Shown here: in pieces, positions 1 to 64,000 of the stretch
Numbering within the stretch: the stretch's first letter is position 1
How the letters are laid out: every line of letters starts with the position of its first letter
IMG/VR virus record: IMGVR_UViG_3300013125_000002
Strand: one strand, 5' to 3'
DNA length: 64,000 bases
Source of the DNA: a virus
Translations under genes and position numbers: made by a program
Notes under the pieces: model-generated
What the model saw: only the letters and a program-made list of their open reading frames with translations
Told to the model about the DNA's origin: nothing
The model's database searches: none

Positions 1-905
1 TGTTCGATCTCACCAAATCCATAACCCTGGATGTAGATGTCCGTGCGCGGATTCCGAATGCCGAAAGTTAGCTCGTCCAGGCTGTAGACATTCTCGATCT
101 GCCCATTGATGATCTGAACGTACTGGACATCCTTGTCGGTCAGAGGATCTCTCGACCCATACTGCTGTCCAGCGTAGAGACCAGCAAATCGCCCAGTCAG
201 TGGTGCCACAGGATTGCGAACGTGATAGCTGAACCCCACACCAGCATCACGGTCTGTTGAGGCCAGTCGGATGGTCGAGGCATCAACCGCCAGAAACTCA
301 AACGGGATGCCGTTATTTCTAGGGACTACCTCGAACGTCACTTGATCATAGTAGAGAGTATCTCTAACGATCTTCTTGAGAAACGCTTCGAAGTCGTCTC
401 GAGGACCACGACTGTACGGGTTCTGGCGGCCAGGCTCACCACAATCGAGGACAAATGCCTCCAACTGCTTGATGAACTGACGCTCAGCTTCTGTCGTCAT
501 GTGCTCAGGGTCTTTGTGCTTGATGATGAACCCAAGAGACTTGGTAGTCCGATAGGGCTGAGAGAACGAAGCAACCTGAGCAATTCGCGTATTGACGATT
601 GCGGCAACGATGGAGAGCTGGTTTGCCACCCGCTTCAGCACATCATAAGTCAACGAGTAGCGACGATCCTTGTACCCCATTGCATACTGAAGAGACAAAG
701 GATCGAAGAACGCTGACTTGGGGCCACGTTGAGGCTTGCCAGGTGCTACTGCTAGTGCCTTCTGCATAGCTCTAGGATCACCCTTAGCTATGGCCGGAAT
801 ATGGGCCGTCAGCTCCTTGAGCCTCTGCACCTCTTCGTAGATCGCATCTGGTGACATCGAGATCGACTTCTGGATGTCAGTGTAGTCCACTGCAGGAGCT
901 GCCAC
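1..905 (-). CDS. Phage portal protein (5' part; runs off window start)
   Basis: Manual translation from GTG 905: ...LSIVAAIVNTRIAQV...FEAFLKKIVRDTLYYDQVTFEVV...FLAVDASTIR...QYVQIINGQIENVYSLDELTFGIRNPRTDIYIQGYGFGEIE, typical of large-myovirus portals. Not in ORF track because it is truncated. Confidence 0.88.
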   Translation of the reverse strand, partial: MAAPAVDYTDIQKSISMSPDAIYEEVQRLKELTAHIPAIAKGDPRAMQKALAVAPGKPQRGPKSAFFDPLSLQYAMGYKDRRYSLTYDVLKRVANQLSIVAAIVNTRIAQVASFSQPYRTTKSLGFIIKHKDPEHMTTEAERQFIKQLEAFVLDCGEPGRQNPYSRGPRDDFEAFLKKIVRDTLYYDQVTFEVVPRNNGIPFEFLAVDASTIRLASTDRDAGVGFSYHVRNPVAPLTGRFAGLYAGQQYGSRDPLTDKDVQYVQIINGQIENVYSLDELTFGIRNPRTDIYIQGYGFGEIE

Positions 906-908
906 GTG

Positions 909-2000
909 CTACCTCCGATTCAAACTGAAGAGAGACTTGCGGATCGTCCCCTGCAGCCAACGATTGAACTCAGCTCTCATCCAAGGAGTGATCTGGACCT
1001 GGCCTGTTTCAACTTCCTCAGGTGAATAACCTTGTGTGAGAAGCCACTCCTTCTCACGCGGAGGAATCAAAGGCCCTTGTGCGAATCTAGGAGCCCCAGA
1101 GAAGCTCTTGATAGCATCCTGAGTCGGGTTCTTAGGCCCAGCGGAAGCTTGCTCTTCCTCGTGTTCAGAGGGTGTTCCTGCCGCCTGAAATGGGGTCTGT
1201 GGATTTGCCCAAACCTTCTGGACTGGACTCTGCTCGTCGCTATCGTCTTGACCACCGCCATCGCTCTGAGCAGAGTCCTGGGGCTCATCTTTGACACCTG
1301 GGACCGTCCCATGCCAATCCCGACCTTGGTCTGGGAGGTCCGGTGTATCACCCCCCGTGATGCCCTGTGCCTGACGTTCAAAGCTGTTGTCGTACTGTCG
1401 TTTGGCCTGTTCTGCAGAGGGGAACGTCGAACGGCCAGCCGACTCAACAGCTGCCCCAGCCTTGATCAAAGACGAATCGTCGAGCAATCGCCATAGATCA
1501 TCCACATGGTGCTGCTCGTCTTCGATATTTGACTCAATGATCTGGCGAGTTCCTTCGTTCTCCCCACACAAGACAAGCACTTCACGGTAAAGCTGAATGC
1601 CCTTCTGCTCTCGGTAGAGAAGTTCTTTCAGAATCTCTTCAGTGTCATGAAGTGTTACTGGACTTTCGATCTCTGTAGATGGGGATGCACCGAGAGCAAC
1701 TACTCTTGAGGCAACACGCTCAGCATGCCTTAGTTCATCGTCTCCATGTGACTTGAACTCTTCTGCGAGCACATCACGGGAATGACCACGAAGAACCAAG
1801 GCATAATGATGGTACCGAAGCCATTGGCTGTATTCAGCACTGACGATTCGATTGAGCTGCTTGATCATCTCAGATAAAGCAGCTGGCTTGAATTGACCCT
1901 CAAGCCTACCGGTTGTGTCCGGTTCTGTCTTCTGCAATGCCTGAGCTGCCTCATCTGGGAACTGGACACTCTTACTCAAGTAGAGTCTCATCGTCATCAC
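909..2000 (-). CDS. Ferritin/bacterioferritin-like diiron domain protein with long acidic C-terminal extension
   Basis: LNRIVSAEY...Y...DELRHAERVASRVVALG...EQKGIQLYRE...IEDEQHH ferritin four-helix ExxH pattern. Confidence 0.8.
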   Translation of the reverse strand: MMTMRLYLSKSVQFPDEAAQALQKTEPDTTGRLEGQFKPAALSEMIKQLNRIVSAEYSQWLRYHHYALVLRGHSRDVLAEEFKSHGDDELRHAERVASRVVALGASPSTEIESPVTLHDTEEILKELLYREQKGIQLYREVLVLCGENEGTRQIIESNIEDEQHHVDDLWRLLDDSSLIKAGAAVESAGRSTFPSAEQAKRQYDNSFERQAQGITGGDTPDLPDQGRDWHGTVPGVKDEPQDSAQSDGGGQDDSDEQSPVQKVWANPQTPFQAAGTPSEHEEEQASAGPKNPTQDAIKSFSGAPRFAQGPLIPPREKEWLLTQGYSPEEVETGQVQITPWMRAEFNRWLQGTIRKSLFSLNRR

Positions 2001-3079
2001 CTTCTGATCCCAGGACGGACCATCGCTGATGCGATGCTGACTGCTTCGAGTGATTTCTGTGTTACAACACCACCGCCCTCACCAAGCTGACGATTGACGA
2101 TCTGCTGTCTCTGGATCTGTCCCTCTCGACCCGACCTGGCGCCCTCGACATGTGAAGCTGTGTGGCGGTTAAGAAGTCCGTGAGCAGCTCCTACTGCTCT
2201 GCCCGCCACCATGTTGAGAGCGGTCGTACCCCCGCCAGGAGTGTTGGCACTTGACCCCAACACATGCCCTGTGTTGTAGGCACCTAGAACATTGATGCCT
2301 CTGCGGGTGCCACTACTTCTGTCAGGTGCTGCGGGAGACAACTCCGGAGTCTTCTTGGTTGGTTTTGATCCTCCATCATCAGAACCACCAGAAGGCTTTG
2401 ATGCACCCGTTGATTCGTGGCCTGGAACCTTTGGAGCAACCATGGCAGTGGGGGTGGCCAAAGCTGCTTGGGGTTTGGATGCTTGTCTTGAAGCTTGGGC
2501 ATAACCCTGTCTGGCTCTGAAAGCATCCGCCTGCTGCTTGAACTGAACTCGACGCTCATCAAGCTTCATTAGCGCCGGAGTCTGTTGGGTCTGTTCTTTA
2601 CTACGAACTGACGAAGTTGAGGTTACAGGAGTGATCTTTGAGGGCTCTTCTGGCTTCTTGAGTTCAACTCGACCTCGAAACCCCGATGGCATCTCTGGAG
2701 TTTGCTGAGACGAAACATGCTGACCAGTTGGGCTTACTAAAGCATGTTCCGGTGAGACGACCTTTGGGGGTGTCTGGCTGGGTTTCATCTCATGAACTGA
2801 TTGTCCAGAAGGTGTGACAAGACTGCGAGCTGGTGAGACGACCTTATTCTTGGGCTGAGTCACATGACCAGCGGCACTTACCAACGGCCCTGTTGGCTTC
2901 TTTGGTTCGTTGGGACTAGAAATCAGTCCTGCCTTGATCAGAACAGCCTTCAGAAGTCCGTCGAAGTAAGACCAGGCAGGCTTCTTCTCTTGAGGATGTT
3001 TGGCTCGCTCCGACTGAAGAGACTTCTCGAGTCTCCCATCAGCTGCCGGCAATGCAATGTAGAGCACCGGGAGACTCAT
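1997..3079 (-). CDS. Low-complexity Ser/Pro-rich hypothetical protein, probable virion/head protein
   Basis: 360-aa ORF coupled to the downstream gene in the head module; repeated (L/V)VSP motifs. Confidence 0.55.
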   Translation of the reverse strand: MSLPVLYIALPAADGRLEKSLQSERAKHPQEKKPAWSYFDGLLKAVLIKAGLISSPNEPKKPTGPLVSAAGHVTQPKNKVVSPARSLVTPSGQSVHEMKPSQTPPKVVSPEHALVSPTGQHVSSQQTPEMPSGFRGRVELKKPEEPSKITPVTSTSSVRSKEQTQQTPALMKLDERRVQFKQQADAFRARQGYAQASRQASKPQAALATPTAMVAPKVPGHESTGASKPSGGSDDGGSKPTKKTPELSPAAPDRSSGTRRGINVLGAYNTGHVLGSSANTPGGGTTALNMVAGRAVGAAHGLLNRHTASHVEGARSGREGQIQRQQIVNRQLGEGGGVVTQKSLEAVSIASAMVRPGIRR

Positions 3080-3088
3080 GAACTTCTC

Positions 3089-3790
3089 CTAGTCTTCAGC
3101 GAAGCCGCCTGCCCCTACAGGCTTGGGGTTGATCCCCGTGACTTGCTGACCTGCTAAGGGAGCCCGTTTCTGTGCAGCAACCCGCCGAACTTTGACCTCT
3201 TCCTTGGCGGAGCTGAGAGCAGTAGCTTGAGCAACCGCTTTCGAAACAGGTCGGCGAGTGACAGAAGGTGCAGCAGGAGCAGGGGCCACAGCCTGTTGAA
3301 TGGTGTTGGTGTGCCCCAACGAGAGCTTCTCGATCTTCGAGAAGTAGTCAGGTCCTTGACAGATGATCAGCTCTGTGTCTTCTGTCCCTGACGAAGCCAG
3401 CTCGTAGACCGCTCCTCGTGGGAGGACGACACTCTGGTGAACTCCTACCTCCTCAGGTGTCTTTCCATCAACAGCAACGAAAAGTCGTCCCGAAAGGACC
3501 CTGACCACACGGTCTTGATCCTTGTTGGTGATCTTTCCAGTGTTGTTTTTGGCACAGAGGTAGTAGTAGAGAACTTCGAAATCTGGACCCTCGAAGATGG
3601 TGATCTTCCACCCATTCTCCGTCGGTGTCCGTCGGGACATGTCAGCTAGCTGGACGGAGTGTGGACCCTGACGATTCATGATCTCACTATGTCTACGCCC
3701 AGCGCGAGGATCGATTTGCCGACGGGGTCTAGCTTGCTTGGCCGCCGCCCGCATGGGATTAAACGACATCATAGTCTCCTGTAGGTCCAT
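3089..3790 (-). CDS. Hypothetical protein with cupin-like beta-barrel domain
   Basis: DRVVRVLSGRLFVAVDG...SVVLPRGAVYEL resembles cupin motifs. Confidence 0.5.
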   Translation of the reverse strand: MDLQETMMSFNPMRAAAKQARPRRQIDPRAGRRHSEIMNRQGPHSVQLADMSRRTPTENGWKITIFEGPDFEVLYYYLCAKNNTGKITNKDQDRVVRVLSGRLFVAVDGKTPEEVGVHQSVVLPRGAVYELASSGTEDTELIICQGPDYFSKIEKLSLGHTNTIQQAVAPAPAAPSVTRRPVSKAVAQATALSSAKEEVKVRRVAAQKRAPLAGQQVTGINPKPVGAGGFAED

Positions 3791-3863
3791 CAGTCGATCA
3801 CAATCTGGTTCTAGGATTGCAGGGACCCTCTAACTTGTCAACGATGTTGAAGAATCGGAAGAA

Positions 3864-4700
3864 CTAGAGAGTTTCGGGGGCGAGCTTGGTCTCGATATAG
3901 GCGACGGGATCGAGACCTGCTTCACGGATGGCACGCTGACGACGTTCCTGGAGCTTATCGATACGTTTCATAGCAACGTGCTTACAGTGTCGAGCGGGGT
4001 GGGACTTGCGGATGAGGTCCTTCTCAGTAGCTTCCTGCTCTGCAAGATACTGCTGGATCTGTTCTCGCTTCTGGGTCAAGGGACCGTCAGCAAACTGCTG
4101 ACGCTCAAGCACCAAAGCTTGGCCTTTTTGCCGCAGCTTCTCGATATTCTCGCTGAGAACTGCGATCTCATCCTCGACCTGCTTCGACCGAACCACATAC
4201 TCCTGCTCAGTCTGAATCATCTGGTCCAGTGCAACGCGACTCTGCGCCAACGCCTCAGCCAATTCCGTCAGCTTCTGGTGATGAGGCAGACCAGCAATGT
4301 CAGCATCAGCCTTGGCGATGATGATCTTTTGGTCATCGATGTTGTCCTCGATCACCGTCAGTCGACCATCAAGCCATCTTTGGATGCGCTCCTGACTCTG
4401 GTCCGGTTGAGTATCCGAAGCTGGCTCCTTGCCTTCCTTAGCCAGCATCTCCGCCTTGACGATCTCTGCAGTCTTGGCTACCCACGCGCGATAGTTCTTT
4501 CGAGCACAGCTGCAGAGAAGCTCCTGCTTGACCGTGTTGTTGCCCTTGACAGTCACCGTCTGCTGGCCGACGACACCACGCCCGTTGCAGTCCTTGCACC
4601 CTGGTTTTGCCCAGTCCACTGGCTTCGAAGAGGGCTTCCTCTTCTCCACCTCAACCATGATGGGTTCCGGAATGTCGCCTTGTACTCTGATCTTTGCCAT
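3864..4700 (-). CDS. Hypothetical protein, N-terminal CxxCxGxG zinc finger plus coiled coil
   Basis: CKDCNGRG...LCSC; heptad-rich C-terminus; GGAGAGG RBS. Confidence 0.6.
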   Translation of the reverse strand: MAKIRVQGDIPEPIMVEVEKRKPSSKPVDWAKPGCKDCNGRGVVGQQTVTVKGNNTVKQELLCSCARKNYRAWVAKTAEIVKAEMLAKEGKEPASDTQPDQSQERIQRWLDGRLTVIEDNIDDQKIIIAKADADIAGLPHHQKLTELAEALAQSRVALDQMIQTEQEYVVRSKQVEDEIAVLSENIEKLRQKGQALVLERQQFADGPLTQKREQIQQYLAEQEATEKDLIRKSHPARHCKHVAMKRIDKLQERRQRAIREAGLDPVAYIETKLAPETL

Positions 4701-5004
4701 GGTTTCCTCTCCAGCAGTAGGTGTGTGCCAACAAGTGGCTAGTGGCTAGGTCTCCGAGACCTTAACTTCCGTAGTTGTCTGATCTCCAAGAATGAGGGCT
4801 GCTGTGCCTCTCTTTGGCGGGCAAGAGCACGCTGAGCTTCACGAGTTGCTGTCTCTTGAGCTTGAGAGCCTGAGCAAGTGCAGGGCTGCACTACTCCAGC
4901 TTCTTCGTAGTAGACAGCCCCGCAAAAGGTACACCTAAAGCTCAGCCCAGATGATGGATTTAATACTGACAACCGATCCCCTCGTGCCCAAAGATGGATC
5001 AGGG

Positions 5005-5030
5005 TAGGCTGGTTCTAGGTAGGTTGTCAA
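5005..5030 (-). promoter_or_regulatory. Sigma70-like promoter (TTGACA-N18-TACCCT) with CTGGTTCTAG element in spacer
   Basis: Perfect -35 upstream of 4739..4972. Confidence 0.4.
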
Positions 5031-5311
5031 GCCCGACTGAATGACTGACCGATGCCTTGACCTTCAAGGATTTCAGCAGCCCAGTGCCCAGGCCAATCAT
5101 GTCGATCTCGAATGAGCCCATTGGGGATCTTCTCGAACAACATGAGACTCGCCTCGATCTTGTCAGAGGGACTCGGTTCCTCTGTGTGAGCACAGCCAGC
5201 TGCAACGAAAGTCCCATCCCCAAGCTGCAGCAGGGCCACCTTCCCCTTACTGGCTTTCACTTTCCCTTCGGAGATCATCTGACACAGTGGACAATCTAGC
5301 ATGTGGATCAC
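5027..5311 (-). CDS. Hypothetical protein (N-terminal CxxC)
   Basis: Fits the minus-strand gene train. Confidence 0.5.
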   Translation of the reverse strand: MIHMLDCPLCQMISEGKVKASKGKVALLQLGDGTFVAAGCAHTEEPSPSDKIEASLMLFEKIPNGLIRDRHDWPGHWAAEILEGQGIGQSFSRA

Positions 5312-5536
5312 CTAGTTCATCTGAGCAGGAAGCTGAGGAATCTTGAAGCTCACCTTACCGTTGTCATCAAACCAACCATAAGCCAGAAGCTGTCCGTCTT
5401 TGGTCCTGACCTCACCAGCCACGTCAGTTGACGTAGCCTCGACCTTCGCAGCAGTACGAAAAACACACTTTGCAGCGAGGAACAAAGCTTGGTTTCGTGC
5501 ATGCACCTGAGTGCGGTCTACTACTTCGATCTTCAT
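5312..5536 (-). CDS. Hypothetical protein
   Basis: ATG with G-rich RBS, abuts neighbours. Confidence 0.5.
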   Translation of the reverse strand: MKIEVVDRTQVHARNQALFLAAKCVFRTAAKVEATSTDVAGEVRTKDGQLLAYGWFDDNGKVSFKIPQLPAQMN

Positions 5537-5545
5537 GGATACCCC

Positions 5546-5770
5546 CTACTCAGACTGAAGTCTCTGGCTAGACTGATGTCTGATCTCTTTATGGAAGTAC
5601 TTCCCTATCGATTCCGCCGAAAGGAGCAGCGGATAGTGGCACGCCAATCCTGGATAGAGATAAGCAGACCCATTCTTGAACTGGACGATCAGGTCATCAT
5701 CTCGGGTACCGATGGCCAGAATGTGTGACGACTCGACCTCAGACCACTCGTTCGCTTCGAATGGGTTCAT
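5546..5770 (-). CDS. KTSC domain protein
   Basis: VESSHILAIG...LIVQFKNGSAYLY...LLSAESIGKYFHKEIR matches KTSC consensus; likely start ATG 5770. Confidence 0.85.
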   Translation of the reverse strand: MNPFEANEWSEVESSHILAIGTRDDDLIVQFKNGSAYLYPGLACHYPLLLSAESIGKYFHKEIRHQSSQRLQSE

Positions 5771-5996
5771 TCCAGACTCGTTTATTGGTGCAGCTCTTAC
5801 AGAGCTTGGTGAGCTTCTCGCCATCCTTCTGCAGCCCGCAACCAACCTCGACCTCTTTACCACAATCCTCACAGAAGTGGCAATGACTTCTGATCTCAGA
5901 AGCTAGCTCCAGCAGTTCTGCCGAAAGCAAAGGAATGTGATTCTTGATTGCTTCTGAGATAGCTGTGATTTTCTGTGAGATTTCCAAAAGCTTCAT
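5739..5996 (-). CDS. Hypothetical zinc-finger protein
   Basis: CEDCG...LCKSC. Confidence 0.5.
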   Translation of the reverse strand: MKLLEISQKITAISEAIKNHIPLLSAELLELASEIRSHCHFCEDCGKEVEVGCGLQKDGEKLTKLCKSCTNKRVWNEPIRSERVV

Positions 5997-6010
5997 TGGT
6001 CACCATGAGA

Positions 6011-6430
6011 AACCACCAGAAACCAAGAATAGTTTCTGGTGGTTCATCTGGAATTTGGGAAAAGGAAGAGGAAAAATGAGGCATCATCGGCCATGGTGTG
6101 CCTCCCCGTCCATCACAGTTTGAGACCGCTAGGCGACTGGGCACGAGGGGGTGACGTGGGAGTCGCTGATTTCTCAAACTGTGATCTCAGAACCATCAAA
6201 CCATCCTCGGTTGCTGGGATGGTCATGATTCTGAGAGCCGAGAACCCCGCCAGATGATAGTTGCTACCATCCTGGGTTCTCGCCCCCGACACCCCACCAC
6301 GAGGGTGAGGATCGTGAGCAGTAGCGGCGGCTGGTACTGCCCCAGCAATCACTCGGTTATGAACCGAGCAGGTCTCTTTCTCCATCCCACCGCAACAGTT
6401 GTCACCAAAGATGATCTTCAATGACAACTC
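6011..6430 (-). ncRNA. Unclassified large structured ncRNA (~420 nt) ending in a terminator-like hairpin
   Basis: Intergenic; about nine helices including perfect 14-bp stem 6112-6125/6172-6185 and long-range pairing 6057-6070/6374-6388. Confidence 0.7.
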
Positions 6431-6459
6431 AAGCACCGTACTCCCCTCTACTCTGAGTG

Positions 6460-6747
6460 TCAACCATCTTTTTGTGAGAGTTGCCGACCGTGAGAGAGCC
6501 CTTCAAGATACCATAGGAAATCACGACGGGGGACTGTCCCCTGACACTTCTTGCACTGATACCGTCGGTCTCGAATGGGCTGGCCAGGGGCAAGAGGTAG
6601 AGGAACAAACTCATGGGGAGCTTGACAGCCACGGAGTCTCTTTCGATTCTCCTCAGCTTCCTTGAAGACTGCTTTGATCCCGTCGAGTGTATCCGACATG
6701 AGATTCCTCCCACTCACCAACCTACCCTCTGATCCCTCCTGTGGCAA
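6460..6747 (-). CDS. Hypothetical protein (CxxC)
   Basis: Gene train; YQCKKCQG. Confidence 0.5.
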   Translation of the reverse strand: MPQEGSEGRLVSGRNLMSDTLDGIKAVFKEAEENRKRLRGCQAPHEFVPLPLAPGQPIRDRRYQCKKCQGTVPRRDFLWYLEGLSHGRQLSQKDG

Positions 6748-6749
6748 CT

Positions 6750-6929
6750 CTACTCCTCGAGATCTCGAGCCTTCAGTGTACCCCGCCCCTCATCGGCTTT
6801 GCAGGTCTGCACCGCCTTGATCACCATCTCACCAACCTTCTTGTTGAGTGCCTCGACGAACTCTGCTGAAGTCCGCAGCTGGGCAACCTTGACCAGCTCC
6901 TTCACCTTGCTGACAACAACCAGAATCAT
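6750..6929 (-). CDS. Bacterial-type histone-fold protein (Bd0055/HBb-like), 59 aa
   Basis: MILVVVSKVKELVKVAQLRTSAEFVEALNKKVGEMVIKAVQTCKADEGRGTLKARDLEE; RxTxxxxD histone motif, AAGGAGAG RBS, own promoter; below ORF-track cutoff. Confidence 0.85.
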   Translation of the reverse strand: MILVVVSKVKELVKVAQLRTSAEFVEALNKKVGEMVIKAVQTCKADEGRGTLKARDLEE

Positions 6930-6957
6930 GGAACTCTCCTTTGTGGGCTCCTACTTT

Positions 6958-6989
6958 TATAATACGAATGAAGGGGCTTTCAGAGACAC
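6958..6989 (-). promoter_or_regulatory. Phage-specific bipartite promoter GTGTC-N16-TTCGTATTATA (copy 1)
   Basis: Same motif and spacing at 4 intergenic sites. Confidence 0.75.
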
Positions 6990-7059
6990 ATCGAGAGGCA
7001 CTTTTTACTGAAGCAACAGAGAGCGTGCGGTACCGCACGTTAAGGGGAGAGTTCTAGAA

Positions 7060-7767
7060 TCAGGCTGTACGTCGATGCAGGTCCAGGAAGAGGTCGGAAG
7101 GTTCGATGGACAGGATGCGTGCTGCCAGACCTTCCACAGCACTCCTACGCTGCTCTGGTGTGTCTCTATCGACATCCCAGGGCATATCAAGAATCGTGAC
7201 CCCCTGCTGACGCAGAACCGCCACCATGTGGTCAATCTCTCGGTCAAGCATCTTGAGGTACTCGAGGTCGATGCCCCTCTCACACTGCCGACCAGTCTGG
7301 TTCTCCATGCGCCTGCTGATACGACGATTGCAGGTTTCAGGATCAACAAGCACCCGCACGCAAACCGTTGGCAAAAGAACCGAAGCAGTCATGGCATGGT
7401 AGATCGACTGATAGGTTGCAAATTCTCGCTCTGACATGAGACCCATCGTCCGCTGTAGCCGTGCGAAGGCAGTGTCCCCGTAATAGCTGCGGTCCAGAAC
7501 AGCACAGCCCTTCATCTGCATCGCATGCCACTGAGCTAGCTGGTGCATCCGAAAGCGCAGACCAAGAAGATGAAGCTGCATGGTGAGAGACCAACGATTT
7601 GGGTCGCTGTAGTAGTCCGCGAGATAGGGGTTTGCTCCCGCCCTCTCATCAGGCTCTTTCAGAGTGAGGGTTGTCGGTCCTAAGGCAGCCCCTAGTTCAG
7701 CAGAGAGTGTTGACTTGCCCGCTCCGATCAAACCTTCTACAGCAATCACTGGCCGGCTGTCTCTCAT
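7060..7767 (-). CDS. Deoxynucleoside kinase (dNK family)
   Basis: IAVEGLIGAGKST P-loop, EP, LDRS, RISRR...R..E, YLKML. Confidence 0.9.
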   Translation of the reverse strand: MRDSRPVIAVEGLIGAGKSTLSAELGAALGPTTLTLKEPDERAGANPYLADYYSDPNRWSLTMQLHLLGLRFRMHQLAQWHAMQMKGCAVLDRSYYGDTAFARLQRTMGLMSEREFATYQSIYHAMTASVLLPTVCVRVLVDPETCNRRISRRMENQTGRQCERGIDLEYLKMLDREIDHMVAVLRQQGVTILDMPWDVDRDTPEQRRSAVEGLAARILSIEPSDLFLDLHRRTA

Positions 7768-8099
7768 GGTGATCTCCTATTCTGACTCATCCATTTGATC
7801 AGCCCACCGTGTTGCATTATCCACAGACCCATTCGGCAGGGCTGACTCCCTCCATGTGACTGGTACTCACCGCACGGTGTCTCACCCCATGGAGTGACCC
7901 AGACGGAACTCCCGTCTTTGATCTTGGAATCTTGCCCATGAACAGAACAGATCGCTTGCAGTCCATCAAAGGTCAGGAACTTACACTGCTGAGGCGGGGC
8001 TTCACCGTGGAGGGAGCCATCTGGCAACACTACTGCCAAATAGGTGCAACACCATCCACAGCGAAGACACTTCATTGTTCCTTCTTGAAAACCTTGCAA
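7764..8099 (-). CDS. YkgJ-like cysteine cluster protein
   Basis: CLRCGWCC...CKFL...CSVH...C. Confidence 0.6.
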   Translation of the reverse strand: MQGFQEGTMKCLRCGWCCTYLAVVLPDGSLHGEAPPQQCKFLTFDGLQAICSVHGQDSKIKDGSSVWVTPWGETPCGEYQSHGGSQPCRMGLWIMQHGGLIKWMSQNRRSP

Positions 8100-8537
8100 C
8101 GGAGAGCGAACGCCAACTCACCCTCATGAACACCGACCACCCTCACTACCGGAGTGCCAGGAAGTCTGATCTCGTATCCATCCTCATGAAGAACCTGGAC
8201 CAGAGCTTCAGCAATCTGCTGTGCCTGGGCTCGCTCTTCAGGTGTCACCGGAAGGGCCGGCTCTTTCTCTTCAGAATCACCAAGGGGCATAGCTTCCTCC
8301 TGCTAGGACAAATCCCAGCTGATGTGAATGGGAAGAACAGGGAGCACACAAATCCAAAGATCGAACTTCTGCAACTCAAGTCTAGTGAATGCACCAACCC
8401 ATAAGTCAGCTAGCTTCAGCTCCAAAGCTACCTGAAGACGACTAGTGATCTTCACACTACCCAGGGTGATCATCCACATTCCCCAGACGTGGGCTTCACC
8501 ATCCTCTACGGATTGGAAACGAAGTTCAAGAGGATTC

Positions 8538-8813
8538 TCAGAGGACCAGCTCGAGAAGACTCACACGTGGCCAATAGAGCTTGGGTCTGGCCTTGGAGCC
8601 AGGCAGAGCCGGGACCTGAACAAGATAGCTGTCATGATCTCGAGACAGGCTCCTCGGATCGACTGAATCCGAGTACTTCACCCGCTCGTCACTCGTGACA
8701 CCAGGCTTCTCATGAGCAGGAACAACCCGAACGACCGTTCCCACCTTGGTCTTCGTGCTCCCTGCGGCCTGGCTTTGCCATCCCACTCGATCTCCCACCT
8801 TGAAGGTCTTCAT
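8538..8813 (-). CDS. Hypothetical phage protein (SH3-like)
   Basis: FKVGDRVGW...YWPRVSLL. Confidence 0.55.
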   Translation of the reverse strand: MKTFKVGDRVGWQSQAAGSTKTKVGTVVRVVPAHEKPGVTSDERVKYSDSVDPRSLSRDHDSYLVQVPALPGSKARPKLYWPRVSLLELVL

Positions 8814-9106
8814 AGTCGTCTCTCCTCATCAATCTTCTTGTTCAAGATCCGCGCTGTTTGCCATCCAACTACACATTTCGGATCAACTGGCCGCGAATGA
8901 CGAGACCGCTTGGGCCATGCAGTGGTCCACAGATCAAGTACATCCTTCCGAAAGACTCGAGTCCGCCAAGACCACCGGCCTGGATTGGGGTACGGAATCC
9001 AAAAGGTCACATTGTAGGCGTACTCGTCTGCCCCAAGAACGATGGCCAAGTAGCCATCTCGGAACCATCTTCTGATCTTGAGAATCGAGTAGCGCGGATA
9101 GGTCAT
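8810..9106 (-). CDS. Hypothetical protein
   Basis: Downstream of promoter copy 2. Confidence 0.5.
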   Translation of the reverse strand: MTYPRYSILKIRRWFRDGYLAIVLGADEYAYNVTFWIPYPNPGRWSWRTRVFRKDVLDLWTTAWPKRSRHSRPVDPKCVVGWQTARILNKKIDEERRL

Positions 9107-9160
9107 CAGTTCAACTGAGACTCGGGTTTCCGTTCAAGGTTGTTCTCTGCCCCTACTATC

Positions 9161-9192
9161 TATAATACGAAGATGACCTATCCGTCGGACAC
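9161..9192 (-). promoter_or_regulatory. Phage-specific promoter GTGTC-N16-TTCGTATTATA (copy 2)
   Basis: Conserved motif and spacing. Confidence 0.75.
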
Positions 9193-9275
9193 CTTGCGCT
9201 TACGAATCCAACGGACAAGAGCAGAGATACCCAACAGGGTCAGCAGCACTTCAAATCCCCCACACAGACAAAGGA

Positions 9276-9581
9276 TCACTCTTCTGCCTCCTTAGCCCGA
9301 GCTGCATCTTCCCTACGGGCTTCAGTCCAATGAACCCGGGATGCAACTCGGACAGACTGCTCAGCAATATCTGCCAGTCTGATCAATGCATTGCCTCTCT
9401 CCCAAGCAGACATTGCTCGAAAGAAGTTGATCAAGCTTGCGTACTGTTCTGGGAGTCCGACAGTAGTCGAGAGAGGATCACAAAGATATGCAATCAGCCA
9501 GAGTGCTTTACTTCCATCATCTGCTGTGAGTCCCTCGAAGCTAGAAACCCACACCTCAACTTGAGTGCGATCATATCCCAT
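9276..9581 (-). CDS. Hypothetical protein
   Basis: ORF track, RBS-like GGGGTGA. Confidence 0.5.
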   Translation of the reverse strand: MGYDRTQVEVWVSSFEGLTADDGSKALWLIAYLCDPLSTTVGLPEQYASLINFFRAMSAWERGNALIRLADIAEQSVRVASRVHWTEARREDAARAKEAEE

Positions 9582-9673
9582 TCGTCACCCCGATGATTTG
9601 GTTACAGTCTCAAAATCATCGGAGAGAGTCAAGCTGATCTTGTAGAGGGAGGATTCTAGAACTTATGAAAAAA

Positions 9674-9754
9674 CGGAAGGCGGAGGAATCGAACCCCAGG
9701 TCTTGCGGCCTCCACCGGGTTCAAGCCGGCTTTGCCACCATGGCGGCGCCTTCC
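9674..9754 (-). tRNA. tRNA-Ser(UGA), atypical 8/4 (allo-tRNA-like) fold
   Basis: GGAAGGCG/CGCCUUCC acceptor, 4-bp T stem, UUCGAUU loop, long V arm, G73. Confidence 0.75.
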
Positions 9755-9978
9755 AAACCCTGAAGCCTTTCAGCCCACTGCTCCATAGCTCGCATCGCTA
9801 ATTGCAGATCAGTGAACTGGGCGTCGAGGGTCAATGTCCACTCGGGGTGCTTGACGATCCCCCGATACTTGATCCCGTCTCCGTACCAAGGTTGCACAAA
9901 AAGAGTCAGAGTAGCAACCCTAGCAATCCATGGTAGCTGGCCAACACCAGTAGGTTGCTGCCAGTCCAGCTTGGCCAC
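9721..9978 (-). CDS. Hypothetical protein (C-terminus overlaps tRNA-Ser)
   Basis: ATG overlaps HNH stop. Confidence 0.45.
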   Translation of the reverse strand: MAKLDWQQPTGVGQLPWIARVATLTLFVQPWYGDGIKYRGIVKHPEWTLTLDAQFTDLQLAMRAMEQWAERLQGLEGAAMVAKPA

Positions 9979-10487
9979 TATGGCACCAACTCAGCGGTCC
10001 AGTACTCTCGCCACTCGACAGGAATCGAGTCCACCTCCCGCAGAGCCACATTGAAGACAGGAACCCATGTCGGTCTCACAGGCTGTGCCCGAAGGGTCAT
10101 TCCTGCCTCACGAAGAGTCAGGTCAGCCTTCTTGTGGTTGCAGCTCTGGCAAGCCATGACGATGTTCTCCCACTCGGTCTTGCCACCCCGAGACTTCGGG
10201 ATGACGTGATCGAAGGTCAGAACTACATCCTTGCCATGGGCTCCACAGTACTGGCAGCGGAACCTATCCCGGGCGAGGACATTCTGACGAGAGAACTTGA
10301 TCCTCTTCTTCTTGGCGTCGATGGCATGCGTGATCCTCACAACCGCCGGCATGCCGACGTTGAAGTGAACCTCACGCCCGTACTCCTCGAGCACCTCTAC
10401 CTTGTTCTTGGCAAGGTAGGCCATCGCCCGTTGCCAGGGCACAGTGTTGATCGGCTGGTACCCCTGATCTAAGACTAAGGTTTGCAC
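9978..10487 (-). CDS. HNH endonuclease (HNH_5/McrA-like family)
   Basis: TLVLDQGYQP...FSRQNVLARDRFRCQYCG...LTFDHVIPKSRGG..WENIVMACQSCNHKK; likely GTG start 10487 (track start lies inside a tRNA). Confidence 0.9.
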   Translation of the reverse strand: MQTLVLDQGYQPINTVPWQRAMAYLAKNKVEVLEEYGREVHFNVGMPAVVRITHAIDAKKKRIKFSRQNVLARDRFRCQYCGAHGKDVVLTFDHVIPKSRGGKTEWENIVMACQSCNHKKADLTLREAGMTLRAQPVRPTWVPVFNVALREVDSIPVEWREYWTAELVP

Positions 10488-10529
10488 GAGATCACCTGTG
10501 AACAGTTGGTCATGGTCGATTGTACCAGA

Positions 10530-10604
10530 TAGAGCGGGTCGGATTCGAACCGACACTGTCCGGAGTTTGAAGCCGGGGCCTCCTACCCGTTGGGCTACCG
10601 CTCC
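10530..10604 (-). tRNA. tRNA-Leu(CAA), short variable loop
   Basis: Cloverleaf; loop UUCAAAC. Confidence 0.8.
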
Positions 10605-10608
10605 ATAA

Positions 10609-10684
10609 TACCAGGGATGGGATTCGAACCCACACTGCCGAGATCCTTAGTCTCGTGCCTCCTACCAAGTTGGGCTACCCTGGC
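10609..10684 (-). tRNA. tRNA-Leu(AAG), short variable loop
   Basis: CGAGA-CUAAGGA-UCUCG. Confidence 0.85.
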
Positions 10685-10688
10685 ATAG

Positions 10689-10762
10689 TCGGGATGACTG
10701 GATTTGAACCAGTGACCTCTTGGACCCCATCCAAGCGTTCTTCCAGGCTGAACTACATCCCG
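10689..10762 (-). tRNA. tRNA-Pro(GGG)
   Basis: CUUGG-AUGGGGU-CCAAG. Confidence 0.9.
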
Positions 10763-10766
10763 TTAG

Positions 10767-10840
10767 TACCCCCGACGCGGCTCGAACGCGCACTTGATCT
10801 CCTTTTAGGGGAGAGCCTCTTCCTCTTGGGCTACAGGGGT
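10767..10840 (-). tRNA. tRNA-Leu(UAA), C33, short variable loop
   Basis: UCUCC-CCUAAAA-GGAGA. Confidence 0.75.
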
Positions 10841-10846
10841 AGAAAC

Positions 10847-10878
10847 TCCCACCTCTGCCAGCGATAACAGAGGTGGGA
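10847..10878 (-). terminator. 11-bp hairpin after Ro60 (terminator/processing site) carrying GUUAUC
   Basis: TCCCACCTCTG/CAGAGGTGGGA inverted repeat. Confidence 0.5.
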
Positions 10879-10885
10879 TCAGAAC

Positions 10886-12538
10886 TTACTGCTTGGCGAA
10901 TTCGCTGATCAGGTTAGGTGCTGCTGTGTCAAACCCGACCACATCCAGCATCCCTGCGTCATCAGGATCAGCAATCGTGAAGTTGTTGGCTACCATCCCC
11001 ACGACTACAAGCTTGGCTGGAATGCCCATCTTCTGCCGATATTGCTGAAGAGCCTGCACCGGCTGAATCTCCCCAGCCCACGTCTCCGAGTCAGTGTAGA
11101 TCTCGAAGAGGTCAACTGGGATCTTGTGCTTTGCTGCATCCAACATTGGCAGCGCACAATCAGTACCACCGAATGACAGCCTCTCCGTGTACCGACAGAT
11201 GTCGTCGAGCCTCATCGTGGGGCTGATCTTCAGCGTCGTGATTGCATTACCTTCGTACCCAAGGCCATGCAATGATGCTCTGCCGCTGGTGAAGCCCTTG
11301 ATCACCCACTGCTGCTCCACCCGTGCCCTCACCATCGCCATTGCTGACGAAGCTACTCGAGGTGTCAGTCCCATAACTCCTGCCACCATCCCACCACCCA
11401 TCGACCCCGAGACATCGAGTGCCAGGTAATGACGCTTGCCAGTCGGCTCCACAGCCCAGAAGGACACGTAGAACGACTCGTTGAGAGCGTCAACTACCTG
11501 CTGGACCAGGTCCCAGGTATTGCTGCCCCGAAGCCCATGACCCGCCGAGTAGGTCAGCATCGCTGTCAGCACCTGGATCGGATGCACCCTTGCCTTCTTG
11601 AGCTGCTCCAGATCGACCAGTCGCTTCGCCACCTCACCAACTGCTAATGCCATTGGCTTGAGCAGCCCAACCCGCGTCATGGTAGCCAGGTTCCGCAGAA
11701 GAGCCGTCAGCCCCAGGCTAGGAAGCATCGCCTCCCAGACCTCGGCGTGATTCAGCATCTCCGTTGGAATCGCTTCCCGAGGCAACCGGTAGTCCTGGAT
11801 CAGCTTGACCATCTCCTTGACGCTGGTGATGGTCTTGGCCTTCTCGAACGCCCAGATGACTCGAGCTGCCTCCGGCACTGCACCAACCTCTGGTAGGTCG
11901 TTCTCCTTGCCCTTGACCATCCAGCGGACGACCGTCTGGTGGTCTGAAGAGCCTGGCTTGACGTGTGCCAGCCTAAGCACGTCTCGATGTGACCAGCCAT
12001 CACGGGCCTGGTACTTGACCGTCTGGTACGCCACATCCTTCGCCTGTTGCTCGTTGTACCAGCGAGCAATCGCCCGACGGGCTCCTGGACCCCAGCCACC
12101 GAAGGCCTGCATCGCCTCGCAAAAGTGGAAGAGGTGTGTTCCGATCCGGCAGACCTTCGGCAGAGCCTGGTAGGCTGCTTGCTTGGTCTCGACATTCCCA
12201 AGCTTGGCTGCCATCGCCAATGCAAAGATCGCCGGATCGTTCTTCGGTGCTCTTCCTGCATCGGAGATGTCAGTGATCAACTTGACCAGGCGAACGCCAT
12301 CAGCCTTGATGCACCGCTCGATGGCCTTGGCGTTCTCCTTGGTGAGCTTACGCTCGGTGGCATAGTAGCTCCCACCCTCACTCCCGAGGATCAGGAACCG
12401 CTGTGCCTGCACCCAGATGTCGACTGGGAAAGTGACTCCCCCTGCCGAGTTCTCCACCATGTCGTTCTCACGACCTGGGATCACCTCGTTCTGCGGAGTC
12501 TGCCGACGGTTGACGTGGGACGAGTACTGAACGGGCAT
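10886..12538 (-). CDS. rsr: Ro60/TROVE-domain RNA-binding protein (Rsr)
   Basis: NSAGG..F...RFLILGSEGGSYY, GRAPKNDPAIFALA, KYQARDGWSHRDVLRLAH, ALLRNL, vWA DVSGSM, GGTDCALPM, TDSET, DVVGFD. Confidence 0.96.
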   Translation of the reverse strand: MPVQYSSHVNRRQTPQNEVIPGRENDMVENSAGGVTFPVDIWVQAQRFLILGSEGGSYYATERKLTKENAKAIERCIKADGVRLVKLITDISDAGRAPKNDPAIFALAMAAKLGNVETKQAAYQALPKVCRIGTHLFHFCEAMQAFGGWGPGARRAIARWYNEQQAKDVAYQTVKYQARDGWSHRDVLRLAHVKPGSSDHQTVVRWMVKGKENDLPEVGAVPEAARVIWAFEKAKTITSVKEMVKLIQDYRLPREAIPTEMLNHAEVWEAMLPSLGLTALLRNLATMTRVGLLKPMALAVGEVAKRLVDLEQLKKARVHPIQVLTAMLTYSAGHGLRGSNTWDLVQQVVDALNESFYVSFWAVEPTGKRHYLALDVSGSMGGGMVAGVMGLTPRVASSAMAMVRARVEQQWVIKGFTSGRASLHGLGYEGNAITTLKISPTMRLDDICRYTERLSFGGTDCALPMLDAAKHKIPVDLFEIYTDSETWAGEIQPVQALQQYRQKMGIPAKLVVVGMVANNFTIADPDDAGMLDVVGFDTAAPNLISEFAKQ

Positions 12539-12578
12539 GTGACCCCTCCTTACCGGCCCTCACTAAGAGAGCAAAAAT

Positions 12579-12643
12579 GATGAGCAAGTTGTTGCCGCTA
12601 GGGTGGCTTCACCAAAGAGGTAACCTAGAAGCTCCGGCCCATC
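12579..12643 (-). ncRNA. Y RNA-like RNA 1 (minimal), directly upstream of Ro60
   Basis: GAUGGGCCGG...GUUACC...CUUGCUCAUC Ro-binding-type stem. Confidence 0.7.
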
Positions 12644-12656
12644 GGTTCATCAGAAC

Positions 12657-12754
12657 AGCTAGCGCCTCAGCGAGGTTGGTGATCCTTGGAGTGCCTTTCG
12701 GCCATATCTCAGCATTGGTAGATAACCAAAGATCATTCGGCCAAGGAGCTAGCT
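12657..12754 (-). ncRNA. Y RNA-like RNA 2
   Basis: UUGGCCGAAUGAUCUUUGGUUAUC...CCAAGGAUCA...CUCGCUGAGG; GAAA hairpin. Confidence 0.7.
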
Positions 12755-12773
12755 ATTCCGATGAAGTAATCCT

Positions 12774-12803
12774 CATATGTTCACAGTACGTCAGACTTGT
12801 CAA
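12774..12803 (-). promoter_or_regulatory. Possible internal sigma70 promoter for Y RNAs and Ro60
   Basis: Perfect TTGACA at 12798-12803, weak -10. Confidence 0.35.
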
Positions 12804-12811
12804 CCACAAAG

Positions 12812-12885
12812 TGGCAGCAGCTGGTAACGATCCAGCAATCTTTCGGTTATGAGCCGAATGAGGAGACCATCTCCTCCCTGCTGCC
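12812..12885 (-). tRNA. tRNA(CAU), atypical (no U8, T-loop AUCGUUA)
   Basis: UUCGG-CUCAUAA-CCGAA; all four stems pair. Confidence 0.7.
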
Positions 12886-12890
12886 ATGGG

Positions 12891-12969
12891 TGCGAGGAGA
12901 GGGAATCGAACCCTCACGCCGAAGCGATAGCTCCTAAGGCTACTGCGTCTACCATTCCGCCATCCTCGC
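12891..12969 (-). tRNA. tRNA-Leu(UAG)
   Basis: Class II cloverleaf. Confidence 0.92.
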
Positions 12970-12970
12970 A

Positions 12971-13048
12971 TGGTACCCCCGGCAGGACTTGAACCTGCAA
13001 GTCTCTCGGTTCGTAGCCGAGTGTCCTAATCCATTAGACGACGGGGGC
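12971..13048 (-). tRNA. tRNA-Arg(ACG), CCA encoded
   Basis: CUCGG-CUACGAA-CCGAG. Confidence 0.92.
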
Positions 13049-13063
13049 GTAGGTAGTAGGCGG

Positions 13064-13135
13064 TTGGCCCAGTCGGATTTGAACCGACGACTCCCAGCTT
13101 GTAAGGCTAGTACTCTTCCACTGAGTTATGGGCCA
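13064..13135 (-). tRNA. tRNA-Val(UAC), replacement copy
   Basis: CUAGC-CUUACAA-GCUGG; UGGCCCA/UGGGCCA acceptor. Confidence 0.88.
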
Positions 13136-13511
13136 AAACACACTTCTGCATTCTGTACCTAGCAACTTCTAATCGATGAGCTTCAGTGCATCGCACGCAA
13201 CGGCATGGTGCGGTTTCACTGCGGTATCTGGTGTCAGTCCCATGTGGGGAAAGACGCTGTAGTCGAGTAGCCTCTTTGTGACACTCCCCACACAACACCA
13301 CACACTTCTTCAACTCCAACTCCCGTCGTTGTTTGGACCAAGACCAAATTCGGTGAGACACTTTCTTGGTCGGGTCTTTGTGATGCACCTCTAGTTGATC
13401 CTCTGATCCGCACCCAACACATGGACCATGCTCTTTAATCCATGCATTACGGTTTTCTGACTTCCATCGGAGTTGGTATTGTTTACGTTCCTCTGGATCT
13501 TTGTAAGGCAT
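13107..13511 (-). CDS. HNH homing endonuclease inserted in tRNA-Val
   Basis: MPYKDP...CVGCG...LEVHHKDP...ELKKCVVLCGECH...HGT..RY...CRC..C; ATG in anticodon stem of the split tRNA. Confidence 0.88.
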   Translation of the reverse strand: MPYKDPEERKQYQLRWKSENRNAWIKEHGPCVGCGSEDQLEVHHKDPTKKVSHRIWSWSKQRRELELKKCVVLCGECHKEATRLQRLSPHGTDTRYRSETAPCRCVRCTEAHRLEVARYRMQKCVLAHNSVEEY

Positions 13512-13538
13512 GCGCTCTTCCAGTTGAGCTAACCGCCC
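13501..13538 (-). pseudogene. 5' half of original tRNA-Val(UAC), split by the HNH insertion
   Basis: GGGCGGU UA GCUC AACUGGAA GAGC G CAUGC CUUACAA; matching acceptor strand ACCGCCU at 13058-13064. Confidence 0.8.
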
Positions 13539-13705
13539 ACAGGACAATCCTGCTGCACGAGTGAAGGCTTGATCTCAACCTTCACACGCTGATGGAGAGT
13601 GAGCTTCTGGCACTTGCCCAGACACTTCAGGGGTACCTGATCCTTGTCGCTCCATCGCTCCCATCTCTGTACATTCCCACACTTCGTACACCTGAACTCT
13701 TCCAT
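13529..13705 (-). CDS. 58-aa zinc-ribbon protein, weakly bL33-like
   Basis: AAGGAGAGG RBS; MEEFRCTKCGNVQRWERWSDKDQVPLKCLGKCQKLTLHQRVK...; below track cutoff. Confidence 0.55.
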   Translation of the reverse strand: MEEFRCTKCGNVQRWERWSDKDQVPLKCLGKCQKLTLHQRVKVEIKPSLVQQDCPVGG

Positions 13706-13720
13706 GATCCTCTCCTTGAG

Positions 13721-13794
13721 TGGTCGTGATAGGATTTGAACCTATGACCTTCTGGGTGTGATCCAGATGTGCTTCCAGGCTACACCACACGACC
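13721..13794 (-). tRNA. tRNA-Val(CAC)
   Basis: UCUGG-AUCACAC-CCAGA. Confidence 0.88.
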
Positions 13795-13799
13795 GATAG

Positions 13800-13872
13800 T
13801 GCTGCTGGGAGGAATTGAACCTCCGTGTGCCGATTCCGGAGACCGGTGCGTTGTCCACTACGCTACAGCAGC
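13800..13872 (-). tRNA. tRNA-Arg(CCG)
   Basis: Loop CUCCGGA. Confidence 0.85.
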
Positions 13873-13876
13873 TCAA

Positions 13877-13948
13877 TACCCCGACCCAGAATCGAACTGG
13901 GACTTGCGGTTTAGGAAACCGCCGTGATCTCCATTTCACTATCGGGGC
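13877..13948 (-). tRNA. tRNA-Arg(CCU)
   Basis: GCGGU-UUCCUAA-ACCGC. Confidence 0.88.
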
Positions 13949-13949
13949 A

Positions 13950-14021
13950 CACCACCGGAAGGAATCGAACCCTCGTCTTCCGGGTAGAAACCGGAGGCCC
14001 TGTCCATTAGACGACGGTGGC
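13950..14021 (-). tRNA. tRNA-Arg(UCU)
   Basis: UCCGG-UUUCUAC-CCGGA. Confidence 0.88.
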
Positions 14022-14026
14022 ACTAG

Positions 14027-14094
14027 AGGCGCCGGAGCGAGTTGAACGCTCCTCCACGGTTTTGCAGACCGTGTTGCTCCCGGAACGCAGCGCC
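14027..14094 (-). tRNA. tRNA-Cys(GCA), truncated D arm (68 nt)
   Basis: ACGGU-CUGCAAA-ACCGU; U73. Confidence 0.75.
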
Positions 14095-14098
14095 ATAC

Positions 14099-14169
14099 AG
14101 CTGGGCAAGGGATGATCTTAGGCATTGGTCAGATTAGAAGTCTGGTAACCTATGATCTTCGGCTCAGCT
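14099..14169 (-). ncRNA. Y RNA-like RNA 3 with Arg(UCU)-like anticodon hairpin
   Basis: AGCUGAGCCGAAGAUCAUAGGUUA-CCAGACUUCUAAUCUGA-...CCUAAGAUC..CUUGCCCAGCU. Confidence 0.78.
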
Positions 14170-14172
14170 CGG

Positions 14173-14240
14173 CAGGTCACCGGAGACTCGAACTCCGCAA
14201 GCTGGGTTTTGGAGACCCGGCCGTACCCTGTACGTGACCC
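14173..14240 (-). tRNA. tRNA-Trp(CCA), truncated D arm (68 nt)
   Basis: Loop CUCCAAA; D arm GUAC-AGG-GUAC; G73. Confidence 0.75.
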
Positions 14241-14387
14241 ACGATGACCTCTGATCGCACCCACTCAACGCTGCCCCTGCACCTCGGGAATACAGATGAG
14301 AAAGTAACGATCAACCGGTGTGCTCTGGCCGAGGTCTCCGCCAGCCGGTAGAGGCGCGGATGTCATGCCTGACTCGCCTTCCTCTAG

Positions 14388-14460
14388 AGCCGCCACCGAG
14401 AATCGAACTCGGCCTTTCAGTTTACCAAACTGATGTCCCGACCACGTGGACCTTGGCGGC
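14388..14460 (-). tRNA. tRNA-Thr(GGU)
   Basis: UCAGU-UUGGUAA-ACUGA. Confidence 0.88.
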
Positions 14461-14467
14461 AAAACTT

Positions 14468-14540
14468 TGGAGCCAGCGAGGATCGAACTCGCAACCTCTG
14501 CCGTGCAAAGGCAGCGCTCTCCCAATTGAGCTATGACCCC
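14468..14540 (-). tRNA. tRNA-Ala(UGC)
   Basis: G3:U70; CUGCC-UUUGCAC-GGCAG. Confidence 0.92.
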
Positions 14541-14547
14541 GAGTCAG

Positions 14548-14649
14548 TGGAATGGCCAGGAGTTGAACCCAGCTCCCCTTAGGCAGCTCCTGCAAGCCAC
14601 CCATCAGGGATCGCGCCAAGTGGTGCAGGCCACCCTCTCGCGACACCCC
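14548..14649 (-). ncRNA. tRNA-like RNA with T arm and acceptor but no canonical anticodon arm
   Basis: GGGGUG...CUGGG-UUCAACU-CCUGG-CCAUUCCA; internal repeat GGGUGGC(C/U)UGCA. Confidence 0.5.
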
Positions 14650-14656
14650 ATAACAG

Positions 14657-14728
14657 TGGGCACTACTGGAATCGAACCAGTGGTCTCCTGCGTGTCGAGC
14701 AGGTGTCTTTCCATTCGACCAAGCGCCC
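14657..14728 (-). tRNA. tRNA-Val(GAC), C33
   Basis: CCUGC-UCGACAC-GCAGG. Confidence 0.85.
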
Positions 14729-14731
14729 ATT

Positions 14732-14804
14732 TACTCCCAACGGGGTTCGAACCCGTGATCTCCGGCTTGAAAGGCCAGCGACTTGACCGCTCGTCCATGG
14801 GAGC
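14732..14804 (-). tRNA. tRNA-Glu(UUC)
   Basis: Loop CUUUCAA. Confidence 0.88.
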
Positions 14805-14808
14805 ATAG

Positions 14809-14880
14809 TGATCCTGGAGGGAGTCGAACCCTCATTTCCTGATCGAGAGTCAGGTTGCCTACCGTTAGCAAGACAGGACC
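14809..14880 (-). tRNA. tRNA-Glu(CUC)
   Basis: CCUGA-CUCUCGA-UCAGG. Confidence 0.85.
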
Positions 14881-14881
14881 A

Positions 14882-14957
14882 TGGAGCTGGCTATCGGACT
14901 TGAACCGATCACCTGCTGCTTACAAGGCAGCTGCTCTACCGGATGGGCTAAGCCAGC
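14882..14957 (-). tRNA. tRNA-Thr(UGU), CCA encoded
   Basis: Loop CUUGUAA. Confidence 0.92.
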
Positions 14958-14962
14958 ACGAG

Positions 14963-15034
14963 AGCCCTCATTCGGAATCGAACCGAATTCTCGGCCTTAC
15001 GAGAGCCGCGCGTCACCATTTACGCTTTGAGGGC
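14963..15034 (-). tRNA. tRNA-Thr(CGU)
   Basis: Loop CUCGUAA. Confidence 0.85.
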
Positions 15035-15069
15035 ATGACTCACCAACTTTGACCCCTTCGTTGGTGATC

Positions 15070-15150
15070 GCGCAGCCTTTACCAGTCTAGCCTTTCGGCA
15101 GCAAGCCGGACGAATCCGACACGATCTTGAGATCATCAGGGGCCCTGCGC
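15070..15150 (-). ncRNA. Unclassified multibranch small RNA in tRNA spacer
   Basis: GCGCAG/CUGCGC closing stem with UUCG and GAAA tetraloop hairpins. Confidence 0.5.
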
Positions 15151-15152
15151 AG

Positions 15153-15227
15153 TACCACCGAGAGGATTTGAACCTCCAACCTCCTCGACCTGAACGAGGC
15201 GCCTCTACCAAATTGGGCTACGGTGGC
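15153..15227 (-). tRNA. tRNA-Leu(CAG), short variable loop
   Basis: CCUCG-UUCAGGU-CGAGG. Confidence 0.85.
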
Positions 15228-15233
15228 ATGTAG

Positions 15234-15307
15234 TCGAGGTGGTCAGATTCGAACTGACGTGCTCCTGCTCCCGAAGCAGGCGAGGGACCAGACTCCTCTA
15301 CACCTCG
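15234..15307 (-). tRNA. tRNA-Pro(CGG)
   Basis: CCUGC-UUCGGGA-GCAGG. Confidence 0.9.
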
Positions 15308-15312
15308 ATAAG

Positions 15313-15384
15313 AGCGAGTGGAGGGAATTGAACCCTCGACCAACTGGTTGGAAGCCAGTGACTCTGCCACTGAGTTACACTCGC
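15313..15384 (-). tRNA. tRNA-Gly(UCC)
   Basis: ACUGG-CUUCCAA-CCAGU. Confidence 0.92.
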
Positions 15385-15393
15385 AAAGATCAA

Positions 15394-15465
15394 AGTGACC
15401 GGAGGGAGTTGAACCCTCTCTTCAGGCTTGGGAAGCCCGCGTGCCTCCGTGAACACCCCGGTCAC
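15394..15465 (-). tRNA. tRNA-Gly(CCC)
   Basis: Loop UUCCCAA. Confidence 0.85.
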
Positions 15466-15471
15466 AAGTTA

Positions 15472-15558
15472 GGGCCGCCAACGATGAGGACTGGACTGAT
15501 CTTTCAGTGAGTCGACGGCACTGATTGACCAGGGTTGATCTCATCATTGGCTAAGCCC
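15472..15558 (-). ncRNA. Unclassified rod-like small RNA in tRNA spacer
   Basis: GCCAAUGAUGAG/CUCAUCGUUGGC stem, internal bubble, UCAGUG/CACUGA apex. Confidence 0.5.
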
Positions 15559-15560
15559 AG

Positions 15561-15644
15561 CGGAGAGCCTGGGAATCGAACCCAGCGGGTCTTTCGGCCC
15601 TCCCGCGCTTCCAACGCGGTTGCGCACCTTGCTTCTCGCTCTCC
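15561..15644 (-). tRNA. tRNA-Ser(GGA), atypical D arm
   Basis: CCGCG-UUGGAAG-CGCGG; V arm GGCCGAAAGACC. Confidence 0.8.
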
Positions 15645-15652
15645 AAGATCAG

Positions 15653-15734
15653 CGGAAGGTGCAGGAATCGAACCTGCTGCGTCTTTCGGCGCTGATGGCT
15701 TCAAACCACTCCCGTACCTTACGGGTCACCTTCC
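15653..15734 (-). tRNA. tRNA-Ser(UGA), 6-bp D stem
   Basis: D arm CCCGUA-AGG-UACGGG; loop UUUGAAG. Confidence 0.8.
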
Positions 15735-15805
15735 AGCTAACCGATCTCCTCTGAGTCACAAAGAGTGTAGTCCTTGCGATTGACCATACTCAGCGAGATC
15801 GGCAA

Positions 15806-15877
15806 TGCAGCTGCCGGGAGTTGAACCCGGGCCTCAACCTTGGCAAGGTCGCATGCGGCCACCAACACTTCAGCTGC
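15806..15877 (-). tRNA. tRNA-Gly(GCC)
   Basis: Loop UUGCCAA. Confidence 0.82.
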
Positions 15878-15879
15878 GT

Positions 15880-15949
15880 AGCGGGAAAAGGAGTTGAACC
15901 TTGTCCTCTGGGTTATGAACCCAGCGTGCAGCCACTACACTATTCCCGC
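15880..15949 (-). tRNA. tRNA(CAU) Met/Ile2
   Basis: CUGGG-UUCAUAA-CCCAG (3 G-C pairs, initiator-like). Confidence 0.8.
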
Positions 15950-15951
15950 AG

Positions 15952-16023
15952 CGGGCACGAAGGGGATCGAACCCTCCTCGGCGGATCGACAGTCCGCTGG
16001 CCTCACCAGATGCCTACGTGCCC
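15952..16023 (-). tRNA. tRNA-Asp(GUC)
   Basis: GCGGA-CUGUCGA-UCCGC; G73. Confidence 0.85.
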
Positions 16024-16088
16024 ATTCACCGGCTTGTTCTGGGCTTAATAAGATGATCCCGGCAAACCGGCCAATCCAAGATCATCAG

Positions 16089-16170
16089 CGGAAGCTAGAC
16101 GAATCGAACGCCCGGTCTTTCGGCCGCCCTCGGGTTCGAGCCGAGTTAGGGACCCTCCCTGGTAGCTTCC
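16089..16170 (-). tRNA. tRNA-Ser(CGA), atypical D arm
   Basis: CUCGG-CUCGAAC-CCGAG; long V arm; G73. Confidence 0.8.
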
Positions 16171-16175
16171 AGAGC

Positions 16176-16274
16176 GCCGCCGCTTCATCGTCAAGGTCCT
16201 TGTCCAAGTTGATCAGACTCTTCCTCAGACCTCTTGGCCTTCAAAGGGCCGCGTTGGTCACGAATGAAGCAGCG
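16176..16274 (-). ncRNA. Unclassified structured RNA in tRNA spacer
   Basis: CGCUGCUUCAU/AUGAAGCGGCG closing stem. Confidence 0.45.
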
Positions 16275-16276
16275 AG

Positions 16277-16347
16277 TGGACCCACTGGGATTTGAACCCA
16301 GAATACAGCCATGCCGAGGCTGCGTGATCCCATTTCACTATGAGCCC
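16277..16347 (-). tRNA. tRNA-Ala(GGC), C33
   Basis: G3:U70; CAGCC-UCGGCAU-GGCUG. Confidence 0.85.
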
Positions 16348-16420
16348 GAGATGCTCCCCGCTTAGACTCACCTGCGCTGCTTTTGCCCGCTTCGGTAAAT
16401 CTGCGCTAGAGCAATGAGAT

Positions 16421-16549
16421 GAGTGAGCAAGGGGGAGAGTTGGATGTTTTAGTGTCCTTCCATTAGACGACAGAACCCGTGGGTCCCGCTGGGACTCGAA
16501 CCCAGATCACTCGCTTAGCAGGCGATAACCCAACTCAATCGGCCCACTC
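16421..16549 (-). ncRNA. YrlA-like Y RNA 4 with circularly permuted tRNA domain and GCU anticodon hairpin
   Basis: GAGUGGGCCGA..GUUA-UCGC-CUGCUAA-GCGA, T arm, closed acceptor, D arm, ..CUUGCUCACUC. Confidence 0.85.
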
Positions 16550-16551
16550 GG

Positions 16552-16623
16552 TGGAGTCGGAGGGAGTCGAACCCTCACCTCAGCGTTGCGAACGCCGCGT
16601 GCTCCCGCTAGCACTACGACCCC
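16552..16623 (-). tRNA. tRNA-Ala(CGC)
   Basis: G3:U70; loop UUCGCAA. Confidence 0.88.
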
Positions 16624-16630
16624 AAAAGAT

Positions 16631-16770
16631 CGAAGCAGGCAAGGGGTTGACCTGAGCGTTGAGATTGGATTCGAACCAACGTCTCCGGGTTTATTGGACC
16701 CGGCGCTCTACCTCTAAGCTACTCCTGTAGGGTTTGGCACAGGATAACTCAGATCATTCGGCTTGCTTCG
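16631..16770 (-). ncRNA. Y RNA-like RNA 5 with non-permuted D/anticodon/T tRNA module
   Basis: CGAAGCAAGCCGAA..GUUAUC..UAGCUUAGAGGUAGAGC-CCGGGUCCAAUAAACCCGG-GUUGGUUCGAAUCCAAU..CUUGCCUGCUUCG. Confidence 0.8.
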
Positions 16771-16771
16771 G

Positions 16772-16844
16772 GGCGGGGGAGGGGAGTCGAACCCCCTAAT
16801 GCCAGGGCCACAACCTGGTGCTTAGCCGTTTAGCTTCCCTCGCC
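16772..16844 (-). tRNA. tRNA-His(GUG) with G-1
   Basis: CCAGG-UUGUGGC-CCUGG; C73. Confidence 0.88.
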
Positions 16845-16849
16845 ATGAG

Positions 16850-16920
16850 TCGCTGGAGACAGAGTCGAACTGTCGTTTACCGGTTATCGGCCGATCGTTC
16901 TTCCGTTGAACTACCCAGCG
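16850..16920 (-). tRNA. tRNA-Ile(GAU), C33
   Basis: AUCGG-CCGAUAA-CCGGU. Confidence 0.82.
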
Positions 16921-16928
16921 ATCTTTAG

Positions 16929-16999
16929 CTCCGAGACCGGGATTCGAACCCAGAAGTCGTGGTTAACAGCCACGCATGATTCCATTTCATCATCTCGGA
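16929..16999 (-). tRNA. tRNA-Asn(GUU)
   Basis: CGUGG-CUGUUAA-CCACG. Confidence 0.88.
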
Positions 17000-17014
17000 A
17001 TGATCCTACACTAG

Positions 17015-17088
17015 CGAGTCGGACAGGATTTGAACCTGTGTCAGGTGGGTTAACGGCCCACTGCTCAACCAGACTGAGCTACCGACCC
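17015..17088 (-). tRNA. tRNA-Asn(GUU), second copy, C33
   Basis: GUGGG-CCGUUAA-CCCAC. Confidence 0.85.
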
Positions 17089-17091
17089 ATG

Positions 17092-17190
17092 CGATGGGCA
17101 AAGAATGATGCTGGTGCCTCCATAGGCGATGCCCCATAGATTGGGGCATTCTGGAATCGAACCGGATAATCCAACACCAACGGCTCATCG
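17092..17190 (-). ncRNA. YrlA-like Y RNA 6 (T arm, closed acceptor, D arm)
   Basis: CGAUGAGCCGUUGGUGUUGGAUUAUCCGGUUCGAUUCCAG-AUGCCCC/GGGGCAU-GCCUAUGGAGGC-CCAGCAUCA..UUUGCCCAUCG. Confidence 0.82.
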
Positions 17191-17193
17191 TAG

Positions 17194-17267
17194 TCGGGGA
17201 GACAGGATTTGAACCTGCGGCATCTAGCTCCCAAAGCTAGCGTTCTACCAGGCTGAACTACTCCCCG
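17194..17267 (-). tRNA. tRNA-Pro(UGG)
   Basis: CUAGC-UUUGGGA-GCUAG. Confidence 0.92.
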
Positions 17268-17289
17268 ATTTGCCCAAGTGAGCTTTACG

Positions 17290-17506
17290 TCGTGCATCTA
17301 CTCTAATCAGTGGATCTCAAGATGCAGCATGGGGTGATGTCTGGAGCTAGCACGACTTGCCGCCAGATCATGAGTCCCACCTAAGTCCTGAGTCACTGGA
17401 TCGGCCTTGGGCATCCGATCTCGACTCCGTGGTTGCGGAGTCTTCACTGAGCATCAACAGCCGGCCTTACCCTACCCTACCGGAGGTGTACCGGATCAGT
17501 TGATGC
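17290..17506 (-). ncRNA. Unclassified ~215-nt structured RNA (serial hairpins)
   Basis: TGCATCT/AGATGCA, GATCGG/CCGATC, GACTCCG/CGGAGTC, GCATCAAC/GTTGATGC inverted repeats. Confidence 0.45.
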
Positions 17507-17508
17507 AG

Positions 17509-17582
17509 ATCCCCCAGTTGGATTCGAACCAACGACCTTCGGGTTCAAAGCCCGACGCTACCGCCAGCTGAGCTATGGGGGA
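17509..17582 (-). tRNA. tRNA-Gln(UUG)
   Basis: U1-A72; loop CUUUGAA. Confidence 0.88.
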
Positions 17583-17587
17583 AGAAG

Positions 17588-17660
17588 TGGAGCGAAGTGG
17601 AGTCGAACCACTGTATCGGCATTTTCAGTGCCGCGCCTTGTCCGCATCGGCCATCGCTCC
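17588..17660 (-). tRNA. tRNA-Phe(GAA)
   Basis: CGGCA-CUGAAAA-UGCCG. Confidence 0.88.
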
Positions 17661-17665
17661 ATGTG

Positions 17666-17736
17666 TGGACCCGGAGTGAATCGAACACTCACCCACCGGT
17701 TATGAGCCAGCTGCTCGACCTTCGAGCTACGGGTCC
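17666..17736 (-). tRNA. tRNA(CAU) Ile2/Met
   Basis: Loop CUCAUAA. Confidence 0.85.
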
Positions 17737-17751
17737 ATCGACCATGATCAA

Positions 17752-17771
17752 CTATTCAGTTGTCAAGATCA
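17752..17771 (-). promoter_or_regulatory. boxA-like antitermination element (GATCTTGACAACTGAATAG)
   Basis: Resembles rrn/tRNA-operon boxA, located early in a long untranslated operon. Confidence 0.5.
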
Positions 17772-17834
17772 GCGAAGCACTGAGAAACGGTCTCAGCTCC
17801 CATCAGCAGGCAGCCTACTGATGCTTCCTTCTAG

Positions 17835-17906
17835 TTCCGGGACAAGGGTTCGAACCTTGATTGGCGGAGTCAGAGTCCGCTGTCCTGCCAATTGAACGAC
17901 CCCGGA
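17835..17906 (-). tRNA. tRNA-Gln(CUG)
   Basis: GCGGA-CUCUGAC-UCCGC. Confidence 0.9.
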
Positions 17907-18065
17907 TCAATGAATCAAATACCTCCAACCTCGACGTTGACTTTTACTCCAACGTCTCTTCCACCACCAGCGTTTTCTTGGTCCCCTTCCATGCACCTGA
18001 CCACAGTTGGAACAGCCACCTCTGAGAATGAACCGCATCCAACTTCGGTCAGGATCAGCCATCAG

Positions 18066-18137
18066 TGGGCTCGGACGGATTCGAACCGTCACCTCATCGG
18101 GTAAGAGCCGAGAATGCAGCCGTAACACCTCGAGCCC
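18066..18137 (-). tRNA. tRNA-Lys(CUU)
   Basis: Loop CUCUUAC. Confidence 0.85.
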
Positions 18138-18173
18138 AGTACTTCCACGCCTGGATCAGTTCCTCAAGCATCG

Positions 18174-18249
18174 TGGTGCCTCCGGCAGGACTCGAACCTG
18201 CGTCTCGATGGGTAAAAGCCATGTGCGCTGGCCGCTGCGCCACGGAGGC
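18174..18249 (-). tRNA. tRNA-Lys(UUU), CCA encoded
   Basis: Loop CUUUUAC. Confidence 0.88.
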
Positions 18250-18302
18250 AATAGCTCTCGAACCAACCGGTGCATTTGAGCTTGTGCATGATCTTGCCTC
18301 CG

Positions 18303-18374
18303 TGGGTGGTCTAGGAGTCGAACCTAGATTTGCGGGGTTACGGCCCGGTGCTCTACCAGTTGAACTAACCACCC
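18303..18374 (-). tRNA. tRNA-Tyr(GUA), C33, short variable loop; first tRNA of operon
   Basis: CGGG-CCGUAAC-CCCG. Confidence 0.8.
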
Positions 18375-18375
18375 C

Positions 18376-18411
18376 AAATGCGAAAAGGCCGCCAGGTTTC
18401 CCAGGCGGCCT
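18376..18411 (-). terminator. Intrinsic terminator/attenuator ahead of the tRNA operon
   Basis: AGGCCGCCUGG-GAAA-CCUGGCGGCCU followed by UUUCGCAUUU. Confidence 0.8.
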
Positions 18412-18438
18412 CTCGAGTTCTACTCTGCTTCCTCTCGA

Positions 18439-18591
18439 TTAGCCGCCTGGCGCTCCATGCTCGAGAGGATTCGGGTACTGCTTGGTACCCAGATCCACCG
18501 AGCTGACGGGGCGCGCACTAAACGCACACGTCCCGCGCCAGCTCTGAATGGCTGCCCTGGACAATGTGCGTTTGGCGGCTTCGCGTCTCAT
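18439..18591 (-). CDS. Attenuator leader peptide, 50 aa, all 20 amino acids, 40 distinct codons
   Basis: MRREAAKRTLSRAAIQSWRGTCAFSARPVSSVDLGTKQYPNPLEHGAPGG*; last codons CCAGGCGGC complementary to terminator 5' arm. Confidence 0.72.
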   Translation of the reverse strand: MRREAAKRTLSRAAIQSWRGTCAFSARPVSSVDLGTKQYPNPLEHGAPGG

Positions 18592-18599
18592 GATTCTTC

Positions 18600-18629
18600 A
18601 CTTGTGAACCATGTGGTCGCGTTTGTCAA
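18600..18629 (-). promoter_or_regulatory. Sigma70-like promoter of the leader/tRNA operon
   Basis: TTGACA at 18624-18629, weak -10; ATG about 9 nt past -10 (near-leaderless). Confidence 0.55.
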
Positions 18630-18946
18630 TCCCCTTTTTTGAACTTTCCGTTTGACTTGATCTTCGTAGTCGGGAGCGTCTGGTACAGCCCCAGCCGTAG
18701 GTAGCTCCAGCCCCGGCTATCACACACCCGACGAACACTGGAATGGCCCGCGGTCGCGAACCCTGCACACGGACGGGCTCGAACGACGTGAGCGAGAACG
18801 TGTATGCCGGGTGGCGTAGCGCCTCGCGCTTGGTTGCAAACCGTGCGGCGTCGGCAACGTTCTGGGTACAGCGCGGCCCGATACCCGTCCACTCTCTGAA
18901 GTAGCCGCTCCGCGGACATTTGAGAACCCAGTTCCGCTTGGTCATC

Positions 18947-19345
18947 TTACGCCTCCCTTTCCAGATCAGTCGGCTCTACACGCTGAGGCAGGACCGGCGA
19001 GATGAACAGACCCAGCGCGTTGCGTCGGCCATGCTCGGTCTCGTTGGCCTTGCTACGCTTCTGGATCTGGAAGTCCACCGGCAGACCTGAATGCTGCGAG
19101 AGGTAGAGTGAGATCGACGAGCACATGACCGACCACAGGGCGTTGTGCTGCTGGTGGCAGTCGGGGAAGAGCCGGTCGTACTCCTCGTCATCAAGGATCG
19201 CACGCACGTCCACATCACGGTAGTCGCGGCGCTCGAGGCAGGACCCCACGAGGAACACGCCGCCATTGAACGCCTGCGCGATCACACAGCACGCCTGATT
19301 CAGATTGAAGAAGTGTGGGGCTGGCAGCCAGTTTGCGCGTTCCAT
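18947..19345 (-). CDS. Minimal nucleotidyltransferase (Pol-beta superfamily)
   Basis: VFLVGS...RDYRDVDVR...PVDFQ = GS-xn-DxD...D. Confidence 0.7.
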   Translation of the reverse strand: MERANWLPAPHFFNLNQACCVIAQAFNGGVFLVGSCLERRDYRDVDVRAILDDEEYDRLFPDCHQQHNALWSVMCSSISLYLSQHSGLPVDFQIQKRSKANETEHGRRNALGLFISPVLPQRVEPTDLEREA

Positions 19346-19347
19346 GC

Positions 19348-19980
19348 TTACCTCTTTTTGGATATGCGACTGCCTAGCGCAGGCAAAAGCCGCAGGTTAC
19401 CGGTGACGAGTCGCCGCTCCAAATCCTTGGCTTCGACGAGCTCGTCAAGACGTTTCTTGACCGCCTCAATCGCTTTGCGGATCTCAAGCACCGTGCGCCA
19501 GGCCGCGTGAGAGTAGGGAATCACCGTCCCGCTCTCCCCCCAGAACTTTTTCGTGGTGTGGACTGGAGTACCGTCGTGCATGGTTGGCGGTTCTTCTGGT
19601 TCTGGGTCGCCGGCCGTGGTCCGAAAGAAGTCACGCTCGATCTGCCCGCCCTTGGTGTCTGCTATCTCGTGGCGAGACGCCGTAAACTCGAGCTGACTGG
19701 TATCGTCCTGGCCGTGGTAAGTGGGCGATCCGGAGATCATGATGATCTGGCGCCAGACGATTTCGCGGAGCGTCTCGGCCAGAGTGCGAGTTTCTCGCTT
19801 GCACTGATCTAGCGTGTCCGCCTCGGCACGCTGACCCTTCACCTCGCCGAAGAACAGCTTCTTGTCGCGATCGAAGAAAATCCGGATGCGACCGTTAACG
19901 GAATCGTAGATCGAGTCCACTTCATACGGCTTGAGCTTACGTGGCATGGTCGTCATCCTCGGGCGCGAGGCCCAACTCAC
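19348..19980 (-). CDS. Hypothetical protein
   Basis: 210-aa ORF in gene train. Confidence 0.55.
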   Translation of the reverse strand: MSWASRPRMTTMPRKLKPYEVDSIYDSVNGRIRIFFDRDKKLFFGEVKGQRAEADTLDQCKRETRTLAETLREIVWRQIIMISGSPTYHGQDDTSQLEFTASRHEIADTKGGQIERDFFRTTAGDPEPEEPPTMHDGTPVHTTKKFWGESGTVIPYSHAAWRTVLEIRKAIEAVKKRLDELVEAKDLERRLVTGNLRLLPALGSRISKKR

Positions 19981-20475
19981 GCAGCTGCTCCTGCCAATTC
20001 AGGAGCATCTCCATTCGCGAGCAGTCGTTGTTTTGCCCGTAGCTGTACCACCGTCCAGGCGCATCGGCTGGTACGCGTAGAGCAGAGCCAGCCGGCTGTG
20101 CCGAGCGGCAAGCTCCGGTTGGCGACGTGAGTGTCCTTCGCCGTGAAGGGCTTGCCGTCGGCTCGGGTAGGCCCGCAGGCCAGGCGCATGTGTAGAGATA
20201 GGCAACCTGCTGAGCCCCACGCAATGCTGGACGTGCTTCAATTGCTCCAAGAGTAGGGACGTACATCCGCTGGCCAATGAATCTCAGACACTCAACCAAC
20301 TTCTCACTGTCGACGTAGTTGGGGGGCACCTTCCTCACTTCTGTCTTGCCTCTATGATCTTTGCCCTCACCTTTGTTCAGAATCCAGTACTCATAGCTTT
20401 CCCAGATCGCTTCTGGCGAACAGGGAAGAGGAAAACATCGACAACAAAGGCTGGTTGATGCTGGCACCCGAGCAC

Positions 20476-21291
20476 CTATCGCTTTCTGTCTTGAAGTGGC
20501 TGACCAGAAGCGATGAAGGCCTCCAGCTCTTCCTGGGTCATCCAGCCATCGATCTGAGTAGTCCGACCAGTGTTCACCCAGAAGTGAAGTGAACCATCCT
20601 TCCGACGGTTGGGAGAGCAACAGAGTGCTGTTGGGTAGTACCTACCGTTGGAGGTCTTTTTGATCGCCTCGTTGATCCGTTTGAGGAGGTCTTTGCCAAG
20701 ATCCTCATCAGCAAACTGCTGATCAACTTCTGCTTCGGTTTCCTTGGCGATCTTCTGTACCGCCAAGAACTTCCGGTAGGCTCGGTTATCGGGTGGTTCG
20801 GAAAAGGGGTTCCAATTGAAGAAAGTCGAAAGAGCATTGCCCCCAAAAACACCACCACAGTGGGCTGCCCCCAACACCTCAAGAAGCTTCTCCTCAGGGG
20901 CACCCACAGCACTGCTAGCCGCCTTCGTCATCGAGGCAACAGGATCGTTTGGGTCCCATTCCAGGACGACATGGGTGATGAGTTTAGCAAGCTTCGCACA
21001 TTCCTTCTTCTGATCTTGCCCTGGGTGGTAATACCCATCAAAGTAGCAAGAACCCGTTCCAAGAACGAGATCACCAACACCAGGGAGGTTGCACCCACCC
21101 TCGCTCTTGTAGATGCTGCACTCATGCGTGTGGAACGCACCAGTGAGATGGTAGGTCCCAACTTGTGAGATCACAGTTTGGAACAATCTCGAGACATGAA
21201 AAAGAAGCTTTGGGACTGGTTCGAATCCATAAGCCCCAGGACGACCATCCTCGTCTAGCTTCTTGGGCTTGGCTTCGTTGGTGAACGTCAT
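20476..21291 (-). CDS. Hypothetical protein
   Basis: 271 aa; AAGGGGAAG RBS. Confidence 0.6.
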   Translation of the reverse strand: MTFTNEAKPKKLDEDGRPGAYGFEPVPKLLFHVSRLFQTVISQVGTYHLTGAFHTHECSIYKSEGGCNLPGVGDLVLGTGSCYFDGYYHPGQDQKKECAKLAKLITHVVLEWDPNDPVASMTKAASSAVGAPEEKLLEVLGAAHCGGVFGGNALSTFFNWNPFSEPPDNRAYRKFLAVQKIAKETEAEVDQQFADEDLGKDLLKRINEAIKKTSNGRYYPTALCCSPNRRKDGSLHFWVNTGRTTQIDGWMTQEELEAFIASGQPLQDRKR

Positions 21292-22415
21292 TAGTCTTCC
21301 CCTTCCTTCTTGTCCGTGTAGAGATGAGCCAGACGCTCACCCTCGGTTGGTCCCTTCCAGAATGCCTCAATCCACATCCGCTTGCGAAGCGTCCTTCCTG
21401 GTCCATAGGCCTGGTCCCGCCAGTGCCCACGCACCACGAAACGCTTCTTGATTGTCCAGGCTGACTCGTCCAAATACTGAGACCGAGCCGCTTGAACTAG
21501 CTCCTTGGAAAGTTTGATCTCCTTGCCGAGGAGCCAAACTATAGGCTTCCTCTCGAAGGTAGTTTCGGTCTTGGAAGCTCGCCGCTTGGCCTTCTTGGTC
21601 GTGTACTGAACTTGCCTCTCTCCCTTGCCTCGCTCTGCAACATAGAGACAGAGATTGATGATGAGCTTCCAGCAACGATTCATGTTCTCGATCTCCTCTG
21701 CCGAAAGTGCAAAGGAGTCTGGGCCTCCGATCTCATTCTGGTTAGAGCGGCTGATGTTCTCGAGCCACTCACCAAGAGTCATCGAAGAGTCTTCATCCGG
21801 CAGGCGTACCTGAGAGAACGAGATCGAACCACGCTTCCCGAGCATCAGAAGCATGGCTGATGGTTCCTTGAAGAGAGTAGAGCCCCTTGTCACAACCGCC
21901 ATGGTGACAGGATCGGGTTGGCTATCATAGGGGCTGATCATGGCCAACAAGGCGACGGACAGCGCTGCCAGCTGCAGCAACCGCTTCCGCAGCTCTACTT
22001 TGGCGTGCGGGTTGTCACGCTGCACCTCATCTAGCTTCACCACGCGCTTTCGGAGCATGCGACGCCACTCCTCGATTCCCCACGTCCCGTTAGCCTCCCC
22101 CCACAAGAACGTCTGGATCTCCCTCGCGGCACAAATCGCATCCCTGATCTTCGCGTCCTCTACATCGACCAGCCCCGCCTCCAACTCCGCGACCCGCTTC
22201 TCAGCCACACGGAGGTTCAACACCAGCTCTTCGCAGCGTACTTTGTAGGTCTGATCCGGAAAGTGATGCTCACCTAAGTAGGCAAGCTTCTCCAGCTCAG
22301 CGATCTGCTGCTTGAGCTGAGCTGTATCCTCTTCCTTTGTGAGCGCATCTCGACAGCCACGAACATAGCAGTCACATGCACCGCCACAGTCCTCGTGGTC
22401 ACACCTCTTGTCCAT
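21291..22415 (-). CDS. Mosaic hypothetical phage protein
   Basis: Coiled coil, MazG-like helical segment (ELRKRLLQLAAL), C-terminal VRGHWR..YGP motif. Confidence 0.55.
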   Translation of the reverse strand: MDKRCDHEDCGGACDCYVRGCRDALTKEEDTAQLKQQIAELEKLAYLGEHHFPDQTYKVRCEELVLNLRVAEKRVAELEAGLVDVEDAKIRDAICAAREIQTFLWGEANGTWGIEEWRRMLRKRVVKLDEVQRDNPHAKVELRKRLLQLAALSVALLAMISPYDSQPDPVTMAVVTRGSTLFKEPSAMLLMLGKRGSISFSQVRLPDEDSSMTLGEWLENISRSNQNEIGGPDSFALSAEEIENMNRCWKLIINLCLYVAERGKGERQVQYTTKKAKRRASKTETTFERKPIVWLLGKEIKLSKELVQAARSQYLDESAWTIKKRFVVRGHWRDQAYGPGRTLRKRMWIEAFWKGPTEGERLAHLYTDKKEGED

Positions 22416-22419
22416 GGCC

Positions 22420-22902
22420 CTACTCCTTGCCGATGATCTTCTTCACCAGGTCCACCGGAACTACCACACTTGACAACCTGCCATCAACAAAAACACCACC
22501 TGCCTTGGGGTCCGTGTAGAGCTTCTTCAGCTCCTCGACTGCAGACACATGCTGGTTGAAGAGATCCGACAGTCCCTTGAAGGCCTTGTGCCACATCTCA
22601 TGGAGCATGTGATCTCCATGGATGTCCTTCACACCCTCTGGGACAGTCGGCTCAGGCTGCCACCAGTTCTCACCCTCCTCCTGGTGGTATGCTTGATCCT
22701 CTGGGTGGGGCGCAGGATAGATCACGAAAGCTGGTGCTCCAATGGAACACCCATCCAGCATCGAGAGCACACTGAAAATAGCCCCAGCCACCTTGTCCTC
22801 AGCTGTTACAGCGCGTGCCTCTCTGATCCAGTACTTGGCGATCACCACCAAGTGCTCGAGGAACATCTCCCGCATCTCTTCCTGCGTGTACTGTCGGCTC
22901 AT
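22420..22902 (-). CDS. Hypothetical phage protein
   Basis: 160 aa with RBS. Confidence 0.6.
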   Translation of the reverse strand: MSRQYTQEEMREMFLEHLVVIAKYWIREARAVTAEDKVAGAIFSVLSMLDGCSIGAPAFVIYPAPHPEDQAYHQEEGENWWQPEPTVPEGVKDIHGDHMLHEMWHKAFKGLSDLFNQHVSAVEELKKLYTDPKAGGVFVDGRLSSVVVPVDLVKKIIGKE

Positions 22903-23332
22903 CTCAGTCTCCGCTAGGCTTCTTCTGGGTCATGGAGGCGATGAAACTACGAATCTGAGCACCGCCCTTGGAGTCACTTCTGGCTGCTTCCTTCTCGAGC
23001 GTGTCCAGAAACATCGACATCACTCTTCGCTTGTTGTCCTCTCTATGCCTCTCCACGTTCTGGATCAGATTTTCAACCTGCTCTGCACGCTCCCGCTTCA
23101 CATCACCTGGTGTCCGCGTCGAGGTCAACTTGAGACCCTGCAGTCGCTCGTAGTCAACCCGAAGCTCCCGGAGCTTCTCAACCCCCCAGCTCCTGGTTCA
23201 TATCGTTCCAGCGCATCTCAAGAAGGAGCTTCAGGCTCTCGAAGCCATTGTTCCCGGCAAGAAGTGCCAGCCGAACATACTGCTCCGAGAGCCCAAACTT
23301 CTCGAAGAGCGGGATGATCTCAGAGAGCTTCA

Positions 23333-23704
23333 TCAGATGATCCCCAGGTAGTCTTCCAGAAGGTCATGAAGAATAGCTGCTGCCTCACGGGGCAGAACTA
23401 GCACTTGAAGCTCACCTCCCCGAGTAGAAAAGGTCAGCATCACGGACCCCATCTGGGGCAGGTTCTCTGGCAGCTCGACAAGGCTGACGAGCCGCTCACT
23501 GAACTTCGGATTCCCAGCTGCATCAAGCTTCTCAGCAACCTGGAACTTGACTGCCTTGGAGAAGAGAATCTGACCCTCGACCTGCTGCATCTTTGCATCA
23601 GAGTCATCTTTGTGCTCGATGACTGCCTTCTGCTCTTCGATCTTGTTTTCCATGTCGTCCACCCTTTTTGTGATCCCCCTTTGGAACCCCCACCAAGCAT
23701 TCAA
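23333..23704 (-). CDS. Hypothetical protein
   Basis: Likely internal ATG start with AGGGTGG RBS. Confidence 0.5.
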   Translation of the reverse strand: MNAWWGFQRGITKRVDDMENKIEEQKAVIEHKDDSDAKMQQVEGQILFSKAVKFQVAEKLDAAGNPKFSERLVSLVELPENLPQMGSVMLTFSTRGGELQVLVLPREAAAILHDLLEDYLGII

Positions 23705-24311
23705 CTCGATGGGGGCTGATCCTACATTTTATTTATCCCACCTATCCGCACCTCGTCCCACCATCCCGCCCGTCCCCAGTTCCAACCCTAACACCAGCCT
23801 CCTATCTCCTATACGTCCTTCCAGCCCCGCAATTGATCCTATGCCCCTTCATTCGGGCATCCCTTCTCGTCAGGCCCAACCCCCAACAGACCGCTACTGA
23901 TCCACCTTAGCAACGAACAGGCTAACCCACGCACAAGCCAACAAACTAACGCACGGCCAGACGTTCATCCGCCCCTACTCCCCAGTCTGCCCTCCGCGCC
24001 TCCCCACCTGCTGCCAACCAGACCCGGGGAGACCGTGCTCAACATGCTAGTTTGCCGCGTGTTCCCTCGAAAGCACTCTTTGCCGGTCGATGGCCACGCA
24101 AGCGGGGATCTAGCGGATCAGCGAACACCAGGATGGGGCCGGTCAGGTCAGCCTCGAAATGCAGAACCGGGGCGAGCAAGGGCCACTGCTCCAGGTCGCG
24201 ATCCGACGCCGCCGCCCTCACCATCATTTTCTGCTGGTCCCGGGAGGCGCCGGGCACCTCCTCAAAGCCGCGTACCGTGGACAGCTGGATGGTGCGTCCG
24301 GGGCCCGCCGG

Positions 24312-24378
24312 TGTTCACATGGGGATTGACATGTTCACGAATATGGACAATTGTTCATGAATGGCCAGAGATGTTCAC
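24312..24378. repeat. Four TGTTCA(C/T) boxes phased at exactly 20 bp
   Basis: Boxes at 24312, 24332, 24352, 24372. Confidence 0.75.
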
Positions 24379-24410
24379 GGACCGTCCGGGCTCCCACACC
24401 GCCCCACGGA

Positions 24411-24767
24411 TCAGTCCTTCTTGTCCTGATCCTGTTGAGTCTCATCGACCACCAAGATCTGGACAGCCGCCATCACCTTGGAGATGAGTGCAGTCTTCAC
24501 CTCAATCACAGCGTCCTTCAGAGCGTTGTGCATGGCCGTGTAGATCTTGCCATCGAACCGCTTTTTCATCTCCTCATAGACCCCAGTGCAGTAGTCAGAG
24601 ACGAGCTGCTCGAAGCTCACCCGCACCCGCTTCTGAATCTCCTCCGCAAGGTCCTGGCGAAGAGTAATCTTGGTGATTCGACCCCAGCTGTCATGTGCTG
24701 TCTGACCGACTGTCTCCTCCACGTACTTCTTGACGGTCTCACCGATCTCCCTGGTGTAGTTCCTCAC
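24411..24767 (-). CDS. Hypothetical protein
   Basis: 118-aa helical ORF. Confidence 0.5.
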   Translation of the reverse strand: MRNYTREIGETVKKYVEETVGQTAHDSWGRITKITLRQDLAEEIQKRVRVSFEQLVSDYCTGVYEEMKKRFDGKIYTAMHNALKDAVIEVKTALISKVMAAVQILVVDETQQDQDKKD

Positions 24768-25289
24768 CTCGAACTTGATATCGTTCTCAAAGTGGTCACG
24801 GACGAAGGCTTTGGCGACCGACCTCCTTTGTGAAGATCAGCTTCCGATCCAACGTTCCATCAGACGTTTCTTCCGTCCGACTTAACACCCCTCGCGAGGC
24901 CTGCCATTCTCCCGTTCAAGCAAACATTCCGACAACTAATCAAGCCTCAATCCGTTCGGACTTCTCAACGTCCCAGCGGCCGTCCCTTCCTTCACCACCT
25001 AGCTCCATTCGCACGTTCTCACCAACACACCACCGCGCCCTTATTCCTATCTAGTGATCTCGCAAACCTGCGCGCCGACAACCAACCTGTCCGCTACCTC
25101 TCGCCCGATCCTATCGCCCTTCGCTATTCCGAGCACTCAGACCGACCTACTGGCATTCTGTCCGTTGCTCGATCACAACCCCGCACTAGCGAACCTGCCA
25201 CCATTCCGTCGAACTGGCCCTCCAACAAACCGGCCGACACAGCCTCCTACCTCCAATCGCCCAATCCCGGCCACGTACTCCATCACCCT

Positions 25290-25321
25290 TATAATACGAA
25301 TGGCCCCTCCCTCTCGGACAC
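25290..25321 (-). promoter_or_regulatory. Phage-specific promoter GTGTC-N16-TTCGTATTATA (copy 3)
   Basis: Conserved motif and spacing. Confidence 0.75.
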
Positions 25322-25379
25322 CGGACACTACTTCCCCCATCTTTCCTCATCCCCCTGAGAACATGGGTCCTAGCTCAGG

Positions 25380-25800
25380 CACTGGTTCTAGAACTCAGCC
25401 TCGCATAGATGAACAGCATCATTCAGCCGGGATTATCCTGACCGATAGTCCGTCCTACTACACAGTCCCTCCGGGGACCCGCTGAGAAGGTTCCTTCCCC
25501 ATTTTGATCCCCCCTCATTCATGGGTGGGGGTACCTCCGAGAGGCGACTCAACTTAGACGTGGCTTCCCCTCTCAAACTGGTTCTAGGTTTCACCAGCTG
25601 CTACCCACAATATATTTGACAATTTATCAACGATTTAATTGACCATTTAATCGCATATTGTGTTCTGGTTCTAGATTCGGTCTTACGGGGGTCATACACC
25701 AAAAATCGCCTACGCCAAGGAAGTCGGTCTGCTAAGGGTGGGGTCTAGCCTCCAGTGTTTGTGCCATGGGGGTCACCACAACATGGCCTATATCGCTTCT
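25380..25800. other. Candidate replication origin or genome terminus region
   Basis: Non-coding; AT-rich core ~25609-25660; three CTGGTTCTAG boxes; C-rich to G/T-rich skew switch. Confidence 0.4.
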
Positions 25801-26390
25801 CAGCTGCAATACACGCTACATTGTGGTTCATAGTCGCTAGGACTTAGGGGTAGCTGGGGAGCTGGTTCAACACTCTCACATGGGCACTCGCACACGAGGA
25901 GGCTTTGGTTCGGGTCACTCATGGGCACATGGGATCTGGTTCGCTTTGAGGGAAGGAGAAGAGGAAGGAAGGAGCTTAGGGACTCCGGAGCTTCCCTTGT
26001 TGGTTGCTTGTGTCCTTTGAATCTTCCCCTGGGCATTACCTCTTGCCTTAGGTCTCTTCCTGCTTGCCTTTTGCGATCTCATTGCGACCCTTTTAGGTAG
26101 GCTATTGCGAGATCTGAATTGCGTTGTATGTGCTTGATCTTATTGCGAGAATTGGGATGTATGTATGGTAAAGCGAGGGCAGGATCGGAGTATCGTAAAG
26201 CCCTTGAAATGATAGGTATATCGGAGACATTGATCCTCACGTATAGTATGGTGAGAAGCTGTGAGTGATCTGGCTGTGGTGCTTTGGTGATACAGGGGCT
26301 GTATGTAAGATATGTAGTTGGATCTTATTGAAAAGAGAGCGTATAGATGAGGATTCTAGAATCCATAGATCTAGAGCCTGCGTAGCTCCT

Positions 26391-26768
26391 TCATGGTGTT
26401 GTATGCGTGACCAGAACCATGTCATCTGGCTTGAGAGCTTTGAGACAGGTGCTGCATCTCCACTCATCCGGGAGCTTGTCACTGACTCTCCCTGGGGCCT
26501 TGATTGCCCTGCCTCCATCCTCCTTGTGCCTTGGTATGGGGCTTTGGTGGACTGCTTGCTGCTCACACCTCCAGACCTGGGACCAATACCTCAGAGACTT
26601 CTCATCCTGTATGCGTAGGGCCTCCTGGTAAGCTGTATAGGCTGCGTTCCCTGGTAAGTGATAGTTCGAGAGCCTCATCTCCTTCTGGATGGCTTGGAGG
26701 GCTTCATCGAGCCGTATGTGGGCTTGGAGAAACTCCGATAGATAGTCATTGTGCGCTGGCTCTGGCAT
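26391..26768 (-). CDS. Hypothetical protein
   Basis: AGAGGA RBS; CSTC. Confidence 0.5.
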   Translation of the reverse strand: MPEPAHNDYLSEFLQAHIRLDEALQAIQKEMRLSNYHLPGNAAYTAYQEALRIQDEKSLRYWSQVWRCEQQAVHQSPIPRHKEDGGRAIKAPGRVSDKLPDEWRCSTCLKALKPDDMVLVTHTTP

Positions 26769-27670
26769 GGGCTTTTCCTCTTTAGGTATGTAGGATGATG
26801 TGAGACTACTTGGTATAGAGGCTGGCCAGGTCAGCTAGCAGCCTCTTGATCACGGGATCACTTGTATAGTGGTCGAGTGTCGGGAGCAGTGCCTGGGCTC
26901 GGCTGACCAAGTTGTCAATATCATTCAGAAGCGGCTCGAGCTGCTGCTGTATGGGTCTTGTGGCCTGTATAGCTGCTGAGGGCTTGGGCTTTCGGTAGAT
27001 CTGCTTGCTCATAGCACAGGCTGGAAGCTTGTTCGTATGCCCCAGTGGCTATTGCACCCAGGGCAAGCGTATAGGGACTCGAACTCGATCCTGTGGACAG
27101 TAGGAGTGTATAGGACAGCTCCGGCTGACAAGATCAGCAACTGGCAACAAGGGCACTTGGAGTAGTTGTGGCCTGCGGCCACGTTCCTGCGGAGTATAGG
27201 TCGCTTGGGATTGCCCAGGGTCTTCATGATGCTTTGCCTTTGCTCAAAGCCTGTATGGCTTCATCCGGGGACATGGTGGGATTGATCTTGCCTTCACTCA
27301 CGTATCGATCAATGTCCCTATATGTGAGATTGCCAGCTGCGTTCCACAGCTCGAGCCTCCAGATGCAGCTAACGCACTGCGTCTTCCACGTATGGTTTCT
27401 TCATGGCAGCTCCCAGTATGTATGGGCTCTTCTGATCTTCATTGCTGGTGTGGTGTGAAGCTTTCGCAGCACAGCGAGCGTTGCTATGAAGTCCTCACGT
27501 GCAGTGGCGGTTGCCTCAGTCGTTGGAAGCGCTGAGGGATAGTCGATGATCAAAGTCCCAGCTGTTATGGCAGGTGGCGGTTTGAAGAAGTCCACTCGCG
27601 CTTTGAACTTCTCGCACTCAAAGAACAATTCATCATGCTTGATCCAACCAGCTGGCTGTATAGCCATGAC

Positions 27671-27994
27671 TCATCTGGAGCTGAGGAGCTGAGAGACAGT
27701 GCTAAGGGCCTCTCTCAGCATGCGTAGCGTTCGCTCGGAGTTGGTCTCATCCCACAGCCCCTTGGGTATGGATTCTAGAACTAGTATGGCTGTGGTGAGA
27801 GCGATCTCCTCGTCCTGGAGCTGCTGTATGTTGCCCTTGAGATCCTTGACGTATGTGGTGCCAAGGATGTGCTCGGACAAAGGATCATCCACTTGCTTCT
27901 CGAAGTTGTCCAGTATGGCTTGGAGCTTGGGCTGACATTCCTCGATCCTCCGCTCCATGATCCTCAAGCACTCGATGACTCGTTCCTTTTTCAT
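27671..27994 (-). CDS. Hypothetical protein
   Basis: Gene train. Confidence 0.5.
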   Translation of the reverse strand: MKKERVIECLRIMERRIEECQPKLQAILDNFEKQVDDPLSEHILGTTYVKDLKGNIQQLQDEEIALTTAILVLESIPKGLWDETNSERTLRMLREALSTVSQLLSSR

Positions 27995-28216
27995 AGCGCT
28001 AGCTCCGGGACCTCGTGCTCATGCTTCTTGTTCTCTTCGATATACAGCTCCATCAGCTTGCAGGTGAGCTTTGGGATCAGGTCTTTGGGCAAGCGCAGGC
28101 TGTGTGAGGTAGACCCCTGTATTGTCTTCCCTTTTGACCCCATGGTCACATCATCCCTGATGTATGTGATCTTCACCCTGTCTGGATCGAATGGATCTTT
28201 CTCGACAGTAATGCGC

Positions 28217-28498
28217 TCACTCGTTGGCATCCTGCTCCGCTCCTTGGGGTAGATGTATGTGGTTGAGTCGTGCCATGTCGACCACGAACTTATAGCCATC
28301 CGAGGCCTTGCGTAGGGACAGCACAGCTTCCTTGAAGGACTCGAAGGCAGGACCCTCGTTGGTCTTATTGCCGATGGCCTTTCGCAGCTCAGAGAGCCGG
28401 TAGTCGTGTTGGTCCCAGGCTTGCTGCAGGGCTCGATGTGCATCTCGGTAAGCGCGAGTGATGATGGACTCAGCGGCTGTGGCGGTTTCAGGTGGCAT
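28217..28498 (-). CDS. Hypothetical protein
   Basis: AAGGA RBS. Confidence 0.5.
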   Translation of the reverse strand: MPPETATAAESIITRAYRDAHRALQQAWDQHDYRLSELRKAIGNKTNEGPAFESFKEAVLSLRKASDGYKFVVDMARLNHIHLPQGAEQDANE

Positions 28499-29503
28499 GT
28501 ATGTGATCCTTAGAACATGGGCTGCTCATCCAGAGGGATCTCATTGTGTGACCACACAATACCCTGTTGGTCGACCATGAACAACAAGATCGTCAAGTCA
28601 ATTCCCATGGCCTTGTATGGCTTAGCAAACGATCTGAGCTTACTCACGATCAGCATTTCCATTTCATTGGATGTATCGCCCAGCTCGCCTGTTGCGACCA
28701 ACGCATCCCAATCGAACTCGAGCAGCAGCTCAAGATGGTGCTTTGCCGGCTGTATGAGGGAAGCTGGATTTGGTGGAAGTGCTTATTTGAAGCCTTTTGT
28801 CTCACACACCTCAATGTGCGAGAGGTGTCTGTTGAAGATCGATTTCAGCTCAGGCTCAAGGTGTTGAGCAACCTTAGGATCTGTTCCGAACCTCTGTATT
28901 GCTGTCTCACACAGGATCATTTGGTTACCCCGAGGCCCAGCTGGGAAACTAACCAAGTATGCGTATGGTGGTACCCCGATCTTTATGATCTTTCCCAACC
29001 AGCGCTGAGTTTCGGAAATGGTTGCTCGCACATACTCACCCACTTTGTACATGGGCTCAGAGTGGGCTGGTGCTGGTGGTTGGGTCGACCCCACCCAGAA
29101 AGCCCCCTCAGCTCGACGTTTTTGCACTTCCTTGAATGCGATCTTCTTTGCCATCACTCGTGCCATCGCAGAAGCTCTCAGCTTAGCGATCTCGATCCTC
29201 AACAGGAGATTACACTCGGCCACCGTAAAGATCAACTTTCAAGTCACGTATGGAGCAGTATTCCCCAGCCTTCCTCCGTGCGACGTATGCTCGCAGCAAT
29301 CGCTGCTATTTTCCCAAAGTGATCTTAATACGCTGCTTATCTACAGGTCGAGGAAACCGTAGCTGCTCAACAGCAAGCTGGTAGATCTGAGTCTCAGTCT
29401 TGACGTTGTGTATGTCCGCCCCAGCAACGGCCAGAGCTTCGAGGATGAGCCATGCATCCTCGGCACGAAGTTGCACCATGGGCCACCCCCTCCAATCCCC
29501 AAC

Positions 29504-30064
29504 TCAAAGTTGCCAATAGGCATTGCGCTTCCTCGCTTCGACCTTCCGTACCCACACCTCATAGAAGTAGTGGATGGATGCTTCCTCTTCCTTAAGAACC
29601 TGCTCGGTTGGGTAGATAGTATTGATCCTACTCAAAGCCAACCCTGCCTTGAGCTTTGCGATCTCGTATTGCTGCTTTTTGGTAGGCCTTGGAGGTCCTT
29701 CCTCTTTGCCAGCGTAGTATATGGGGTCAACACCAAGAGCTACACCTTCCCACCCAGGAACTGGAACACTCGGTCTGTATGGTGACCCCAGGATGCGTTG
29801 ACGTAACTCATTGGCCGACTCTCCATGCCTGCGCGAGACAGGCATGGGTGATGTTGCAGGGGCTGGCTGTATGGGGCCCGCTTTCGGCTCACCCTTTCGG
29901 CTGAGGCGCGAGATGTCAATAGCACGAGCGCTAGGATAGCCATCAATCTGGATTCTGATCTTACCCCACCCAGATTGATAATCCTCAACCACAGTGGCCA
30001 TGCACCCGAGGCACATGTTGCCCCCAGTGATCTGGACACGCTCGCCCTTGAGAAAGAGTGGCAT
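29504..30064 (-). CDS. Hypothetical protein, N-terminal KOW/SH3-like
   Basis: FLKGERVQITGG...G..ATV. Confidence 0.5.
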   Translation of the reverse strand: MPLFLKGERVQITGGNMCLGCMATVVEDYQSGWGKIRIQIDGYPSARAIDISRLSRKGEPKAGPIQPAPATSPMPVSRRHGESANELRQRILGSPYRPSVPVPGWEGVALGVDPIYYAGKEEGPPRPTKKQQYEIAKLKAGLALSRINTIYPTEQVLKEEEASIHYFYEVWVRKVEARKRNAYWQL

Positions 30065-30900
30065 CAGCTCGTCTTGCCCTTCACAGCCCAGTATGCGTCC
30101 TGCCTCTCGATCTTTTGCTTTTCAAAACTCGAAGTCAGATCAGTAAGAGGGATCGATTGGGATGGGAACATAGGTAGCACAGCTTCGATCCCCTGGTCAG
30201 CTATTGCACTCAGAATGCGCTTCAGATCTGACTCGCGTATAAGGCACTCTCCTACTTGAGGTCGATCATCACAACTCTTCAGCGTACAGAGACATCTTCC
30301 TGTCTCATCCCAACTATCTGTAACTTCCCAAACAGTCATCCGAGGGATCGGATAGTGAAACGAGTTTGTATGTGAAGTCGGCTCACCAAATGAAAACTCC
30401 ACTTGGGTTTCATCACCCACAAATCCTGCTCCACGAAGGTACCACCCCTCAGACGCCCACGTGCAACTAGGCAATTCTTGAGTTTCAAGAGTCATAATGA
30501 TCAACTTCGCTAAATTAGAAAGATCAGGACAGGGAATATTGAACTGGGACTGGGTAGATCGAACGATCCTCTCAGCAAACCATCCTGCATCAGGATCACC
30601 AGGAAGCCATAATAGGCCAGGAGGCAACGAGTCACCCTTTAGACCACAGGCTACAAGCCACGATGTGAATGTGGAGCGCACAGCAGCATTAGTCACAACC
30701 TGAGAGAACACGGACGCATCAAATGCGATGTGCAGAGTGAGCATCTGGATTGGGCGGCCAAGCCCATCTCCATACAGCTCCCACTCTGCATTCGTTAGCG
30801 AGAAGCCACAGGGCTTCAACTCATCATGAAGCTTCCGATGAACTAGGCTCGTGTTCGCTGCTGGAATTAACACCCATGTCGGGTGTGACCCCCTGGGCAT
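30064..30900 (-). CDS. Hypothetical protein
   Basis: 278-aa ORF coupled to neighbour. Confidence 0.55.
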   Translation of the reverse strand: MPRGSHPTWVLIPAANTSLVHRKLHDELKPCGFSLTNAEWELYGDGLGRPIQMLTLHIAFDASVFSQVVTNAAVRSTFTSWLVACGLKGDSLPPGLLWLPGDPDAGWFAERIVRSTQSQFNIPCPDLSNLAKLIIMTLETQELPSCTWASEGWYLRGAGFVGDETQVEFSFGEPTSHTNSFHYPIPRMTVWEVTDSWDETGRCLCTLKSCDDRPQVGECLIRESDLKRILSAIADQGIEAVLPMFPSQSIPLTDLTSSFEKQKIERQDAYWAVKGKTS

Positions 30901-31522
30901 CGCACTCCTCCGCCGTTGTATCGATCACAAGTTCAGGCACAGGATCAGCGGGTGGAGAGAGCTTGGCCTTGAGGATAGCCATGGCCACGAGCGCTTGAGC
31001 CTCTGGGCTCCAGTGTTCAATGGCATCAGTTCGCACTGTGACATCGACCTTGTGTGGCTCTTTGCTCACGAGCCCAATGTCAGTCAGCAGTTTGATCTGG
31101 TTGTTGCGAGCATTCTGGATCACATCCAAGAACTGCCGACGCTGCACAGAACCCTTGTCAGCATCGTGGTAGTCCTGCCAGGCTCGCAATTCGACCTCCT
31201 CGAATACCGAGAGGCTTTCTCCAATCATCTGGGCGTGCTCAAACCCAGATACCCGACGCTTGTTCTCTTCGCGAATTGCCTCAAGATCACGTTTGATGGT
31301 CATGTGACCAACGTTGAGGATCTTCGCAATAGAACGGTAGCCCAAACCACGTAGACGTAAGCGGGCGACTTGTTTTCGACGGTCTTCGATCTCTTCCTTG
31401 GACGCTTTTGCAGGTGGCCTGAGCTTGGCGGGTCGGCGTCTTGGGATCAGCACAGGGGGCAAGGGTGTTGTGTTGGCCTGTTGAACCATAGCTTTCATTG
31501 GAGTTCTGGCCATTTGGAGCAC
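30824..31522 (-). CDS. HTH protein, candidate terminase small subunit
   Basis: RRKQVARLRLRGLGYRSIAKILNVGHMTIKRDL HTH; IKLLTDIGL..EPHKVDV. Confidence 0.55.
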   Translation of the reverse strand: MLQMARTPMKAMVQQANTTPLPPVLIPRRRPAKLRPPAKASKEEIEDRRKQVARLRLRGLGYRSIAKILNVGHMTIKRDLEAIREENKRRVSGFEHAQMIGESLSVFEEVELRAWQDYHDADKGSVQRRQFLDVIQNARNNQIKLLTDIGLVSKEPHKVDVTVRTDAIEHWSPEAQALVAMAILKAKLSPPADPVPELVIDTTAEECDAQGVTPDMGVNSSSEHEPSSSEAS

Positions 31523-31556
31523 TACCCTTGCGTTACAGGTGTACCATTAGTTCCAG

Positions 31557-31586
31557 CTATACACGAGTTGGACTTGGTACGTCAAG
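31557..31586 (-). promoter_or_regulatory. Sigma70-like promoter TTGACG-N18-TATAGC
   Basis: Intergenic, upstream of HTH gene. Confidence 0.45.
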
Positions 31587-31833
31587 CGTCATGTCGGAGG
31601 AAGTGTATGGAATCGACAGGCGATGCTCGATGCCAAACAGTGGATCTCGATCTCTGTGAGCACACTCACGTGGCGAGCACACCACTCCCCCCGGAAGAAT
31701 GAACAAGTGCCACAGACCCGACCCTTTGCTTCCTTGATGATCCCTTCTGCTGCCTTTTGTAGAAGAGCCATGAACTTCTTGTGGGCATCAGATGCAGGCC
31801 CTACGACAAAAGAGGTTTTGCGCGCCATACAGA

Positions 31834-32340
31834 TCACCACGAGAGGTCGTCATCCCCGTGAATCTCGCATGCCTTGGCTTTGCGTAGTTCCTCCAGCTCA
31901 GCCTGAATAGCAGGATCTTCGTAGACACTGCGAGAGAGTGAATCCACTCCTGTGTTCTTCTCCCGTGGGATCCATTTGAATGTGACCGACTTGCCGAACT
32001 TGCGTACTGCCTGCTTGACCAGACGATTCAGCTCCATGAGCTTCTCGTCATTGACGCTCCACACACCAGAGCACTGATTGACGATCAATTGCGAGTCCGA
32101 TTGTACGATGACAGATCGCCTTTGATCTTCTGGCATCTTGAGCATCCACAAAAGCGCAGCGATGACTGCGTAGTACTCACCTTGGTTGTTGGTGTTGTCA
32201 GGATGTCCGTGATTGGCAATCCCAGCAGCTCGATGAATCTCACCCTTCTCTTTGCCGACGCTCTTCACGATGAATGCCCAGGAGAGAATGCCACCTGGGT
32301 TATGTGGCTCGATGGATGAGTCAGTATTGATGATATACAC
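31834..32340 (-). CDS. Ribonuclease HI-like protein
   Basis: IINTDSS..NPG...TNNQGEYYAVIAAL...SDSQLIVNQ...WIPREKN..VDSLS. Confidence 0.88.
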   Translation of the reverse strand: MYIINTDSSIEPHNPGGILSWAFIVKSVGKEKGEIHRAAGIANHGHPDNTNNQGEYYAVIAALLWMLKMPEDQRRSVIVQSDSQLIVNQCSGVWSVNDEKLMELNRLVKQAVRKFGKSVTFKWIPREKNTGVDSLSRSVYEDPAIQAELEELRKAKACEIHGDDDLSW

Positions 32341-32343
32341 GGG

Positions 32344-32712
32344 CTACCTTGCCTTCCTGACTTCATCCAGAGCTGTTTCGAGGCAGAGGACCTCCGCTCG
32401 AGTCATGTGCTCCTTTGCCTTTGTGGTAATGAGCTTTCTGATTCTTCTCTTCTGCCAGAAAGACAAAGCTATCCTGATTCGGTTGATAGTCATGTCAACC
32501 TGGTAAAGCTCACCGTGAGGAACGGCACCCAATACCACTGACTTGCAGCTGATCTCCCACTTACTACTGAGATTGCTGCGTATCCCCTCGTTGCCGGTTG
32601 CTTCGATGTCCTTTCCAGCCAGAGCAGTAATGAGATCGTCAATGATCTCTTTAGGAACCCGAGGCTTGTCCACGACCTCAATCTCCACCACAGCAGATGT
32701 TCTGTAGGGCAT
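32344..32712 (-). CDS. Hypothetical protein
   Basis: Gene train. Confidence 0.5.
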   Translation of the reverse strand: MPYRTSAVVEIEVVDKPRVPKEIIDDLITALAGKDIEATGNEGIRSNLSSKWEISCKSVVLGAVPHGELYQVDMTINRIRIALSFWQKRRIRKLITTKAKEHMTRAEVLCLETALDEVRKAR

Positions 32713-33107
32713 CGGTCACAACCCTCCCTTTGGGAGGTAGGACACACATGCGAGCCACTCCAGCCCGACCTTCTTCTTCCACTTCTCCAACTCGCACAGG
32801 AAGGCAGCGCTATCTCGGTTCCACTGGCATCGGGTGCAGCTGTCGCACGTTCCCTGCACAGGTTTGAGACCGAGCTGAGGTTTCATCGTTATTTCGAGCA
32901 TGGGAATCTCTGTCGGCATTCATCCACCTTCCATGTCCACTGCATCTTGATCTGAGCAGTACCAATTGCAATCGACCACGCATGTGGCCAGGTGTCATGC
33001 CCCTTGAGCCAGATCGAAACTGCGACACAGGGTATCATGAGATAGTGGCGTCTGCGCCACACCTTCACATACCAAGGTTGGAACTGGTAGCGTGGATCTC
33101 TCATGTC

Positions 33108-33515
33108 TTAACCCTCCTTGAGGGTCTTCTCTCCTGCTTCAATGATCTTCTTGGCCTGGGCCTCACTCACCACAGTAAGCTTGGGTGAGTGAATACGCTT
33201 GCCGCCACCTCTTTTCTTGAGACGAGCCAGCTTCTCCTTGTTATCAGCCTTCTGCTCTTCCTCATCGATCCCAGGGAAGCGAATTGGAAAACCACAGTGG
33301 CAGATGAAGCAATTGGCATTGATCACATCTTGCTTCTCGATGTTGTGCTCAGCGCAGAACTCGATGATCTTGCCAGAGAACGGAGTCAGAAAGCAAGGCT
33401 GTCCCTTGTGGTTGATGTAGAAAGGGTGCGTGGAATTGCACCTCTTGCAGATCATCGCAAAGAACTCGATCTTGAAGCACTCAGCTACCGGAACATTACC
33501 GAAGTCGTAGGCCAT
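33108..33515 (-). CDS. Hypothetical zinc-binding protein
   Basis: CKRC...CHC; AGGAGA RBS. Confidence 0.55.
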   Translation of the reverse strand: MAYDFGNVPVAECFKIEFFAMICKRCNSTHPFYINHKGQPCFLTPFSGKIIEFCAEHNIEKQDVINANCFICHCGFPIRFPGIDEEEQKADNKEKLARLKKRGGGKRIHSPKLTVVSEAQAKKIIEAGEKTLKEG

Positions 33516-33527
33516 TGTGATCTCCTA

Positions 33528-34124
33528 TCACCACTTGTCAGAACCAATGCTTCCCTCTGGGGCAAAGGCTTCATCCCCAAGGACAACGTTGAGAAGCTTG
33601 TACTCCAGATCGATGGAGAACTCATTGCCTCCACCCAGAAGTTGAGCTGCCTTCGCCACACGAGCTGATGGAAATGGGTAGACCACCAACAACGAACGCT
33701 CGAATGTGGGCTCCACTCTTGCCAGGGGAACAATCATGGCCTCAGCCAGAACCCCGAAATCAAGAAGACCCTTATCAACAAGCATGTTGAACATTCGTGC
33801 CATCTCATCGAAGTACTGCTCCGGAATGCTTGTTCCTTCTTTGTGTTGCACCACCTTCGAGAAGAACACGCAAGGACGAATGTGGCGTTCACCATTCTCC
33901 TCGTACTCGATGATCGTATTCTTTTGTGGTGTTTGGTAGATCTTGCGTGCCTTCTCTGACAGTCGTTCTGCAAACTTCGGCACTTTCCGGATTCCCAACT
34001 GCTGTACTTTCTCCATCATCTGTTCCCTATTCAAGATGAGGATCAGAGGCAGTGTCTTGGGGTTCCCAGCAGCATCATCGTCCCTGATCAAAGTCATCAC
34101 TTTACCTGTGCTGTCAAAGTACAT
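33528..34124 (-). CDS. Hypothetical protein
   Basis: 198 aa, coupled. Confidence 0.6.
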   Translation of the reverse strand: MYFDSTGKVMTLIRDDDAAGNPKTLPLILILNREQMMEKVQQLGIRKVPKFAERLSEKARKIYQTPQKNTIIEYEENGERHIRPCVFFSKVVQHKEGTSIPEQYFDEMARMFNMLVDKGLLDFGVLAEAMIVPLARVEPTFERSLLVVYPFPSARVAKAAQLLGGGNEFSIDLEYKLLNVVLGDEAFAPEGSIGSDKW

Positions 34125-34453
34125 CAGATCCTCTTCCCACCATGTCGGTATGGTCTGGTTCTGTTGTAGGACATCTTCTCGAGGATCGCCTGTTCTAGGT
34201 CAATCCCATGATGAGCTGCTGTTCCCGCTATTCGGATCACAACATCAGCGAACTCAGCTGGAACACCCTCAGGCTTCCCATCCTCGCGGTAGTACATCTC
34301 TGTAGCAGCGTGCCCATTGTGAGACTCCTCTAGGGCCTCCGAAAGCTCGCTGTGCATCAGAGCAATGTCAACAGCGAGGTCCTTCTCCTGCTCTCGAAAA
34401 CCATGAGCCACCGCAATCTCCTGAGACTCCTTCATCAGTGCCTTCAGATCCAC
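34124..34453 (-). CDS. MazG-like NTP pyrophosphohydrolase
   Basis: ALMHSELSEALE...EGVPAEFADVVIR...KMSYNRTRPYRHGGK. Confidence 0.88.
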   Translation of the reverse strand: MDLKALMKESQEIAVAHGFREQEKDLAVDIALMHSELSEALEESHNGHAATEMYYREDGKPEGVPAEFADVVIRIAGTAAHHGIDLEQAILEKMSYNRTRPYRHGGKRI

Positions 34454-34463
34454 TTCTGATCTC

Positions 34464-36302
34464 CTATGCGAAAGTCATGATGGGTGTTCTTCTGAGTCGT
34501 TCCAGTGCAACGTTGCAGTAGTTGAGTGCATGCACGCTGTGTGGGTCAAGACCCAAATTGACCCACTCCATCTTGAAGCGACCGGTCTCCTCATCCTGGA
34601 CCGTCTTCTGTCGCACGATGCTCTTCATGTGCAGGTAGAAGTGCGTCTCGAAGATGTGGAGTGGTTCGTAGCGACCTGACTTTGGGCTCCGGCACACTTG
34701 AACAAGTGCCCGAGGGTGTGGCCATTCGAAGTCACGATCAGCAATCGATTTCATCGCCATCTCGATGGTGAGGTAGCGACTGAGAAGCACCGAGTACTTG
34801 AACTTGATCTTGGGTCCACCCTTCTTGACCGTTTGCTTCCACTTGGCTCGATCACCCCACTGGGCTACTTCCCTTTGCTGCTCGATGTACCAGGAGACAA
34901 AGACACGCTTTGGGTGATCTCGTGCGAACTCCATAGCCTCGTTGGCATTCGGCATCGCATCGATGATGCAGAGATCAACATCGTATTCCTTCATCAGCTG
35001 GTAGAGGCGCTTGAAAGGGGACTGTGGTTTCCCAGCTTCCCAGTAGAGCTGGTTGTGGTCATCAATGATCTCGAAATGGACAATGCGCTTCTTGTTCCCA
35101 AAGCGCTGGGCAATGACCACGTAAATGACACCGCTCATCTGATCCACACCCATGGCAGTGTGGCTCTTGCCCCCACCCCACATCAAATCAGTGTTCTCAC
35201 ACGCAATGAGATCATCATCAGTGACCGGAACATTCTCCTCGTCAACGTAGGGCTTGCCCAGTTTGGCGTTGAAAAACTCCTTGATGTTCTGGGTAGTCTG
35301 GTAGGCCTCCCAGATCTCAGCAGCAGTGATGAACTTCGAGAGCATCTGGTGGATGTGATAGCTGTGAACATTCGCTCCAGGATTGTGGGGGATGAACTGC
35401 CCATTCTGGGGATCGATGATCTTCATCTTGCAGCGTGGGCAGCGATAGTAGACCTCCCCTTTTTGAGTGAGAGCAATGCAATCTGGGAAGACCTCACTCA
35501 GGATCACTCCATCAGGGCAGTTACAGCGGGTATGCCAGAAGTTCTGAGTCCCTCGGAGGAACTGCTTGTGGATGTCGGCGTTAGGATAGCCAGCAGTTGA
35601 GACCTGGAGAACGTACTTGTAGGAGCTATGACTGATGCGCTCACGCGCCTGATCGATGTCTGCTGGATTGAGCAGTCGCACCTCATCGAATGCGATCATA
35701 TCGAAGGGTGTGGAGTCCTTCGACGCAATGCCACCCAGGTGTCTGAGGTAGAGCGCACTCTCCTTGCCAACCTGCTTGTAACCCAGGGTGTCAGAGTCCT
35801 TGACGGCCTCCTTCAACTCAGCATTGGAGTCGATGAGGGGAGACATACGATCTTTGCTGAGGAGTGTGACACCATCTTGGGTCGGGAAGAAGAAGCAGGC
35901 CTTGACAGCATTGTACATGCAGAAATGCAGTAGCTTGGTCAGCTCGAAGATCGTTGCCCCCATCTGAGCTGACTTCATAAGGGTGAACTCATGGGCTGTG
36001 TCGAGGTAGAGGGGGATCAAATAACGATGCTTGTCGAAGTCAAAAGGCCGGTGGTCAACTTTGAGACCGCTTGTAGCAACCCATAGCGCCAGGTTGACCT
36101 TGGTCAGAGCTCGTATCTGCTCTGGTGTGATGTTCTGCAGCCCCGAAGACTGTCCTAAGCTGCTCAAGTCAATCCCAGAGGGCGCCAGAGACGAGAAGAG
36201 GTCGTTAGCAGCCCCTGCACCTTTCGGCAGCTGTACAGGCGTCCTGGAGAGCTGCTGAATCGGTTTGGTGTAGGGTGTGCGTTTTGCGGTTGGGCTGCTC
36301 AT
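34464..36302 (-). CDS. Terminase large subunit (GpA-like)
   Basis: KSAQMGAT Walker A, IAFDE Walker B, VST motif, CxC/CPRC zinc sites, FFNAKLGKPY, MGVD nuclease. Confidence 0.88.
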   Translation of the reverse strand: MSSPTAKRTPYTKPIQQLSRTPVQLPKGAGAANDLFSSLAPSGIDLSSLGQSSGLQNITPEQIRALTKVNLALWVATSGLKVDHRPFDFDKHRYLIPLYLDTAHEFTLMKSAQMGATIFELTKLLHFCMYNAVKACFFFPTQDGVTLLSKDRMSPLIDSNAELKEAVKDSDTLGYKQVGKESALYLRHLGGIASKDSTPFDMIAFDEVRLLNPADIDQARERISHSSYKYVLQVSTAGYPNADIHKQFLRGTQNFWHTRCNCPDGVILSEVFPDCIALTQKGEVYYRCPRCKMKIIDPQNGQFIPHNPGANVHSYHIHQMLSKFITAAEIWEAYQTTQNIKEFFNAKLGKPYVDEENVPVTDDDLIACENTDLMWGGGKSHTAMGVDQMSGVIYVVIAQRFGNKKRIVHFEIIDDHNQLYWEAGKPQSPFKRLYQLMKEYDVDLCIIDAMPNANEAMEFARDHPKRVFVSWYIEQQREVAQWGDRAKWKQTVKKGGPKIKFKYSVLLSRYLTIEMAMKSIADRDFEWPHPRALVQVCRSPKSGRYEPLHIFETHFYLHMKSIVRQKTVQDEETGRFKMEWVNLGLDPHSVHALNYCNVALERLRRTPIMTFA

Positions 36303-36308
36303 GGTCCG

Positions 36309-37151
36309 TTACACACCAGGTGGGGGTCCGACAGGTGACCTCAACTCACTGTCATCCTCTTCATTGGTACCACGCTCTTCGATCTCCTCAATCTCAGGCG
36401 GCCCTGAGATGAAGCTCATCGACTCCATTCCTGCATCAAGAAGCCCCGGAAGGACCACGTTGATGTCGAGTCCATCTTCCACACACTTCTTGGAGATCTT
36501 CTCGATCAAGCGCTTCAACTTGTTGTTCATCTGGACCATGAGGTGCATCTTTGATCCAAAGGTGAAGAACATGAAGTTGAAGGGAACGGTATCCCCGTAG
36601 TCTGTGAACAGTCGATTCAGGATGTAGGAGAGATTGTCGATCAGCTTGAGCTGAGCGTTGGCCTCATCTGCTACCTTTCGAACCTTCTTCTCTTTGGCCT
36701 TCCGCTCTTCCTTGTAGTACTCCATCATCTCGTCGAGATCTTTGAAGCCCATCATCTCCTGCAGGACTTCAGTATCAAGGCTCTCTTCGTTGATGATCTC
36801 GTTTGCAAAACGAGTGAACTTGGTCGGGTCCAGCTCGCCCTTGAGACGATTGCGACGAATGACCTTGATCTTAGCTGTCAGTTCGTCCCAGTTATCCTTG
36901 ACGACTGCCGGTAGCTCCTCGTAGTCAAGGACACGAGCCGCTTTGTACCGATGGTTTCCCGAAACGATGCGGAACTCTTCAGGACCAAGATCAGGAGCGG
37001 GCACTACCTGGATGGGCTCATCAAAGCCATCCATCTCGATCTCTTGGACGAGATTGTTGAAGGTTTCGTTATCCTGCTCCTGTGGATTGCCCTCGAACTC
37101 GTGGAGGTGATCCACATGGATGTACTTGATATCAATCTCAGCACGCTTCAC
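36309..37151 (-). CDS. ParB/Srx-like domain protein
   Basis: NPQ...GFDEPIQV...IVSGNHRYKAA...N..KGE. Confidence 0.85.
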   Translation of the reverse strand: MKRAEIDIKYIHVDHLHEFEGNPQEQDNETFNNLVQEIEMDGFDEPIQVVPAPDLGPEEFRIVSGNHRYKAARVLDYEELPAVVKDNWDELTAKIKVIRRNRLKGELDPTKFTRFANEIINEESLDTEVLQEMMGFKDLDEMMEYYKEERKAKEKKVRKVADEANAQLKLIDNLSYILNRLFTDYGDTVPFNFMFFTFGSKMHLMVQMNNKLKRLIEKISKKCVEDGLDINVVLPGLLDAGMESMSFISGPPEIEEIEERGTNEEDDSELRSPVGPPPGV

Positions 37152-37873
37152 AGGTAACCTCCAATCAGGTGCCCACCAATGCGGTACAGGGTTTTGAAGT
37201 GGGCAGCATAAGGCACTCCCAAACGACTTCCGATCTCCTGTGCTCGAAGCGTGAGCATCTCAGGATGCCAAGGGTGCTCAAACCTTGGGGGCACCTCGGG
37301 GGTGTAGGCCTCCATGGCTTGCCGCTGGGCTTTGACGTGGCGTTTCTCGAGCGGCACAAACGTATCCCACTCGAGAGGAGCAGCCTCGATGTTGGGAATC
37401 TCATAGGCAAGAACTTCCAACGAACGGAAGTGGTGAGCAAGAAGAGCATCCGAGAATGGACGAACAGCCACAAGTGTGGCCATGGCTGCAACACGATGAT
37501 CCTGATGGAGGCACAAAGGATGATGAGTGTAGATCACAACATCATCTGCTTTGTATTTCAGAATCTCATCCATGATCACCGGAGCGATGCATCCAATCTC
37601 TGTCGTGCCCAATTGGCTTGTGGGCTTGAAGTCATGAACCTTTCGATCATGAACACCCAATGCTGCGTCCACCTTTCGGTATGCCTCCGAAATCTGATAT
37701 CTCATCTCGGACGTATATCGAGAGGTGTACGTTGTAGTGATCAGATGCACTACGACATGGGCTCCAGCCTCAGCATGAGCGGCCAGGGCTGCCCCCGGTC
37801 CAATCACTTCATCGTCAGCATGACAGCCAACTGCAATTACGAGCTTCATGCACCACTCCAGAGAAGGATGCAC
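37148..37873 (-). CDS. PIG-L/LmbE family deacetylase
   Basis: VGCHADDEVIG...YTHH...HQDH...YE. Confidence 0.85.
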   Translation of the reverse strand: MHPSLEWCMKLVIAVGCHADDEVIGPGAALAAHAEAGAHVVVHLITTTYTSRYTSEMRYQISEAYRKVDAALGVHDRKVHDFKPTSQLGTTEIGCIAPVIMDEILKYKADDVVIYTHHPLCLHQDHRVAAMATLVAVRPFSDALLAHHFRSLEVLAYEIPNIEAAPLEWDTFVPLEKRHVKAQRQAMEAYTPEVPPRFEHPWHPEMLTLRAQEIGSRLGVPYAAHFKTLYRIGGHLIGGYL

Positions 37874-38616
37874 ACATCCTTTGTGACGATGAATGGTTGC
37901 AACTGAGTGGCCATCATCATGAAGTCGTGCTTCAGATCACACATTTTGTAGAAGCTCGAACTGGTGAGATAGTTTCTGATCTCCTCACCATCTGTCAACT
38001 CGATCTTGCTTCGGATGTCAAAACGACCGACCTTCCCTGGCCAGCTTCGGAGCAGTGGCTCTACTACATGTTCTTGGGATCCATAGAGCTTCTTGAGAAC
38101 TGGAGGAACAGTTCCACAGGATTCTAGAATCCTCATCAATTCCTGGTTGCAGGTCTCAGCCGATGACGTGACACAAAGTAGACCATTTCGCTTGAGACAG
38201 GACCTGGCTTCCTCCAATGCAGCTTTGAGATCATTCAGGTAGTAGAGCGAATAGGAGGCCACGACCACTTCCCAGTGGTGCTTGGGGACGGGCCACGGAT
38301 ACTGATTGAGATCGTGCTTAATGACGTGACAACCTTGATCTTTTGCTCTAGCGATGAGGTCAGCATCGTTATCCAAGCCAACAGCCTCAACACCAAACAA
38401 TCCCTTAGCCCAGCCCAGAAATCTCCCCTCGCCACACCCAACATCGAGAAGAGAGGAAGGACGACGGTGCCAGTATGAAGATCGTGTGACATGCTCAAAC
38501 ACAACACGATCAACATCAAGCAATCGTCCACGATTGATCCTGTTCCAACAGTCCAATCCATCCCACGGCTTACTCATGAGCCAATCTCCCTGATGACTGG
38601 CCATTCCTCCTGGCAA
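37846..38616 (-). CDS. Class I SAM-dependent methyltransferase
   Basis: LLDVGCGEG...GLD...SLYYL...LKRNG. Confidence 0.88.
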   Translation of the reverse strand: MPGGMASHQGDWLMSKPWDGLDCWNRINRGRLLDVDRVVFEHVTRSSYWHRRPSSLLDVGCGEGRFLGWAKGLFGVEAVGLDNDADLIARAKDQGCHVIKHDLNQYPWPVPKHHWEVVVASYSLYYLNDLKAALEEARSCLKRNGLLCVTSSAETCNQELMRILESCGTVPPVLKKLYGSQEHVVEPLLRSWPGKVGRFDIRSKIELTDGEEIRNYLTSSSFYKMCDLKHDFMMMATQLQPFIVTKDVCILLWSGA

Positions 38617-40070
38617 TCATCGTAGAGCCCAATCTGATGGAGCCGAGACATCCATTCAGCACGGTTCACTTCGGTGGTGGGATAGCGCAGAGCGTGGCGA
38701 TTGAAGTCCCAAGGAGACTCCATAACGTTCGTGATGCGCTGAGCGAAGTCAGCAAAGGAGATCGGGAACTTGGCGCCTTGCTTGGCAGCCTTGAGGATCT
38801 CCGTCCACTGAGTTTCCTTCACCCTCTTCTTACCAGCGAAGTACTTCTCTCTGATCCACTCCAAAGTGCGCTGGTTATTATCCGGAGAGTGGTAGTGGGC
38901 TCGGATGTACTTCTTCACATCCTTCAGTGCATCTTGGACTGAGTCATCCTTCCAGTGATCTTTCATCCACAAGATCATCTGAAGGACTTCCTTATCAGAA
39001 TCACACTTGTAGGGCCACGTGGGGAGCATCTGCTGGCTCCAAGGAGCCTTCCGCATGATCACCGGCACACCCATGTAGAGCAGCTCACAGGTTGTGTGAG
39101 AACCCTCAGCGTACTGGGCGAGATTCAGGGACACGTGGCAAGAGGCTGCCCGTCTCACGTACTCGTCACGTGGACAAGGAGCTTTGATATCGAAGTGCTT
39201 GTACTTGGAATCCCACTCCTCTTTGGTGATGCTACGGGGTCTGATTCTTCCACTGGGGGAATTGATCACAACACGGATCTTGTCTTTCGAGAGGACATAG
39301 GCTCGATTGATGATCTCCAGCCCATCCTCGAATCGGTACAGAGCGTAGGTTCGGAAAGACCAATTGATCGAGAACAAAGGGTCCTTCTCGATCTTCTTGG
39401 CATCCTCTTCTAGCTGGTCACAATTGAAACCAGAGTAGATGAAGGTACTTCGTTCCTGAAATTGACGAACCACATGTGGCTTGAAGAAGCTTCGCAAGAC
39501 AGCTTCAGCTCGGTGTAGTTGATTCTCAGCGTCGAAGATATTGTAGCCGATCAACCAACCCACACACTGGGCATAAAGCAGCCAGGGAACGATGTCATTA
39601 GCCAGCATGTCTTGGTCGAAGACATAGCCATTGCGAGAGCAGAAGACAAAGGACGGTGAGAAACGACCCAAAGTCCACGGTGTGATTGACGACAGCATCG
39701 TTGCTGCCATCGGAATGCGATTCGTCAAGAACACATCGAAGTGATACCCGGGCCGGAGGAAGTTGAAGTCGTTGTAGAGACTCAGAACTCCAGGGTTCCT
39801 CATCTCCTCACGCTGTCGTACAGCTTCATCCCAGAACAGCAATTTGATCCTGGGGTGCTTCAATATCTCGAGGTCTTTGAGTGGAAGCTTCCAGTAATAC
39901 TCGTACTTATGCCGAGGCCTCGGTACGCGATTGGGGGCCACCAAATACCAGAAGTCCTCAGGGTAGAGCCTCACCCCATCAGCAGCCATGTCTCGGTCAA
40001 CACGCCAGATGTGATCACTGGACATGCTGTTGGAGTTACTCAATACGGAGTAGCACAGGAATCGCATCAT
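38574..40070 (-). CDS. Putative glycosyltransferase (GT-B)
   Basis: REEY-like PRDEY...EG..TTCELLYMGVPVI GT4-like C-domain. Confidence 0.65.
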   Translation of the reverse strand: MMRFLCYSVLSNSNSMSSDHIWRVDRDMAADGVRLYPEDFWYLVAPNRVPRPRHKYEYYWKLPLKDLEILKHPRIKLLFWDEAVRQREEMRNPGVLSLYNDFNFLRPGYHFDVFLTNRIPMAATMLSSITPWTLGRFSPSFVFCSRNGYVFDQDMLANDIVPWLLYAQCVGWLIGYNIFDAENQLHRAEAVLRSFFKPHVVRQFQERSTFIYSGFNCDQLEEDAKKIEKDPLFSINWSFRTYALYRFEDGLEIINRAYVLSKDKIRVVINSPSGRIRPRSITKEEWDSKYKHFDIKAPCPRDEYVRRAASCHVSLNLAQYAEGSHTTCELLYMGVPVIMRKAPWSQQMLPTWPYKCDSDKEVLQMILWMKDHWKDDSVQDALKDVKKYIRAHYHSPDNNQRTLEWIREKYFAGKKRVKETQWTEILKAAKQGAKFPISFADFAQRITNVMESPWDFNRHALRYPTTEVNRAEWMSRLHQIGLYDDCQEEWPVIREIGS

Positions 40071-40078
40071 CCACCAGA

Positions 40079-41227
40079 TCAGATGAAGTTAGCGTGCAGG
40101 CGAAGACTGCTCTCCCTCACGTAGTTGAGAACCTCATTGAGATAATCGTATCGACACGCCGAACACCTACGAACAAAAGACGAGTCACTTTCGATCTTCT
40201 CGATGATTGACTTCCTACGTTCTCCGAACCAGATCGACTTGAAATCTTGATCGTGGATATTGCCAAAGTAGAAATCATCCGAAGCGAAGCTAAGTGGACA
40301 GCAAAGGAACACAGCCCCATTTGATGAGATCGAAGCTACGAAATGGTGACTGAAGCAGTGCTGGAACTGGCGCAGGCGAATGTCGAAGTACTCCATGCGA
40401 GTGAAGAACACACGAAAGCGGTCGCTCTCGTTGTACTTCAATTGGATCTTATTGATCTGTTCAAAACCAAAGTGGTAGACGGCATGGAGTGGAGGCTTGA
40501 TGGTGGTCCCTGTACCAGGACTCTCCATGTAAATGGGCTTGAACTGAATGTAGTCCAGCCCTATCTCCCTCACCTTTGACACCAGTTCATCAATTGCTAT
40601 CAGATCGTTATTGATCTGAGAGATGATGTACGACACCCCCACAACAAGGGGTCGTTTCCCATTCTGACGGTCTCTGCCTGCTGCTCGGCGAGCCTGGACT
40701 AGCTGTCTCAGGTTGCCCCAGAGCCGCTCCCAATCTGTCTGCCTTCCTCGATGAGCCAACTGGTATTGCTCTGGCGTGGCTGCATCCAAGCTGATCCTTA
40801 CGAACTCAGCATCAGCAACGATGCGCTTGAGAATGCCCTCTGAGAAAAGAATTCCATTGGTCAGGTAGGAGACATTGAGCCCAGCGTCCACCGCCAGATC
40901 ATGGAACGAGCAGATGTTGGGGTGGAGAAGTGGCTCACCGCCACCTGTGAACAGCATTGCTCGAGTGCTGAGGGCCTTGGCATCCCGACAGAGCCCACGG
41001 AAGGCATCGAACTCAAGTCGGCTACGCCCGGGGCCACTATTGACTCCAGCGTAAGCACACCACGAGCAATGATGATTGCAGGCCCCTGTTGGTGAGACTT
41101 CGATCAAGATGGGGCTGCAGTCTCCTGTCTCTTCCCACTCTTGGATGGTTGCTCGGTTCTGCCGATCCCACAACTTCATTGCCGATTCAATGACGGAGTA
41201 CCGAGTTTCCATGATCCCTAGTCGCAC
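40079..41227 (-). CDS. Radical SAM protein with SPASM/twitch domain
   Basis: CNHHCSWC, TGGGEP, TNG, RISLDA; C..G.V..CC...GNI...C..C. Confidence 0.92.
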   Translation of the reverse strand: MRLGIMETRYSVIESAMKLWDRQNRATIQEWEETGDCSPILIEVSPTGACNHHCSWCAYAGVNSGPGRSRLEFDAFRGLCRDAKALSTRAMLFTGGGEPLLHPNICSFHDLAVDAGLNVSYLTNGILFSEGILKRIVADAEFVRISLDAATPEQYQLAHRGRQTDWERLWGNLRQLVQARRAAGRDRQNGKRPLVVGVSYIISQINNDLIAIDELVSKVREIGLDYIQFKPIYMESPGTGTTIKPPLHAVYHFGFEQINKIQLKYNESDRFRVFFTRMEYFDIRLRQFQHCFSHHFVASISSNGAVFLCCPLSFASDDFYFGNIHDQDFKSIWFGERRKSIIEKIESDSSFVRRCSACRYDYLNEVLNYVRESSLRLHANFI

Positions 41228-41835
41228 TTCTCGAGGTAAATGTCACCCTCAGAGAGAAAGAAGAGGTGGTTGGCGGCCGAGAAGAGACACTGTGAAGCTG
41301 TGCGCTGGAAAGTGTAGACCTCCACTCGCCGTCCTCGTTCCTGCACAGTCTGGATCAGAGGCAGATAGTCACCATCACCACTGACGATCACCAATGTATC
41401 GAAGGTGCCAAGCGCCTCCATGGTGTCGACAGCAATGCCTACATCCCAATCAGTGTGGAAGGGCTTGGTGATGCCCTTCTCGTAACGCATCTGGCGGATC
41501 TTGACTTCGTAGCCAAAGCGCTGAAGGGATTCCTGGAACTTCTCAGGACGAGGAAGCGCTTCTTTGATCTTACCGCTAGAGGTTACTTTGCGATGGGGAG
41601 CCAAAACTGTGTAGGCAACAGCTCGTATCTCACGACTCAGGCCTGGATAGACATCCTGTTTGATCCTATCCAGAAGGCCAGCATAGTTGACCCTGGCCGA
41701 TTGACCAAAAGCCTCTCGGCAGGATCGCCACAAGTTGCTCACGTCTACTGCAACGTGAACACGCTCAGTGGCTACTTCTTGAGGTCGTTGTGGCTGCACT
41801 GGCACTGGGTCAGAGGTTTCTGGCAGGTTGCGCAC
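41218..41835 (-). CDS. NYN-domain (LabA/DUF88) protein
   Basis: VDVSN...DWDVGIAVD...VSGDGDY.PL...GRRVEV. Confidence 0.88.
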   Translation of the reverse strand: MRNLPETSDPVPVQPQRPQEVATERVHVAVDVSNLWRSCREAFGQSARVNYAGLLDRIKQDVYPGLSREIRAVAYTVLAPHRKVTSSGKIKEALPRPEKFQESLQRFGYEVKIRQMRYEKGITKPFHTDWDVGIAVDTMEALGTFDTLVIVSGDGDYLPLIQTVQERGRRVEVYTFQRTASQCLFSAANHLFFLSEGDIYLEKCD

Positions 41836-41899
41836 TTGGGGATCGAGACTGGTTCTGGCTTTGTTCCAGACGCTGGCTTAGGCTGCTGCTCTGCCACAA

Positions 41900-42463
41900 T
41901 CACACCGCCTTCTTGACTGGAGTTCGTTTGGGCTCACTGATCTTGTTGTCAATCACAAGCCCATAGTAGGCGAGAAGAGCTGCATCCGCACGACCATCCA
42001 ACGATGCAACCTTGCCTTTGGGTTTGGTAAGAGGGAGTGCCGGAAACAGTCGCTGACACTTGGCAACTGATCTTGCTTTAGTGTCATCACCACCTACTCC
42101 CGTCACTACACGTTTCATCCAGGTCTGTGCCGGCACAATCTCATAAGAGAGCTTGAGCCCTGCCAAGATCCCCTTCCAGAGACCAAAGCCCTCACCAGTC
42201 TTGAATGTCGAGGAAACCCCCTGCTTGGTCATGGGTCGTGCCTGCTCCAACATCACCATGACCGGCATTCCCAGCGCCGACTTCACGACCTCCTCGAGCC
42301 TGGACACCATCTCCTGCTCGAGAAACGCATTCTTGGTCTTGCCCTTCGCCCCAAGATCAATGATAGGCGTATCGAAGTAGGCAAAGACCTCTAGCGTGTT
42401 TGTGATTGCTACGACAGCCCCGTGGAGCCCGCCATCAATCCCGACTGATAGCCAACTGGCCAT
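41900..42463 (-). CDS. RuvC-like Holliday junction resolvase
   Basis: VGIDGG..GA...LEQ...QGVSSTF..G..FG...P.TW...DGRADAALLA. Confidence 0.85.
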   Translation of the reverse strand: MASWLSVGIDGGLHGAVVAITNTLEVFAYFDTPIIDLGAKGKTKNAFLEQEMVSRLEEVVKSALGMPVMVMLEQARPMTKQGVSSTFKTGEGFGLWKGILAGLKLSYEIVPAQTWMKRVVTGVGGDDTKARSVAKCQRLFPALPLTKPKGKVASLDGRADAALLAYYGLVIDNKISEPKRTPVKKAV

Positions 42464-42496
42464 GAAGATCTCCCAATGATTGATCTCATGGGCCTG

Positions 42497-42526
42497 ACTC
42501 TACACCCAGCTGGTTCTAGGAGTCAA
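42497..42526 (-). promoter_or_regulatory. Sigma70-like promoter TTGACT-N18-TAGAGT with CTGGTTCTAG in spacer
   Basis: Upstream of the RuvC-modification-terminase operon. Confidence 0.55.
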
Positions 42527-42888
42527 TCACTAGATACTTCCTTGAGAAGACGGTCCACATAGCCTCGACGCTCGCCCACGCACCACCAACGAAGGAAGGT
42601 ATTCTCGTCCCGAAGAGCTTGTAGCTCTGAAGGATTAAGCTGTGGAGCAACCTCAGCAACCACGTTGGCGACCACTGCCGGAAGCGTGACTCCAGTGTCT
42701 TTCTCACGTTGCACCAGGGCTTTCTGGGCCTTCAACAGAAGATGTTCCGATTGAGAGACCTTCATCACCCAGTTTCGGGCACTCACCCGGCTCACACTGA
42801 AGTGTCGTCCAATCTGAGCCAGATCGAAACCACGCTGCTTCATCACCCAAGACTTGATTGCCTTCGCATCTGTGTACTTCTTGCTCAC
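42523..42888 (-). CDS. Hypothetical HTH-like protein
   Basis: LAQIGRHFSVSRVSARNWV. Confidence 0.5.
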   Translation of the reverse strand: MSKKYTDAKAIKSWVMKQRGFDLAQIGRHFSVSRVSARNWVMKVSQSEHLLLKAQKALVQREKDTGVTLPAVVANVVAEVAPQLNPSELQALRDENTFLRWWCVGERRGYVDRLLKEVSSD

Positions 42889-44257
42889 GACTTCCTCCGT
42901 TTCTCTGCAAGAGCTGCAAGAACTCGACGTTGCTCAGCCCGCTCCAGACGAGCTTTGGCCTCTTCGATCTCCTCAGCTACTTGTTTCTGCAGTGAGCGAT
43001 CCAACCTGAACTTGCGGAGGAAGTCATTGATCTGAATGTACAGGCTTATCTTGGTCCCTGGATCAACCGGTGTCAAAATGAGCACCGGCATCTGATAGAA
43101 CATGGCGATGATCCTAAATGTGGTCTTCGCCAAGTTGCGGTAGATCACCGCTTGCCGATGCTTTAGGCCAAAACGCTTGGCCTCCCTTTCTAGAAATCGT
43201 TGATTCCAGGACACCCTCCGCAGATCTTGATCTGCCTCCAGTGCCACAAAATCGAGTGGTGCAGCTACATCTGACATTGATCACCTCGTGACATGACATC
43301 CTCTTACTAAGACCTTCACGTCTGTTGTGTTAGTGTCCTCAATGGCCTCACGTAACTTCTTGAGTAGTTCTTCCCCCTCAATGTGGGTATCTGAAAAGTC
43401 GATCAGCACACTTCGCGGACGGTGAACCTGCAGCTTGACCGACTCAGGAGTCACTACAAATAAAGGCTTGTCATTCAGCTTGCTGTGCGTCTCACTTGCC
43501 CACTTTGCCAAACGTTTCACTCGTTCTTCACTATACGAGTCATCAGGCAGAGTGATTTGAATGAGAGCTTGATTGGGGCCAAGATCTACTTGATGTGCTT
43601 TAGCTTCCGGAATGACAACAACAGAATCAGGCATGCTCCAGAATGCAGAACGTGACGACATCTATGACCCCAGGTTGTACCCTTCCGCCCAATAGCCTTT
43701 CGGGTCTGGACCGAAACCTGTATGTCCTCTTTCTCTGCCTTGATCTCAGCCACAATCTGCCGAAGCTGGAACACTTCCTTTGGGACCGTGAGGTCCAACT
43801 GCAGAGAGAATGCTCCCTTGGGCGCCCGCTGCATGACCCTGACCGCCTTGAACCCCACGACCTCTCGACTCCCATAGCGGGAGTAAACGGGTTCTAGAAC
43901 AAGGTAGCACGTCGACTTCAGGTCTTCAGTCTTCATCGGCTTCCTTCCGGTAATGCATGATAGCCTGAACGATCTCTACCACAAGATCAGAGATGATGAG
44001 CAACACCAGAATCGTCAAGACTGGATGCTCAGCAGCAAAGTCAAGGATCAACTTCTTGAAGTCCATTCTCTCAGGCATCCTCTTCCAGTACTGCTACATA
44101 TCGACGCAGCTCTTCGATCAATACAGCATCCGTGTACTCTGTCTTGTGATCTTCGAGAACATTCATGATGCCCTGACGAAGGAAAACAACACGTTCTTCA
44201 GCACGCTCCGCCCGACACAGATGCTTGAACCGTTCGAATCTCCGTTTTCGACCCCGC

Positions 44258-44629
44258 TCAGCCTTTCGTGCCATTGTCATGGTCAGTGTCACGTCCTTCC
44301 ATGATGGCCAGGGCTACCTGCATCGCTTCCTGGCGACCCCGTTCAAACTCCGAAGCGTAAAAGTTGTAGGGGTGGCTGCGTAGCTCTGCCAGCCGCTTCT
44401 CCCAGCGATTGGCCTCTTCATTCCCACCGATGGACCGGTTGGCAGCCGCTACCTCAGCTACCATTACTTTCGACTTGGCTACGATATCATCACACAATTC
44501 AGCCAGTAGCACCTGTGCAGTGGCCATGGCTTCAGCATGACCCTGTGCCCAACCATCATCTTTGCCGTCCTCAAGCCCTCGTTCGTAACTCTCACGAGCG
44601 TAGAAGCTCACATTATCGTCGAATGGCAT
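44258..44629 (-). CDS. Hypothetical protein
   Basis: GGAGA RBS. Confidence 0.5.
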   Translation of the reverse strand: MPFDDNVSFYARESYERGLEDGKDDGWAQGHAEAMATAQVLLAELCDDIVAKSKVMVAEVAAANRSIGGNEEANRWEKRLAELRSHPYNFYASEFERGRQEAMQVALAIMEGRDTDHDNGTKG

Positions 44630-44797
44630 CTGATCTCCACTGCAGATGGCGTCTGAAACACCACCTAATGGTCTTCACTCCAGGTTGTGCTTCACGGTAG
44701 TCCAAGATGACCACCCGCTCTCCACGGTCCTTACTCACCCTGCGAGTGATCCTATACCAGAACCGCCGTGCCCGTAGCCGCTTCCTTCGACGAGGTG

Positions 44798-46525
44798 TCA
44801 TTGAGCAGAACCAAAGACTTCGGGGCACTCAATGACCAGAAGGTCCCGAATGAGCCCTGCGACCTCACGCATCTGTGGATGAGCTTTCGGCGAAGTCCGC
44901 AACTTGATGAAGTGCAGCCACTCGCGGAAGTTGGCAGTGACCACGAACTCCGTCTTGAGGCAAGTCGGAAGCACAGAGCGAGCTATCTCAGGCTTGCAGC
45001 CGTGTTCGATCATGTTCAGATAACAACGCTCGGCAGTCTCAACAGAGAGTCGCCACTGGTCTCGGTTGAATCCAGTGCCCATCTCAGCCAGACCTGGCGG
45101 TTCGATGACAGTGATCTCCCCACCAAACTTGGCTTTGGAGTAGTTGCAGTACCGCGAACTCTCCTGAGAGTAGCTTGCTAGCCGATGTCGAACGAACTCG
45201 TGTGAATTACCAGACCAGCATGGCCGCCCATTCCTCCTCACATACAGCAGGTGATTTGGCACTGTCACACAGTATACGTTGCCGTGATATTCCTCCCATC
45301 GTTCGTGCGGCTCTCCGTGGAACATCTTTTCGCCGTGATTGACTAGTGGAGTATTTCTACCTGTCACGTAGGAGATCACGTGACAAGGATGTCTATGAGT
45401 CAATCCAGACAAGCCACCAAGTTTCCCAACACGATCATCTATCCATGTCGTGGCGGATATCCCAGCATACAAGGCCGCCTCCTGAAGGTCGTCAGCCAAC
45501 CCCGGCGAGATCGTGTACGCCTGCATGTGCCCAGTCTTGCTGTGTACTGAGCCATCACCCACAACATGACATAGAAGAAGTTGCAGAAGATCAGCCCCTG
45601 AGAAGTTTTGGAGAACTGACCTTGGAATACGCTTGTTTATTGCACCATGATATGGGAGCAAATAGTGGTAGAGAGCTACGTCACAGATCGAAATCTGTTT
45701 GTTGATTTCGGATCCATTGTTGGCAATCGCTGGCTCGTAGCCCATTTCTCGCAAGACGACAAGCATATCTTGCAGGGCAGGTCCCACATTTTGATACAGC
45801 TGGATCTGATAGGAGGAGCCCGCTGTGTGCTCTAGCCCTCCCTCAGCAAGCCAGTAGCCAAGAAACTTGGCAAACAGACCGGTGGGAAAGGTACGGCCGC
45901 GTCGTGTATGAGGACTAATCGTGCCATGCCTATTCCCCTGCTCAGTTATGAAGTCATCAATCGTGATCTGGTTCCAACCACCTGACCTCCGCAAAGCATC
46001 ACGTTTGTAGCTGACTCGTTTCCCTGCGATCTTCTCAGCAGACAGCAACTGCCAACCTTCCTCACCACGTCGAGCCGCTTGCGTATCGTGCTTCTGGACG
46101 TACATGCTGTGCTCTGGCGTCACGAGCAAGTTGATCAGGCTAGTTCTGATATTGTACATCTCACCGTCGTACCGCTGCCTAATCAATACAGACGCCGGTT
46201 GAAATTCTACTTGCCCGTGTGGCCCCAGTGTAGCAAACCGCTCATCACCACATACATCCGGCCAGGACCGCCACCCTTCAGACGTGAGGACATCAGTGTC
46301 ATCAGAGTAGCAACAACCACGATCACAGATCACTCGGAAGCTGGCCACGGCATGCTCGACCACAGATTCGTGTCCGCGCTCGTGGATCATCTTGACGAAT
46401 GCCGTCGCACTGTCCTTTGTGATCTTGTCTTCACTCTTGTAGCAGGTTCTCCCTGCTCGCTCAAGAAACTGAGCAGCGTTGGGAGTGATGAACAGTAGCT
46501 CTACTGACTGCGGAACGATCTTCAT
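44798..46525 (-). CDS. thyX: Flavin-dependent thymidylate synthase ThyX, intein-containing
   Basis: AGRTCYKS, GHESVVEH, SHEFVRHRLASYSQESSRY, ARSVLP, NFREW.HF..LR; start ATG 46525. Confidence 0.93.
   Translation of the reverse strand: MKIVPQSVELLFITPNAAQFLERAGRTCYKSEDKITKDSATAFVKMIHERGHESVVEHAVASFRVICDRGCCYSDDTDVLTSEGWRSWPDVCGDERFATLGPHGQVEFQPASVLIRQRYDGEMYNIRTSLINLLVTPEHSMYVQKHDTQAARRGEEGWQLLSAEKIAGKRVSYKRDALRRSGGWNQITIDDFITEQGNRHGTISPHTRRGRTFPTGLFAKFLGYWLAEGGLEHTAGSSYQIQLYQNVGPALQDMLVVLREMGYEPAIANNGSEINKQISICDVALYHYLLPYHGAINKRIPRSVLQNFSGADLLQLLLCHVVGDGSVHSKTGHMQAYTISPGLADDLQEAALYAGISATTWIDDRVGKLGGLSGLTHRHPCHVISYVTGRNTPLVNHGEKMFHGEPHERWEEYHGNVYCVTVPNHLLYVRRNGRPCWSGNSHEFVRHRLASYSQESSRYCNYSKAKFGGEITVIEPPGLAEMGTGFNRDQWRLSVETAERCYLNMIEHGCKPEIARSVLPTCLKTEFVVTANFREWLHFIKLRTSPKAHPQMREVAGLIRDLLVIECPEVFGSAQ
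45206..46312 (-). mobile_element. Intein (369 aa) with LAGLIDADG homing endonuclease
   Basis: CYSDDTDVLT...VTPEH...LGYWLAEG...VVGDG...VYCVTVPN..LYVRRNG...SGN|S. Confidence 0.92.
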
Positions 46526-46624
46526 TGTCGACTCCTCAGTACTTCCCACGTCGATAGTTGCCCAGCCGTAACCCAGACCAAAGACAACTACCATGCAAAG
46601 GACAAAGGTTGTGCAAGTCATGGC

Positions 46625-46822
46625 TCAGATCAATCCATTCGACTCAGCCCACCACTTCTTCACGGCCAGGAGACCTTGGCTGTTGTCTTCATCATCGTAG
46701 ACTTCCGAGTCATCATGGATGACCGACTTTGGTACCCAGATGTCCTCCCCATCGATCTCACACAGGAGGGCCTTCTCGGTTGCCCGCTTTGCTACTACAT
46801 CGTGAAACTCTGCCTTTGCCAT
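46625..46822 (-). CDS. Small hypothetical phage protein
   Basis: TEKALL...WVPKS motif; GAGGAG RBS. Confidence 0.65.
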   Translation of the reverse strand: MAKAEFHDVVAKRATEKALLCEIDGEDIWVPKSVIHDDSEVYDDEDNSQGLLAVKKWWAESNGLI

Positions 46823-46829
46823 GGTCTCC

Positions 46830-48737
46830 TCAGAAGATGAACTTCGTCTGGCCGTTTTCCTTCACGACCTGGATGGTCTTGTTGAAGAATGACTTCAAAT
46901 GGTCCTCGTGAGTGATGACAAAGATCGACCCACTTGTGGCCACCATACTGCTGAGAAGCTGCATCACACTTTCGACCCCAGGCTCATCCAGCCCCTCGAA
47001 TGGCTCATCAAACCATCGCTGAGGTAACGACTTCCGAGACCTGGCTGACACAAGATCAGATATGGTGAAGTTGATCGAAAGGTCTGCACGTCTTCTCTCC
47101 CCACCACTGTTGCCCGCGTAGTTCTCAGCTCCGGCTTTGTTCTGCACCGAAACGTTGAATTGCTCTCTTGTCTCACCGCTCTTCAGAGTCGTTTGGGTTT
47201 GGAACTTGATCTCAAGATCGCCTTCCGTCAGTGCTTCACTGTACTCCGCGACCTTTCGATTCATGTACGGGACCACGTTACCAAGAACGAAGCTCTTGAG
47301 TCCACGGTTACTAAAGCCCGACACCCAGAACTCGAGGTACTGCTTCTCGAGACTGACAGCACGGATCTTGGGAACCAGTGGAATGAGTTTCGCCTGAGCC
47401 TGGTGGTGCTGTTCCTCAGCCTCTTCGATCAGCTCAAGGAACCCAGAGGTCTTGGCCTTCACTCGTTCGATGTCTTGTTCGAGGTCGTGACGGTCACTCT
47501 CGTAACCATCAATGACACTTTGCTGGCTCTTGGCTTGAGCCAACTCTGACTCAAGCTGGTGCTTTTGCTCCTGAGCCTGCTCCAGGAGCTTCCTGCCATC
47601 CTCCAGAGACTCCTCACGTGACTTCTCACCCTGTTCAGCAAGCTCTGTAGCCTCCCGAAGAGCTTCTGTAAGGCGGGGAAGCGCCATACCCGTCTGATCA
47701 GCCTCAGCCTGTAGAGCGTCGATAACAGACGCCTGGCTTTCGGCTGTCACTTCCTGACCACAAGTAGGACAAGTTCCAATCCTCCCCAGAGCCTTCAGCC
47801 GTTCCTTATCCAGGCGTTCTAGCTCGCGTATGACTGCCATGCGATCAATAATCGCCTGATTCTTGTAAACCGAGAGCTTCCTCAGCTCAAGTTGACTTGT
47901 GGTTGTGTACTTCTGGTAGATATCCGTCATCCCCTCGAGCTTACTGCAAGCAGCTACGAGGTCTTTCTCAACCTGCTTCACGTCACGCTGAGCTGCCTTG
48001 AGCTGACTGAGTTTCTGATCAAGCACTTGCAGTTTGGATTCTAGAACCCTTACTTCCTCTTGTTTCGCGGAATCAAACTGTTGATGCAGCTGGTTGTACC
48101 GAGATACTTCACCTTCGGCCCAAGCAATCTTCTGCTCCAGAGCCTCGCGAACCCCAAGCCAACCATTGAGTTCAAGAGTGAGCGCAGCGACCCGCTTCTT
48201 CACGTTGTCATGAGCTTTTGCGATGGTGGCAACCTGCACCGCTCGCTCAAGCACATTCTTGATCTCAGAGTCTGTCATCTCACTGAAGCGCTTGAAGCTC
48301 CCCTGTGGGAGCATCGGCCCCTGGATGAAAGTCTCGAAATCAATGCCAAGAATCTTGTGGATCTCAGCCTGCGTGTCAGCTGTAGTTGCCTTCGTGAGAT
48401 CAGCAAGAGGAGTGCCAATATCATCTACCAAATGAAGCTCGAGCCGATTCTTGTACTGACTGTGCTTGCGATAGCGAGCCACACGATAGTGGGCATTATT
48501 CTCCGAGACGTACCCCACAACGTGGCAGTTCTTGCCAACGGAGCGGTTCACTACCTCATCTGCTGTGTAGCCTCGGACAGTCTGCCCAAAGTAGCACCAG
48601 CAGATCGCTTCATAGATAGTGGACTTGCCATGACCATTCTCACCTGTGACCAGAACTAGGCCCTGGTTAGCAAGCGGAATGATCTGACGATCACCAACTC
48701 GGAAGAAGTTCTCGATCTCTATCTGTTCGAAGATCAT
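46830..48737 (-). CDS. SbcC/Rad50-like ATPase (gp46-like)
   Basis: GENGHGKST, CPTCG zinc hook, SGGE, FDEPF, ITH. Confidence 0.93.
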   Translation of the reverse strand: MIFEQIEIENFFRVGDRQIIPLANQGLVLVTGENGHGKSTIYEAICWCYFGQTVRGYTADEVVNRSVGKNCHVVGYVSENNAHYRVARYRKHSQYKNRLELHLVDDIGTPLADLTKATTADTQAEIHKILGIDFETFIQGPMLPQGSFKRFSEMTDSEIKNVLERAVQVATIAKAHDNVKKRVAALTLELNGWLGVREALEQKIAWAEGEVSRYNQLHQQFDSAKQEEVRVLESKLQVLDQKLSQLKAAQRDVKQVEKDLVAACSKLEGMTDIYQKYTTTSQLELRKLSVYKNQAIIDRMAVIRELERLDKERLKALGRIGTCPTCGQEVTAESQASVIDALQAEADQTGMALPRLTEALREATELAEQGEKSREESLEDGRKLLEQAQEQKHQLESELAQAKSQQSVIDGYESDRHDLEQDIERVKAKTSGFLELIEEAEEQHHQAQAKLIPLVPKIRAVSLEKQYLEFWVSGFSNRGLKSFVLGNVVPYMNRKVAEYSEALTEGDLEIKFQTQTTLKSGETREQFNVSVQNKAGAENYAGNSGGERRRADLSINFTISDLVSARSRKSLPQRWFDEPFEGLDEPGVESVMQLLSSMVATSGSIFVITHEDHLKSFFNKTIQVVKENGQTKFIF

Positions 48738-49321
48738 GGCCGGCGCTGAGCAAAGGCAAGAAGGTCTTGAAGCTGTGTCTTGAGGTGCTCCATGGTACCG
48801 TTGTTGTCGAGAACGTAGTCCCAGTCCTTGTAGTCCTCGAGATCTACCTCTGACCGGTGAGTATCCATCACAGGGTCAAATGGAAGGTTGCGCTCGCACT
48901 TGACGACCAACCCACCAAGGTTGTGGATCGCCACTGCCTCGTTCTTGAAACGAAGGTCTGTCACCAACAGACTCACGTTCGACTCAGCCTGGTAGCGACG
49001 AGCCAGAGACTTGACCCAAACATCAGGATCAATGTGAGTCCGAAACAGCTCCGTTCCTACCTGCTGGAGAGCCCATCTCGGCGTGAAACCCCAGAACGCA
49101 TCAGGAGTGCCCTTCAGGTCACCATTGACCTGCTCCTCGTTGAACCCGAACACGACCTTGCAGATCTCCTTGAGTGGAGCTGCAAACGCATCGAGCCTCA
49201 CTGGCAGACACTGGATCTGGAGAAAGTACTTCATCCACTCAGCAGCGGTATTCTTCCCCCGCATTCTCCGGTGACCAAACGCGATCAGGATCTTTTTCAT
49301 CTCATCCCTCGAGAGCAACAA
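48734..49321 (-). CDS. Deoxynucleoside monophosphate kinase (T4 gp1-like)
   Basis: GK.TAA, FAAPLK, TPRWALQQVGTE, TDLRF.NE, H.SE. Confidence 0.88.
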   Translation of the reverse strand: MLLSRDEMKKILIAFGHRRMRGKNTAAEWMKYFLQIQCLPVRLDAFAAPLKEICKVVFGFNEEQVNGDLKGTPDAFWGFTPRWALQQVGTELFRTHIDPDVWVKSLARRYQAESNVSLLVTDLRFKNEAVAIHNLGGLVVKCERNLPFDPVMDTHRSEVDLEDYKDWDYVLDNNGTMEHLKTQLQDLLAFAQRRP

Positions 49322-50408
49322 CTTCGTTGTACCAGTGCATCCCCACTTCGATCAAGTACTCAGGATCAAGATCTTGAATGTCCTGAGTCTCGACAAATTC
49401 AGTGATCATGTTCTCCATGTCCATGCCTGCCTGGAAGACCCCACCAGACTGTGAAAGTTGTTGCACCCCTTCCTCGACAAACTCCACAGCTCGGACACCC
49501 TGCTGGAGCATCTCTGTCTTGATTTGATCTTCATCAGAAGGTCTCTCACCCGCCGGCCAGACCACACGCACGAAGTGACCCTTCAACCCTCCAGCCGTTA
49601 ATGCAGCAGGCAGTCCAACAGAACCAATCTTGATGAACTGAGGGCTCGACAGGGGATGGAACTCAACTGTTCGCGAGTCCGTATCCCAGATAAAACATCC
49701 CCGGTCCTGCCCAGCATCCCCCCAGTTGTGTTGCATTGCAGCCCCCACATAGCGAACGTTGGGGGCAAGCTGCTGGGGCTCATGGTAGTGCCCCAAAAAC
49801 ACCTGGTCGAACTCCTCTGGGAAGAGATCAGATACCTCCAGCAGCTCCTTGTCCGTGAGAACAAAGTTGGACCCTGCGAGGGCTCCACTTACTCCAATGT
49901 GGCCCAATAGAACCCGAGGTCCACGCTCTAGGGGTGCATTACCTTTCGACAGAGCTTTTTTGATCCCATCGACAAGAACATGCCGCTCAGCACGATAGGG
50001 TACCGCCAAGACCAACAAGTACCCATGCCCATTCTTCACTGGGAACCGGTACCAGCCAATCTCATCCATGACGGTTGTCATGGACTTAAACGTATGGATG
50101 CTGTGGATAGACCCGCCACGATCCACCTGGTCGTGATTGCCAACCAGAAGACCTAGCGGCTTTCCGATCTTGAGAGTTGCCATCATCTCAAAGACCAAGT
50201 TGAAGGACTGGACGTTGATGATCCTTCGCACATGAAACAGGTCACCACCGAACAGGATTGCATCCACTCTCTCCTGTTCGGTGATGACCTTGATCTCTTT
50301 CAGTACGTTAAGCGAGTCCATGAGCCTGGAGTTGACCCCAGACGGAAGCATTTCGGAGTAGTGCTTGAAGGTGTGTGCGTGAAGATCAGAGAAGACCAGG
50401 ACTCTCAC
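49302..50408 (-). CDS. SbcD/Mre11-like nuclease (gp47-like)
   Basis: SDLH, GGDLF, GNHD, LGHYH. Confidence 0.92.
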   Translation of the reverse strand: MRVLVFSDLHAHTFKHYSEMLPSGVNSRLMDSLNVLKEIKVITEQERVDAILFGGDLFHVRRIINVQSFNLVFEMMATLKIGKPLGLLVGNHDQVDRGGSIHSIHTFKSMTTVMDEIGWYRFPVKNGHGYLLVLAVPYRAERHVLVDGIKKALSKGNAPLERGPRVLLGHIGVSGALAGSNFVLTDKELLEVSDLFPEEFDQVFLGHYHEPQQLAPNVRYVGAAMQHNWGDAGQDRGCFIWDTDSRTVEFHPLSSPQFIKIGSVGLPAALTAGGLKGHFVRVVWPAGERPSDEDQIKTEMLQQGVRAVEFVEEGVQQLSQSGGVFQAGMDMENMITEFVETQDIQDLDPEYLIEVGMHWYNEVVALEG

Positions 50409-50425
50409 AGGCTCGCTCCGTTCAG

Positions 50426-51580
50426 CTACTTGACCACCATCTTCGAGTAGTAGTTCTTGACCACCTCAGAAACCAACTCCGGGTACTCTGGATGGGTCAT
50501 CACCTTCTCTCTGAACCCTCGCCAGCCCTGGAACTTGATCTCCGTCTTTCCAGTCTTCCAGGTCTTCCAGGTCGTGCCCGCGATGATCCCTTGCTTCTGC
50601 CCCTGCTCGAAGACTGAGTAATCCAAACTGAACCCAAAGCCACCGATGCACGGGACCTCTACCGTCCTCAAGATCGGAGCCATCTTGTTCTTGAGGATCT
50701 TCACCTTGATCTTATGGCCGATGGTGGTCTTCTCTTCGTCCGTACCTTCACTGATCGCTCCGATGCTCTGAAGACGAATACGAAGAGTGGCGAAGAACTT
50801 CATCTTCTCCCCACCATAGGTTTCCCACGGATCACCATACTTCACATCCATCTTGCGATAGAGATGGTTGGTGATCACAAAGGCGATGCGCTGCTTGCTG
50901 ATCTTGTTGACGACCCTCTGCAGGTTCTGCCCAACTACCTTGGCAGCTTCTGCATAGAACTTGTCATCTGCTGCAGCTGCCTCCTGAGCCTTGGTAGGAG
51001 TACCTCCGAGGGAATCCCAGCCAAGGCAGATGAGCCGCTCATCCCCAGCATCACGAATGACCTCAATCAGAGCCTCATCCTTCTCGAATACTTCCTCGAT
51101 GGTAGCTGCCGGAACAATGATGAGACGTTCGAGATCGACTCCCAGCTGCTCCCAGTAGGCAAGGTCCAACGCCTGCTCGGTGTCTGAGACAGCCGCGATG
51201 CCGCCTGTTGCCTGAGTCTCAGCCACGATCATACCAAGCAATGTGGTCTTGCCGGTACTGTTGAGCCCACTGATCTCCGTCATCCTCCCGAAAGGAACAA
51301 GCGGACGGGGCATAGGCAAGCCACCAGCGATGGCAGAGTCGATCAGGAAGTTGCGGGTCGAGACCGAGTGCTCAACCTTGCAGAGGATGGTTCCGGAATT
51401 GGGGATGAATGCGGACTCCTTGCCGAACTTCTTCTCCATCTTGTGGACGACATCGGCGATGAAGTCAGCATCTCTGGCACGCTCTGGATCAACCTGTGGT
51501 TCTTCCTGCTCGGCCACCTCTTCTACCTCGACCTCAGACTCTTCTTCCAAAGAAGCTCGCTTGACTGCCTGCCTTGCCAT
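50426..51580 (-). CDS. recA: RecA/UvsX-like recombinase
   Basis: GRMTEISGLNSTGKTT, DTE.ALD, WDS, TYGG..KF.A..R, KNKMAP. Confidence 0.92.
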   Translation of the reverse strand: MARQAVKRASLEEESEVEVEEVAEQEEPQVDPERARDADFIADVVHKMEKKFGKESAFIPNSGTILCKVEHSVSTRNFLIDSAIAGGLPMPRPLVPFGRMTEISGLNSTGKTTLLGMIVAETQATGGIAAVSDTEQALDLAYWEQLGVDLERLIIVPAATIEEVFEKDEALIEVIRDAGDERLICLGWDSLGGTPTKAQEAAAADDKFYAEAAKVVGQNLQRVVNKISKQRIAFVITNHLYRKMDVKYGDPWETYGGEKMKFFATLRIRLQSIGAISEGTDEEKTTIGHKIKVKILKNKMAPILRTVEVPCIGGFGFSLDYSVFEQGQKQGIIAGTTWKTWKTGKTEIKFQGWRGFREKVMTHPEYPELVSEVVKNYYSKMVVK

Positions 51581-51595
51581 TCCGATCTCCTAAAC

Positions 51596-51653
51596 AAAAA
51601 GGGTAGTCTAGCGAGTTGGCACTACAGCTAGCCACATCTCGCTAGACTACCCT
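51596..51653 (-). terminator. Intrinsic terminator after SSB
   Basis: AGGGTAGTCTAGCGAG/CTCGCTAGACTACCCT plus U-tract on minus strand. Confidence 0.8.
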
Positions 51654-51671
51654 CGCGGTGCTGAAGGTGAA

Positions 51672-52850
51672 CTACTTCTGACCGACGGCTGCCCTCATCT
51701 GGGCAACCAAATCTTCGGCTCCTCCGACTGCCTTCCCGGTAGCAGGAGACGCCTTGGCCGCAGGCTTCGCAGCGGGCTTTGCAGCTGCTGCCTGACGCTT
51801 GGGCTTGGGGGGCTCATCCTCGATGCCGCAGGCCTTCTTGCACTCCGCGAAGAGCTGGCAGTCGGCGTTGCAGACAGAGTCCTTGGGGTCACACTCCTTG
51901 CCGTAGCAAGGCGGGTACTCGAGCTGCTCTGCGCCCTCCAGCTCCGCCTCGAGCTGCTGCTCATCCTCCTGCTGCCCCTCCTCCTGACCCTCACCAGCAG
52001 CCTCCTGTGGCTCCTCAGCGGCCTGCTCCTCTCCACCCTCCTGGGACTCCTCAGCCTGCTGCTCGGCCTCTTCCGTGCCTGCCTCGAGCTGCTTGGCCTC
52101 CTCCGGGTCCACACCCTCCATGAGAGCCCTCATCTCCGAGGGCTCCTTGAACGCCATCAGCTGGTCGAGATCGAAGAGGGTTGGCTCGGTCTTGACCGGG
52201 GCCTTGCTCTGCTTCGGGTTGAGGATGACACGGTAGTCCGTCTGGAGCCCAGTCCCCTCACGGGTGATGATCACATCGTAACCCGACTCGAGGTCCGTGA
52301 AGTCGATCTCCTCGGTGTAGAAGTCGAGCAGCTGCTTCATGATCTTCGGACCGTAGCTGAAGACCTGAACCTTCGGGGCACCCACCTTCGGCAGGCTGTC
52401 CTTGTCAGCACCACCAGCCACCAGCTCCTCGATGTCCTCCTTCTTCCAGATCGGGTCATCGAGATCGATGATGTTCGAGTAGGCACGCTGCTTGGCCCGC
52501 ATCTGCTTGGCCAGCTCGACATCAGCTGGGTCACTCGACTTCTTGTGCTGCTCAGCCTCTTCACAGACCGGGCATGGGCCCTTGGGGCCATCCTGCGAGA
52601 GCTTGGGGCACGGCAAGTGAACCGTGTTCTCCTCATCGGGACCGACGTTCCAGTGGACATACAGCTCCCGCCAGAACTGGTAGCTGTTCGGCCCCTTGTC
52701 AGTCCAGGGGGGCATGATCCTGATGCGGTTCTTGCCCTGTTCCGGGGACCAGTACCGCCGCGACGGATTGCCGCGAGAGGCTGCCTTGGCAGCCTCAGCA
52801 GCTGCCTTCTTCTTCGCCTTACCCATATCTGTCTTGAAAGCCACGCTCAA
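51672..52850 (-). CDS. gp32-like single-stranded DNA-binding protein with Cys-rich C-terminal domain
   Basis: NRIRIMPP...H...CP...CPVC...GYDVIITREGTG..TDY; acidic tail. Confidence 0.8.
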   Translation of the reverse strand: MSVAFKTDMGKAKKKAAAEAAKAASRGNPSRRYWSPEQGKNRIRIMPPWTDKGPNSYQFWRELYVHWNVGPDEENTVHLPCPKLSQDGPKGPCPVCEEAEQHKKSSDPADVELAKQMRAKQRAYSNIIDLDDPIWKKEDIEELVAGGADKDSLPKVGAPKVQVFSYGPKIMKQLLDFYTEEIDFTDLESGYDVIITREGTGLQTDYRVILNPKQSKAPVKTEPTLFDLDQLMAFKEPSEMRALMEGVDPEEAKQLEAGTEEAEQQAEESQEGGEEQAAEEPQEAAGEGQEEGQQEDEQQLEAELEGAEQLEYPPCYGKECDPKDSVCNADCQLFAECKKACGIEDEPPKPKRQAAAAKPAAKPAAKASPATGKAVGGAEDLVAQMRAAVGQK

Positions 52851-53422
52851 TCCTCCTGTGCAGCAGCCTTGACCGGCTGCCGTGTTGATGTAGCTGCCGT
52901 CCGCACTGGCTGTCTCGCGGGTGGCTGCTGCTTGTTCTCTGCTTTCGCCTTCGCTATCGCTGCCGCTTTCTGCTTTGCCATCTCCTGCAAGATCACTGGA
53001 TCAGCGTTACCCTCAGCACGATAGTTCGCGCCAAGTGAGATCAGCATCTCCTTACGCTGAGTGAATGCTTCTCTACCGGCCTGAAGCACCCCATACTGCC
53101 GTTTGCTCTCCAGGTACTCCTTCATCTTGGCCTGGTACCGCTTGTCCGTGATCACCTCGTTCTCGACCATCTTCTCAGTGAGCTTGACCTTGGCGACGAG
53201 TGCCTGACTTCGCTTTTCGTGGTCCAGCTGTGCGTAGAGGATGTCGAGATCGTACTTCTGCTTGGAGACCAAGTCCTTCGCCATCTCACTCAGGATTGCC
53301 CACCAAGCATACTTCCGAGACTGCTCCACGAACTCCGCATCAAGATCAGATGGATCGATCTTGATGTCGTCTTCCAGACTGGAAGAGTAGGAAATGCCAT
53401 TGATCGTGACCTGAACATCCAA
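52847..53422 (-). CDS. UvsY-like recombination mediator
   Basis: Position between polymerase and SSB; KLTEKMVEN.V..D..Y...AFTQRKEMLISLG. Confidence 0.6.
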   Translation of the reverse strand: MDVQVTINGISYSSSLEDDIKIDPSDLDAEFVEQSRKYAWWAILSEMAKDLVSKQKYDLDILYAQLDHEKRSQALVAKVKLTEKMVENEVITDKRYQAKMKEYLESKRQYGVLQAGREAFTQRKEMLISLGANYRAEGNADPVILQEMAKQKAAAIAKAKAENKQQPPARQPVRTAATSTRQPVKAAAQED

Positions 53423-53449
53423 CCCTTAAAAGCTATTCATGATCACTCC

Positions 53450-53758
53450 AAACCTGCCCGTCTCTCCGGGCCGTCACGCCGATTAGCGCCTGACGTTTGG
53501 CCACCCAGTTCGCATCCCGTTTATGGGGTCGGCTGAAACCAGGCTAAGGAGTCACTCCCCACAAGAGCCGGATGGGTCAAGGGACTCATCCGGCGGGCAC
53601 TACAAGAGCTCTTCATCACAAAGTTTGATCATCTGGTGGCAAGAGCGTTTACAGCGCTCGAGTCCACCACAGGTAGGGTTTCTTTTTCAAGTTAGTTCAC
53701 CTCTCAGCGTGTGGTGCTTCTTCAGGAACCGTCCGCCGGCCGGTCAGTACGGCCCCCA
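53450..53758 (-). ncRNA. Structured ~310-nt non-coding RNA or long 5' leader
   Basis: Starts right after promoter copy 4; multiple hairpins; no convincing minus-strand ORF. Confidence 0.5.
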
Positions 53759-53765
53759 GCATCTC

Positions 53766-53797
53766 TATCATACGAACGAGCACCCCCGGCCAGACAC
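53766..53797 (-). promoter_or_regulatory. Phage-specific promoter GTGTC-N16-TTCGTATGATA (copy 4)
   Basis: Conserved motif and spacing. Confidence 0.72.
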
Positions 53798-53798
53798 C

Positions 53799-55901
53799 TC
53801 AGGCAGCCATCTTGAGCGGTTTCTTTTCAGCCCAGTTAGTCAGGGAGTAGGAGACCTCAGCCGTCATGGGAACCTTGAAGTGGAAGTCCTCCATTTGCTT
53901 GACGATTTCCGAAAGGAGGGAGATCTCCTCACGGTGCATGTAGAAGACCATCTCGTCGTGAATTGGCATCACAAGACGTGACCTAGCTTGCGCTTTTTTG
54001 AGCACCTCATTGACCCTGACCATGGCAATCTTGAAGAGATCAGCACATGATCCCTGGATCAGATAGTTGACTGCCTGACGCTCGCAACGCTCGATCTTCC
54101 ACTTGTTGACCCTCTCACTCCGCAACAAAGCCCTAAGTTCCGGGAACCTACGGTACCTTCCAAAGTAGTTCTGGACCTCCCCATTCTGCCGCAACCAGAG
54201 CTTGGTATTGGTGATCCACTTCTTCACACCTTTGAGCTTCTGGAAGTACTGATCAATGAAGACCTGGCACTGCTTCTCGGTGTATTGCTTCTTGGGGGTG
54301 CTGATTCTAGCAGCGAGTGTTCGAGCCTGACCGCCATAGATAATCAAGAAGTTGATCATCTTGGCAACCTTACGCATGAAGGACAGCTCTGCGTAGTCTG
54401 GGTGCTTCTCATCCTCCAGGATCTTCACTGCCTCATCGTAGTTGTACCCGAACATCTCGCACATAGTTCGGGTGTGAACGTCCTCACCTGTGACATTGTA
54501 GACCTCGAGCAGAATGGGATCTTCACTGTAGTGGGCTGTCATGCGGACTTCCATCTGACTGTAGTCCGCAAAGATCATAATGAAGTCGTCTGTTGAAACG
54601 ACGTGCCCCCCACAATGAGGACAGGTGCTGGGAATGACCAAAGCCTGACCAAGGTAGCCGCATGGCTTGTGATCAGCACTTCCTATGCAGGCAAGAGCCT
54701 TGGGCGGAATGAATGCCCTACGGATCGCCTTGTCTTTGGCCGGGATGTTCTGAAGATTCGGCTGTTTTGACGACATGCGGCCTGTCGTCACATTCTGGTT
54801 GTATTCACAGTGGAGCTTGAGCTGCTCGGTGAGCTTCTCCAAGATCGAATCCACATAGGTGGACTTCTTCTTGGTGATTGACCGGTACTCCAGAAGGTCT
54901 TCACAGACCTGGTACTTGGTTGCCAACATGGAGAGGACTTCGTGATCCAGAGATGGGCGCTGACTAGTTTTCGTTGTCTTGGTCAGCTTAACTCCGATCT
55001 TCTGGAGCGCAGGGATGAGAGAGATGTTGCTGTTGACGTTCACCTTTCCCAACTGGTCAATGATCTTCTGCTTCAGCTCCGCTGCTTCTTGGTCCAGCCC
55101 TGGCCCAGCTTTGCTCAGGTAGTCACGGTTGATGTAGACCCCCTCATGCTCGATCATGAGAAGCACCCGCATGAGCATGTTCTCGACCAGGTACAGCTCC
55201 ATCAGGTAGGGGTCCTCCATGATGAGCTTCAGCTTCTTCTTGTAAAGGACCCATTCATAGTGAGCATCACTGCCGGCGTAGGGGGTCATCATGTCCAGTG
55301 GGATCAGCCCATAGTGGACATCGTTCTTCTTCATCTTGTTCTTGCGTGCATACTCTGCACGCCAAAGATCGATTGCCTTCTCCCACTTGTCAGCGTCGGG
55401 ATGGATCTCGACCGTGGACAAGTACTTCAGCCCCGCTGGCCCATTCTCATTGATCAAGCTGTGCATAAGGCGGGTGTCGTGGACCAGCCCCCGAGGCATC
55501 AGGTTGATCTTAGAGAGATGGTGCCCATCGTGCTTGAAGTTGTGCCAAGCAGTAACCCGCTTCGGATTGAAGTAGAACTCTTCGAGGTCTGGTCTGATCT
55601 TCTCCAGCTCGAGCTGTTTCTCGTTGGTCGAGTGCCCTACTGGAACGTAGTAGCTCTCCTCAGGACCCCACGAAAAGCTGAACCCAATGATGTGGCTGGT
55701 GACAAATGAAAGCCCATCAGACTCTGTGTCTGATCCTACTTCCATTTGTGCATTGAGGCGCGGAAAGAACTCGCGCCATAGAGCCATCGTATTGATCAGG
55801 TGATACCGGCCACCCGCCACCCCCTCCCACGTCCTTGGTTTCTGGGGTAAGGCATGAAACGCTTGCCTCACCGTCTGTGCCTGCGACGCAGGTCTTTGCA
55901 T
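53799..55901 (-). CDS. polA: Family A DNA polymerase (3'-5' exo plus polymerase)
   Basis: DTE, HN.K.D, YA..D; TGRMSS..PNLQN, ADYSQMEVR, R..AK..NF...YG, QGS.AD, IHDE. Confidence 0.95.
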   Translation of the reverse strand: MQRPASQAQTVRQAFHALPQKPRTWEGVAGGRYHLINTMALWREFFPRLNAQMEVGSDTESDGLSFVTSHIIGFSFSWGPEESYYVPVGHSTNEKQLELEKIRPDLEEFYFNPKRVTAWHNFKHDGHHLSKINLMPRGLVHDTRLMHSLINENGPAGLKYLSTVEIHPDADKWEKAIDLWRAEYARKNKMKKNDVHYGLIPLDMMTPYAGSDAHYEWVLYKKKLKLIMEDPYLMELYLVENMLMRVLLMIEHEGVYINRDYLSKAGPGLDQEAAELKQKIIDQLGKVNVNSNISLIPALQKIGVKLTKTTKTSQRPSLDHEVLSMLATKYQVCEDLLEYRSITKKKSTYVDSILEKLTEQLKLHCEYNQNVTTGRMSSKQPNLQNIPAKDKAIRRAFIPPKALACIGSADHKPCGYLGQALVIPSTCPHCGGHVVSTDDFIMIFADYSQMEVRMTAHYSEDPILLEVYNVTGEDVHTRTMCEMFGYNYDEAVKILEDEKHPDYAELSFMRKVAKMINFLIIYGGQARTLAARISTPKKQYTEKQCQVFIDQYFQKLKGVKKWITNTKLWLRQNGEVQNYFGRYRRFPELRALLRSERVNKWKIERCERQAVNYLIQGSCADLFKIAMVRVNEVLKKAQARSRLVMPIHDEMVFYMHREEISLLSEIVKQMEDFHFKVPMTAEVSYSLTNWAEKKPLKMAA

Positions 55902-55922
55902 GTGAGGATCTCCTTGTCAGAG

Positions 55923-56189
55923 CTACTTGATCTTACCTTGGGCCTTCAACCTCTCGATAGCTTCCCCTCTGGTACGGTTGGAGTGGTCCACGCTCCGCTT
56001 CTTCAGAACCTCAGTTCTGACTCCAGGATCGTGGCATTTAGTAGGGAGACCACCCGGGATGGTTGAGACCAGCAGAGAACCACACTCTGGGCACCCTGAC
56101 AAGTCCTTCTCGCTTTGCCCAGGCATGATGAGGTCTTCCCAGCAATGCTCACAAGTCTCACATCTGCGATCAATCAAGCGGTGTGGCAT
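55923..56189 (-). CDS. FmdB-like zinc ribbon protein
   Basis: RCETCEH.WE...CPECGS. Confidence 0.6.
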   Translation of the reverse strand: MPHRLIDRRCETCEHCWEDLIMPGQSEKDLSGCPECGSLLVSTIPGGLPTKCHDPGVRTEVLKKRSVDHSNRTRGEAIERLKAQGKIK

Positions 56190-56243
56190 GAAGTAGCTCC
56201 TGGCTCGGCCTACAAAGGGTATCAAATCGCTGGAACAGCATAG

Positions 56244-56284
56244 AAAAAGGGCGCACCTGGGATCAAGCCCAGGATGCGCCCTTT
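56244..56284 (-). terminator. Intrinsic terminator
   Basis: AAAGGGCGCA.CCTGGG/CCCAGG.TGCGCCCTTT plus U-tract. Confidence 0.75.
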
Positions 56285-56301
56285 GATAGCGGTGTGAATT
56301 C

Positions 56302-56874
56302 TCACGCCTTCTTGACTGGCGTGCGGACTACTGGTGTGCGCCGGATTGGTTGTGGCTGCGGAGATACCGGAGCCTGTGCTGCTGCCCGAGTCATGGGTGT
56401 GCGTTTGACTGGCGTCTTGCGCACCGCTGTCCGTTCCACCTTCGGCTGTTCCAGCTTCTCCTTGATCTTCTCGATCTGCTTCGCCTGTTCCTCCTTCAGA
56501 AGACTGGCTTCCTCTGCGAGTAGTGTGTCGATGAAGACCTCGGGGGCCTGGCGAGCTGCCTTGGCAGTGCTACCCTCGAGCACCTCGCACTGCTTGACCG
56601 ACCATACCTGGTCCTTGATCGTAGGCAGCTTGATCTTCGGATACCGCTTCAGAAGAGCAGTGTAGATGACCTCCACTGCTACTGAATGCCCGTAGATGTC
56701 AAAGCCATCCTTGGTCTTGCGCTCTGGCCGAGTGATTCCCAGTGACTCACCACAGCGAAGTAGTGTGCCAGCTCTCAGAGGTGATGGGTTGTCACCACTC
56801 ACGATCTTGTCCTCACTGCGTCGCGTACACCTCCCGAGAACCGGGAAGTCGAAGATGACTGCCTCGTACATCAC
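56302..56874 (-). CDS. Hypothetical protein with RTPV repeats
   Basis: C-terminal (R/K)TP(V/M) repeats. Confidence 0.6.
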   Translation of the reverse strand: MMYEAVIFDFPVLGRCTRRSEDKIVSGDNPSPLRAGTLLRCGESLGITRPERKTKDGFDIYGHSVAVEVIYTALLKRYPKIKLPTIKDQVWSVKQCEVLEGSTAKAARQAPEVFIDTLLAEEASLLKEEQAKQIEKIKEKLEQPKVERTAVRKTPVKRTPMTRAAAQAPVSPQPQPIRRTPVVRTPVKKA

Positions 56875-57536
56875 TCAGCAGTGTGGTTCTCGGTGTTGTT
56901 CTCCGCAGAGGCCTGAGCCGCACGACGGGCAGCCTCAGCAGCCTTCTCCTGAGCCGCCTTCTTGCCAGCTCGCTGAGCCGCCTCCTTGGCCTTCTCCTTG
57001 GCCGCCGCCTTGCCATCCCCATTCGAGCCGTTCGCCGGCTTGGCCTCCTTGGGCGCCTTGGCAGCCTTCTTCACCGGCTCCTTCTTGGCAGCCTTGGCGA
57101 CCTTCTTGACCTTCTCCTTGGGAGCCTTGGCAGCCTTCTTGGTGGTCTTGGGGGCCTTCTTCGCAGCCGCCTCCTTCTTGGCCTTGGGCTGACGCTTGGG
57201 CTTGTCCTCACTGGCCGAAGCCGTCACGTCCACCTTCTGGGCCGTCCACTCCTTGCCCTTTCTCGAGAGCTGGTAGGTGCCACGACCGAGGCTGGCCTTG
57301 GTGTGCGGGCCGTCCACCCAACCGTCCCTGCAGAGCCGACGGACGGAGTTGCGGACGAAGCTCTGCGCCTGGGCATCGACCTCCTTGTCACCCCAGCCCT
57401 TCTCGTAGGTCACGGCGCAGCGAGCCTTGGCATCCTTCACGAAGAGCTTCTTCAGCTCACGGATGTCGTGCTGCTCCCCGTCCTTGAGAACGTCGTACAG
57501 CTTCTGCTCTTTGTCGTTGAACCCCTTGATCTTCAT
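56871..57536 (-). CDS. Winged-helix DNA-binding protein with histone H1-like Lys/Ala tail
   Basis: VRNSVRRL.RDGWV...GRGTYQL wHTH; KKAAKAPK repeats. Confidence 0.65.
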   Translation of the reverse strand: MKIKGFNDKEQKLYDVLKDGEQHDIRELKKLFVKDAKARCAVTYEKGWGDKEVDAQAQSFVRNSVRRLCRDGWVDGPHTKASLGRGTYQLSRKGKEWTAQKVDVTASASEDKPKRQPKAKKEAAAKKAPKTTKKAAKAPKEKVKKVAKAAKKEPVKKAAKAPKEAKPANGSNGDGKAAAKEKAKEAAQRAGKKAAQEKAAEAARRAAQASAENNTENHTAE

Positions 57537-58267
57537 CTCCCACTCCTCTGGTGTGCAGCGAACGTCGCTGCCATGTTTCTTGCTTGTTGGAGATCAGTTT
57601 CGTTCCATCTCTCTTCCCACCCATCCCACGGCTTCGGCTCTGTCACACTGATCTCCTTTTGTGAAGACCGAAGGAACTCTTGGAACTTCTTGTCCAGCCA
57701 GGGTGGAGTCCAGCACCCTGACCTGCAAACGTGAATCGTGTCGATCTTTGGCTTGCACCCAAGTGCCTCTCGCAACTTCTCCAACCTCGTAACAGTGATC
57801 TGTTCTCGTATCTTCTTTGGCACTCCTTTCAGTGTGAGGTTCTTTTGCCACTTGGGCTTCACCCAGAACATATGAAGCGGATTGCGCTTGTATCTCCCCA
57901 TTCGTAGCCACACACGAACCCAATTTGCACAGTCGATCCTGTGTGGGTTCTCATCCCAAGGCAAACAATCGTGATGTGCGTCTACGAGGATGAGTCGATC
58001 ATGTCTATCCACCAGGTGAAAGCAACTCGAGTGAGAGTCTGATACATCGATCTTGGTGCATTTGTCAAGATCGACGATCTCTCTCATCCTCTCCCAAAAC
58101 GAATCCTCCTGTCCAGAGGTTTTCCACACCTCCATAAGTGTGGCACGAGTGAACCACACGAACTTCAGAAAGAGAGTGGACTCTCGGTGACCAGCATCCC
58201 AGATTGGATCCTCGGGCACGAACCAATCCCAGTCGACACTGAGGATCCACCTATCATTTATCCCCAT
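57533..58267 (-). CDS. UPF0489/arginase-fold-like metallohydrolase
   Basis: LSVDWDWF, VDAHHD, CRSGCWTPP. Confidence 0.5.
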   Translation of the reverse strand: MGINDRWILSVDWDWFVPEDPIWDAGHRESTLFLKFVWFTRATLMEVWKTSGQEDSFWERMREIVDLDKCTKIDVSDSHSSCFHLVDRHDRLILVDAHHDCLPWDENPHRIDCANWVRVWLRMGRYKRNPLHMFWVKPKWQKNLTLKGVPKKIREQITVTRLEKLREALGCKPKIDTIHVCRSGCWTPPWLDKKFQEFLRSSQKEISVTEPKPWDGWEERWNETDLQQARNMAATFAAHQRSGR

Positions 58268-58797
58268 TCGACTCCATCCAGGGAACCCGCTACTTGTGGT
58301 CTCCAGTCCTGTTCTTCCTTCTTCTCACCATCCTCGCTGGCAGAACTTCTGATCTCATCAGCGACTGAATCAAAAGAATCAAAAGCTGCCTCTGCTTGGT
58401 CCACGTACTCCTGCAGGGTGTCAACCACTGGACTGCCATTGGGGAATGCATCCTGAACATTCGAGAGCTTGTCTTCGGTCTCACTCTTGAGACTCTCGAG
58501 TTCCTCCTTGATGCAATCCAACTCATCAGCCACATCCTCAGCTGATTCATAGTTGGCTAGATCAGTGGCAAGATCGGAGAACCTCTCCTGCAGCTCATAG
58601 AACTGTGACAGAAACTCACTCTGAGTGAGCTGACTGGGTCTCGGTCGGGTCTTCGAGAACCTCTTGACACTACTTCGACCGACACGAAACTGCCACCACC
58701 AGTAGCTGTCCCCTTTCTTGATATCGTGATCAGGATTATCCTTACGGGCAGATTTCACAAAATGGGCACGAGCCATGAGCAGAAACTCCTTACTCAT
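58258..58797 (-). CDS. Hypothetical phage protein
   Basis: IKKGDSYWWW..R...PRPSQLT motif; acidic coiled coil. Confidence 0.6.
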   Translation of the reverse strand: MSKEFLLMARAHFVKSARKDNPDHDIKKGDSYWWWQFRVGRSSVKRFSKTRPRPSQLTQSEFLSQFYELQERFSDLATDLANYESAEDVADELDCIKEELESLKSETEDKLSNVQDAFPNGSPVVDTLQEYVDQAEAAFDSFDSVADEIRSSASEDGEKKEEQDWRPQVAGSLDGVEWG

Positions 58798-59374
58798 ATG
58801 TCCGAACTACTCGATCCTCTCTCAGCCTCTGACTGAACCACTGCTTGCAGAAAGGCAGTAGCGTATTCCTCAAGAAAAGCGTCTGCCCATCGGGGGCACA
58901 GACCAGATACTCGTACAGAGGATCGAACTCCTTCGACAAGAACTCAGGAGCATCCCGTACAAATGTCTCTGGTCCTGAATCCCAATCACACTGATCGAGT
59001 TCCTCCTTCACCAGCTCTAAGTAGTCAGACTTGTCCACCTCTGACGAATGGATGCACCCCTGATCCAACCTCTGCTGAGCATGCTCCAAGATGAGCTTCC
59101 GAGTGTCTTCAGGGCTCCACGGATCCCGCTTCCCCATAGTCAACTTCCCAGTGAGATAGTGATTGTCTGCACTAAGAAGAAAGTGCTTCAGGCTTGGCTC
59201 GTCATGACTCCGAGGCAGCCAGTAGTATGACCACCTGCCCCAGTCGGACTCGATGCTGAACAACCCCATCGACTCGTCGATCACAATCACAGCCCAGCCA
59301 CTTGGCTGAAACCAGAACTTGTAGACCTCCGCCTCACCCCTCTCTTCCTTCCTGAGGATCAACTCTTGGTTCAC
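58790..59374 (-). CDS. Hypothetical phage protein
   Basis: SDWG.W.Y.W...L..FL...YL..KL motif. Confidence 0.6.
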   Translation of the reverse strand: MNQELILRKEERGEAEVYKFWFQPSGWAVIVIDESMGLFSIESDWGRWSYYWLPRSHDEPSLKHFLLSADNHYLTGKLTMGKRDPWSPEDTRKLILEHAQQRLDQGCIHSSEVDKSDYLELVKEELDQCDWDSGPETFVRDAPEFLSKEFDPLYEYLVCAPDGQTLFLRNTLLPFCKQWFSQRLREDRVVRTYE

Positions 59375-59763
59375 GTATCCTCCTCCCTAGCCTTCAAGTA
59401 CTCCTCAAGAAGGCCACGCTGGCATGCCTCTCGTTGCTGATTGAAAAGAGAGGATGAGCACCCAGCCCCAATGGCCATCCCTTCCTTGAGTCTCTCGACT
59501 GTAGGTGCTGGCTCTTCCAGAACCGCTTGGCACCAAAAGCGGCCCTCCTTCTGATCCCAAACCAAACCCTTGCACGGCTCGGGGTGTCTGTCCCAGCCCC
59601 TGAGGAAGGCTACCCGACAGGGCACCTTGCAGCAGCAGTAGCCACAGCCCACACAAGGCTCATAGTAGGGATCAATGCCGAACTTGATCCAATCAATCTC
59701 TTTTTGGTTCACCCCACTTCTCCCTACTTGATCACCTGCTCGAAGTCCTCGACCGCCAGCCAT
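59371..59763 (-). CDS. Cysteine cluster protein (YkgJ-like)
   Basis: CVGCGYCC...C...C..L.W...RFWC...IGAGC. Confidence 0.6.
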   Translation of the reverse strand: MAGGRGLRAGDQVGRSGVNQKEIDWIKFGIDPYYEPCVGCGYCCCKVPCRVAFLRGWDRHPEPCKGLVWDQKEGRFWCQAVLEEPAPTVERLKEGMAIGAGCSSSLFNQQREACQRGLLEEYLKAREEDT

Positions 59764-60623
59764 TCCTTCAGCTTCGGTTTGATCTCCTCGACAGTTTGCA
59801 GGAACTTTTGGTTCTCCTCAGTTCCCTCCGTTGTCGACGCACGCAGAAAAGAGAAGACCTCACCAGCTGGTGCCTCTCTGTCGAACTTGAGATAGGACAG
59901 CAGCTCCAGAGAAGTTGTCCGACAGCGATACTCGAAGTCCGGAACGTGCTTCACCAGAAGCTTAGGGCTATCCCACTCGAAGTCCATCAGATGGAAGTCG
60001 AAGACAGTCCTCGCATAGCCAGCCAAGGCTGGGACCCCCAGCTTCCCTAAGGCTCGCTCCCAGATGCGACCTCGCTCCTTCCACTTCTGGTAACCCTTGC
60101 CGTCGGTCATCCCCTCAGGAGGATCGGTATTATTCCAATACCCAAAGGGCACAACTCCTGGCATCGAGTTCCAGATCTTCTCGAACTCCTTCTGCTGTGT
60201 GTAGAGCAGTGCCAGAATCCGCTGCCCCTGAGCCGGAACCAACACCACCTCACATGCGAAGTCCAGATCACTTCGACCTGAGTTCCTCCCTGCCTCAAGA
60301 ACACCTTGGAACAGCTGGCTCTTCACCATGAGCCAAACAACTGCCCCACTCTGAGTTCGCATGTGTTCTGGAACCGGCACATTCACAGCTGTGAAGTCGA
60401 TGAGAGCAGTGCAGGAGGCTGCCACCTGCTTACGGAACATCCTGTCAGCCACCGGCTTCAGCTTGTCCCTGAACTTCGTCAGCAGCCGATGAACCGAAGG
60501 CCAGCTCTTTGATGTACAGCAATATCCGTTGTAGATCTTTGTGCTCATGGTCAAACCTTGGGCTCGATAGTAGTGAGCCAGAGATCCTCCTTGAAGACCT
60601 TCTCTCGACCAGTCAGACGCCAC
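59724..60623 (-). CDS. Hypothetical phage protein
   Basis: MSTKIYNG (likely real start)...YWNNTDPP. Confidence 0.6.
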   Translation of the reverse strand: MASDWSREGLQGGSLAHYYRAQGLTMSTKIYNGYCCTSKSWPSVHRLLTKFRDKLKPVADRMFRKQVAASCTALIDFTAVNVPVPEHMRTQSGAVVWLMVKSQLFQGVLEAGRNSGRSDLDFACEVVLVPAQGQRILALLYTQQKEFEKIWNSMPGVVPFGYWNNTDPPEGMTDGKGYQKWKERGRIWERALGKLGVPALAGYARTVFDFHLMDFEWDSPKLLVKHVPDFEYRCRTTSLELLSYLKFDREAPAGEVFSFLRASTTEGTEENQKFLQTVEEIKPKLKEWLAVEDFEQVIK

Positions 60624-61030
60624 TTCCGCTCAGCTCGGAGATGTGCTTCTGCTAGCTTCTTGTTGTCGTAGATACCCCGGAAGCCACCAGGCTCGACATG
60701 AAGACATGCTGTCTTGAGAGCCTTCACCAGAGCATCCGGAGCTTTGCTGAACGGCAGGTAACCAATGGTCAAGATCTCCTCGTACTGCCAAGTGACAATG
60801 TAGAGCTTGTTGGGCTTCTTCATGGCCACTGACCCCTCCAAACTAATCCAGTGGGTCTCCCACATGGCGGACGTGAGGGTTACGCGATCTATTCGGATCT
60901 TCGGGGTGGTTCCACTTACTCGCGACACCCCTACTCCTTCTACCCCACCTGGCCTCGCCAGTTTGTCGTGGTCTTGGACACCGCAACGCCCTGGCTGTGT
61001 GGTGCAAACGACCCACTGGACTAGACTGAT

Positions 61031-61387
61031 CTACTTCTTGCTCTTGGCCTTCTTTGGCTCTGCCAGCTTGATCAGATCCTTGAGGTCAAGATCGACCGTG
61101 GCCTCGACCCACCAGTGATGATGGCCTTCTTCAGGCACCTCCGGAGCGCTGTGCTCCATGCCCTGTTGGCGATTGGTTCTGATCTCCTCATTCGAGATGA
61201 TGCCACTCTCCTCCGCCGCGATGAAGTCCAGCCCCACCACCTGATCGAAGATGTCTTTCGCTGAATCCAGCCCGAACTTCCTGTCGTTGTAGACGAGGAA
61301 CACCTTGAGGATGTCATCGCCCTTCTGCTTTGCGAGCTGTTGCAACCACTGCTCGTCTGCTTCACCCAGAAGATCACTGACTCTCAT
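61031..61387 (-). CDS. Hypothetical protein
   Basis: GAGGAGG RBS. Confidence 0.55.
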   Translation of the reverse strand: MRVSDLLGEADEQWLQQLAKQKGDDILKVFLVYNDRKFGLDSAKDIFDQVVGLDFIAAEESGIISNEEIRTNRQQGMEHSAPEVPEEGHHHWWVEATVDLDLKDLIKLAEPKKAKSKK

Positions 61388-61399
61388 GGCATCCTCCTC

Positions 61400-62509
61400 T
61401 TACTGAACGATCATCTTGTTAGCGGTCTTCTTCAGCGCATCGAGCACATCATCGATCTGAGTCTGTGTCAGCAGCTTCATGCGCTGCGGGAAGAACTCAT
61501 AGGTGTGCTTGATGCTCTTCTTGGGCGTGGGCTCGAGCGAGTGACCACGCTTTCTCATCTCCTCTGCGAGGAACGGGTTCATGTCGAGCCAGCCACCACC
61601 AGCCGCATTCACCCAGAGCCTCATCACATGCATGCCGTTGTAGAAGTAGATGTGGTAGCTCGCACGCTGGGAAAACTGGTATCCCTTCCCGTACTTGTCC
61701 ACGAACCACTTCTGACCGTACTCCCGCTGCTCCTTGGTGCCGACGCTCCAGTAGATCCAATTGTCAGGCAGCGTCTTGGGCTCGATCTTCTCCTGGAGCT
61801 GTCTCGCCAGATCATCAATCGGACGGTTCTGGTCGACGTAGGGGCGCCGCACCTTCTTCTTGGTCGGGTCGGTCTCCTTCTTCGCCTTGGCAGCCTTCTT
61901 CTTGGCCTTCTTGTTGAGCTTTCGGTTCTTGGTGTTCTTGGCGAAGTCGTCCTGGACCTTCTTGCCAGTACCCCCATGAACGAGCTTCATGAGCTTGGCA
62001 CCGTCCTCCTGGTCCAGCTCTGCCAGCTCCTCCTTCGCCGCGACATCCTCCTCGACCGATCCGATGGCCTGCGTGTGGACCGCCTCACAGAGCGTCCGCA
62101 ACCCACACTCGACCTCTGGGCAGTAGTTCTTCTCATCTGGTGAGTACCAGAGCTTGCCAAAGCACTCCGTCCCCTGGATGGCATCCCTGACCGAAGGACT
62201 CTGTGACTTGAGAATCCTCTTGATCACCGGCTCGAAGGGGTCCTCCTCCTTGGCCTGCTCCTCCGACTCATCCGGAAGATCATCAGGCAGGTCCTCCCCA
62301 TCCTCCGTCTCATCGTCCTCGATCAGCTGCCGAACCTGCTTCTTGCCACTCACGATACTATCCCCGAGAGCCTCCGACGAAGCCGGAACACTCAGAATCG
62401 GGGCTGGATCGAACTCGTCTTGCTTCAAGGCGCTACTCCCAACACGGGTCATGTTGTTCTCCAATGTCCTCGATGACTGCTTTGACGACTTCTCTGATTT
62501 TCGAGACAA
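61400..62509 (-). CDS. Hypothetical protein with Cys cluster (CFG...C...C...C)
   Basis: 369-aa ORF. Confidence 0.6.
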   Translation of the reverse strand: MSRKSEKSSKQSSRTLENNMTRVGSSALKQDEFDPAPILSVPASSEALGDSIVSGKKQVRQLIEDDETEDGEDLPDDLPDESEEQAKEEDPFEPVIKRILKSQSPSVRDAIQGTECFGKLWYSPDEKNYCPEVECGLRTLCEAVHTQAIGSVEEDVAAKEELAELDQEDGAKLMKLVHGGTGKKVQDDFAKNTKNRKLNKKAKKKAAKAKKETDPTKKKVRRPYVDQNRPIDDLARQLQEKIEPKTLPDNWIYWSVGTKEQREYGQKWFVDKYGKGYQFSQRASYHIYFYNGMHVMRLWVNAAGGGWLDMNPFLAEEMRKRGHSLEPTPKKSIKHTYEFFPQRMKLLTQTQIDDVLDALKKTANKMIVQ

Positions 62510-62963
62510 CGCGGCTCACCTTTCTTGGGTGCATCTGGAGAAGCTTGGCATAGCACAGCTGCTCACCGCACGTTGCCGTCTTGACCTTGGACACGAATTC
62601 CGGTGATGTGTTGAGCATCAACCGAAAGACTTCGATCTCTTCCACCCTGAGGTAACGCTCCGCCTCCTGGCAAAGAGTATCAAAGCCACGCTCGACGGGG
62701 GGCATGGTCTCTTCGACAGTAGCAAGGAGGTGCATCGGGAACCTCACCCGGTACACTCTCGCTTTCTGCATGTCTTTTCGATACCACGTCAACCTTCGGT
62801 GGAGGTAGCTAGAGAACTTCCCCGATCCCGCCTTCCACCGTCTCTCTGTCTCAACCGCTAGCAACCACAGGTCTCCGCGAATGTCATCCGGATCTAGGTC
62901 AGGGCAATCTCGTGCGATGAGATGAGTGAACTTGTGGATCATCTTCGCGCACGAGAGCAGCAT
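62433..62963 (-). CDS. Sigma-70-family (region 2/4-like) phage sigma factor candidate
   Basis: DDIRGDLWL..VE..RRW....KFSSYL..RL; C-terminal HTH; ATG 62963 overlaps CobT stop region. Confidence 0.6.
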   Translation of the reverse strand: MLLSCAKMIHKFTHLIARDCPDLDPDDIRGDLWLLAVETERRWKAGSGKFSSYLHRRLTWYRKDMQKARVYRVRFPMHLLATVEETMPPVERGFDTLCQEAERYLRVEEIEVFRLMLNTSPEFVSKVKTATCGEQLCYAKLLQMHPRKVSRVVSKIREVVKAVIEDIGEQHDPCWE

Positions 62964-62965
62964 TT

Positions 62966-64000
62966 TCACCCTGCCTTCTTGATGAGGTTCGTTCCCTTCC
63001 GCAACATCTGATCCAACTGCTGCAACATGACCTGTGGCAGCTCCTCGAGACTGCTGATCGTCACTGCATTCGAGTAGTACTGCTTGACGCTGCTGCTCTG
63101 AATGCCGATGGCGAACAGCTCGACGAGCTTCTCGACCTCCTTGGCGATCTCCTTCAGGTAGCGCCTGTGCTGCTCGATGTGTCCAGGCAGATGTCCCAGG
63201 TTCGGACAAGGCTCCCCATCGTTGAAGACGAAGAGGATGCGCCGATCTTCCTTCCGCTGAAGGAGCCTGGCCGCTGCCATCCGCACCGACTCACCATCGT
63301 AGGTGTTGAACTTCTGATTGCGAGCCATGTTCGCACAGTGGTGCTTCACCATGCGCCAGTCGTCGCTGAAGCTCTTGTAGACACCCACCCAGAGATTCCC
63401 GAAGCGGCTGAAGATCTTCCTCTCGTCCTTGGTGGCCTTGTCGTGGCGTTGGACACCCGTGTTGTAGTCGACCGTCGAGTAGCCACAGACCTCGAACGGA
63501 ATCCCCAGCTCGTCGAGGACCTCTCCAAAGAGAATGGCTGCCTTCTCAGCCATCTCCAGCTTGTAGCCCTCCATGCTCCCCGAATGATCGATCCAGAGTG
63601 AGCAGACCGTGTTGAAGCTCGGAGCCGTCACCTTCTGACGGAAGACTCTCTTGCTGGTCCCAAGGGGGACACGGAAGATCGCCTTGGGGTTGACGTGACC
63701 CCTCCGCTTGTCCGCCACCCACTTCGACCTCGCAATGGAGAGCAGGTTCATTCTCATCTTCTTGAGGAGCACGTTGACCATACCCCTCGCCTCGAGCAGG
63801 AACTGATGAACCTGCACCCTATCCCCATCACTGATCTTCTCGACCTGGTCACCTTCGGTGGTGTAGATGAGGTATCGATCCTCATCAGTCATCTCTTGCT
63901 TCGCGGCGTTCCGAAGCATGTTGTGGCGAGAAGTCAGCTGCTCGTCCTTCTCCAGCTCCTGGTCCGAGACGTTGAGCGGGTCCCCGTCCCCCTCACCATC
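62966..64000 (-). CDS. CobT-like vWA-domain protein (3' part)
   Basis: IDHSGSM MIDAS, N.DGESV..AA.RL..R.E.RRIL.V.NDG.P; frame appears open to the window end. Confidence 0.85.
   Translation of the reverse strand, partial: DGEGDGDPLNVSDQELEKDEQLTSRHNMLRNAAKQEMTDEDRYLIYTTEGDQVEKISDGDRVQVHQFLLEARGMVNVLLKKMRMNLLSIARSKWVADKRRGHVNPKAIFRVPLGTSKRVFRQKVTAPSFNTVCSLWIDHSGSMEGYKLEMAEKAAILFGEVLDELGIPFEVCGYSTVDYNTGVQRHDKATKDERKIFSRFGNLWVGVYKSFSDDWRMVKHHCANMARNQKFNTYDGESVRMAAARLLQRKEDRRILFVFNDGEPCPNLGHLPGHIEQHRRYLKEIAKEVEKLVELFAIGIQSSSVKQYYSNAVTISSLEELPQVMLQQLDQMLRKGTNLIKKAG

What the first reader, a model, noticed from the sequence alone, without database searches (positions are those of the whole stretch)
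12579..17190. Family of six modular Y RNAs sharing a Ro-binding stem and GUUAYC motif but carrying different effector domains
Seen: RNAs at 12579, 12657, 14099, 16421, 16631 and 17092 all have 5' GCCG(A/G/U) opposite 3' Y-U-Y-G-C, similar to the bulged-C GUCCGA/CUUGAC Ro60 site of Y RNAs. Each then has an 8-9-bp helix followed by (G/A)UUA(U/C)C. Apical domains differ: minimal, GNRA hairpins, anticodon hairpin, permuted tRNA, non-permuted tRNA. Inference: one Ro60 with interchangeable RNA adaptors that tether different partners or act as decoys.
Basis: partly seen in the sequence, partly recalled or inferred. Interest (0 to 1): 0.8.

Follow-up and report, generated by a model that had tools for sequence, protein, structure and literature searches.

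The report
Six phage Y RNAs among tRNAs
An uncultured phage carries, inside its 45-gene tRNA operon and just ahead of its Ro60 gene, six small RNA genes that share one conserved Ro60-docking stem but display six different tips, a larger and more varied Y-RNA set than the papers I could read describe for any phage or bacterium.

Summary
Six Y-RNA-like genes lie on the minus strand in non-tRNA gaps of a 45-tRNA array. They sit 39 nt to 4.6 kb upstream of a canonical Ro60/Rsr gene (10886-12538). All six share a basal stem, GCCG(A/G/U), a bulged C, an 8-9-bp helix and (G/A)UUAYC.

A covariance model built from short forms finds exactly these six here (19-68 bits; next hit 7 bits). It finds 38 more in relatives, all on the Ro60 strand, with strong covariation.

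The two motifs are not new. GCCGA is the published GNCGAA(N0-1)G Ro-site motif, and UUAY is the published YUAY of YrlA RNAs.

New relative to the papers I could read:
- the copy number
- the snug insertion between tRNA genes
- a helix in which both strands covary
- six different effector tips on one handle, including two different permutations of a tRNA body

Related metagenomic phages carry 2-6 such RNAs, and Gordonia phage Sixama and mycobacteriophage I3 carry at least 2-3, all unannotated.

Different partners for different tips is inference only. Expression and Ro60 binding are untested.

Earlier notes of this scan report similar multi-RNA sets beside Ro60-like genes on other phage DNA.

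The parts
10886..12538 (-). Ro60/Rsr gene (550 aa), the presumed protein partner
   Evidence: Pfam TROVE 4.7e-42 and vWA_Ro60 1.8e-58. Full-length phmmer matches to 2NVO Rsr (3e-124) and 1YVP Xenopus Ro60 (6e-120).
12578..12644 (-). Y RNA #1, minimal (YrlB-like). GCCGG, 8-bp helix, GUUACC, then a short hairpin UACC/GGUG. It ends 39 nt before the Ro60 start codon.
   Evidence: Model R1 68.3 bits. MFE fold z -2.0. Apical sequence nearly the same as L001:9870-9936.
12657..12760 (-). Y RNA #2. Core 12664-12747 with an extra outer 7-bp stem. GCCGAAUG, 9-bp helix, GUUAUC, then a 5-bp hairpin and a GAAA-tetraloop hairpin. The 3' partner is CUCGC, so the G10 pair is G-C.
   Evidence: R1 40.6 bits. MFE fold z -3.5. 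GAAA hairpin plus CACUC is shared with L002:9868-9962.
14099..14169 (-). Y RNA #3. GCCGAAG, helix, GUUACC, then a single hairpin with the 7-nt loop CUUCUAA. It fills the gap between tRNA-Trp and tRNA-Cys, with 1 and 4 nt to spare.
   Evidence: R1 53.6 bits. The MFE fold gives the bulged C exactly, z -3.4. tRNA coordinates.
16421..16549 (-). Y RNA #4, full YrlA type. V hairpin (loop CUGCUAA), T arm, acceptor-like hairpin and D arm. It starts directly after tRNA-Ala(cgc).
   Evidence: Rfam YrlA match over the full model, 21.9 bits against a gathering score of 69. R1 29 bits although not in the training set. Class alignment: 33 pairs, 22 with compensatory change.
16632..16769 (-). Y RNA #5. The same handle carries a tRNA body in native order (hairpin, D arm, closed anticodon-like arm, T arm). 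It starts directly after tRNA-His and ends 8 nt before tRNA-Ala.
   Evidence: RF00005 41.9 bits, model positions 5-66, at 16661-16724. R1 27 bits although not in the training set. Counterpart at L009:3654-3784. MFE z -4.1.
17092..17190 (-). Y RNA #6, reduced YrlA type. GCCGU, 9-bp helix, AUUAUC, a T arm with one C.A mismatch, a 7-bp acceptor-like hairpin and a mini D arm (loop AUGG). It fills the gap between tRNA-Pro and tRNA-Asn, with 2 and 3 nt to spare.
   Evidence: R1 19 bits, E 0.0065 in the 10-kb region, not in the training set. MFE z -2.9. Arms read from the sequence.
10528..18374 (-). 45-gene tRNA array that hosts the Y RNA genes and the Ro60 gene. It probably gives one precursor transcript.
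   Evidence: ARAGORN finds 45 tRNAs, all on the minus strand. No sigma-70-like promoter and no minus-strand terminator-like site in 10400-19400.

Best explanation
The six elements are genuine Y RNAs of the YrlA/YrlB lineage that serve the phage's own Ro60.

Proposed sequence of events:
1. They are transcribed with the tRNAs as one long precursor.
2. RNase P and the tRNA 3'-end nuclease cut the neighbouring tRNAs. Four of the six fill their inter-tRNA gaps to within 0-8 nt, so those cuts release them.
3. The paired 5'/3' ends then protect each RNA.
4. Each RNA presents the same docking site to the Ro60 ring: a helix with an invariant C:G pair, an invariant bulged C and a G:U or G:C pair. The site is followed by a 9-bp spacer helix and the UUAY junction.
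5. The variable tip acts as the effector or gate module. The tips are a bare hairpin, a GAAA hairpin, an anticodon-loop-like hairpin, a YrlA-type permuted tRNA, a reduced version of it, and a tRNA body in native order with a sealed acceptor.

The tRNA-shaped tips would dock the particle on host tRNA-binding or RNA-decay proteins. The published examples are PNPase in Deinococcus, Salmonella and Thermus phage phiLo. The minimal tips would mainly occupy or gate Ro60.

Shown here: the sequence family, its structure, its conservation and its linkage to Ro60.

Inferred: co-transcription, processing by tRNA enzymes, Ro60 binding, and different partners for different tips.
For: - Ro60 gene on the same strand, 39 nt downstream of #1.
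- The published Ro-site motif GNCGAA(N0-1)G is matched exactly by #2, #3 and #5, and the published YUAY by all six (PMC4201824). The Rfam YrlA model aligns #4 end to end and places both motifs on its own.
- Model R1, trained on 10 short forms, recovers the three long window copies it never saw. It finds 44 matches in 292,615 bases, every one on the Ro60 strand and full length, plus 13 more in MAG contigs.
- Covariation: 86.1% of cells paired, against 61.3% shuffled and at most 45.3% slid. 15 of 18 pairs change on both sides. C:G and the bulged C are invariant in 44 of 44.
- The last Y RNA ends 37-77 nt before the Ro60 start codon in 10 of 13 contigs.
- Relatives without tRNA arrays (L002, L010, L011, L012) still have the RNAs next to Ro60.
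- Paralogues in one genome share the Ro-site variant (permutation 0 of 2000), while module types recur across genomes.
- In L001, L002 and L009 promoter-like sites end 8-11 nt before a Y RNA's first base.
- The fit between tRNAs follows from the coordinates.
Against: - There are no expression, end-mapping or binding data.
- The Rfam YrlA score of #4 is far below the gathering score (21.9 against 69). The other five get no Rfam Y-RNA hit.
- #6 is weak in the model (19 bits).
- Alignment A2 was fitted to the model's structure, which favours pairing.
- Shared Ro-site variants within a genome could reflect recent duplication or gene conversion rather than fit to one Ro60.
- No candidate partner (PNPase, RtcB, other exoribonuclease) is encoded in the window.
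- The host is unknown.
Confidence: 0.8

Rival explanations
1. The stems act mainly in cis. #1 and #2 lie in the 5' leader of the Ro60 message. Ro60 would bind them there to control its own translation or the processing of its mRNA, rather than (or as well as) using them as free RNAs.
For: The last Y-like stem ends at a nearly fixed 37-77 nt before the Ro60 start codon in 10 of 13 contigs. No terminator lies between #1 and the gene. In L001, L002 and L009 a promoter-like site drives the Y RNA(s) and then Ro60.
Against: #3 to #6 lie 1.6-4.6 kb upstream and are separated from Ro60 by many tRNAs. L009:3654-3784 and L028:7086-7150 lie downstream of Ro60. The published Y RNAs beside Ro60 genes are free RNAs (PMC4201824, PMC12135203). 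This rival does not exclude the main explanation.
Confidence: 0.12
2. They are Ro60-independent structured spacers of the tRNA operon. In this reading they serve as processing or insulation hairpins, or as tRNA-derived relics kept for correct precursor folding.
For: They sit between tRNAs. The array also holds other, unrelated structured spacers, such as 15466-15559, 15735-15805 and 16171-16275.
Against: The family follows Ro60, not tRNAs. It is present beside Ro60 in contigs with no tRNA array. It carries the published Ro-site and YUAY motifs. All 57 model matches are on the Ro60 strand. Relics would not keep 15 of 18 covarying pairs across phages whose Ro60 proteins are only 47-56% identical.
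Confidence: 0.05
3. The tRNA-shaped and anticodon-loop-like tips are decoys or sensors for host tRNA-cleaving defence nucleases. Ro60 would serve only to stabilise them or to hand nicked RNAs to repair or decay.
For: The phage invests in 45 tRNAs of its own. V-hairpin loops have an anticodon-loop shape (C-U-N-N-N-A-A) in #3 and #4, and the loop of L002:9696 is the same as that of #4. In Salmonella the rsr-yrlBA-rtcBA operon is described as responding to damaged tRNAs (abstract of PMC7790460).
Against: The closed 'anticodon' loop of the #5 class is not conserved: CCAAUAA here and CCAAA in L009. L001 has a real tRNA-Ser(GCU) and still keeps a loop with GCU at the anticodon position in its YrlA. 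No RNA ligase or repair gene is in the window.
Confidence: 0.08

Closest known systems
YrlA (Y RNA-like A; Rfam RF02553) of Salmonella, Mycobacterium smegmatis and mycobacteriophages (Chen et al. 2014, PMC4201824; structure in Wang et al. 2018, 10.1101/312249)
   Same: Encoded beside Ro60 on the same strand. A 5'/3' stem carries GNCGAA. YUAY opens the variable region. The tRNA-like module runs V, T, acceptor-like hairpin, D (#4, and #6 in reduced form). The Rfam model aligns #4 over its whole length.
   Different: The score is far below Rfam's threshold (21.9 against 69 bits). Both strands of the Ro helix covary here, with an invariant bulged C, whereas Chen et al. say only the 5' strand is recognisable in the Salmonella and M. 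smegmatis RNAs. There are six paralogues rather than one YrlA plus one YrlB. They lie inside a tRNA array.
YrlB, the second, smaller Rsr-bound RNA of Salmonella and M. smegmatis (Chen et al. 2013, 2014)
   Same: It shares the GNCGAA motif and lacks the tRNA-like module, like #1, #2 and #3.
   Different: Chen et al. found YrlB homologues only within S. enterica by BLAST. Here the minimal forms clearly belong to one family with the YrlA-type forms: same handle, same UUAY.
Deinococcus radiodurans Yrn1
   Same: Both strands of the Ro-binding helix are retained. The T and D arms lie in the opposite order to YrlA, with an anticodon-arm-like hairpin between them, as in #5.
   Different: Chen et al. 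took the opposite orientation as a sign of independent origin. Here both orientations sit on an identical handle in one genome. #5 has a complete D arm and a sealed acceptor-like hairpin. I had no Yrn1 sequence to compare directly.
Thermus phage phiLo Ro60 with Yrl1 and Yrl2 (PMC12135203)
   Same: Phage Ro60 with Y-like RNAs just upstream of the gene, and a CGAA motif in the stem. That paper shows Ro60 binding and complexes with host PNPase.
   Different: phiLo has two RNAs, not six. The paper mentions no tRNA array and no tRNA-like modules.
Vertebrate Y RNAs (own knowledge: human Y1, Y3, Y4, Y5)
   Same: Several paralogues share one Ro60 site with a bulged C (GGUCCGA is quoted in PMC4201824), and they differ in the distal loop that binds other proteins.
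   Different: They are not sequence relatives detectable here: there is no RF00019 hit at E up to 5. They have no tRNA-like modules. They are separate polymerase III genes rather than part of a tRNA operon.

Membership tests
YrlA/YrlB-type bacterial and phage Y RNAs | Encoded near a Ro60/Rsr gene on the same strand (Chen 2014: best matches within 4 kb) | tested here: met
   All six are on the Ro60 strand. #1-#3 lie 39 nt to 1.6 kb upstream, and #4-#6 lie 3.9-4.6 kb upstream.
YrlA/YrlB-type bacterial and phage Y RNAs | 5' and 3' ends pair into a long stem that holds the Ro60 site | tested here: met
   MFE folds. 10-pair outer helix 87.4% paired, with 7 pairs changing on both sides.
YrlA/YrlB-type bacterial and phage Y RNAs | GNCGAA(N0-1)G motif near the 5' end | tested here: met
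   Exact in #2, #3 and #5 (GCCGAAUG, GCCGAAG, GCCGAAUG). Partial in #4 (GCCGAU), #6 (GCCGUU) and #1 (GCCGGA). C-C-G is invariant in 44 of 44.
YrlA/YrlB-type bacterial and phage Y RNAs | Conserved YUAY that begins the variable (V) region | tested here: met
   UUAU or UUAC in six of six. U26 and U27 are invariant, and A28 is present in 42 of 44. Aligned to the model's CUAc.
YrlA/YrlB-type bacterial and phage Y RNAs | tRNA-like module with T, acceptor-like and D arms (YrlA only) | tested here: met
   #4 is complete and #6 is reduced. #1-#3 lack it (YrlB-like). #5 has the arms in another order.
YrlA/YrlB-type bacterial and phage Y RNAs | Reaches the Rfam RF02553 gathering score (69 bits) | tested here: not met
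   #4 scores 21.9 bits. The other five have no RF02553 hit at E up to 5.
YrlA/YrlB-type bacterial and phage Y RNAs | Bound by Ro60/Rsr in cells | not testable with these tools
   Needs co-immunoprecipitation or gel shifts.
Metazoan/Deinococcus-type Y RNA (RF00019) | Two-stranded conserved helix with a bulged C as the Ro60 site | tested here: met
   First pair GC 24, AU 12, GU 6. C:G in 44 of 44. Bulged C in 44 of 44. Then G:U 23 and G:C 20.
Metazoan/Deinococcus-type Y RNA (RF00019) | Sequence/structure match to the Rfam Y_RNA model | tested here: not met
   No RF00019 match at E up to 5 in 10000-19000.
tRNA (RF00005), considered for #5 | Complete cloverleaf with a free 7-bp acceptor stem and 3' end | tested here: not met
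   The match covers model positions 5-66 only (41.9 bits). ARAGORN does not call it. The acceptor side is sealed by a hairpin and runs into the Ro stem, as read from the sequence.

The most novel reading that the evidence does not exclude
Phage tRNA operons double as production lines for a panel of Ro60 adaptors. Y RNA genes would behave as cassettes that slot between tRNAs, be cut out by the tRNA-processing enzymes, and keep one handle that co-evolves with the phage's Ro60. Their tips would be rebuilt from tRNA bodies opened at different points: at the anticodon stem in #4 and #6, and at the acceptor 3' strand in #5. Together they would aim one Ro60 ring at several host RNA-handling machines during infection, possibly to deal with tRNA damage inflicted by host defences.
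Probability: 0.2. Interest if true: 0.8.

Novelty: new variant of a known kind. Interest (0 to 1): 0.6.

Why it matters
How Y RNAs choose partners for Ro60 is still largely open, and the partner of the YrlA tRNA-like module is unknown (10.1101/312249).

A single phage that keeps six RNAs with one docking handle and six different tips is a natural swap experiment. The same protein and the same handle allow each tip to be used as bait.

The set also places YrlA-like and Yrn1-like orientations of the tRNA module on one handle in one genome. That bears on the published inference that the two arose independently.

The tight fit between tRNA genes suggests a simple route of biogenesis that could be tested directly.

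On the practical side, the model built here finds unannotated Y RNAs in cultured phages (Gordonia Sixama, mycobacteriophage I3). In I3 they lie where two small 'hypothetical protein' genes are annotated.

Tried and rejected
- Megablast of the locus against cultured phages gave only a tRNA-Pro match. No whole genome is held for this window.
- Rfam at gathering thresholds sees only tRNAs.
- Two reviews (PMC10870794, PMC6047535) and the supplement of Chen 2014 are not held. I could not check how many Y RNAs per phage were tabulated there.
- A loose regex scan of cultured-phage loci was too noisy and was replaced by the covariance model.
- MAFFT slipped the 3' helix strand by one base in several rows, so covariation was counted on the Infernal alignment instead.
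- For #1 I considered another register: ACCGA about 12 nt further 5' with the outer stem UGAUGA/UCAUCA, as in L001.
- I tested whether other spacer hairpins of the array (15466-15559, 15735-15805, 16024-16087) belong to the family or to each other. They do not.
- A search for partner enzymes in the window found none.
- Another first-reader note suggested that the loop with GCU at the anticodon position in #4 replaces a missing tRNA-Ser(GCU). L001 has that tRNA and still keeps such a loop, so I rejected the idea.

Full report
WHAT IS THERE

The window is phage DNA. It encodes a large terminase, PolA, RecA, a gp32-like protein, SbcCD, ThyX and a NYN-domain protein. It is far from any cultured phage: the terminase is at most 32% identical and there is no megablast relative.

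From 10528 to 18374 the minus strand carries 45 tRNA genes. The 550-codon ORF at 10886-12538 (minus) is embedded in this array. It is a canonical Ro60/Rsr:
- TROVE 4.7e-42 and Ro60-vWA 1.8e-58.
- End-to-end phmmer matches to D. radiodurans Rsr 2NVO (3e-124) and Xenopus Ro60 1YVP (6e-120).

The six RNAs of the finding lie in the non-tRNA gaps of the array, all on the minus strand.

CHECK OF THE OBSERVATION

- GCCG-N10-RTTAYC occurs five times, against 0.13 expected. The sixth copy has one more base in the spacer.
- A scanner that also asks for the 3' helix strand, YUYGY and a basal stem finds all six here and ten distinct ones in four related contigs. Shuffles give 0.4.
- Unconstrained folds of #1, #2, #3 and #6 give the shared geometry: basal stem, G-C, C-G, one bulged C, two more pairs, then an 8-9-bp helix. 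In #4 and #5 the outer stem and the apical arms appear, but part of the core is drawn differently. Z-scores are -1.9 to -4.1.

So the description is right. The points to correct are the strand, the number of GNRA loops (one) and the class of #6.

WHAT THE MOTIFS ARE

Chen et al. 2014 describe two short conserved elements in YrlA RNAs:
- GNCGAA(N0-1)G near the 5' end, which they relate to the GGUCCGA contacted by Xenopus Ro60.
- A YUAY that begins the variable (V) region.

The Rfam YrlA model aligns #4 over all 114 positions. It puts GCCGA on its 'ggCgaA' and UUAU on its 'CUAc', followed by the T, acceptor-like and D arms. The score is only 21.9 bits against a gathering score of 69, and the other five get no Y-RNA hit. 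The family is therefore a divergent branch that current annotation misses.

COMPARATIVE EVIDENCE

Relatives of this Ro60 at 47-76% identity occur in one IMG/VR contig and 20 metagenome loci, one of which is that same contig again. Cultured actinophages and a Sinorhizobium jumbo phage carry relatives at about 44-47%.

L001 has a syntenic tRNA array.

I built covariance model R1 from ten short forms of five contigs. In 292,615 bases it finds 44 matches:
- All span the full model.
- All are on the Ro60 strand.
- They include #4, #5 and #6, which were not in the training set.

With filters off on 9500-19500 the six score 19-68 bits and the next hit scores 7 bits. Six is therefore the count in this window.

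On the Infernal alignment:
- 86.1% of cells pair, against 61.3% after shuffling and at most 45.3% when partners are slid.
- 15 of 18 pairs change on both sides.
- At the Ro site the first pair covaries (GC 24, AU 12, GU 6).
- The next pair is C:G in 44 of 44.
- The following C is unpaired and invariant.
- Then comes G:U (23) or G:C (20).
- The alignment was fitted to the model, which favours pairing. The slid controls and the strand bias do not depend on that.

Position relative to Ro60:
- The last Y RNA ends 37-77 nt before the Ro60 start codon in 10 of 13 contigs.
- Contigs without tRNA arrays (L002, L010, L011, L012) still have the RNAs next to Ro60. The linkage is therefore to Ro60, not to tRNAs.

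ONE HANDLE, MANY TIPS

Within one genome the paralogues share the same variant of the Ro site:
- G:C at the first pair in six of six here.
- A:U in four of four in L001 and in L009.
- G:C at the G10 pair throughout the L003/L005/L007/L008 clade.
- GCCGAA...CACGC in three of three in Sixama.
- Permutation test: 0 of 2000.

The tip types recur across genomes:
- #1 resembles L001:9870-9936.
- #2 resembles L002:9868-9962 (GAAA hairpin followed by CACUC).
- #4 resembles L001:7118-7250, L009:1665-1795, L005:9307-9432 and others. That alignment has 33 predicted pairs, 22 with compensatory change.
- #5 resembles L009:3654-3784, down to the hairpin loop GCCAA(A)CC(C)U.

Old tip classes combined with genome-specific handles are what one expects if all copies must fit one cognate Ro60. 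Gene conversion among paralogues is an alternative that I cannot exclude.

ANATOMY OF THE SIX

- #1: a minimal form with one short hairpin.
- #2: an extra outer 7-bp stem, a 5-bp hairpin and a GAAA-tetraloop hairpin. Its 3' partner CUCGC makes the G10 pair G-C.
- #3: a single V hairpin with the 7-nt loop CUUCUAA.
- #4: a complete YrlA. V hairpin with loop CUGCUAA, T arm CUGGG/UUCGAGU/CCCAG, acceptor-like hairpin and D arm.
- #6: the same plan cut down. No V hairpin, a T arm with a C.A mismatch, a 7-bp acceptor-like hairpin and a D arm with the 4-nt loop AUGG.
- #5: different from the rest. After GUUAUC comes a hairpin, then U8-A9-like bases, a D arm, a closed anticodon-like arm, a 4-nt variable region and a T arm. 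This is native tRNA order (RF00005 41.9 bits, model 5-66).

My hand reading of #5 (inference) is that the 4-bp hairpin CUGU/ACAG stacks on the 3-bp GAG/CUC. That makes a sealed 7-bp acceptor-like arm, and the chain leaves for the Ro stem from the acceptor's 3' strand. On this reading #4 and #5 are two different circular permutations of a tRNA body on one handle.

The 'anticodon' loop of this class is not conserved (CCAAUAA here, CCAAA in L009). I therefore do not read it as decoding anything.

CONTEXT AND LIKELY BIOGENESIS

No sigma-70-like promoter and no minus-strand terminator-like site is found in 10400-19400. A single precursor is therefore likely.

Four of the six fit their gaps closely:
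- #3 lies 1 nt after tRNA-Trp and 4 nt before tRNA-Cys.
- #6 lies 2 nt after tRNA-Pro and 3 nt before tRNA-Asn.
- #5 starts at the base after tRNA-His and ends 8 nt before tRNA-Ala.
- #4 starts at the base after tRNA-Ala(cgc).

The same fit is seen in relatives:
- L001:7118-7250 lies 1 and 4 nt from its flanking tRNAs.
- Sixama L022:9083-9157 also lies 1 and 4 nt from its flanking tRNAs.

Cutting the neighbours with RNase P and the 3'-end nuclease would therefore release the Y RNAs with their paired ends (inference).

In relatives where the Ro60-proximal cluster is not preceded by tRNAs, promoter-like sites end 8-11 nt before the first Y RNA. This again points to defined 5' ends.

MECHANISM AND RIVALS

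Best reading (0.8): Ro60-bound Y RNAs, made with the tRNAs, each docking through the bulged-C helix. The tips act as effector or gate modules, as in the published tether/gate model (10.1101/312249). PNPase complexes are documented for Deinococcus, Salmonella and phage phiLo (PMC4201824, PMC12135203).

I put the idea that different tips bind different partners at roughly even odds. Nothing here tests it, and no partner gene is in the window.

Rivals:
- A cis role of #1 and #2 in the Ro60 leader. This is compatible with the main reading.
- Ro60-independent spacers. This is contradicted by the linkage to Ro60 in array-free contigs.
- Decoys for tRNA-cleaving defences. This is speculative.

COMPARISON AND NOVELTY

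Already known:
- Phage Ro60 genes with YrlA RNAs (22 phages in Chen 2014).
- Two Yrl RNAs upstream of phiLo Ro60.
- Y RNA modularity.
- Both short motifs.

Not found in the papers I could search:
- Sets of up to six Y RNAs per phage.
- Their placement as units inside tRNA arrays.
- A two-stranded, covarying bulged-C helix combined with YrlA-type modules. Chen et al. state that only the 5' strand is recognisable in the Salmonella and M. smegmatis RNAs.
- YrlA-like and native-order tRNA modules on one handle in one genome. This bears on their inference that the two orientations arose independently.

The phenomenon is not unique to this phage:
- L005/L027 also have six copies.
- L001, L003, L008, L009 and L012 have four each.
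- Sixama has at least three and mycobacteriophage I3 at least two to three, all unannotated.
- The two large cellular-looking contigs had one copy (L028) and none (L029).

Earlier notes of this scan report comparable multi-RNA sets beside Ro60-like genes in other phages. I did not test those.

Verdict: a new variant of a known kind, with interest 0.6.

Noticed in passing
L024:5541-5955 (Mycobacterium phage I3, NC_067270.1 129525-129939): Two model matches (5584-5656, 5860-5929) and a third GCCGA...GUUACC element at about 5680-5828 lie in tandem just upstream of the Ro-like gene. They fall inside two small CDS annotated as hypothetical proteins (gp124, gp123), so those calls may be Y RNA genes read as ORFs.
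   Followed up: partly
L022:5681-5748, 8513-8586, 9083-9157 (Gordonia phage Sixama, MN484601.1): Unannotated Y-like RNAs: one upstream of the Ro-like gene and two between tRNA genes downstream of it. A fourth candidate (GCCGA...GUUAUC) starts at about 8871, between tRNA-Gln and tRNA-Ile.
   Followed up: partly
L001:6450-6528: A permuted tRNA-like element (T arm, acceptor-like hairpin with GCAA loop, D arm) closed by a plain 5-bp stem GCCGG/CCGGC, without the Ro handle. Rfam YrlA gives 39 bits for model positions 23-85 only. It sits between tRNA-Gly and tRNA-Ser.
   Followed up: no
window 14251-14386, 14541-14655, 15035-15151, 15466-15559, 15735-15805, 16024-16087, 16171-16275, 16348-16420, 17268-17507, 17737-17833, 17907-18064 (minus strand): Eleven further non-tRNA spacers of the array. 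Most fold into long hairpins (for example a 12-bp perfect stem in 15466-15559). They do not match the Y model and are not alike among themselves. Function unknown.
   Followed up: partly
window 16495-16509 and 14125-14139 (minus); L002:9696-9760; L001:7118-7250: The V hairpins of several Y RNAs have 7-nt loops shaped like anticodon loops: CUGCUAA in #4 and in L002:9696, AUGCUAA in L001:7118, CUUCUAA in #3, CUGUUAA in L005:9307. The 3' UAA and the loop size are conserved across phages.
   Followed up: partly
A2 columns 175-182; window 3' strands such as 12589-12598 (minus): The asymmetric internal loop on the 3' strand, between the helix and the Ro site, has a consensus AACAAC and is almost free of G. 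This motif is not mentioned in the papers read.
   Followed up: no
L009:3654-3784: In this relative the native-order tRNA-type Y RNA lies 10 nt downstream of the Ro60 match and 6 nt before tRNA-Glu, not upstream. Positions of the RNAs within arrays are not conserved between phages.
   Followed up: no
window 12797-12802 (minus), upstream of #2: A perfect TTGACA lies about 45 nt upstream of Y RNA #2, with only a poor -10 (ACATAT / CATATG) at 17-18 nt. The scan did not call it, but it could be a weak internal promoter for #2, #1 and Ro60.
   Followed up: no
window 41218-41835 (minus): A NYN-domain protein (PF01936, 7e-24) lies next to a radical SAM/SPASM protein (40079-41227). It is a possible RNA nuclease, 29 kb from the Ro60 locus.
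   Followed up: no
window 44798-46621 (minus): The ThyX (Thy1) gene carries a LAGLIDADG-like segment in its middle, which suggests an intein or an inserted homing endonuclease. HNH endonuclease ORFs also sit in the tRNA array region (9978-10556, and the 13136-13719 gap).
   Followed up: no
L025, L026, L027 (MAG contigs labelled Dormiibacterota, Anaerolineales, Chloroflexi): These binned contigs carry the same Ro60-plus-Y-RNA layout as the phage contigs. L027 (25 tRNAs, six Y RNAs) and L025 (19 tRNAs, three Y RNAs) also have the tRNA array; L026 has three tandem Y RNAs and a single tRNA. L027 is close to L005. They are probably phage contigs or prophages, which may hint at hosts for that clade.
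   Followed up: no

Follow-up and report, generated by a model that had tools for sequence, protein, structure and literature searches.

Integrative elements that use tRNA genes as insertion sites bring a new 3' end of the gene with them in attP. Bacterial tRNA genes can also hold group I introns in the anticodon loop. In the Aeromonas phage Aeh1, the free-standing endonuclease gene mobE splits the nrd genes, and both gene pieces stay functional together. Endonuclease genes are likewise known from phage tRNA clusters (SegB, the F-Tfl enzymes of T5 and the HNH proteins of mycobacteriophages), where a link with the diversity of the tRNA repertoire has already been made (PMC2330249, PMC5966550; Aeh1 MobE is mentioned in the former). 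The T4 enzyme SegB, a member of the GIY-YIG family encoded in the tRNA cluster, recognises a tRNA-gene motif, targets tRNA-gene DNA and co-converts flanking tRNA genes; the stop codon of segB is removed by tRNA maturation, which is thought to limit its expression (PMC2330249). The recombination that SegB triggers makes use of microhomology between the tRNA gene and segB (PMC13096335). For the mycobacteriophages, the literature consulted describes the association of HNH genes with tRNA arrays and with repertoire diversity, but not a layout in which the target gene is broken (PMC5966550).

The locus described here resembles T4 segB in that a free-standing endonuclease gene lies in a phage tRNA array, with an ORF end that would be clipped by maturation of the downstream tRNA. 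The nuclease, however, is an HNH protein rather than a GIY-YIG protein, and the SegB literature gave no case of the gene lying inside a broken cognate tRNA gene together with a diverged full replacement (PMC2330249; PMC13096335). The likeness to integrative elements is that a tRNA gene is the target of insertion, that the element supplies the sequence which restores its function and that a displaced piece of the original gene remains; in contrast to them, there is no integrase and there are no att sites, the tRNA that is brought in is whole and heterologous, and the proposed route is break repair. As with mobE of Aeh1, the endonuclease gene interrupts another gene and involves neither intron nor intein, whereas here the interrupted gene no longer functions and a second copy takes its place. 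Another close system is that of the HNH genes in mycobacteriophage arrays (Bixzunavirus LinStu gp169, StephanieG gp170 and Catera gp167, and cluster M; PMC5966550), which belong to the same HNH superfamily and share both the array location and the overlap with a downstream tRNA; identity with the HNH protein studied here is 42% for the LinStu gp169 region and 32% for StephanieG gp170 (E 4e-9). Literature searches on truncated tRNAs or tRNA pseudogenes with homing endonucleases returned nothing relevant, and no description was found of a cassette that carries a cognate tRNA inside its broken target gene. Our verdict is that the locus represents a new form of intronless homing in phage tRNA arrays, SegB-like in its biology and built on the HNH family.

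Layout of the broken tRNA-Val(UAC) gene

The window, by which we mean the whole 64,000-nt stretch of viral DNA analysed (IMG/VR record IMGVR_UViG_3300013125_000002), is phage-like and has, from 10.5 to 18.4 kb, an array of 45 tRNA genes that all lie on the minus strand and enclose a Ro60/TROVE gene. The features at issue are collected in Table 1.

Table 1. Features of the locus in the reading order of the minus strand.
Feature	Position	Strand	Basis or remark
tRNA-Val(CAC)	13794-13720	minus	First element, reading the minus strand downward from 13794
58-aa Cys-rich ORF	13705-13529	minus	Between tRNA-Val(CAC) and the HNH ORF
Remnant, 5' part of the resident tRNA-Val(UAC), 38 nt	13538-13501	minus	tRNA alignment; acceptor strand identical to that of L010
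HNH endonuclease ORF, 134 aa, intact, free-standing	ATG 13511 to stop 13107	minus	phrog_4234 match
Complete diverged tRNA-Val(UAC), tRNA B	13135-13064	minus	ARAGORN and Rfam
ACCGCCT-A, orphan 3' acceptor strand and discriminator of the resident tRNA-Val	13064-13057	minus	Pairing with GGGCGGT
tRNA-Arg(ACG)	13048-12971	minus	Conserved right-hand neighbour and synteny anchor; 8-nt spacer after ACCGCCT-A

The 5' part of a tRNA-Val(UAC) runs directly into the HNH ORF, as the original prediction had proposed. Its letters are GGGCGGT, TA, GCTC-AACTGGAA-GAGC, G, CATGC and CTTACAA, in that order, giving a 7-nt acceptor strand (GGGCGGT), a perfect GCTC/GAGC D arm and the residues U8, A14, G18G19, A21, U33 and A37. 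The tRNA reading stops after the UAC anticodon loop; where a 3' stem strand should follow, the sequence is AGATCC. Aligned locally with the tRNAs of the window, the remnant scores 37, against a maximum of 27 over 200 shuffles, and it is in register, column for column, with 15 phage tRNA-Val genes. It is called by neither ARAGORN nor Infernal, and a 62-nt slice given to Infernal yields no truncated-tRNA call either, as expected for a fragment. Positions 1-26, comprising the 5' acceptor strand and the D arm, are certainly tRNA-derived. Positions 27-38 (CATGC CTTACAA) have the look of an anticodon stem-loop but coincide just as well with the ATG-CCT-TAC-AA start of the HNH family: the HNH ATG (13511-13509) occupies remnant positions 28-30, in the anticodon stem, and codons 2-4 (CCT TAC AAA) cover the anticodon loop.

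At its other end the HNH ORF overlaps a second, complete tRNA-Val(UAC), tRNA B. The stop codon (TAG, 13109-13107) lies inside the 5' strand of the anticodon stem of tRNA B, and the final 29 nt of the ORF, stop included, are shared with it. This tRNA scores 68 bits in Rfam, compared with a gathering score of 29, is called Val(tac) by ARAGORN, and has a cloverleaf as its minimum-free-energy fold (z -2.6). It matches the remnant at 27/38 positions, and it is presumed to be a functional replacement that travels with the HNH gene. The D stems of the cassette tRNA copies, here and at the sites described below, are mostly altered (ACTC/GAGT, GCCC/GGGC, GCAC/GTGC) relative to the resident GCTC/GAGC. 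Immediately beyond tRNA B stands the orphan acceptor strand, which pairs with the GGGCGGT of the remnant through six Watson-Crick pairs and one G-U pair, its first A doubling as the discriminator of tRNA B. Seven-letter words of the ACCGCCT type occur at 3.9e-4 per window position, so that 0.0035 would be expected in the 9 available positions and 0.001 with the trailing A. Over the region, seven contigs from six samples are 99.98-100% identical; the layout is therefore not an assembly artefact, and the observed arrangement is confirmed as real. Exact-pattern scans of IMG/VR for the remnant and for tRNA B gave no match, and no donor of tRNA B was found.

Relatives and recurrence at other tRNA genes

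The syntenic relatives found are L010 (identical with L062), which is distant (Ro60 47% identical) and lacks the HNH gene, and L016. A metagenome scan seeded with Ro60 gave no syntenic relative closer than L010, the 1.7-kb region has no close match among GenBank phages, and a close HNH-less relative of this phage was not found, the cassette being present in 7/7 contigs that carry the HNH gene or the upstream ORF, all of them from this same phage. The tRNA order in L010 is that of the window (Cys, Arg-tct, Arg-cct, ..., Val-tac, Arg-acg, Leu-tag, Met), and a single intact tRNA-Val(UAC), with acceptor strands GGGCGGT/ACCGCCC-A, ends 2 nt before tRNA-Arg(ACG). Its 5' acceptor strand is the same as that of the remnant; overall the two agree at 23/38 positions, the match being strong only in the acceptor stem. 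The original prediction named the lack of an intact GGGCGGT-type tRNA-Val at this locus in relatives as grounds for its refutation, and on that point L010 speaks in its favour. The HNH gene, absent from this site in L010, is represented in L016 by a 48%-identical family member elsewhere in the array, between Arg(tct) and Arg(cct), and this sporadic pattern is that of mobile endonuclease genes. The composition of the HNH gene is foreign, with a GC3 of 0.467 compared with 0.57-0.73 in the phage genes; no donor with a near-identical HNH was found (best protein identity 56%). The nested anatomy, the synteny with L010 and the composition together imply that the HNH gene and tRNA B entered a resident GGGCGGT-type tRNA-Val(UAC). 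We consider it likely that they did so as a two-gene mobile cassette, made up of the free-standing HNH gene and the tRNA-Val(UAC) that it overlaps, which was copied into the resident gene.

The same design is found in finished genomes of mycobacteriophages, with tRNA-Thr or tRNA-Gly in place of tRNA-Val. Among about 200 Bixzunavirus genomes, HNH genes of the superfamily are present or absent at a Thr site and a Gly site. At the Thr site, DirtMonster and Gizmo keep an intact tRNA-Thr(GGT). StephanieG, with the same backbone and the same 59-nt spacer before the site, has nt 1-26 of this tRNA (26/26 identical), then 13 nt that include AAGGTGG, and then an HNH ORF that overlaps a complete tRNA-Thr(GGT) by 72 nt; this tRNA is 47/77 identical to the resident one and is followed by the resident flank. 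The StephanieG type of unit is also present in Mangeria and Catera, with other upstream contexts (15 records in total). At the Gly site, LinStu has an intact tRNA-Gly(GCC), and Gizmo has nt 1-26, followed by a 66%-identical HNH paralogue and a diverged complete tRNA-Gly(GCC), a layout found in 22 records. As to the co-conversion of flanking markers, the Bixzunavirus cassette comes with a heterologous tRNA, accompanied in Mangeria by a heterologous tRNA-Thr(tgt). In the metagenomic locus L017, a 3'-truncated tRNA-Asp(GTC) is followed by an HNH gene and a diverged tRNA-Asp(GTC), and in its relative L027 the upstream copy is whole. On these comparisons, one architecture is common to four tRNA species and at least three phage lineages and has recurred independently.

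The junctions of the mycobacteriophage cases differ from those of the window. At both sites the resident identity ends at position 26, and Shine-Dalgarno (SD) or start-codon letters stand where the anticodon stem had its 5' strand, although letters of the anticodon loop persist (TGGTATG, TGCCAA); the right junction is seamless, with no orphan 3' strand. Positions 27-38 in the window may therefore not be resident-derived. We infer that the mycobacteriophage cassettes keep the old 5' part as leader and homology arm and that crossovers fall within the conserved D arm.

Four further candidates were left uncounted. A tRNA-Leu(CAA) remnant in L007/L008 is borderline (its score of 26 lies between the null 95th percentile of 21 and the null maximum of 27), and L016, taken as a remnant example, reaches only the null 95th percentile. 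The flanking Arg tRNAs of Myrna differ in anticodon, and in Lukilu the HNH gene is convergent with its tRNAs.

Several observations were made in passing. The Lukilu gene (L075:1501-1941) is a 45%-identical family member that overlaps tRNA-Leu(CAA) by 42 nt in convergent orientation; it occurs in six Bixzunavirus genomes and is unannotated in most. In DirtMonster and Gizmo, which lack the gp169-type HNH, the last ~55 nt of that ORF form the spacer between tRNA-Thr(tgt) and tRNA-Thr(ggt) (L076:677-735 and L077, compared with L074:1501-1875), which marks these two phages as deletion derivatives, not naive empty sites. The replacement tRNA-Thr(GGT) of Mangeria (L078:1224-1298) is unannotated in GenBank, as is the HNH paralogue of Gizmo (L081:~487-900), where the record instead gives gp179, an ORF of 66 aa in a different frame; the frame of the paralogue has no ATG, and its start seems to be GTG. 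L010 has a sequence resembling tRNA-Arg(CCG) whose anticodon loop is too long and which ARAGORN does not call (4140-4217) and, next to it, a tRNA-Val(UAC) with C rather than U at position 33 (4218-4293). Ro60/TROVE genes also lie beside large tRNA arrays of other orders in L047, L050, L053, L054 and L070, so the association is wider than this phage.

Could the two tRNA-Val(UAC) sequences instead have a purely local history? The locus might once have held two resident paralogues, or an endonuclease-triggered duplication, with the HNH gene between them and a later 3' deletion in the upstream copy. L027, in which the HNH gene stands between two complete tRNA-Asp(GTC) copies, and L017, in which the upstream one is truncated, have this appearance, and SegB drives the amplification of a tRNA segment in T6 (PMC13096335). 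Such a history would nevertheless leave the orphan ACCGCCT-A unexplained, the arrangement in the window being nested and not tandem, and it sits poorly with the limited identity of remnant and tRNA B and with the single tRNA-Val(UAC) at the L010 site. In Bixzunavirus, moreover, the 5' part agrees perfectly with the intact tRNA of cassette-free relatives and the downstream copy at little more than half its positions, which marks the downstream tRNA as heterologous rather than a diverged duplicate. We regard a local origin as unlikely.

The HNH gene, its start and its translation

Several profile matches bear on the reading of the protein as an HNH (beta-beta-alpha-Me) endonuclease. Positions 1-124 of the phrog_4234 profile ('HNH endonuclease') match residues 1-123 with an E value of 7e-32, and nine further HNH PHROGs also match; the Pfam family PF01844 is matched with E 0.01 at 16.4 bits, below its cutoff of 21.4. 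A search of the PDB with a profile of the family finds the HNH domain of McrA (6ghc, E 0.0085). The AF2 model has a pLDDT of 90.6, and its top Foldseek matches in the PDB (Cap5, T5 SciA, Gme HNH, Cascade-HNH, McrA and GVE2 HNH) are without exception HNH nucleases but weak, with E>=0.15. Homologues number 61 in metagenomes, at roughly 40-56% identity (about 50%). An alignment of 18 sequences preserves the zinc-binding Cys pairs and the catalytic His residues: C31, C34, H44, C70, C77 and H78 do not vary and C74 hardly does, with the CxxC, HH and CxxCH motifs kept. The conserved core extends to about residue 123, and the terminal LAHNSVEEY is read-through into tRNA B. Automatic gene calls (L011, L041, L042) either cut the protein to 93 aa, starting from an internal GTG at 13388 and omitting the first CxxC (Logan contigs), or report no gene (JGI contigs). 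The N-terminus is MPYKDPEERK; M1 is invariant in the family alignment and position 1 of the phrog_4234 profile aligns to residue 1, which together place the start at ATG 13511, where it was originally predicted.

Family members are often found in tRNA arrays. In 18/30 IMG/VR loci the gene is inside a co-oriented array, usually 3-64 nt behind a tRNA, and in seven IMG/VR loci the ORF overlaps the downstream tRNA, as it does in the cluster M phage LilhomieP and the coliphage JohannJBalmer. Many members, however, lie between unrelated tRNAs with no remnant, and targeting of the cognate tRNA is therefore not universal. One member, starting MPYTGEQ, begins ~15 nt after a phage tmRNA gene (L006:2599-3363). 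The window itself has a second HNH gene of a different kind (9978-10487, minus strand; 169 aa, Pfam HNH and HNH_5), whose start lies ~40 nt past tRNA-Leu(CAA), where the array ends.

Why does the HNH ORF begin so exactly on the anticodon stem-loop? The original prediction, in its full version, held that the HNH gene split the tRNA-Val, took its ribosome-binding site from the D-loop and acquired its MPYKD N-terminus, like that of similar phage HNH proteins, from the anticodon loop. The ATG and codons 2-4 do coincide exactly with the letters of the anticodon stem-loop, and the Thr and Gly starts of Bixzunavirus are also at the former anticodon arm, with the loop letters kept. The MPY(K)D start is nevertheless a property of the whole family, conserved at ~50% family identity with synonymous codon variants (e.g. 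ATGCCGTACGCC, ATGCCATACAAG, GTGCCTTACAGG), and members that have it stand either outside arrays or 3-64 nt downstream of a tRNA for Leu, Gly, Arg, Asn, Thr, Met, Asp or Tyr. Any MPYK start written CCT-TAC-AA spells a UAC loop, a codon choice that we estimate at roughly 1 in 16. The derivation of MPYKD from tRNA-Val is thus not supported, though an ancient tRNA origin, which no observation favours, is conceivable. The D-loop GGAAGAG is correctly positioned for a ribosome-binding site but lacks the strength of one: its duplex with the anti-SD sequence, at -3.3 kcal/mol, is no better than background (null mean -3.46), compared with -6 to -12 for most genes of this phage. In its full form, the prediction now appears improbable.

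Translation of the HNH gene is more plausibly weak, or coupled to the 58-aa ORF. The latter carries a CxxC...CxxxC motif, has a strong SD sequence (-8.5 kcal/mol) and, with a GC3 of 0.66, is of native composition; among 5.8 billion proteins it has no homologue except itself. Its last codons are made of the acceptor strand of the remnant, and its stop codon, TAG, is U8-A9-G10 of the remnant. This stop lies 17 nt before the HNH ATG, making the 58-aa ORF a possible partner in translational coupling. The structure of the HNH 5' leader is not unusual (z -0.83), and a scan for promoters and terminators found nothing on the coding strand.

A proposed mobile cassette and its possible consequences

The break of the tRNA reading at the anticodon loop recalls a tRNA gene with a group I intron, in which the HNH gene would lie in a self-splicing intron and the 5' part would be a live exon. 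We reject this reading as very improbable: in place of a 3' exon there are only the 8 nt of acceptor strand, lacking the 3' strand of the anticodon stem and the T arm, no intron family is matched at E<=10 in 1.7 kb, and a whole independent tRNA stands inside the would-be intron. Chance resemblance or an assembly artefact, which the absence of an ARAGORN or Infernal call might suggest, is effectively excluded by the shuffled alignments, the low expectation for the 3' strand, the identical contigs from six samples and the recurrence of the layout in finished phage genomes.

Our preferred reading, insertion of a cassette of HNH gene and tRNA B into the resident tRNA-Val(UAC), retains the central claim of the original prediction and places its events as follows. 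The insertion would have removed roughly positions 27/39-65 of the resident gene. The resident 5' part would remain upstream and provide the HNH mRNA with its leader and start region, the 3' acceptor strand would remain downstream, and the diverged tRNA B would supply tRNA-Val(UAC) function. The left junction probably falls between tRNA positions 26 and 38. Within this interval the 11 nt ATGCCTTACAA serve both as the family's Met-Pro-Tyr-Lys start and as a Val(UAC) anticodon stem-loop, and they are better read as junction microhomology, for which the recombination linked to SegB offers a precedent (PMC13096335), or as cassette leader. At the right junction, any overlap would be at most 3 nt (ACC).

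We further infer a cycle in which the HNH protein nicks or cuts the resident type of tRNA gene and the diverged copy of the cassette escapes. The break would be repaired from a cassette-bearing genome, copying the HNH gene and its tRNA together, and the kept 5' part could act as the left homology arm in further homing. The HNH gene would be transcribed with the tRNA array, and its translation would be poor or would depend on coupling with the 58-aa ORF. RNase P, in maturing tRNA B, would remove the HNH stop codon and so may limit expression, as for SegB.

More tentatively, and with a prospect that we put somewhat short of even, the locus may exemplify HNH cassettes that are widespread in phage tRNA arrays, each joined by the overlap of ORF and tRNA to a tRNA gene of its own and each killing and replacing the resident cognate gene, with the 5' part of the victim kept as leader, start region and left homology arm. 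The target would then probably be DNA of the D arm and anticodon stem, and the replacement copy would presumably be resistant to cutting. Intron-free insertion combined with a full heterologous copy of the tRNA would be another way for such an element to avoid killing the genome that hosts it. If the arrangement is general, the broken 5' parts would be fossils that reveal endonuclease targets, and annotations would need to be corrected, since gene callers truncate or overlook the window HNH, and GenBank phage records lack several of the replacement tRNAs or HNH ORFs. Phages of Mycobacterium smegmatis with and without the cassette make a bench test directly possible.

Finally, if general, such cassettes would provide a mechanism for the turnover of phage arrays tRNA by tRNA. 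If the proposed events are true, they amount to the xenologous replacement of single tRNAs, helping to explain the mosaic nature of phage arrays, and a side effect could be tRNA alleles that escape host anticodon nucleases.

What the first reader, a model, noticed from the sequence alone, without database searches (positions are those of the whole stretch)
18376..18629. Pan-codon leader-peptide attenuator that would switch on the phage tRNA/Ro60/Y-RNA operon when any host tRNA is depleted
Seen: a TTGACA promoter, then a near-leaderless 50-codon ORF (18591-18439, not in the ORF track). It uses all 20 amino acids and 40 different codons, including all four Pro, all four Gly, both Lys and both Glu codons. 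Uniform-random expectation is about 34, and lower under biased codon usage. Its final codons CCA GGC GGC (18450-18442) are perfectly complementary to GCCGCCUGG, the 5' arm of a GAAA-loop intrinsic terminator (18411-18376) ending just before the first tRNA. This antiterminator pairs better than the terminator's own 3' arm, which has a U-U mismatch. Established: trp/his-type attenuation logic, where leaders sense one or a few amino acids. Inference: a ribosome reaching the stop codon masks the antiterminator and transcription stops. A stall at any upstream codon (anticodon nucleases such as PrrC, PARIS/AriB, VapC, retron effectors, or starvation) frees it and the 46-tRNA operon is transcribed. 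I know of no described equivalent general tRNA-integrity sensor.
Basis: partly seen in the sequence, partly recalled or inferred. Interest (0 to 1): 0.95.

Follow-up and report, generated by a model that had tools for sequence, protein, structure and literature searches.

The report
All-codon leader switch before phage tRNAs
A tiny gene that uses nearly every kind of codon sits in an RNA on/off switch directly in front of a phage's complete set of tRNA genes, so the phage probably makes its own tRNAs when ribosomes are slowed by a shortage of any tRNA; I found no published account of this kind of control for tRNA genes.

Summary
The 50-codon ORF (18591-18439, minus strand), the GAAA-loop terminator (18410-18387 plus U-tract) and the competing pairing CCAGGCGGC:GCCGCCUGG are all present. 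I found the same module in 8 diverged lineages of uncultured freshwater and wetland phages, always about 10 nt before a large tRNA array that starts Tyr-Lys-Lys-Gln.

- **Antiterminator:** it pairs perfectly in all lineages, with one compensatory A-U to U-A swap. The terminator carries a mismatch or bulge in 7 of 8.
- **ORF:** it stays open, its indels are all in frame, and the stop keeps its position while varying (TAA, TGA, TAG).
- **Codon diversity:** 39-44 distinct codons in 50-54, above even a uniform-random null. It is specific to the reading frame and is kept up by codons lost at one position reappearing at another (combined p about 2e-7).
- **tRNA species sampled:** 34-41 of 43, more than random codon sets of equal size reach.

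Amino-acid constraint is weak (dN/dS 0.3-1.0), and peptide conservation follows RNA hairpins.

Best reading: a ribosome-operated attenuator that reports decoding speed across nearly all tRNAs. Transcription, translation and the triggers remain untested. Unpublished notes of this scan report analogous leaders before tRNA arrays in other phages.

The parts
18624..18629 (-). -35-like hexamer TTGACA, preceded by an A-run and G-run (AAAAAAGGGGA)
   Evidence: TTGAC is invariant in 8 lineages. It lies exactly 32 nt before the ATG in 6 lineages, 30 or 33 nt in L013 and 44 nt in L085. In L085 and L017 it is intergenic, and in L085 it sits just after an upstream terminator. Promoter activity is inferred, not shown.
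18601..18606 (-). Hexamer CACAAG at the -10 position, 17 nt after the -35 box; weak match to the consensus
   Evidence: Relatives carry TACACA, TACACC or CACAGG at the same spacing, and L014 has TACATA after 15 nt. The sigma-70 scan finds no promoter. If this box is used, the transcript starts 0-3 nt before the AUG (inference).
18439..18591 (-). Leader ORF: 50 sense codons plus TAA, with 40 distinct codons and all 20 amino acids
   Evidence: The frame is open in 8 lineages, with in-frame indels only and a stop at a fixed position that varies between TAA, TGA and TAG. Homologous peptides of 49-54 aa all end in PGG.
18574..18580 (-). R1 (AGCCGCC, codons 4-6), complementary to R2 and R4; possible anti-antiterminator
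   Evidence: R1 pairs with R2 in the full-length minimum-energy fold of 5 of 7 lineages. It pairs with R4 in the RNAalifold consensus. The element is nearly invariant, shows no covariation, and is degenerate in L085.
18459..18555 (-). Three conserved hairpins inside the ORF: Ha 18555-18538, Hb 18535-18507, Hc 18503-18459 (the outer stem of Hc pairs two CUCGAG-type elements)
   Evidence: RNAalifold consensus with 88-95% of cells paired and one compensatory pair in each of Ha, Hb and Hc. The 231-nt fold has a z-score of -5.4. The most conserved peptide residues lie in these stems.
18441..18450 (-). R2: 5' strand of the antiterminator (CCAGGCGGCU), made of the last three sense codons plus the first base of the stop
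   Evidence: It is a perfect complement of R3 in all 8 lineages. L013 has CCU here and a matching A in R3, which is a compensatory change.
18412..18438 (-). X2 (UCGAG, 18438-18434) and X3 (CUCGAG, 18417-18412): inner helix that extends the antiterminator hairpin
   Evidence: Nested inside R2:R3, with 90% of cells paired. L017 and L085 keep the pairing in a shifted register.
18387..18410 (-). Intrinsic terminator hairpin: R3 GGCCGCCUGG, loop GAAA, R4 CCUGGCGGCC, with one U.U mismatch
   Evidence: dG -24.3 kcal/mol, z-score -4.4. The basal pair switches between G-C and A-U (3 against 3 sequences). The stem carries a mismatch or bulge at or next to the same position in 7 of 8 lineages.
18376..18386 (-). 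U-tract UUUUCGCAUUU
   Evidence: Read directly. Relatives have 6-8 consecutive U.
10528..18374 (-). Downstream genes presumed to be controlled: 45 co-oriented tRNA genes (42 distinct anticodons, starting Tyr, Lys-UUU, Lys-CUU, Gln) with a Ro60 gene embedded at 12538-10886
   Evidence: ARAGORN, Rfam tRNA hits and Pfam TROVE plus vWA_Ro60. No terminator-like site on the minus strand inside the array. Co-transcription is inferred, and internal TTGACA boxes exist at 17766, 12803 and 10932.

Best explanation
This is a ribosome-mediated (leader-peptide) transcription attenuator that gates the phage's near-complete tRNA gene set.

**How it would work.** Transcription starts at or just before the AUG of a roughly 50-codon leader ORF. 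The last three sense codons (R2) can pair with the 5' arm of the terminator (R3) and form a 10-bp antiterminator, which an inner CUCGAG helix extends.
- If the lead ribosome keeps pace with RNA polymerase and reaches the stop codon, it covers R2 and X2. R3 then pairs with R4 and transcription stops about 10 nt before tRNA-Tyr.
- If the ribosome is delayed anywhere in the first 43-44 or so codons, R2:R3 forms first and the array is transcribed.

**What it would sense.** The ORF is written with close to the maximum variety of codons and samples 34-41 of the 43 tRNA species. A shortage of almost any tRNA would therefore delay the ribosome. The shortage could come from the host pool, from damage to it, or from the phage's own supply.

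**Shown here:** the anatomy, its conservation, the covariation, the signatures of a translated frame, and the maintained codon diversity.

**Inferred:** the promoter and transcription start, translation, termination, the direction of the switch, and the physiological trigger.
For: **1. Conserved module.** The same arrangement (TTGACA, then 32 nt, then ATG, a 49-54-codon ORF ending PGG-stop, two CUCGAG elements, the terminator, and about 10 nt to tRNA-Tyr) occurs in the window, L008/L015, L010, L013, L014, L017 and L085. It is also implied by peptide P0125. The upstream genes differ between lineages.

**2. Switch.**
- The transcript from AUG to R3 folds into R2:R3 in 7 of 7 lineages. The transcript extended to the U-tract folds into the terminator in 5 of 7. 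The two states differ by -6.1 to +1.4 kcal/mol. L085 also forms the antiterminator.
- The antiterminator is 100% paired in 7 of 7 aligned sequences and has one compensatory A-U to U-A change.
- The terminator is 85.7% paired. It has G-C to A-U covariation at its base and a conserved internal defect.

**3. Translated frame.**
- Five or six indels inside the ORF are all multiples of 3, unlike those in the flanks.
- The stop sits at a fixed site while varying between TAA, TGA and TAG.
- dN/dS is 0.3-1.0, so the peptide sequence itself is only weakly constrained.

**4. Codon roster.**
- The leaders use 39-44 distinct codons. Against a uniform null, P ranges from 0.0006 to 0.033. Against the phage's own codon usage, P is at most 0.0025.
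- The other two reading frames show only 32-39 distinct triplets.
- Given the peptide, synonymous codon diversity is also high.
- Codon types lost at one column are regained elsewhere: 9/15, 5/7, 6/9, 4/10, 7/10 and 4/10, against null means of 2-4. Fisher's combined p is about 2e-7 under three different nulls.
- The codon sets cover 34-41 of 43 anticodons, against 32-34.5 for random sets with the same number of distinct codons.

**5. No other route to the first tRNAs.** There is no room for a promoter between the terminator and the first tRNA.
Against: - There is no expression data.
- No canonical -10 box is present, and the host is unknown, so tight transcription-translation coupling cannot be assumed.
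- Each codon occurs mostly once, whereas classical attenuators use runs of regulatory codons. Sensitivity to mild shortage would therefore be low.
- The lineages share ancestry, so the per-lineage P values are not independent. Retention of all 20 amino acids is only marginal when tested alone (combined p about 0.065). L013 and L017 are individually non-significant in the regain test.
- Much of the ORF is constrained as RNA hairpins, which complicates codon-level inference.
- R1, the trp-like region 1, shows no covariation and is degenerate in L085.
- Internal TTGACA boxes could drive parts of the array independently.
Confidence: 0.55

Rival explanations
1. It is a translation-coupled attenuator, but codon-blind. 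The switch reports only whether a ribosome follows RNA polymerase at all. That could reflect overall translation capacity, the stage of infection, host shut-off or ribosome availability. The broad codon set would be incidental or serve another purpose.
For: All the structural and ORF evidence applies equally here. Single copies of each codon are a weak sensor compared with the codon runs of classical leaders. Codon adaptation of the leader is unremarkable, at the 16th percentile of real gene windows.
Against: This reading does not explain four results. Diversity exceeds even a uniform null in every lineage. The excess is specific to the reading frame. Lost codons are regained at other positions (p about 2e-7). 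Codon sets cover more tRNA species than equal-sized random sets.
Confidence: 0.17
2. It is an RNA-only switch or processing element. The roughly 215-nt structured leader would not be translated. Its alternative folds would respond to a protein, a tRNA or another ligand, or the 3' hairpin would simply stabilise or mark a processed leader RNA released by RNase P cleavage at tRNA-Tyr.
For: The region has strong, conserved secondary structure with covariation in Ha, Hb and Hc, and a z-score of -5.4. Peptide conservation tracks the stems. dN/dS is high, at 0.3-1.0. An open frame of this length is not rare by chance in this composition, with P of 0.15-0.27 per sequence.
Against: The indels inside the ORF are all in frame. 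The start and stop positions are fixed while the stop codon varies. Triplet diversity is elevated in one frame only, in 8 of 8 lineages. There is no match to T-box or any other Rfam family.
Confidence: 0.1
3. It is an ordinary small protein gene with its own terminator. The tRNA array would be expressed by leaky read-through or from internal promoters, and the R2:R3 complementarity would be a by-product of the Pro-Gly-Gly C-terminus.
For: Gene callers predicted the peptide in several metagenomes. PGG is invariant. Internal TTGACA boxes exist within the array.
Against: - Amino-acid constraint is weak and there is no protein family match.
- The CCA to CCU change in L013 is synonymous, yet it is matched by U to A in R3.
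- The terminator is kept imperfect while the antiterminator is kept perfect.
- The first four tRNAs have no promoter of their own.
- The module always accompanies a tRNA array, whatever the upstream gene.
Confidence: 0.08

Closest known systems
Leader-peptide attenuators of enterobacterial amino-acid operons (trpL, hisL, leuL, pheL; the multivalent thrL and ilvL)
   Same: A short ORF lies in the 5' leader. An intrinsic terminator stands before the first regulated gene. A mutually exclusive antiterminator has its 5' strand at the end of the ORF, so ribosome position decides between the two folds. A possible region 1 (R1) is complementary to region 2. (Textbook mechanism; anatomy tested.)
   Different: The regulated genes are tRNAs rather than biosynthetic enzymes. 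There is no run of one or a few regulatory codons. Instead the leader uses 39-44 different codons, mostly once each, covering 34-41 of 43 tRNA species. The element is carried by a phage. It has no sequence or structure match to the Rfam leader families. The start may be leaderless.
Stall-sensing uORF attenuators that respond to general translation stress (mycobacterial whiB7 leader; erm, cat and msr antibiotic-inducible leaders)
   Same: A stalled ribosome on a short upstream ORF remodels the leader RNA and relieves termination. The signal is slowed translation in general rather than one amino acid (own knowledge; whiB7 paper PMC10274678 listed, not read in detail).
   Different: Those leaders depend on particular arrest peptides, on drugs, or on codons for one amino acid, and they control resistance or stress genes. 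Here there is no evidence for an arrest peptide. The distinctive feature is a maintained codon roster placed upstream of tRNA genes.
T-box riboswitches
   Same: They are a terminator/antiterminator switch that reports on tRNA status and controls translation-related genes.
   Different: A T-box binds one specific uncharged tRNA directly and needs no translation. Here I found no Rfam T-box match in the scan. I did not examine a specifier loop or the T-box bulge by eye. The element also shows the signatures of a translated frame.
Unpublished notes of this scan: leader ORF plus switch before tRNA arrays in other phages (e1-5633119, e1-4047519, e1-3450868, e1-5656129 and others)
   Same: They describe the same logic: a mini-ORF whose codons mirror the downstream tRNA array, wired to a terminator/antiterminator pair. 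One of them is an all-amino-acid leader in a freshwater T4-like phage.
   Different: They are on other genomes and, by sequence look-up, are not homologous to this module. They are AI notes that I did not re-test. In this case the array is a full tRNA set, so the roster is nearly all codons.

Membership tests
Ribosome-mediated (leader-peptide) transcription attenuators | A short ORF in the leader, immediately upstream of the regulated genes, maintained as a reading frame | tested here: met
   A 49-54-codon ORF is present in 8 lineages. Indels are in frame only, and the start and stop positions are fixed while the stop codon varies.
Ribosome-mediated (leader-peptide) transcription attenuators | An intrinsic terminator (GC-rich hairpin plus U-tract) between the leader ORF and the first regulated gene | tested here: met
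   The hairpin has dG -24.3 kcal/mol and z-score -4.4. The U-tract has 4-8 U, and tRNA-Tyr starts about 10 nt later. The basal pair covaries.
Ribosome-mediated (leader-peptide) transcription attenuators | A mutually exclusive antiterminator that a ribosome at the end of the ORF would mask | tested here: met
   R2 is the last three sense codons. R2:R3 is 100% paired, with one compensatory change. It is the minimum-energy fold before R4 is transcribed in 7 of 7 lineages.
Ribosome-mediated (leader-peptide) transcription attenuators | Regulatory codons matched to what the operon supplies (classically, runs of codons for the cognate amino acid) | tested here: inconclusive
   There are no codon runs. 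Instead a near-maximal codon roster covers 34-41 of 43 tRNA species, matching a full tRNA set downstream. This fits the logic of the family but is not its classical form.
Ribosome-mediated (leader-peptide) transcription attenuators | Demonstrated translation of the leader and stall-dependent read-through | not testable with these tools
Rfam leader families (Trp, His, Leu, Thr, Phe leaders and similar) | A match to the family covariance model | tested here: not met
   cmscan of 9000-24000 at E <= 1 returns no hit in 18376-18640.
T-box riboswitch | A match to the Rfam T-box model (Stem I specifier, T-box antiterminator bulge) | tested here: not met
   No T-box hit at E <= 1.
Sigma-70 promoter | A -35 box, a 16-18 nt spacer and a -10 box of the TAnnnT type | tested here: inconclusive
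   The -35 TTGACA is perfect and conserved. The hexamer at the -10 position is CACAAG, and TACACA or TACACC in relatives. The consensus scan finds nothing.

The most novel reading that the evidence does not exclude
The leader is a general tRNA-integrity alarm and part of a counter-defence. When a host anticodon nuclease, or any other attack on the tRNA pool, slows decoding of any one codon, the switch opens. The phage then expresses a complete replacement tRNA set, headed by Tyr, Lys, Lys and Gln, together with Ro60 and Y RNAs. As decoding recovers, the switch closes again by feedback.
Probability: 0.2. Interest if true: 0.95.

Novelty: new variant of a known kind. Interest (0 to 1): 0.82.

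Why it matters
**Regulation of viral tRNA genes.** Large tRNA arrays are common in big phages, and they are increasingly linked to codon-usage mismatch and to escape from tRNA-cleaving host defences. How their expression is controlled is essentially unknown. A leader that reads out decoding speed across almost all tRNA species would extend trp-type attenuation in two ways. It would move from sensing one amino acid to sensing the whole tRNA pool, and it would give the first regulatory logic for viral tRNA genes.

**Testability.** The idea is directly testable with a roughly 260-bp cassette in reporter assays.

**Evolutionary signature.** The codon-relocation pattern, in which the set of codons is conserved while their positions are not, is an unusual mode of selection. 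It could be used to search for similar sensors elsewhere.

**Possible tool.** The cassette could also serve as a compact reporter of tRNA-pool health.

Tried and rejected
- **Cultured phages:** BLASTN of the region against 50,697 phage records gave only one irrelevant short hit. The terminase is at most 32% identical to any cultured phage, so there is no host clue.
- **Neighbouring proteins as probes:** single-protein scans of viral contigs with the three upstream proteins found nothing. Homologues of the 132-aa neighbour are numerous but sit in unrelated contexts without tRNA arrays.
- **Identical copies:** L001-L003 are identical to the window and uninformative.
- **Loose DNA pattern:** the R2...R3 pattern returned mostly chance matches. 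Filtering with nhmmer kept only L085, and L109 is a chance palindrome.
- **Bacterial genomes:** no copy was found, so there is no prophage and no host.
- **Spurious profile hits:** large repeat proteins P0124 and P0126-P0128 matched the peptide profile but are spurious.
- **All 20 amino acids:** retention tested alone is only marginal (combined p about 0.065).
- **Slow codons:** the leader's codon adaptation is not unusual, and its preference for U-ending wobble codons is only a mild trend.
- **pyrBI-type mechanism** (a ribosome physically blocking the terminator): rejected, because the ORF ends 28 nt or more before R3.
- **Literature:** four searches found no description of leader-peptide control of tRNA genes.

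Full report
**What is there.** On the minus strand the window reads, in order, as follows.
- An A-run and G-run followed by TTGACA (18629-18624), then 32 nt.
- An ATG (18591) opening a 50-codon ORF that ends in CCA GGC GGC TAA (stop at 18441-18439).
- UCGAG (18438-18434) and CUCGAG (18417-18412).
- The hairpin GGCCGCCUGG-GAAA-CCUGGCGGCC (18410-18387), followed by UUUUCGCAUUU.
- tRNA-Tyr at 18374, six bases further on.

tRNA-Tyr is the first of 45 co-oriented tRNA genes with 42 distinct anticodons. A Ro60 gene is embedded in the array. The window comes from a phage: it has a large terminase, a DNA polymerase, UvsX and SbcC. The contig is an uncultured freshwater metagenome assembly of about 145-152 kb. 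No whole genome is held for it.

**Checking the observation.** The ORF has 40 distinct codons among 50 and all 20 amino acids.
- A uniform null gives 34.3 +/- 2.3 distinct codons (P = 0.011). The phage's own codon usage gives 31.2 +/- 2.4 (P = 0.0009).
- No 50-codon window of real genes reaches 40 (0 of 1179).
- Among all 78 ATG ORFs of 45-60 codons in six frames, this one ranks first.
- The hairpin alone has dG -24.3 kcal/mol. With the upstream 40 nt added, the minimum-energy fold switches to CCAGGCGGCU:GGCCGCCUGG with an inner UCGAG:CUCGA helix, at -32.2 kcal/mol.

**Relatives.** The exact terminator sequence retrieved L008, a viral contig with a syntenic 42-tRNA array and a diverged copy of the whole leader. 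Further searches added more lineages:
- profile searches with the peptide;
- a metagenome scan;
- nhmmer filtering of a loose pattern scan.

These gave L010 (identical in L009, L011, L012, L016, L137 and L138), L013, L014, L015, L017 and L085, plus peptide P0125 for which no DNA is held.

In every case the module sits about 10 nt before an array that begins Tyr, Lys-UUU, Lys-CUU, Gln. ARAGORN does not call the Tyr gene in L013 and L017. The genes upstream differ between lineages. They are a 115-aa ORF here, a Lockin-family protein in L008, a DnaJ-domain protein in L010 and a 130-aa protein in L017. In L085 an intrinsic terminator lies upstream. The module therefore travels with the array, not with the upstream gene.

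**The RNA switch.** I aligned seven modules (A4).
- RNAalifold on its own predicts three hairpins inside the ORF (Ha, Hb, Hc) and the antiterminator R2:R3 with X2:X3 nested inside it.
- The antiterminator is paired in 100% of cells. It carries one compensatory change: L013 has CCU in R2 and A in R3, where the others have CCA and U.
- The terminator is paired in 85.7% of cells. Its basal pair covaries between G-C and A-U (3 against 3 sequences).
- The terminator has an internal defect at or next to one position: U.U in the window and L008, C.A in L010 and L014, a bulged A in L017 and U.C in L085. Only L013 has a perfect stem.
- Transcripts ending at R3 fold into the antiterminator in 7 of 7 lineages. 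Transcripts ending at the U-tract fold into the terminator plus R1:R2 in 5 of 7. The two states lie within -6.1 to +1.4 kcal/mol of each other.

This is the signature of a selected bistable element in which the antiterminator is favoured unless something blocks R2.

**Is the ORF translated?**
- The frame is open in all eight lineages, although chance alone would give that in 15-27% of single sequences.
- The five or six indels inside the ORF are all multiples of three, while indels in the flanks are 2, 3, 4 or 5 nt.
- The stop codon keeps its position directly after R2 but varies between TAA, TGA and TAG.
- The ATG lies exactly 32 nt after TTGACA in six lineages, even though the intervening sequence is poorly conserved.
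- dN/dS is 0.3-1.0, and variable sites fall at codon positions 1, 2 and 3 in 27, 19 and 29 of 47 columns.

The amino-acid sequence is therefore only weakly constrained. The best-conserved residues (W, F, R, G and the final PGG) lie in RNA stems or in R2. This fits a leader that must be translated but whose product hardly matters.

**The codon roster.**
- Distinct codons per total are 40/50, 44/54, 41/50, 40/51, 40/51, 43/52 and 39/50 in the seven distinct lineages, and 43/54 in L015, which is close to L008. All 20 amino acids are present in every lineage except L014.
- All of these exceed the uniform null, which is the most generous independent-draw null (P from 0.0006 to 0.033).
- The other two reading frames of the same DNA give only 32-39 distinct triplets, so the excess is frame-specific.
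- Given the peptide, synonymous choice is also more varied than expected.

Because the lineages are related, I also conditioned on the conserved codons. Private changes raise diversity more than random replacements do. Codon types lost from their consensus column reappear at other columns far more often than expected: 9/15, 5/7, 6/9, 4/10, 7/10 and 4/10, against null means of 2-4. Fisher's combined p is about 2e-7 under Hamming-matched, composition-weighted and usage-weighted nulls. In the window, for example, AAG, UUG and CUG are cyclically swapped among three columns relative to the other lineages.

Finally, the codon sets hit the cognate codons of 37, 38, 37, 34, 35 and 41 of 43 anticodons. 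Random sets with the same number of distinct codons reach 32-34.5 (P = 0.003, 0.025, 0.008, 0.19, 0.07 and below 5e-5). Both Lys and both Glu codons, which are read by separate tRNAs, occur in all lineages. Pairs ending in C or U, which share one tRNA, are usually represented by a single codon. Selection thus appears to act on which tRNAs are sampled.

**Mechanism.** I apply established attenuation logic, which I cite as knowledge and did not test here. A ribosome at or near the stop codon covers R2 and X2, so R3 pairs with R4 and transcription ends before tRNA-Tyr. A ribosome delayed at any of the first 43-44 or so codons leaves R2 free. R2:R3 then forms before R4 is made, and the array is transcribed.

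R1 (AGCCGCC, codons 4-6) could act as a trp-like region 1. It shows no covariation and is degenerate in L085, so I treat it as optional.

Two physiological readings fit equally well. Alternatively it gives negative feedback on the phage's own tRNA supply. The window's array lacks tRNA-Ser(GCU) by ARAGORN, yet the leader uses AGC and AGU. At least those codons would therefore report on host tRNA.

**Caveats.**
- There is no expression evidence.
- No recognisable -10 box is present.
- The host is unknown.
- Single codons make weak sensors.
- The P values are not independent across related lineages.
- Strong RNA-level constraints overlap the ORF.
- Internal TTGACA boxes could drive parts of the array.

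**Comparison and novelty.** The element works like the trp, his, thr and ilv leader-peptide attenuators. It is not a member of any Rfam leader family, nor a T-box. It differs from them in three ways: it regulates tRNA genes, it uses a nearly all-codon roster instead of codon runs, and it is carried by a phage.

Four literature searches found no description of such control. Unpublished notes of this scan report analogous, non-homologous leaders before tRNA arrays in other phages. I did not re-test those notes, so they are context and not evidence.

I class this as a new variant of a known kind. My confidence in the attenuator-with-roster reading is about 0.55, and my interest score is 0.82.

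Noticed in passing
window 18503-18412 (minus strand); the same elements in L008, L010, L013, L014, L017 and L085: The palindrome CUCGAG, or UUCGAG, occurs three to four times per module. X0 lies in the Ser-Ser-Arg codons, X1 in the Leu-Glu codons, X2 just after the stop and X3 before R3. X0:X1 and X2:X3 pair in the consensus fold, but any copy could pair with any other. A protein-binding role is not excluded.
   Followed up: partly
window 18626-18945 (minus strand): Gene callers take the 115-aa frame (18945-18598). A 97-aa frame (18919-18626) instead ends in KKGD, with its stop codon lying inside TTGACA. The upstream genes of L008 (ending KKGG) and L010 (ending KKEG) finish in the same way. 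The conserved block therefore starts at the A-run, and the true end of the upstream gene in this window is uncertain.
   Followed up: partly
window 18374-17834; L008, L010, L014 and L085 array heads: The array starts Tyr(GUA), Lys(UUU), Lys(CUU), Gln(CUG) in each lineage where the first gene is called (L015, close to L008, has Tyr followed by Asp). From my own knowledge, tRNA-Lys and tRNA-Tyr are the classical targets of anticodon nucleases such as PrrC and colicin E5.
   Followed up: no
window 10528-18374 compared with L008 and L009-L011: ARAGORN finds no tRNA-Ser(GCU) in the window's array, although the relatives have one and the leader uses AGC and AGU. Rfam gives only a weak YrlA hit there (E = 0.95).
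   Followed up: partly
window 12803-12775 and 6463-6429 (minus strand): Two further TTGACA boxes have a TA-type or ACATAT hexamer exactly 17 nt downstream. One is TTGACA-N17-ACATAT, ahead of the Y-RNA and Ro60 segment. The other is A-run-TTGACA-N17-TACGGT. These may be internal or additional promoters of the same class.
   Followed up: partly
window 21291-22415 (minus strand); L001 1-1055: The 374-aa protein three genes upstream carries a precomputed Pfam hit to the AcrVA2-like family (PF26125), which contains anti-CRISPR-related proteins.
   Followed up: no
L009-L012, e.g. L010 3627-4247: ARAGORN reports a 620-nt permuted tmRNA spanning several tRNA genes in the L010 lineage. This is probably a false call caused by the dense tRNA array.
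   Followed up: no
L085 60-110: In the most distant lineage a GC-rich hairpin plus T-run, the terminator of the upstream unit, directly abuts the TTGACA box. Here the ORF seems to start at a GTG preceded by an AAGAGG Shine-Dalgarno-like motif, not at the leaderless-type spacing.
   Followed up: partly
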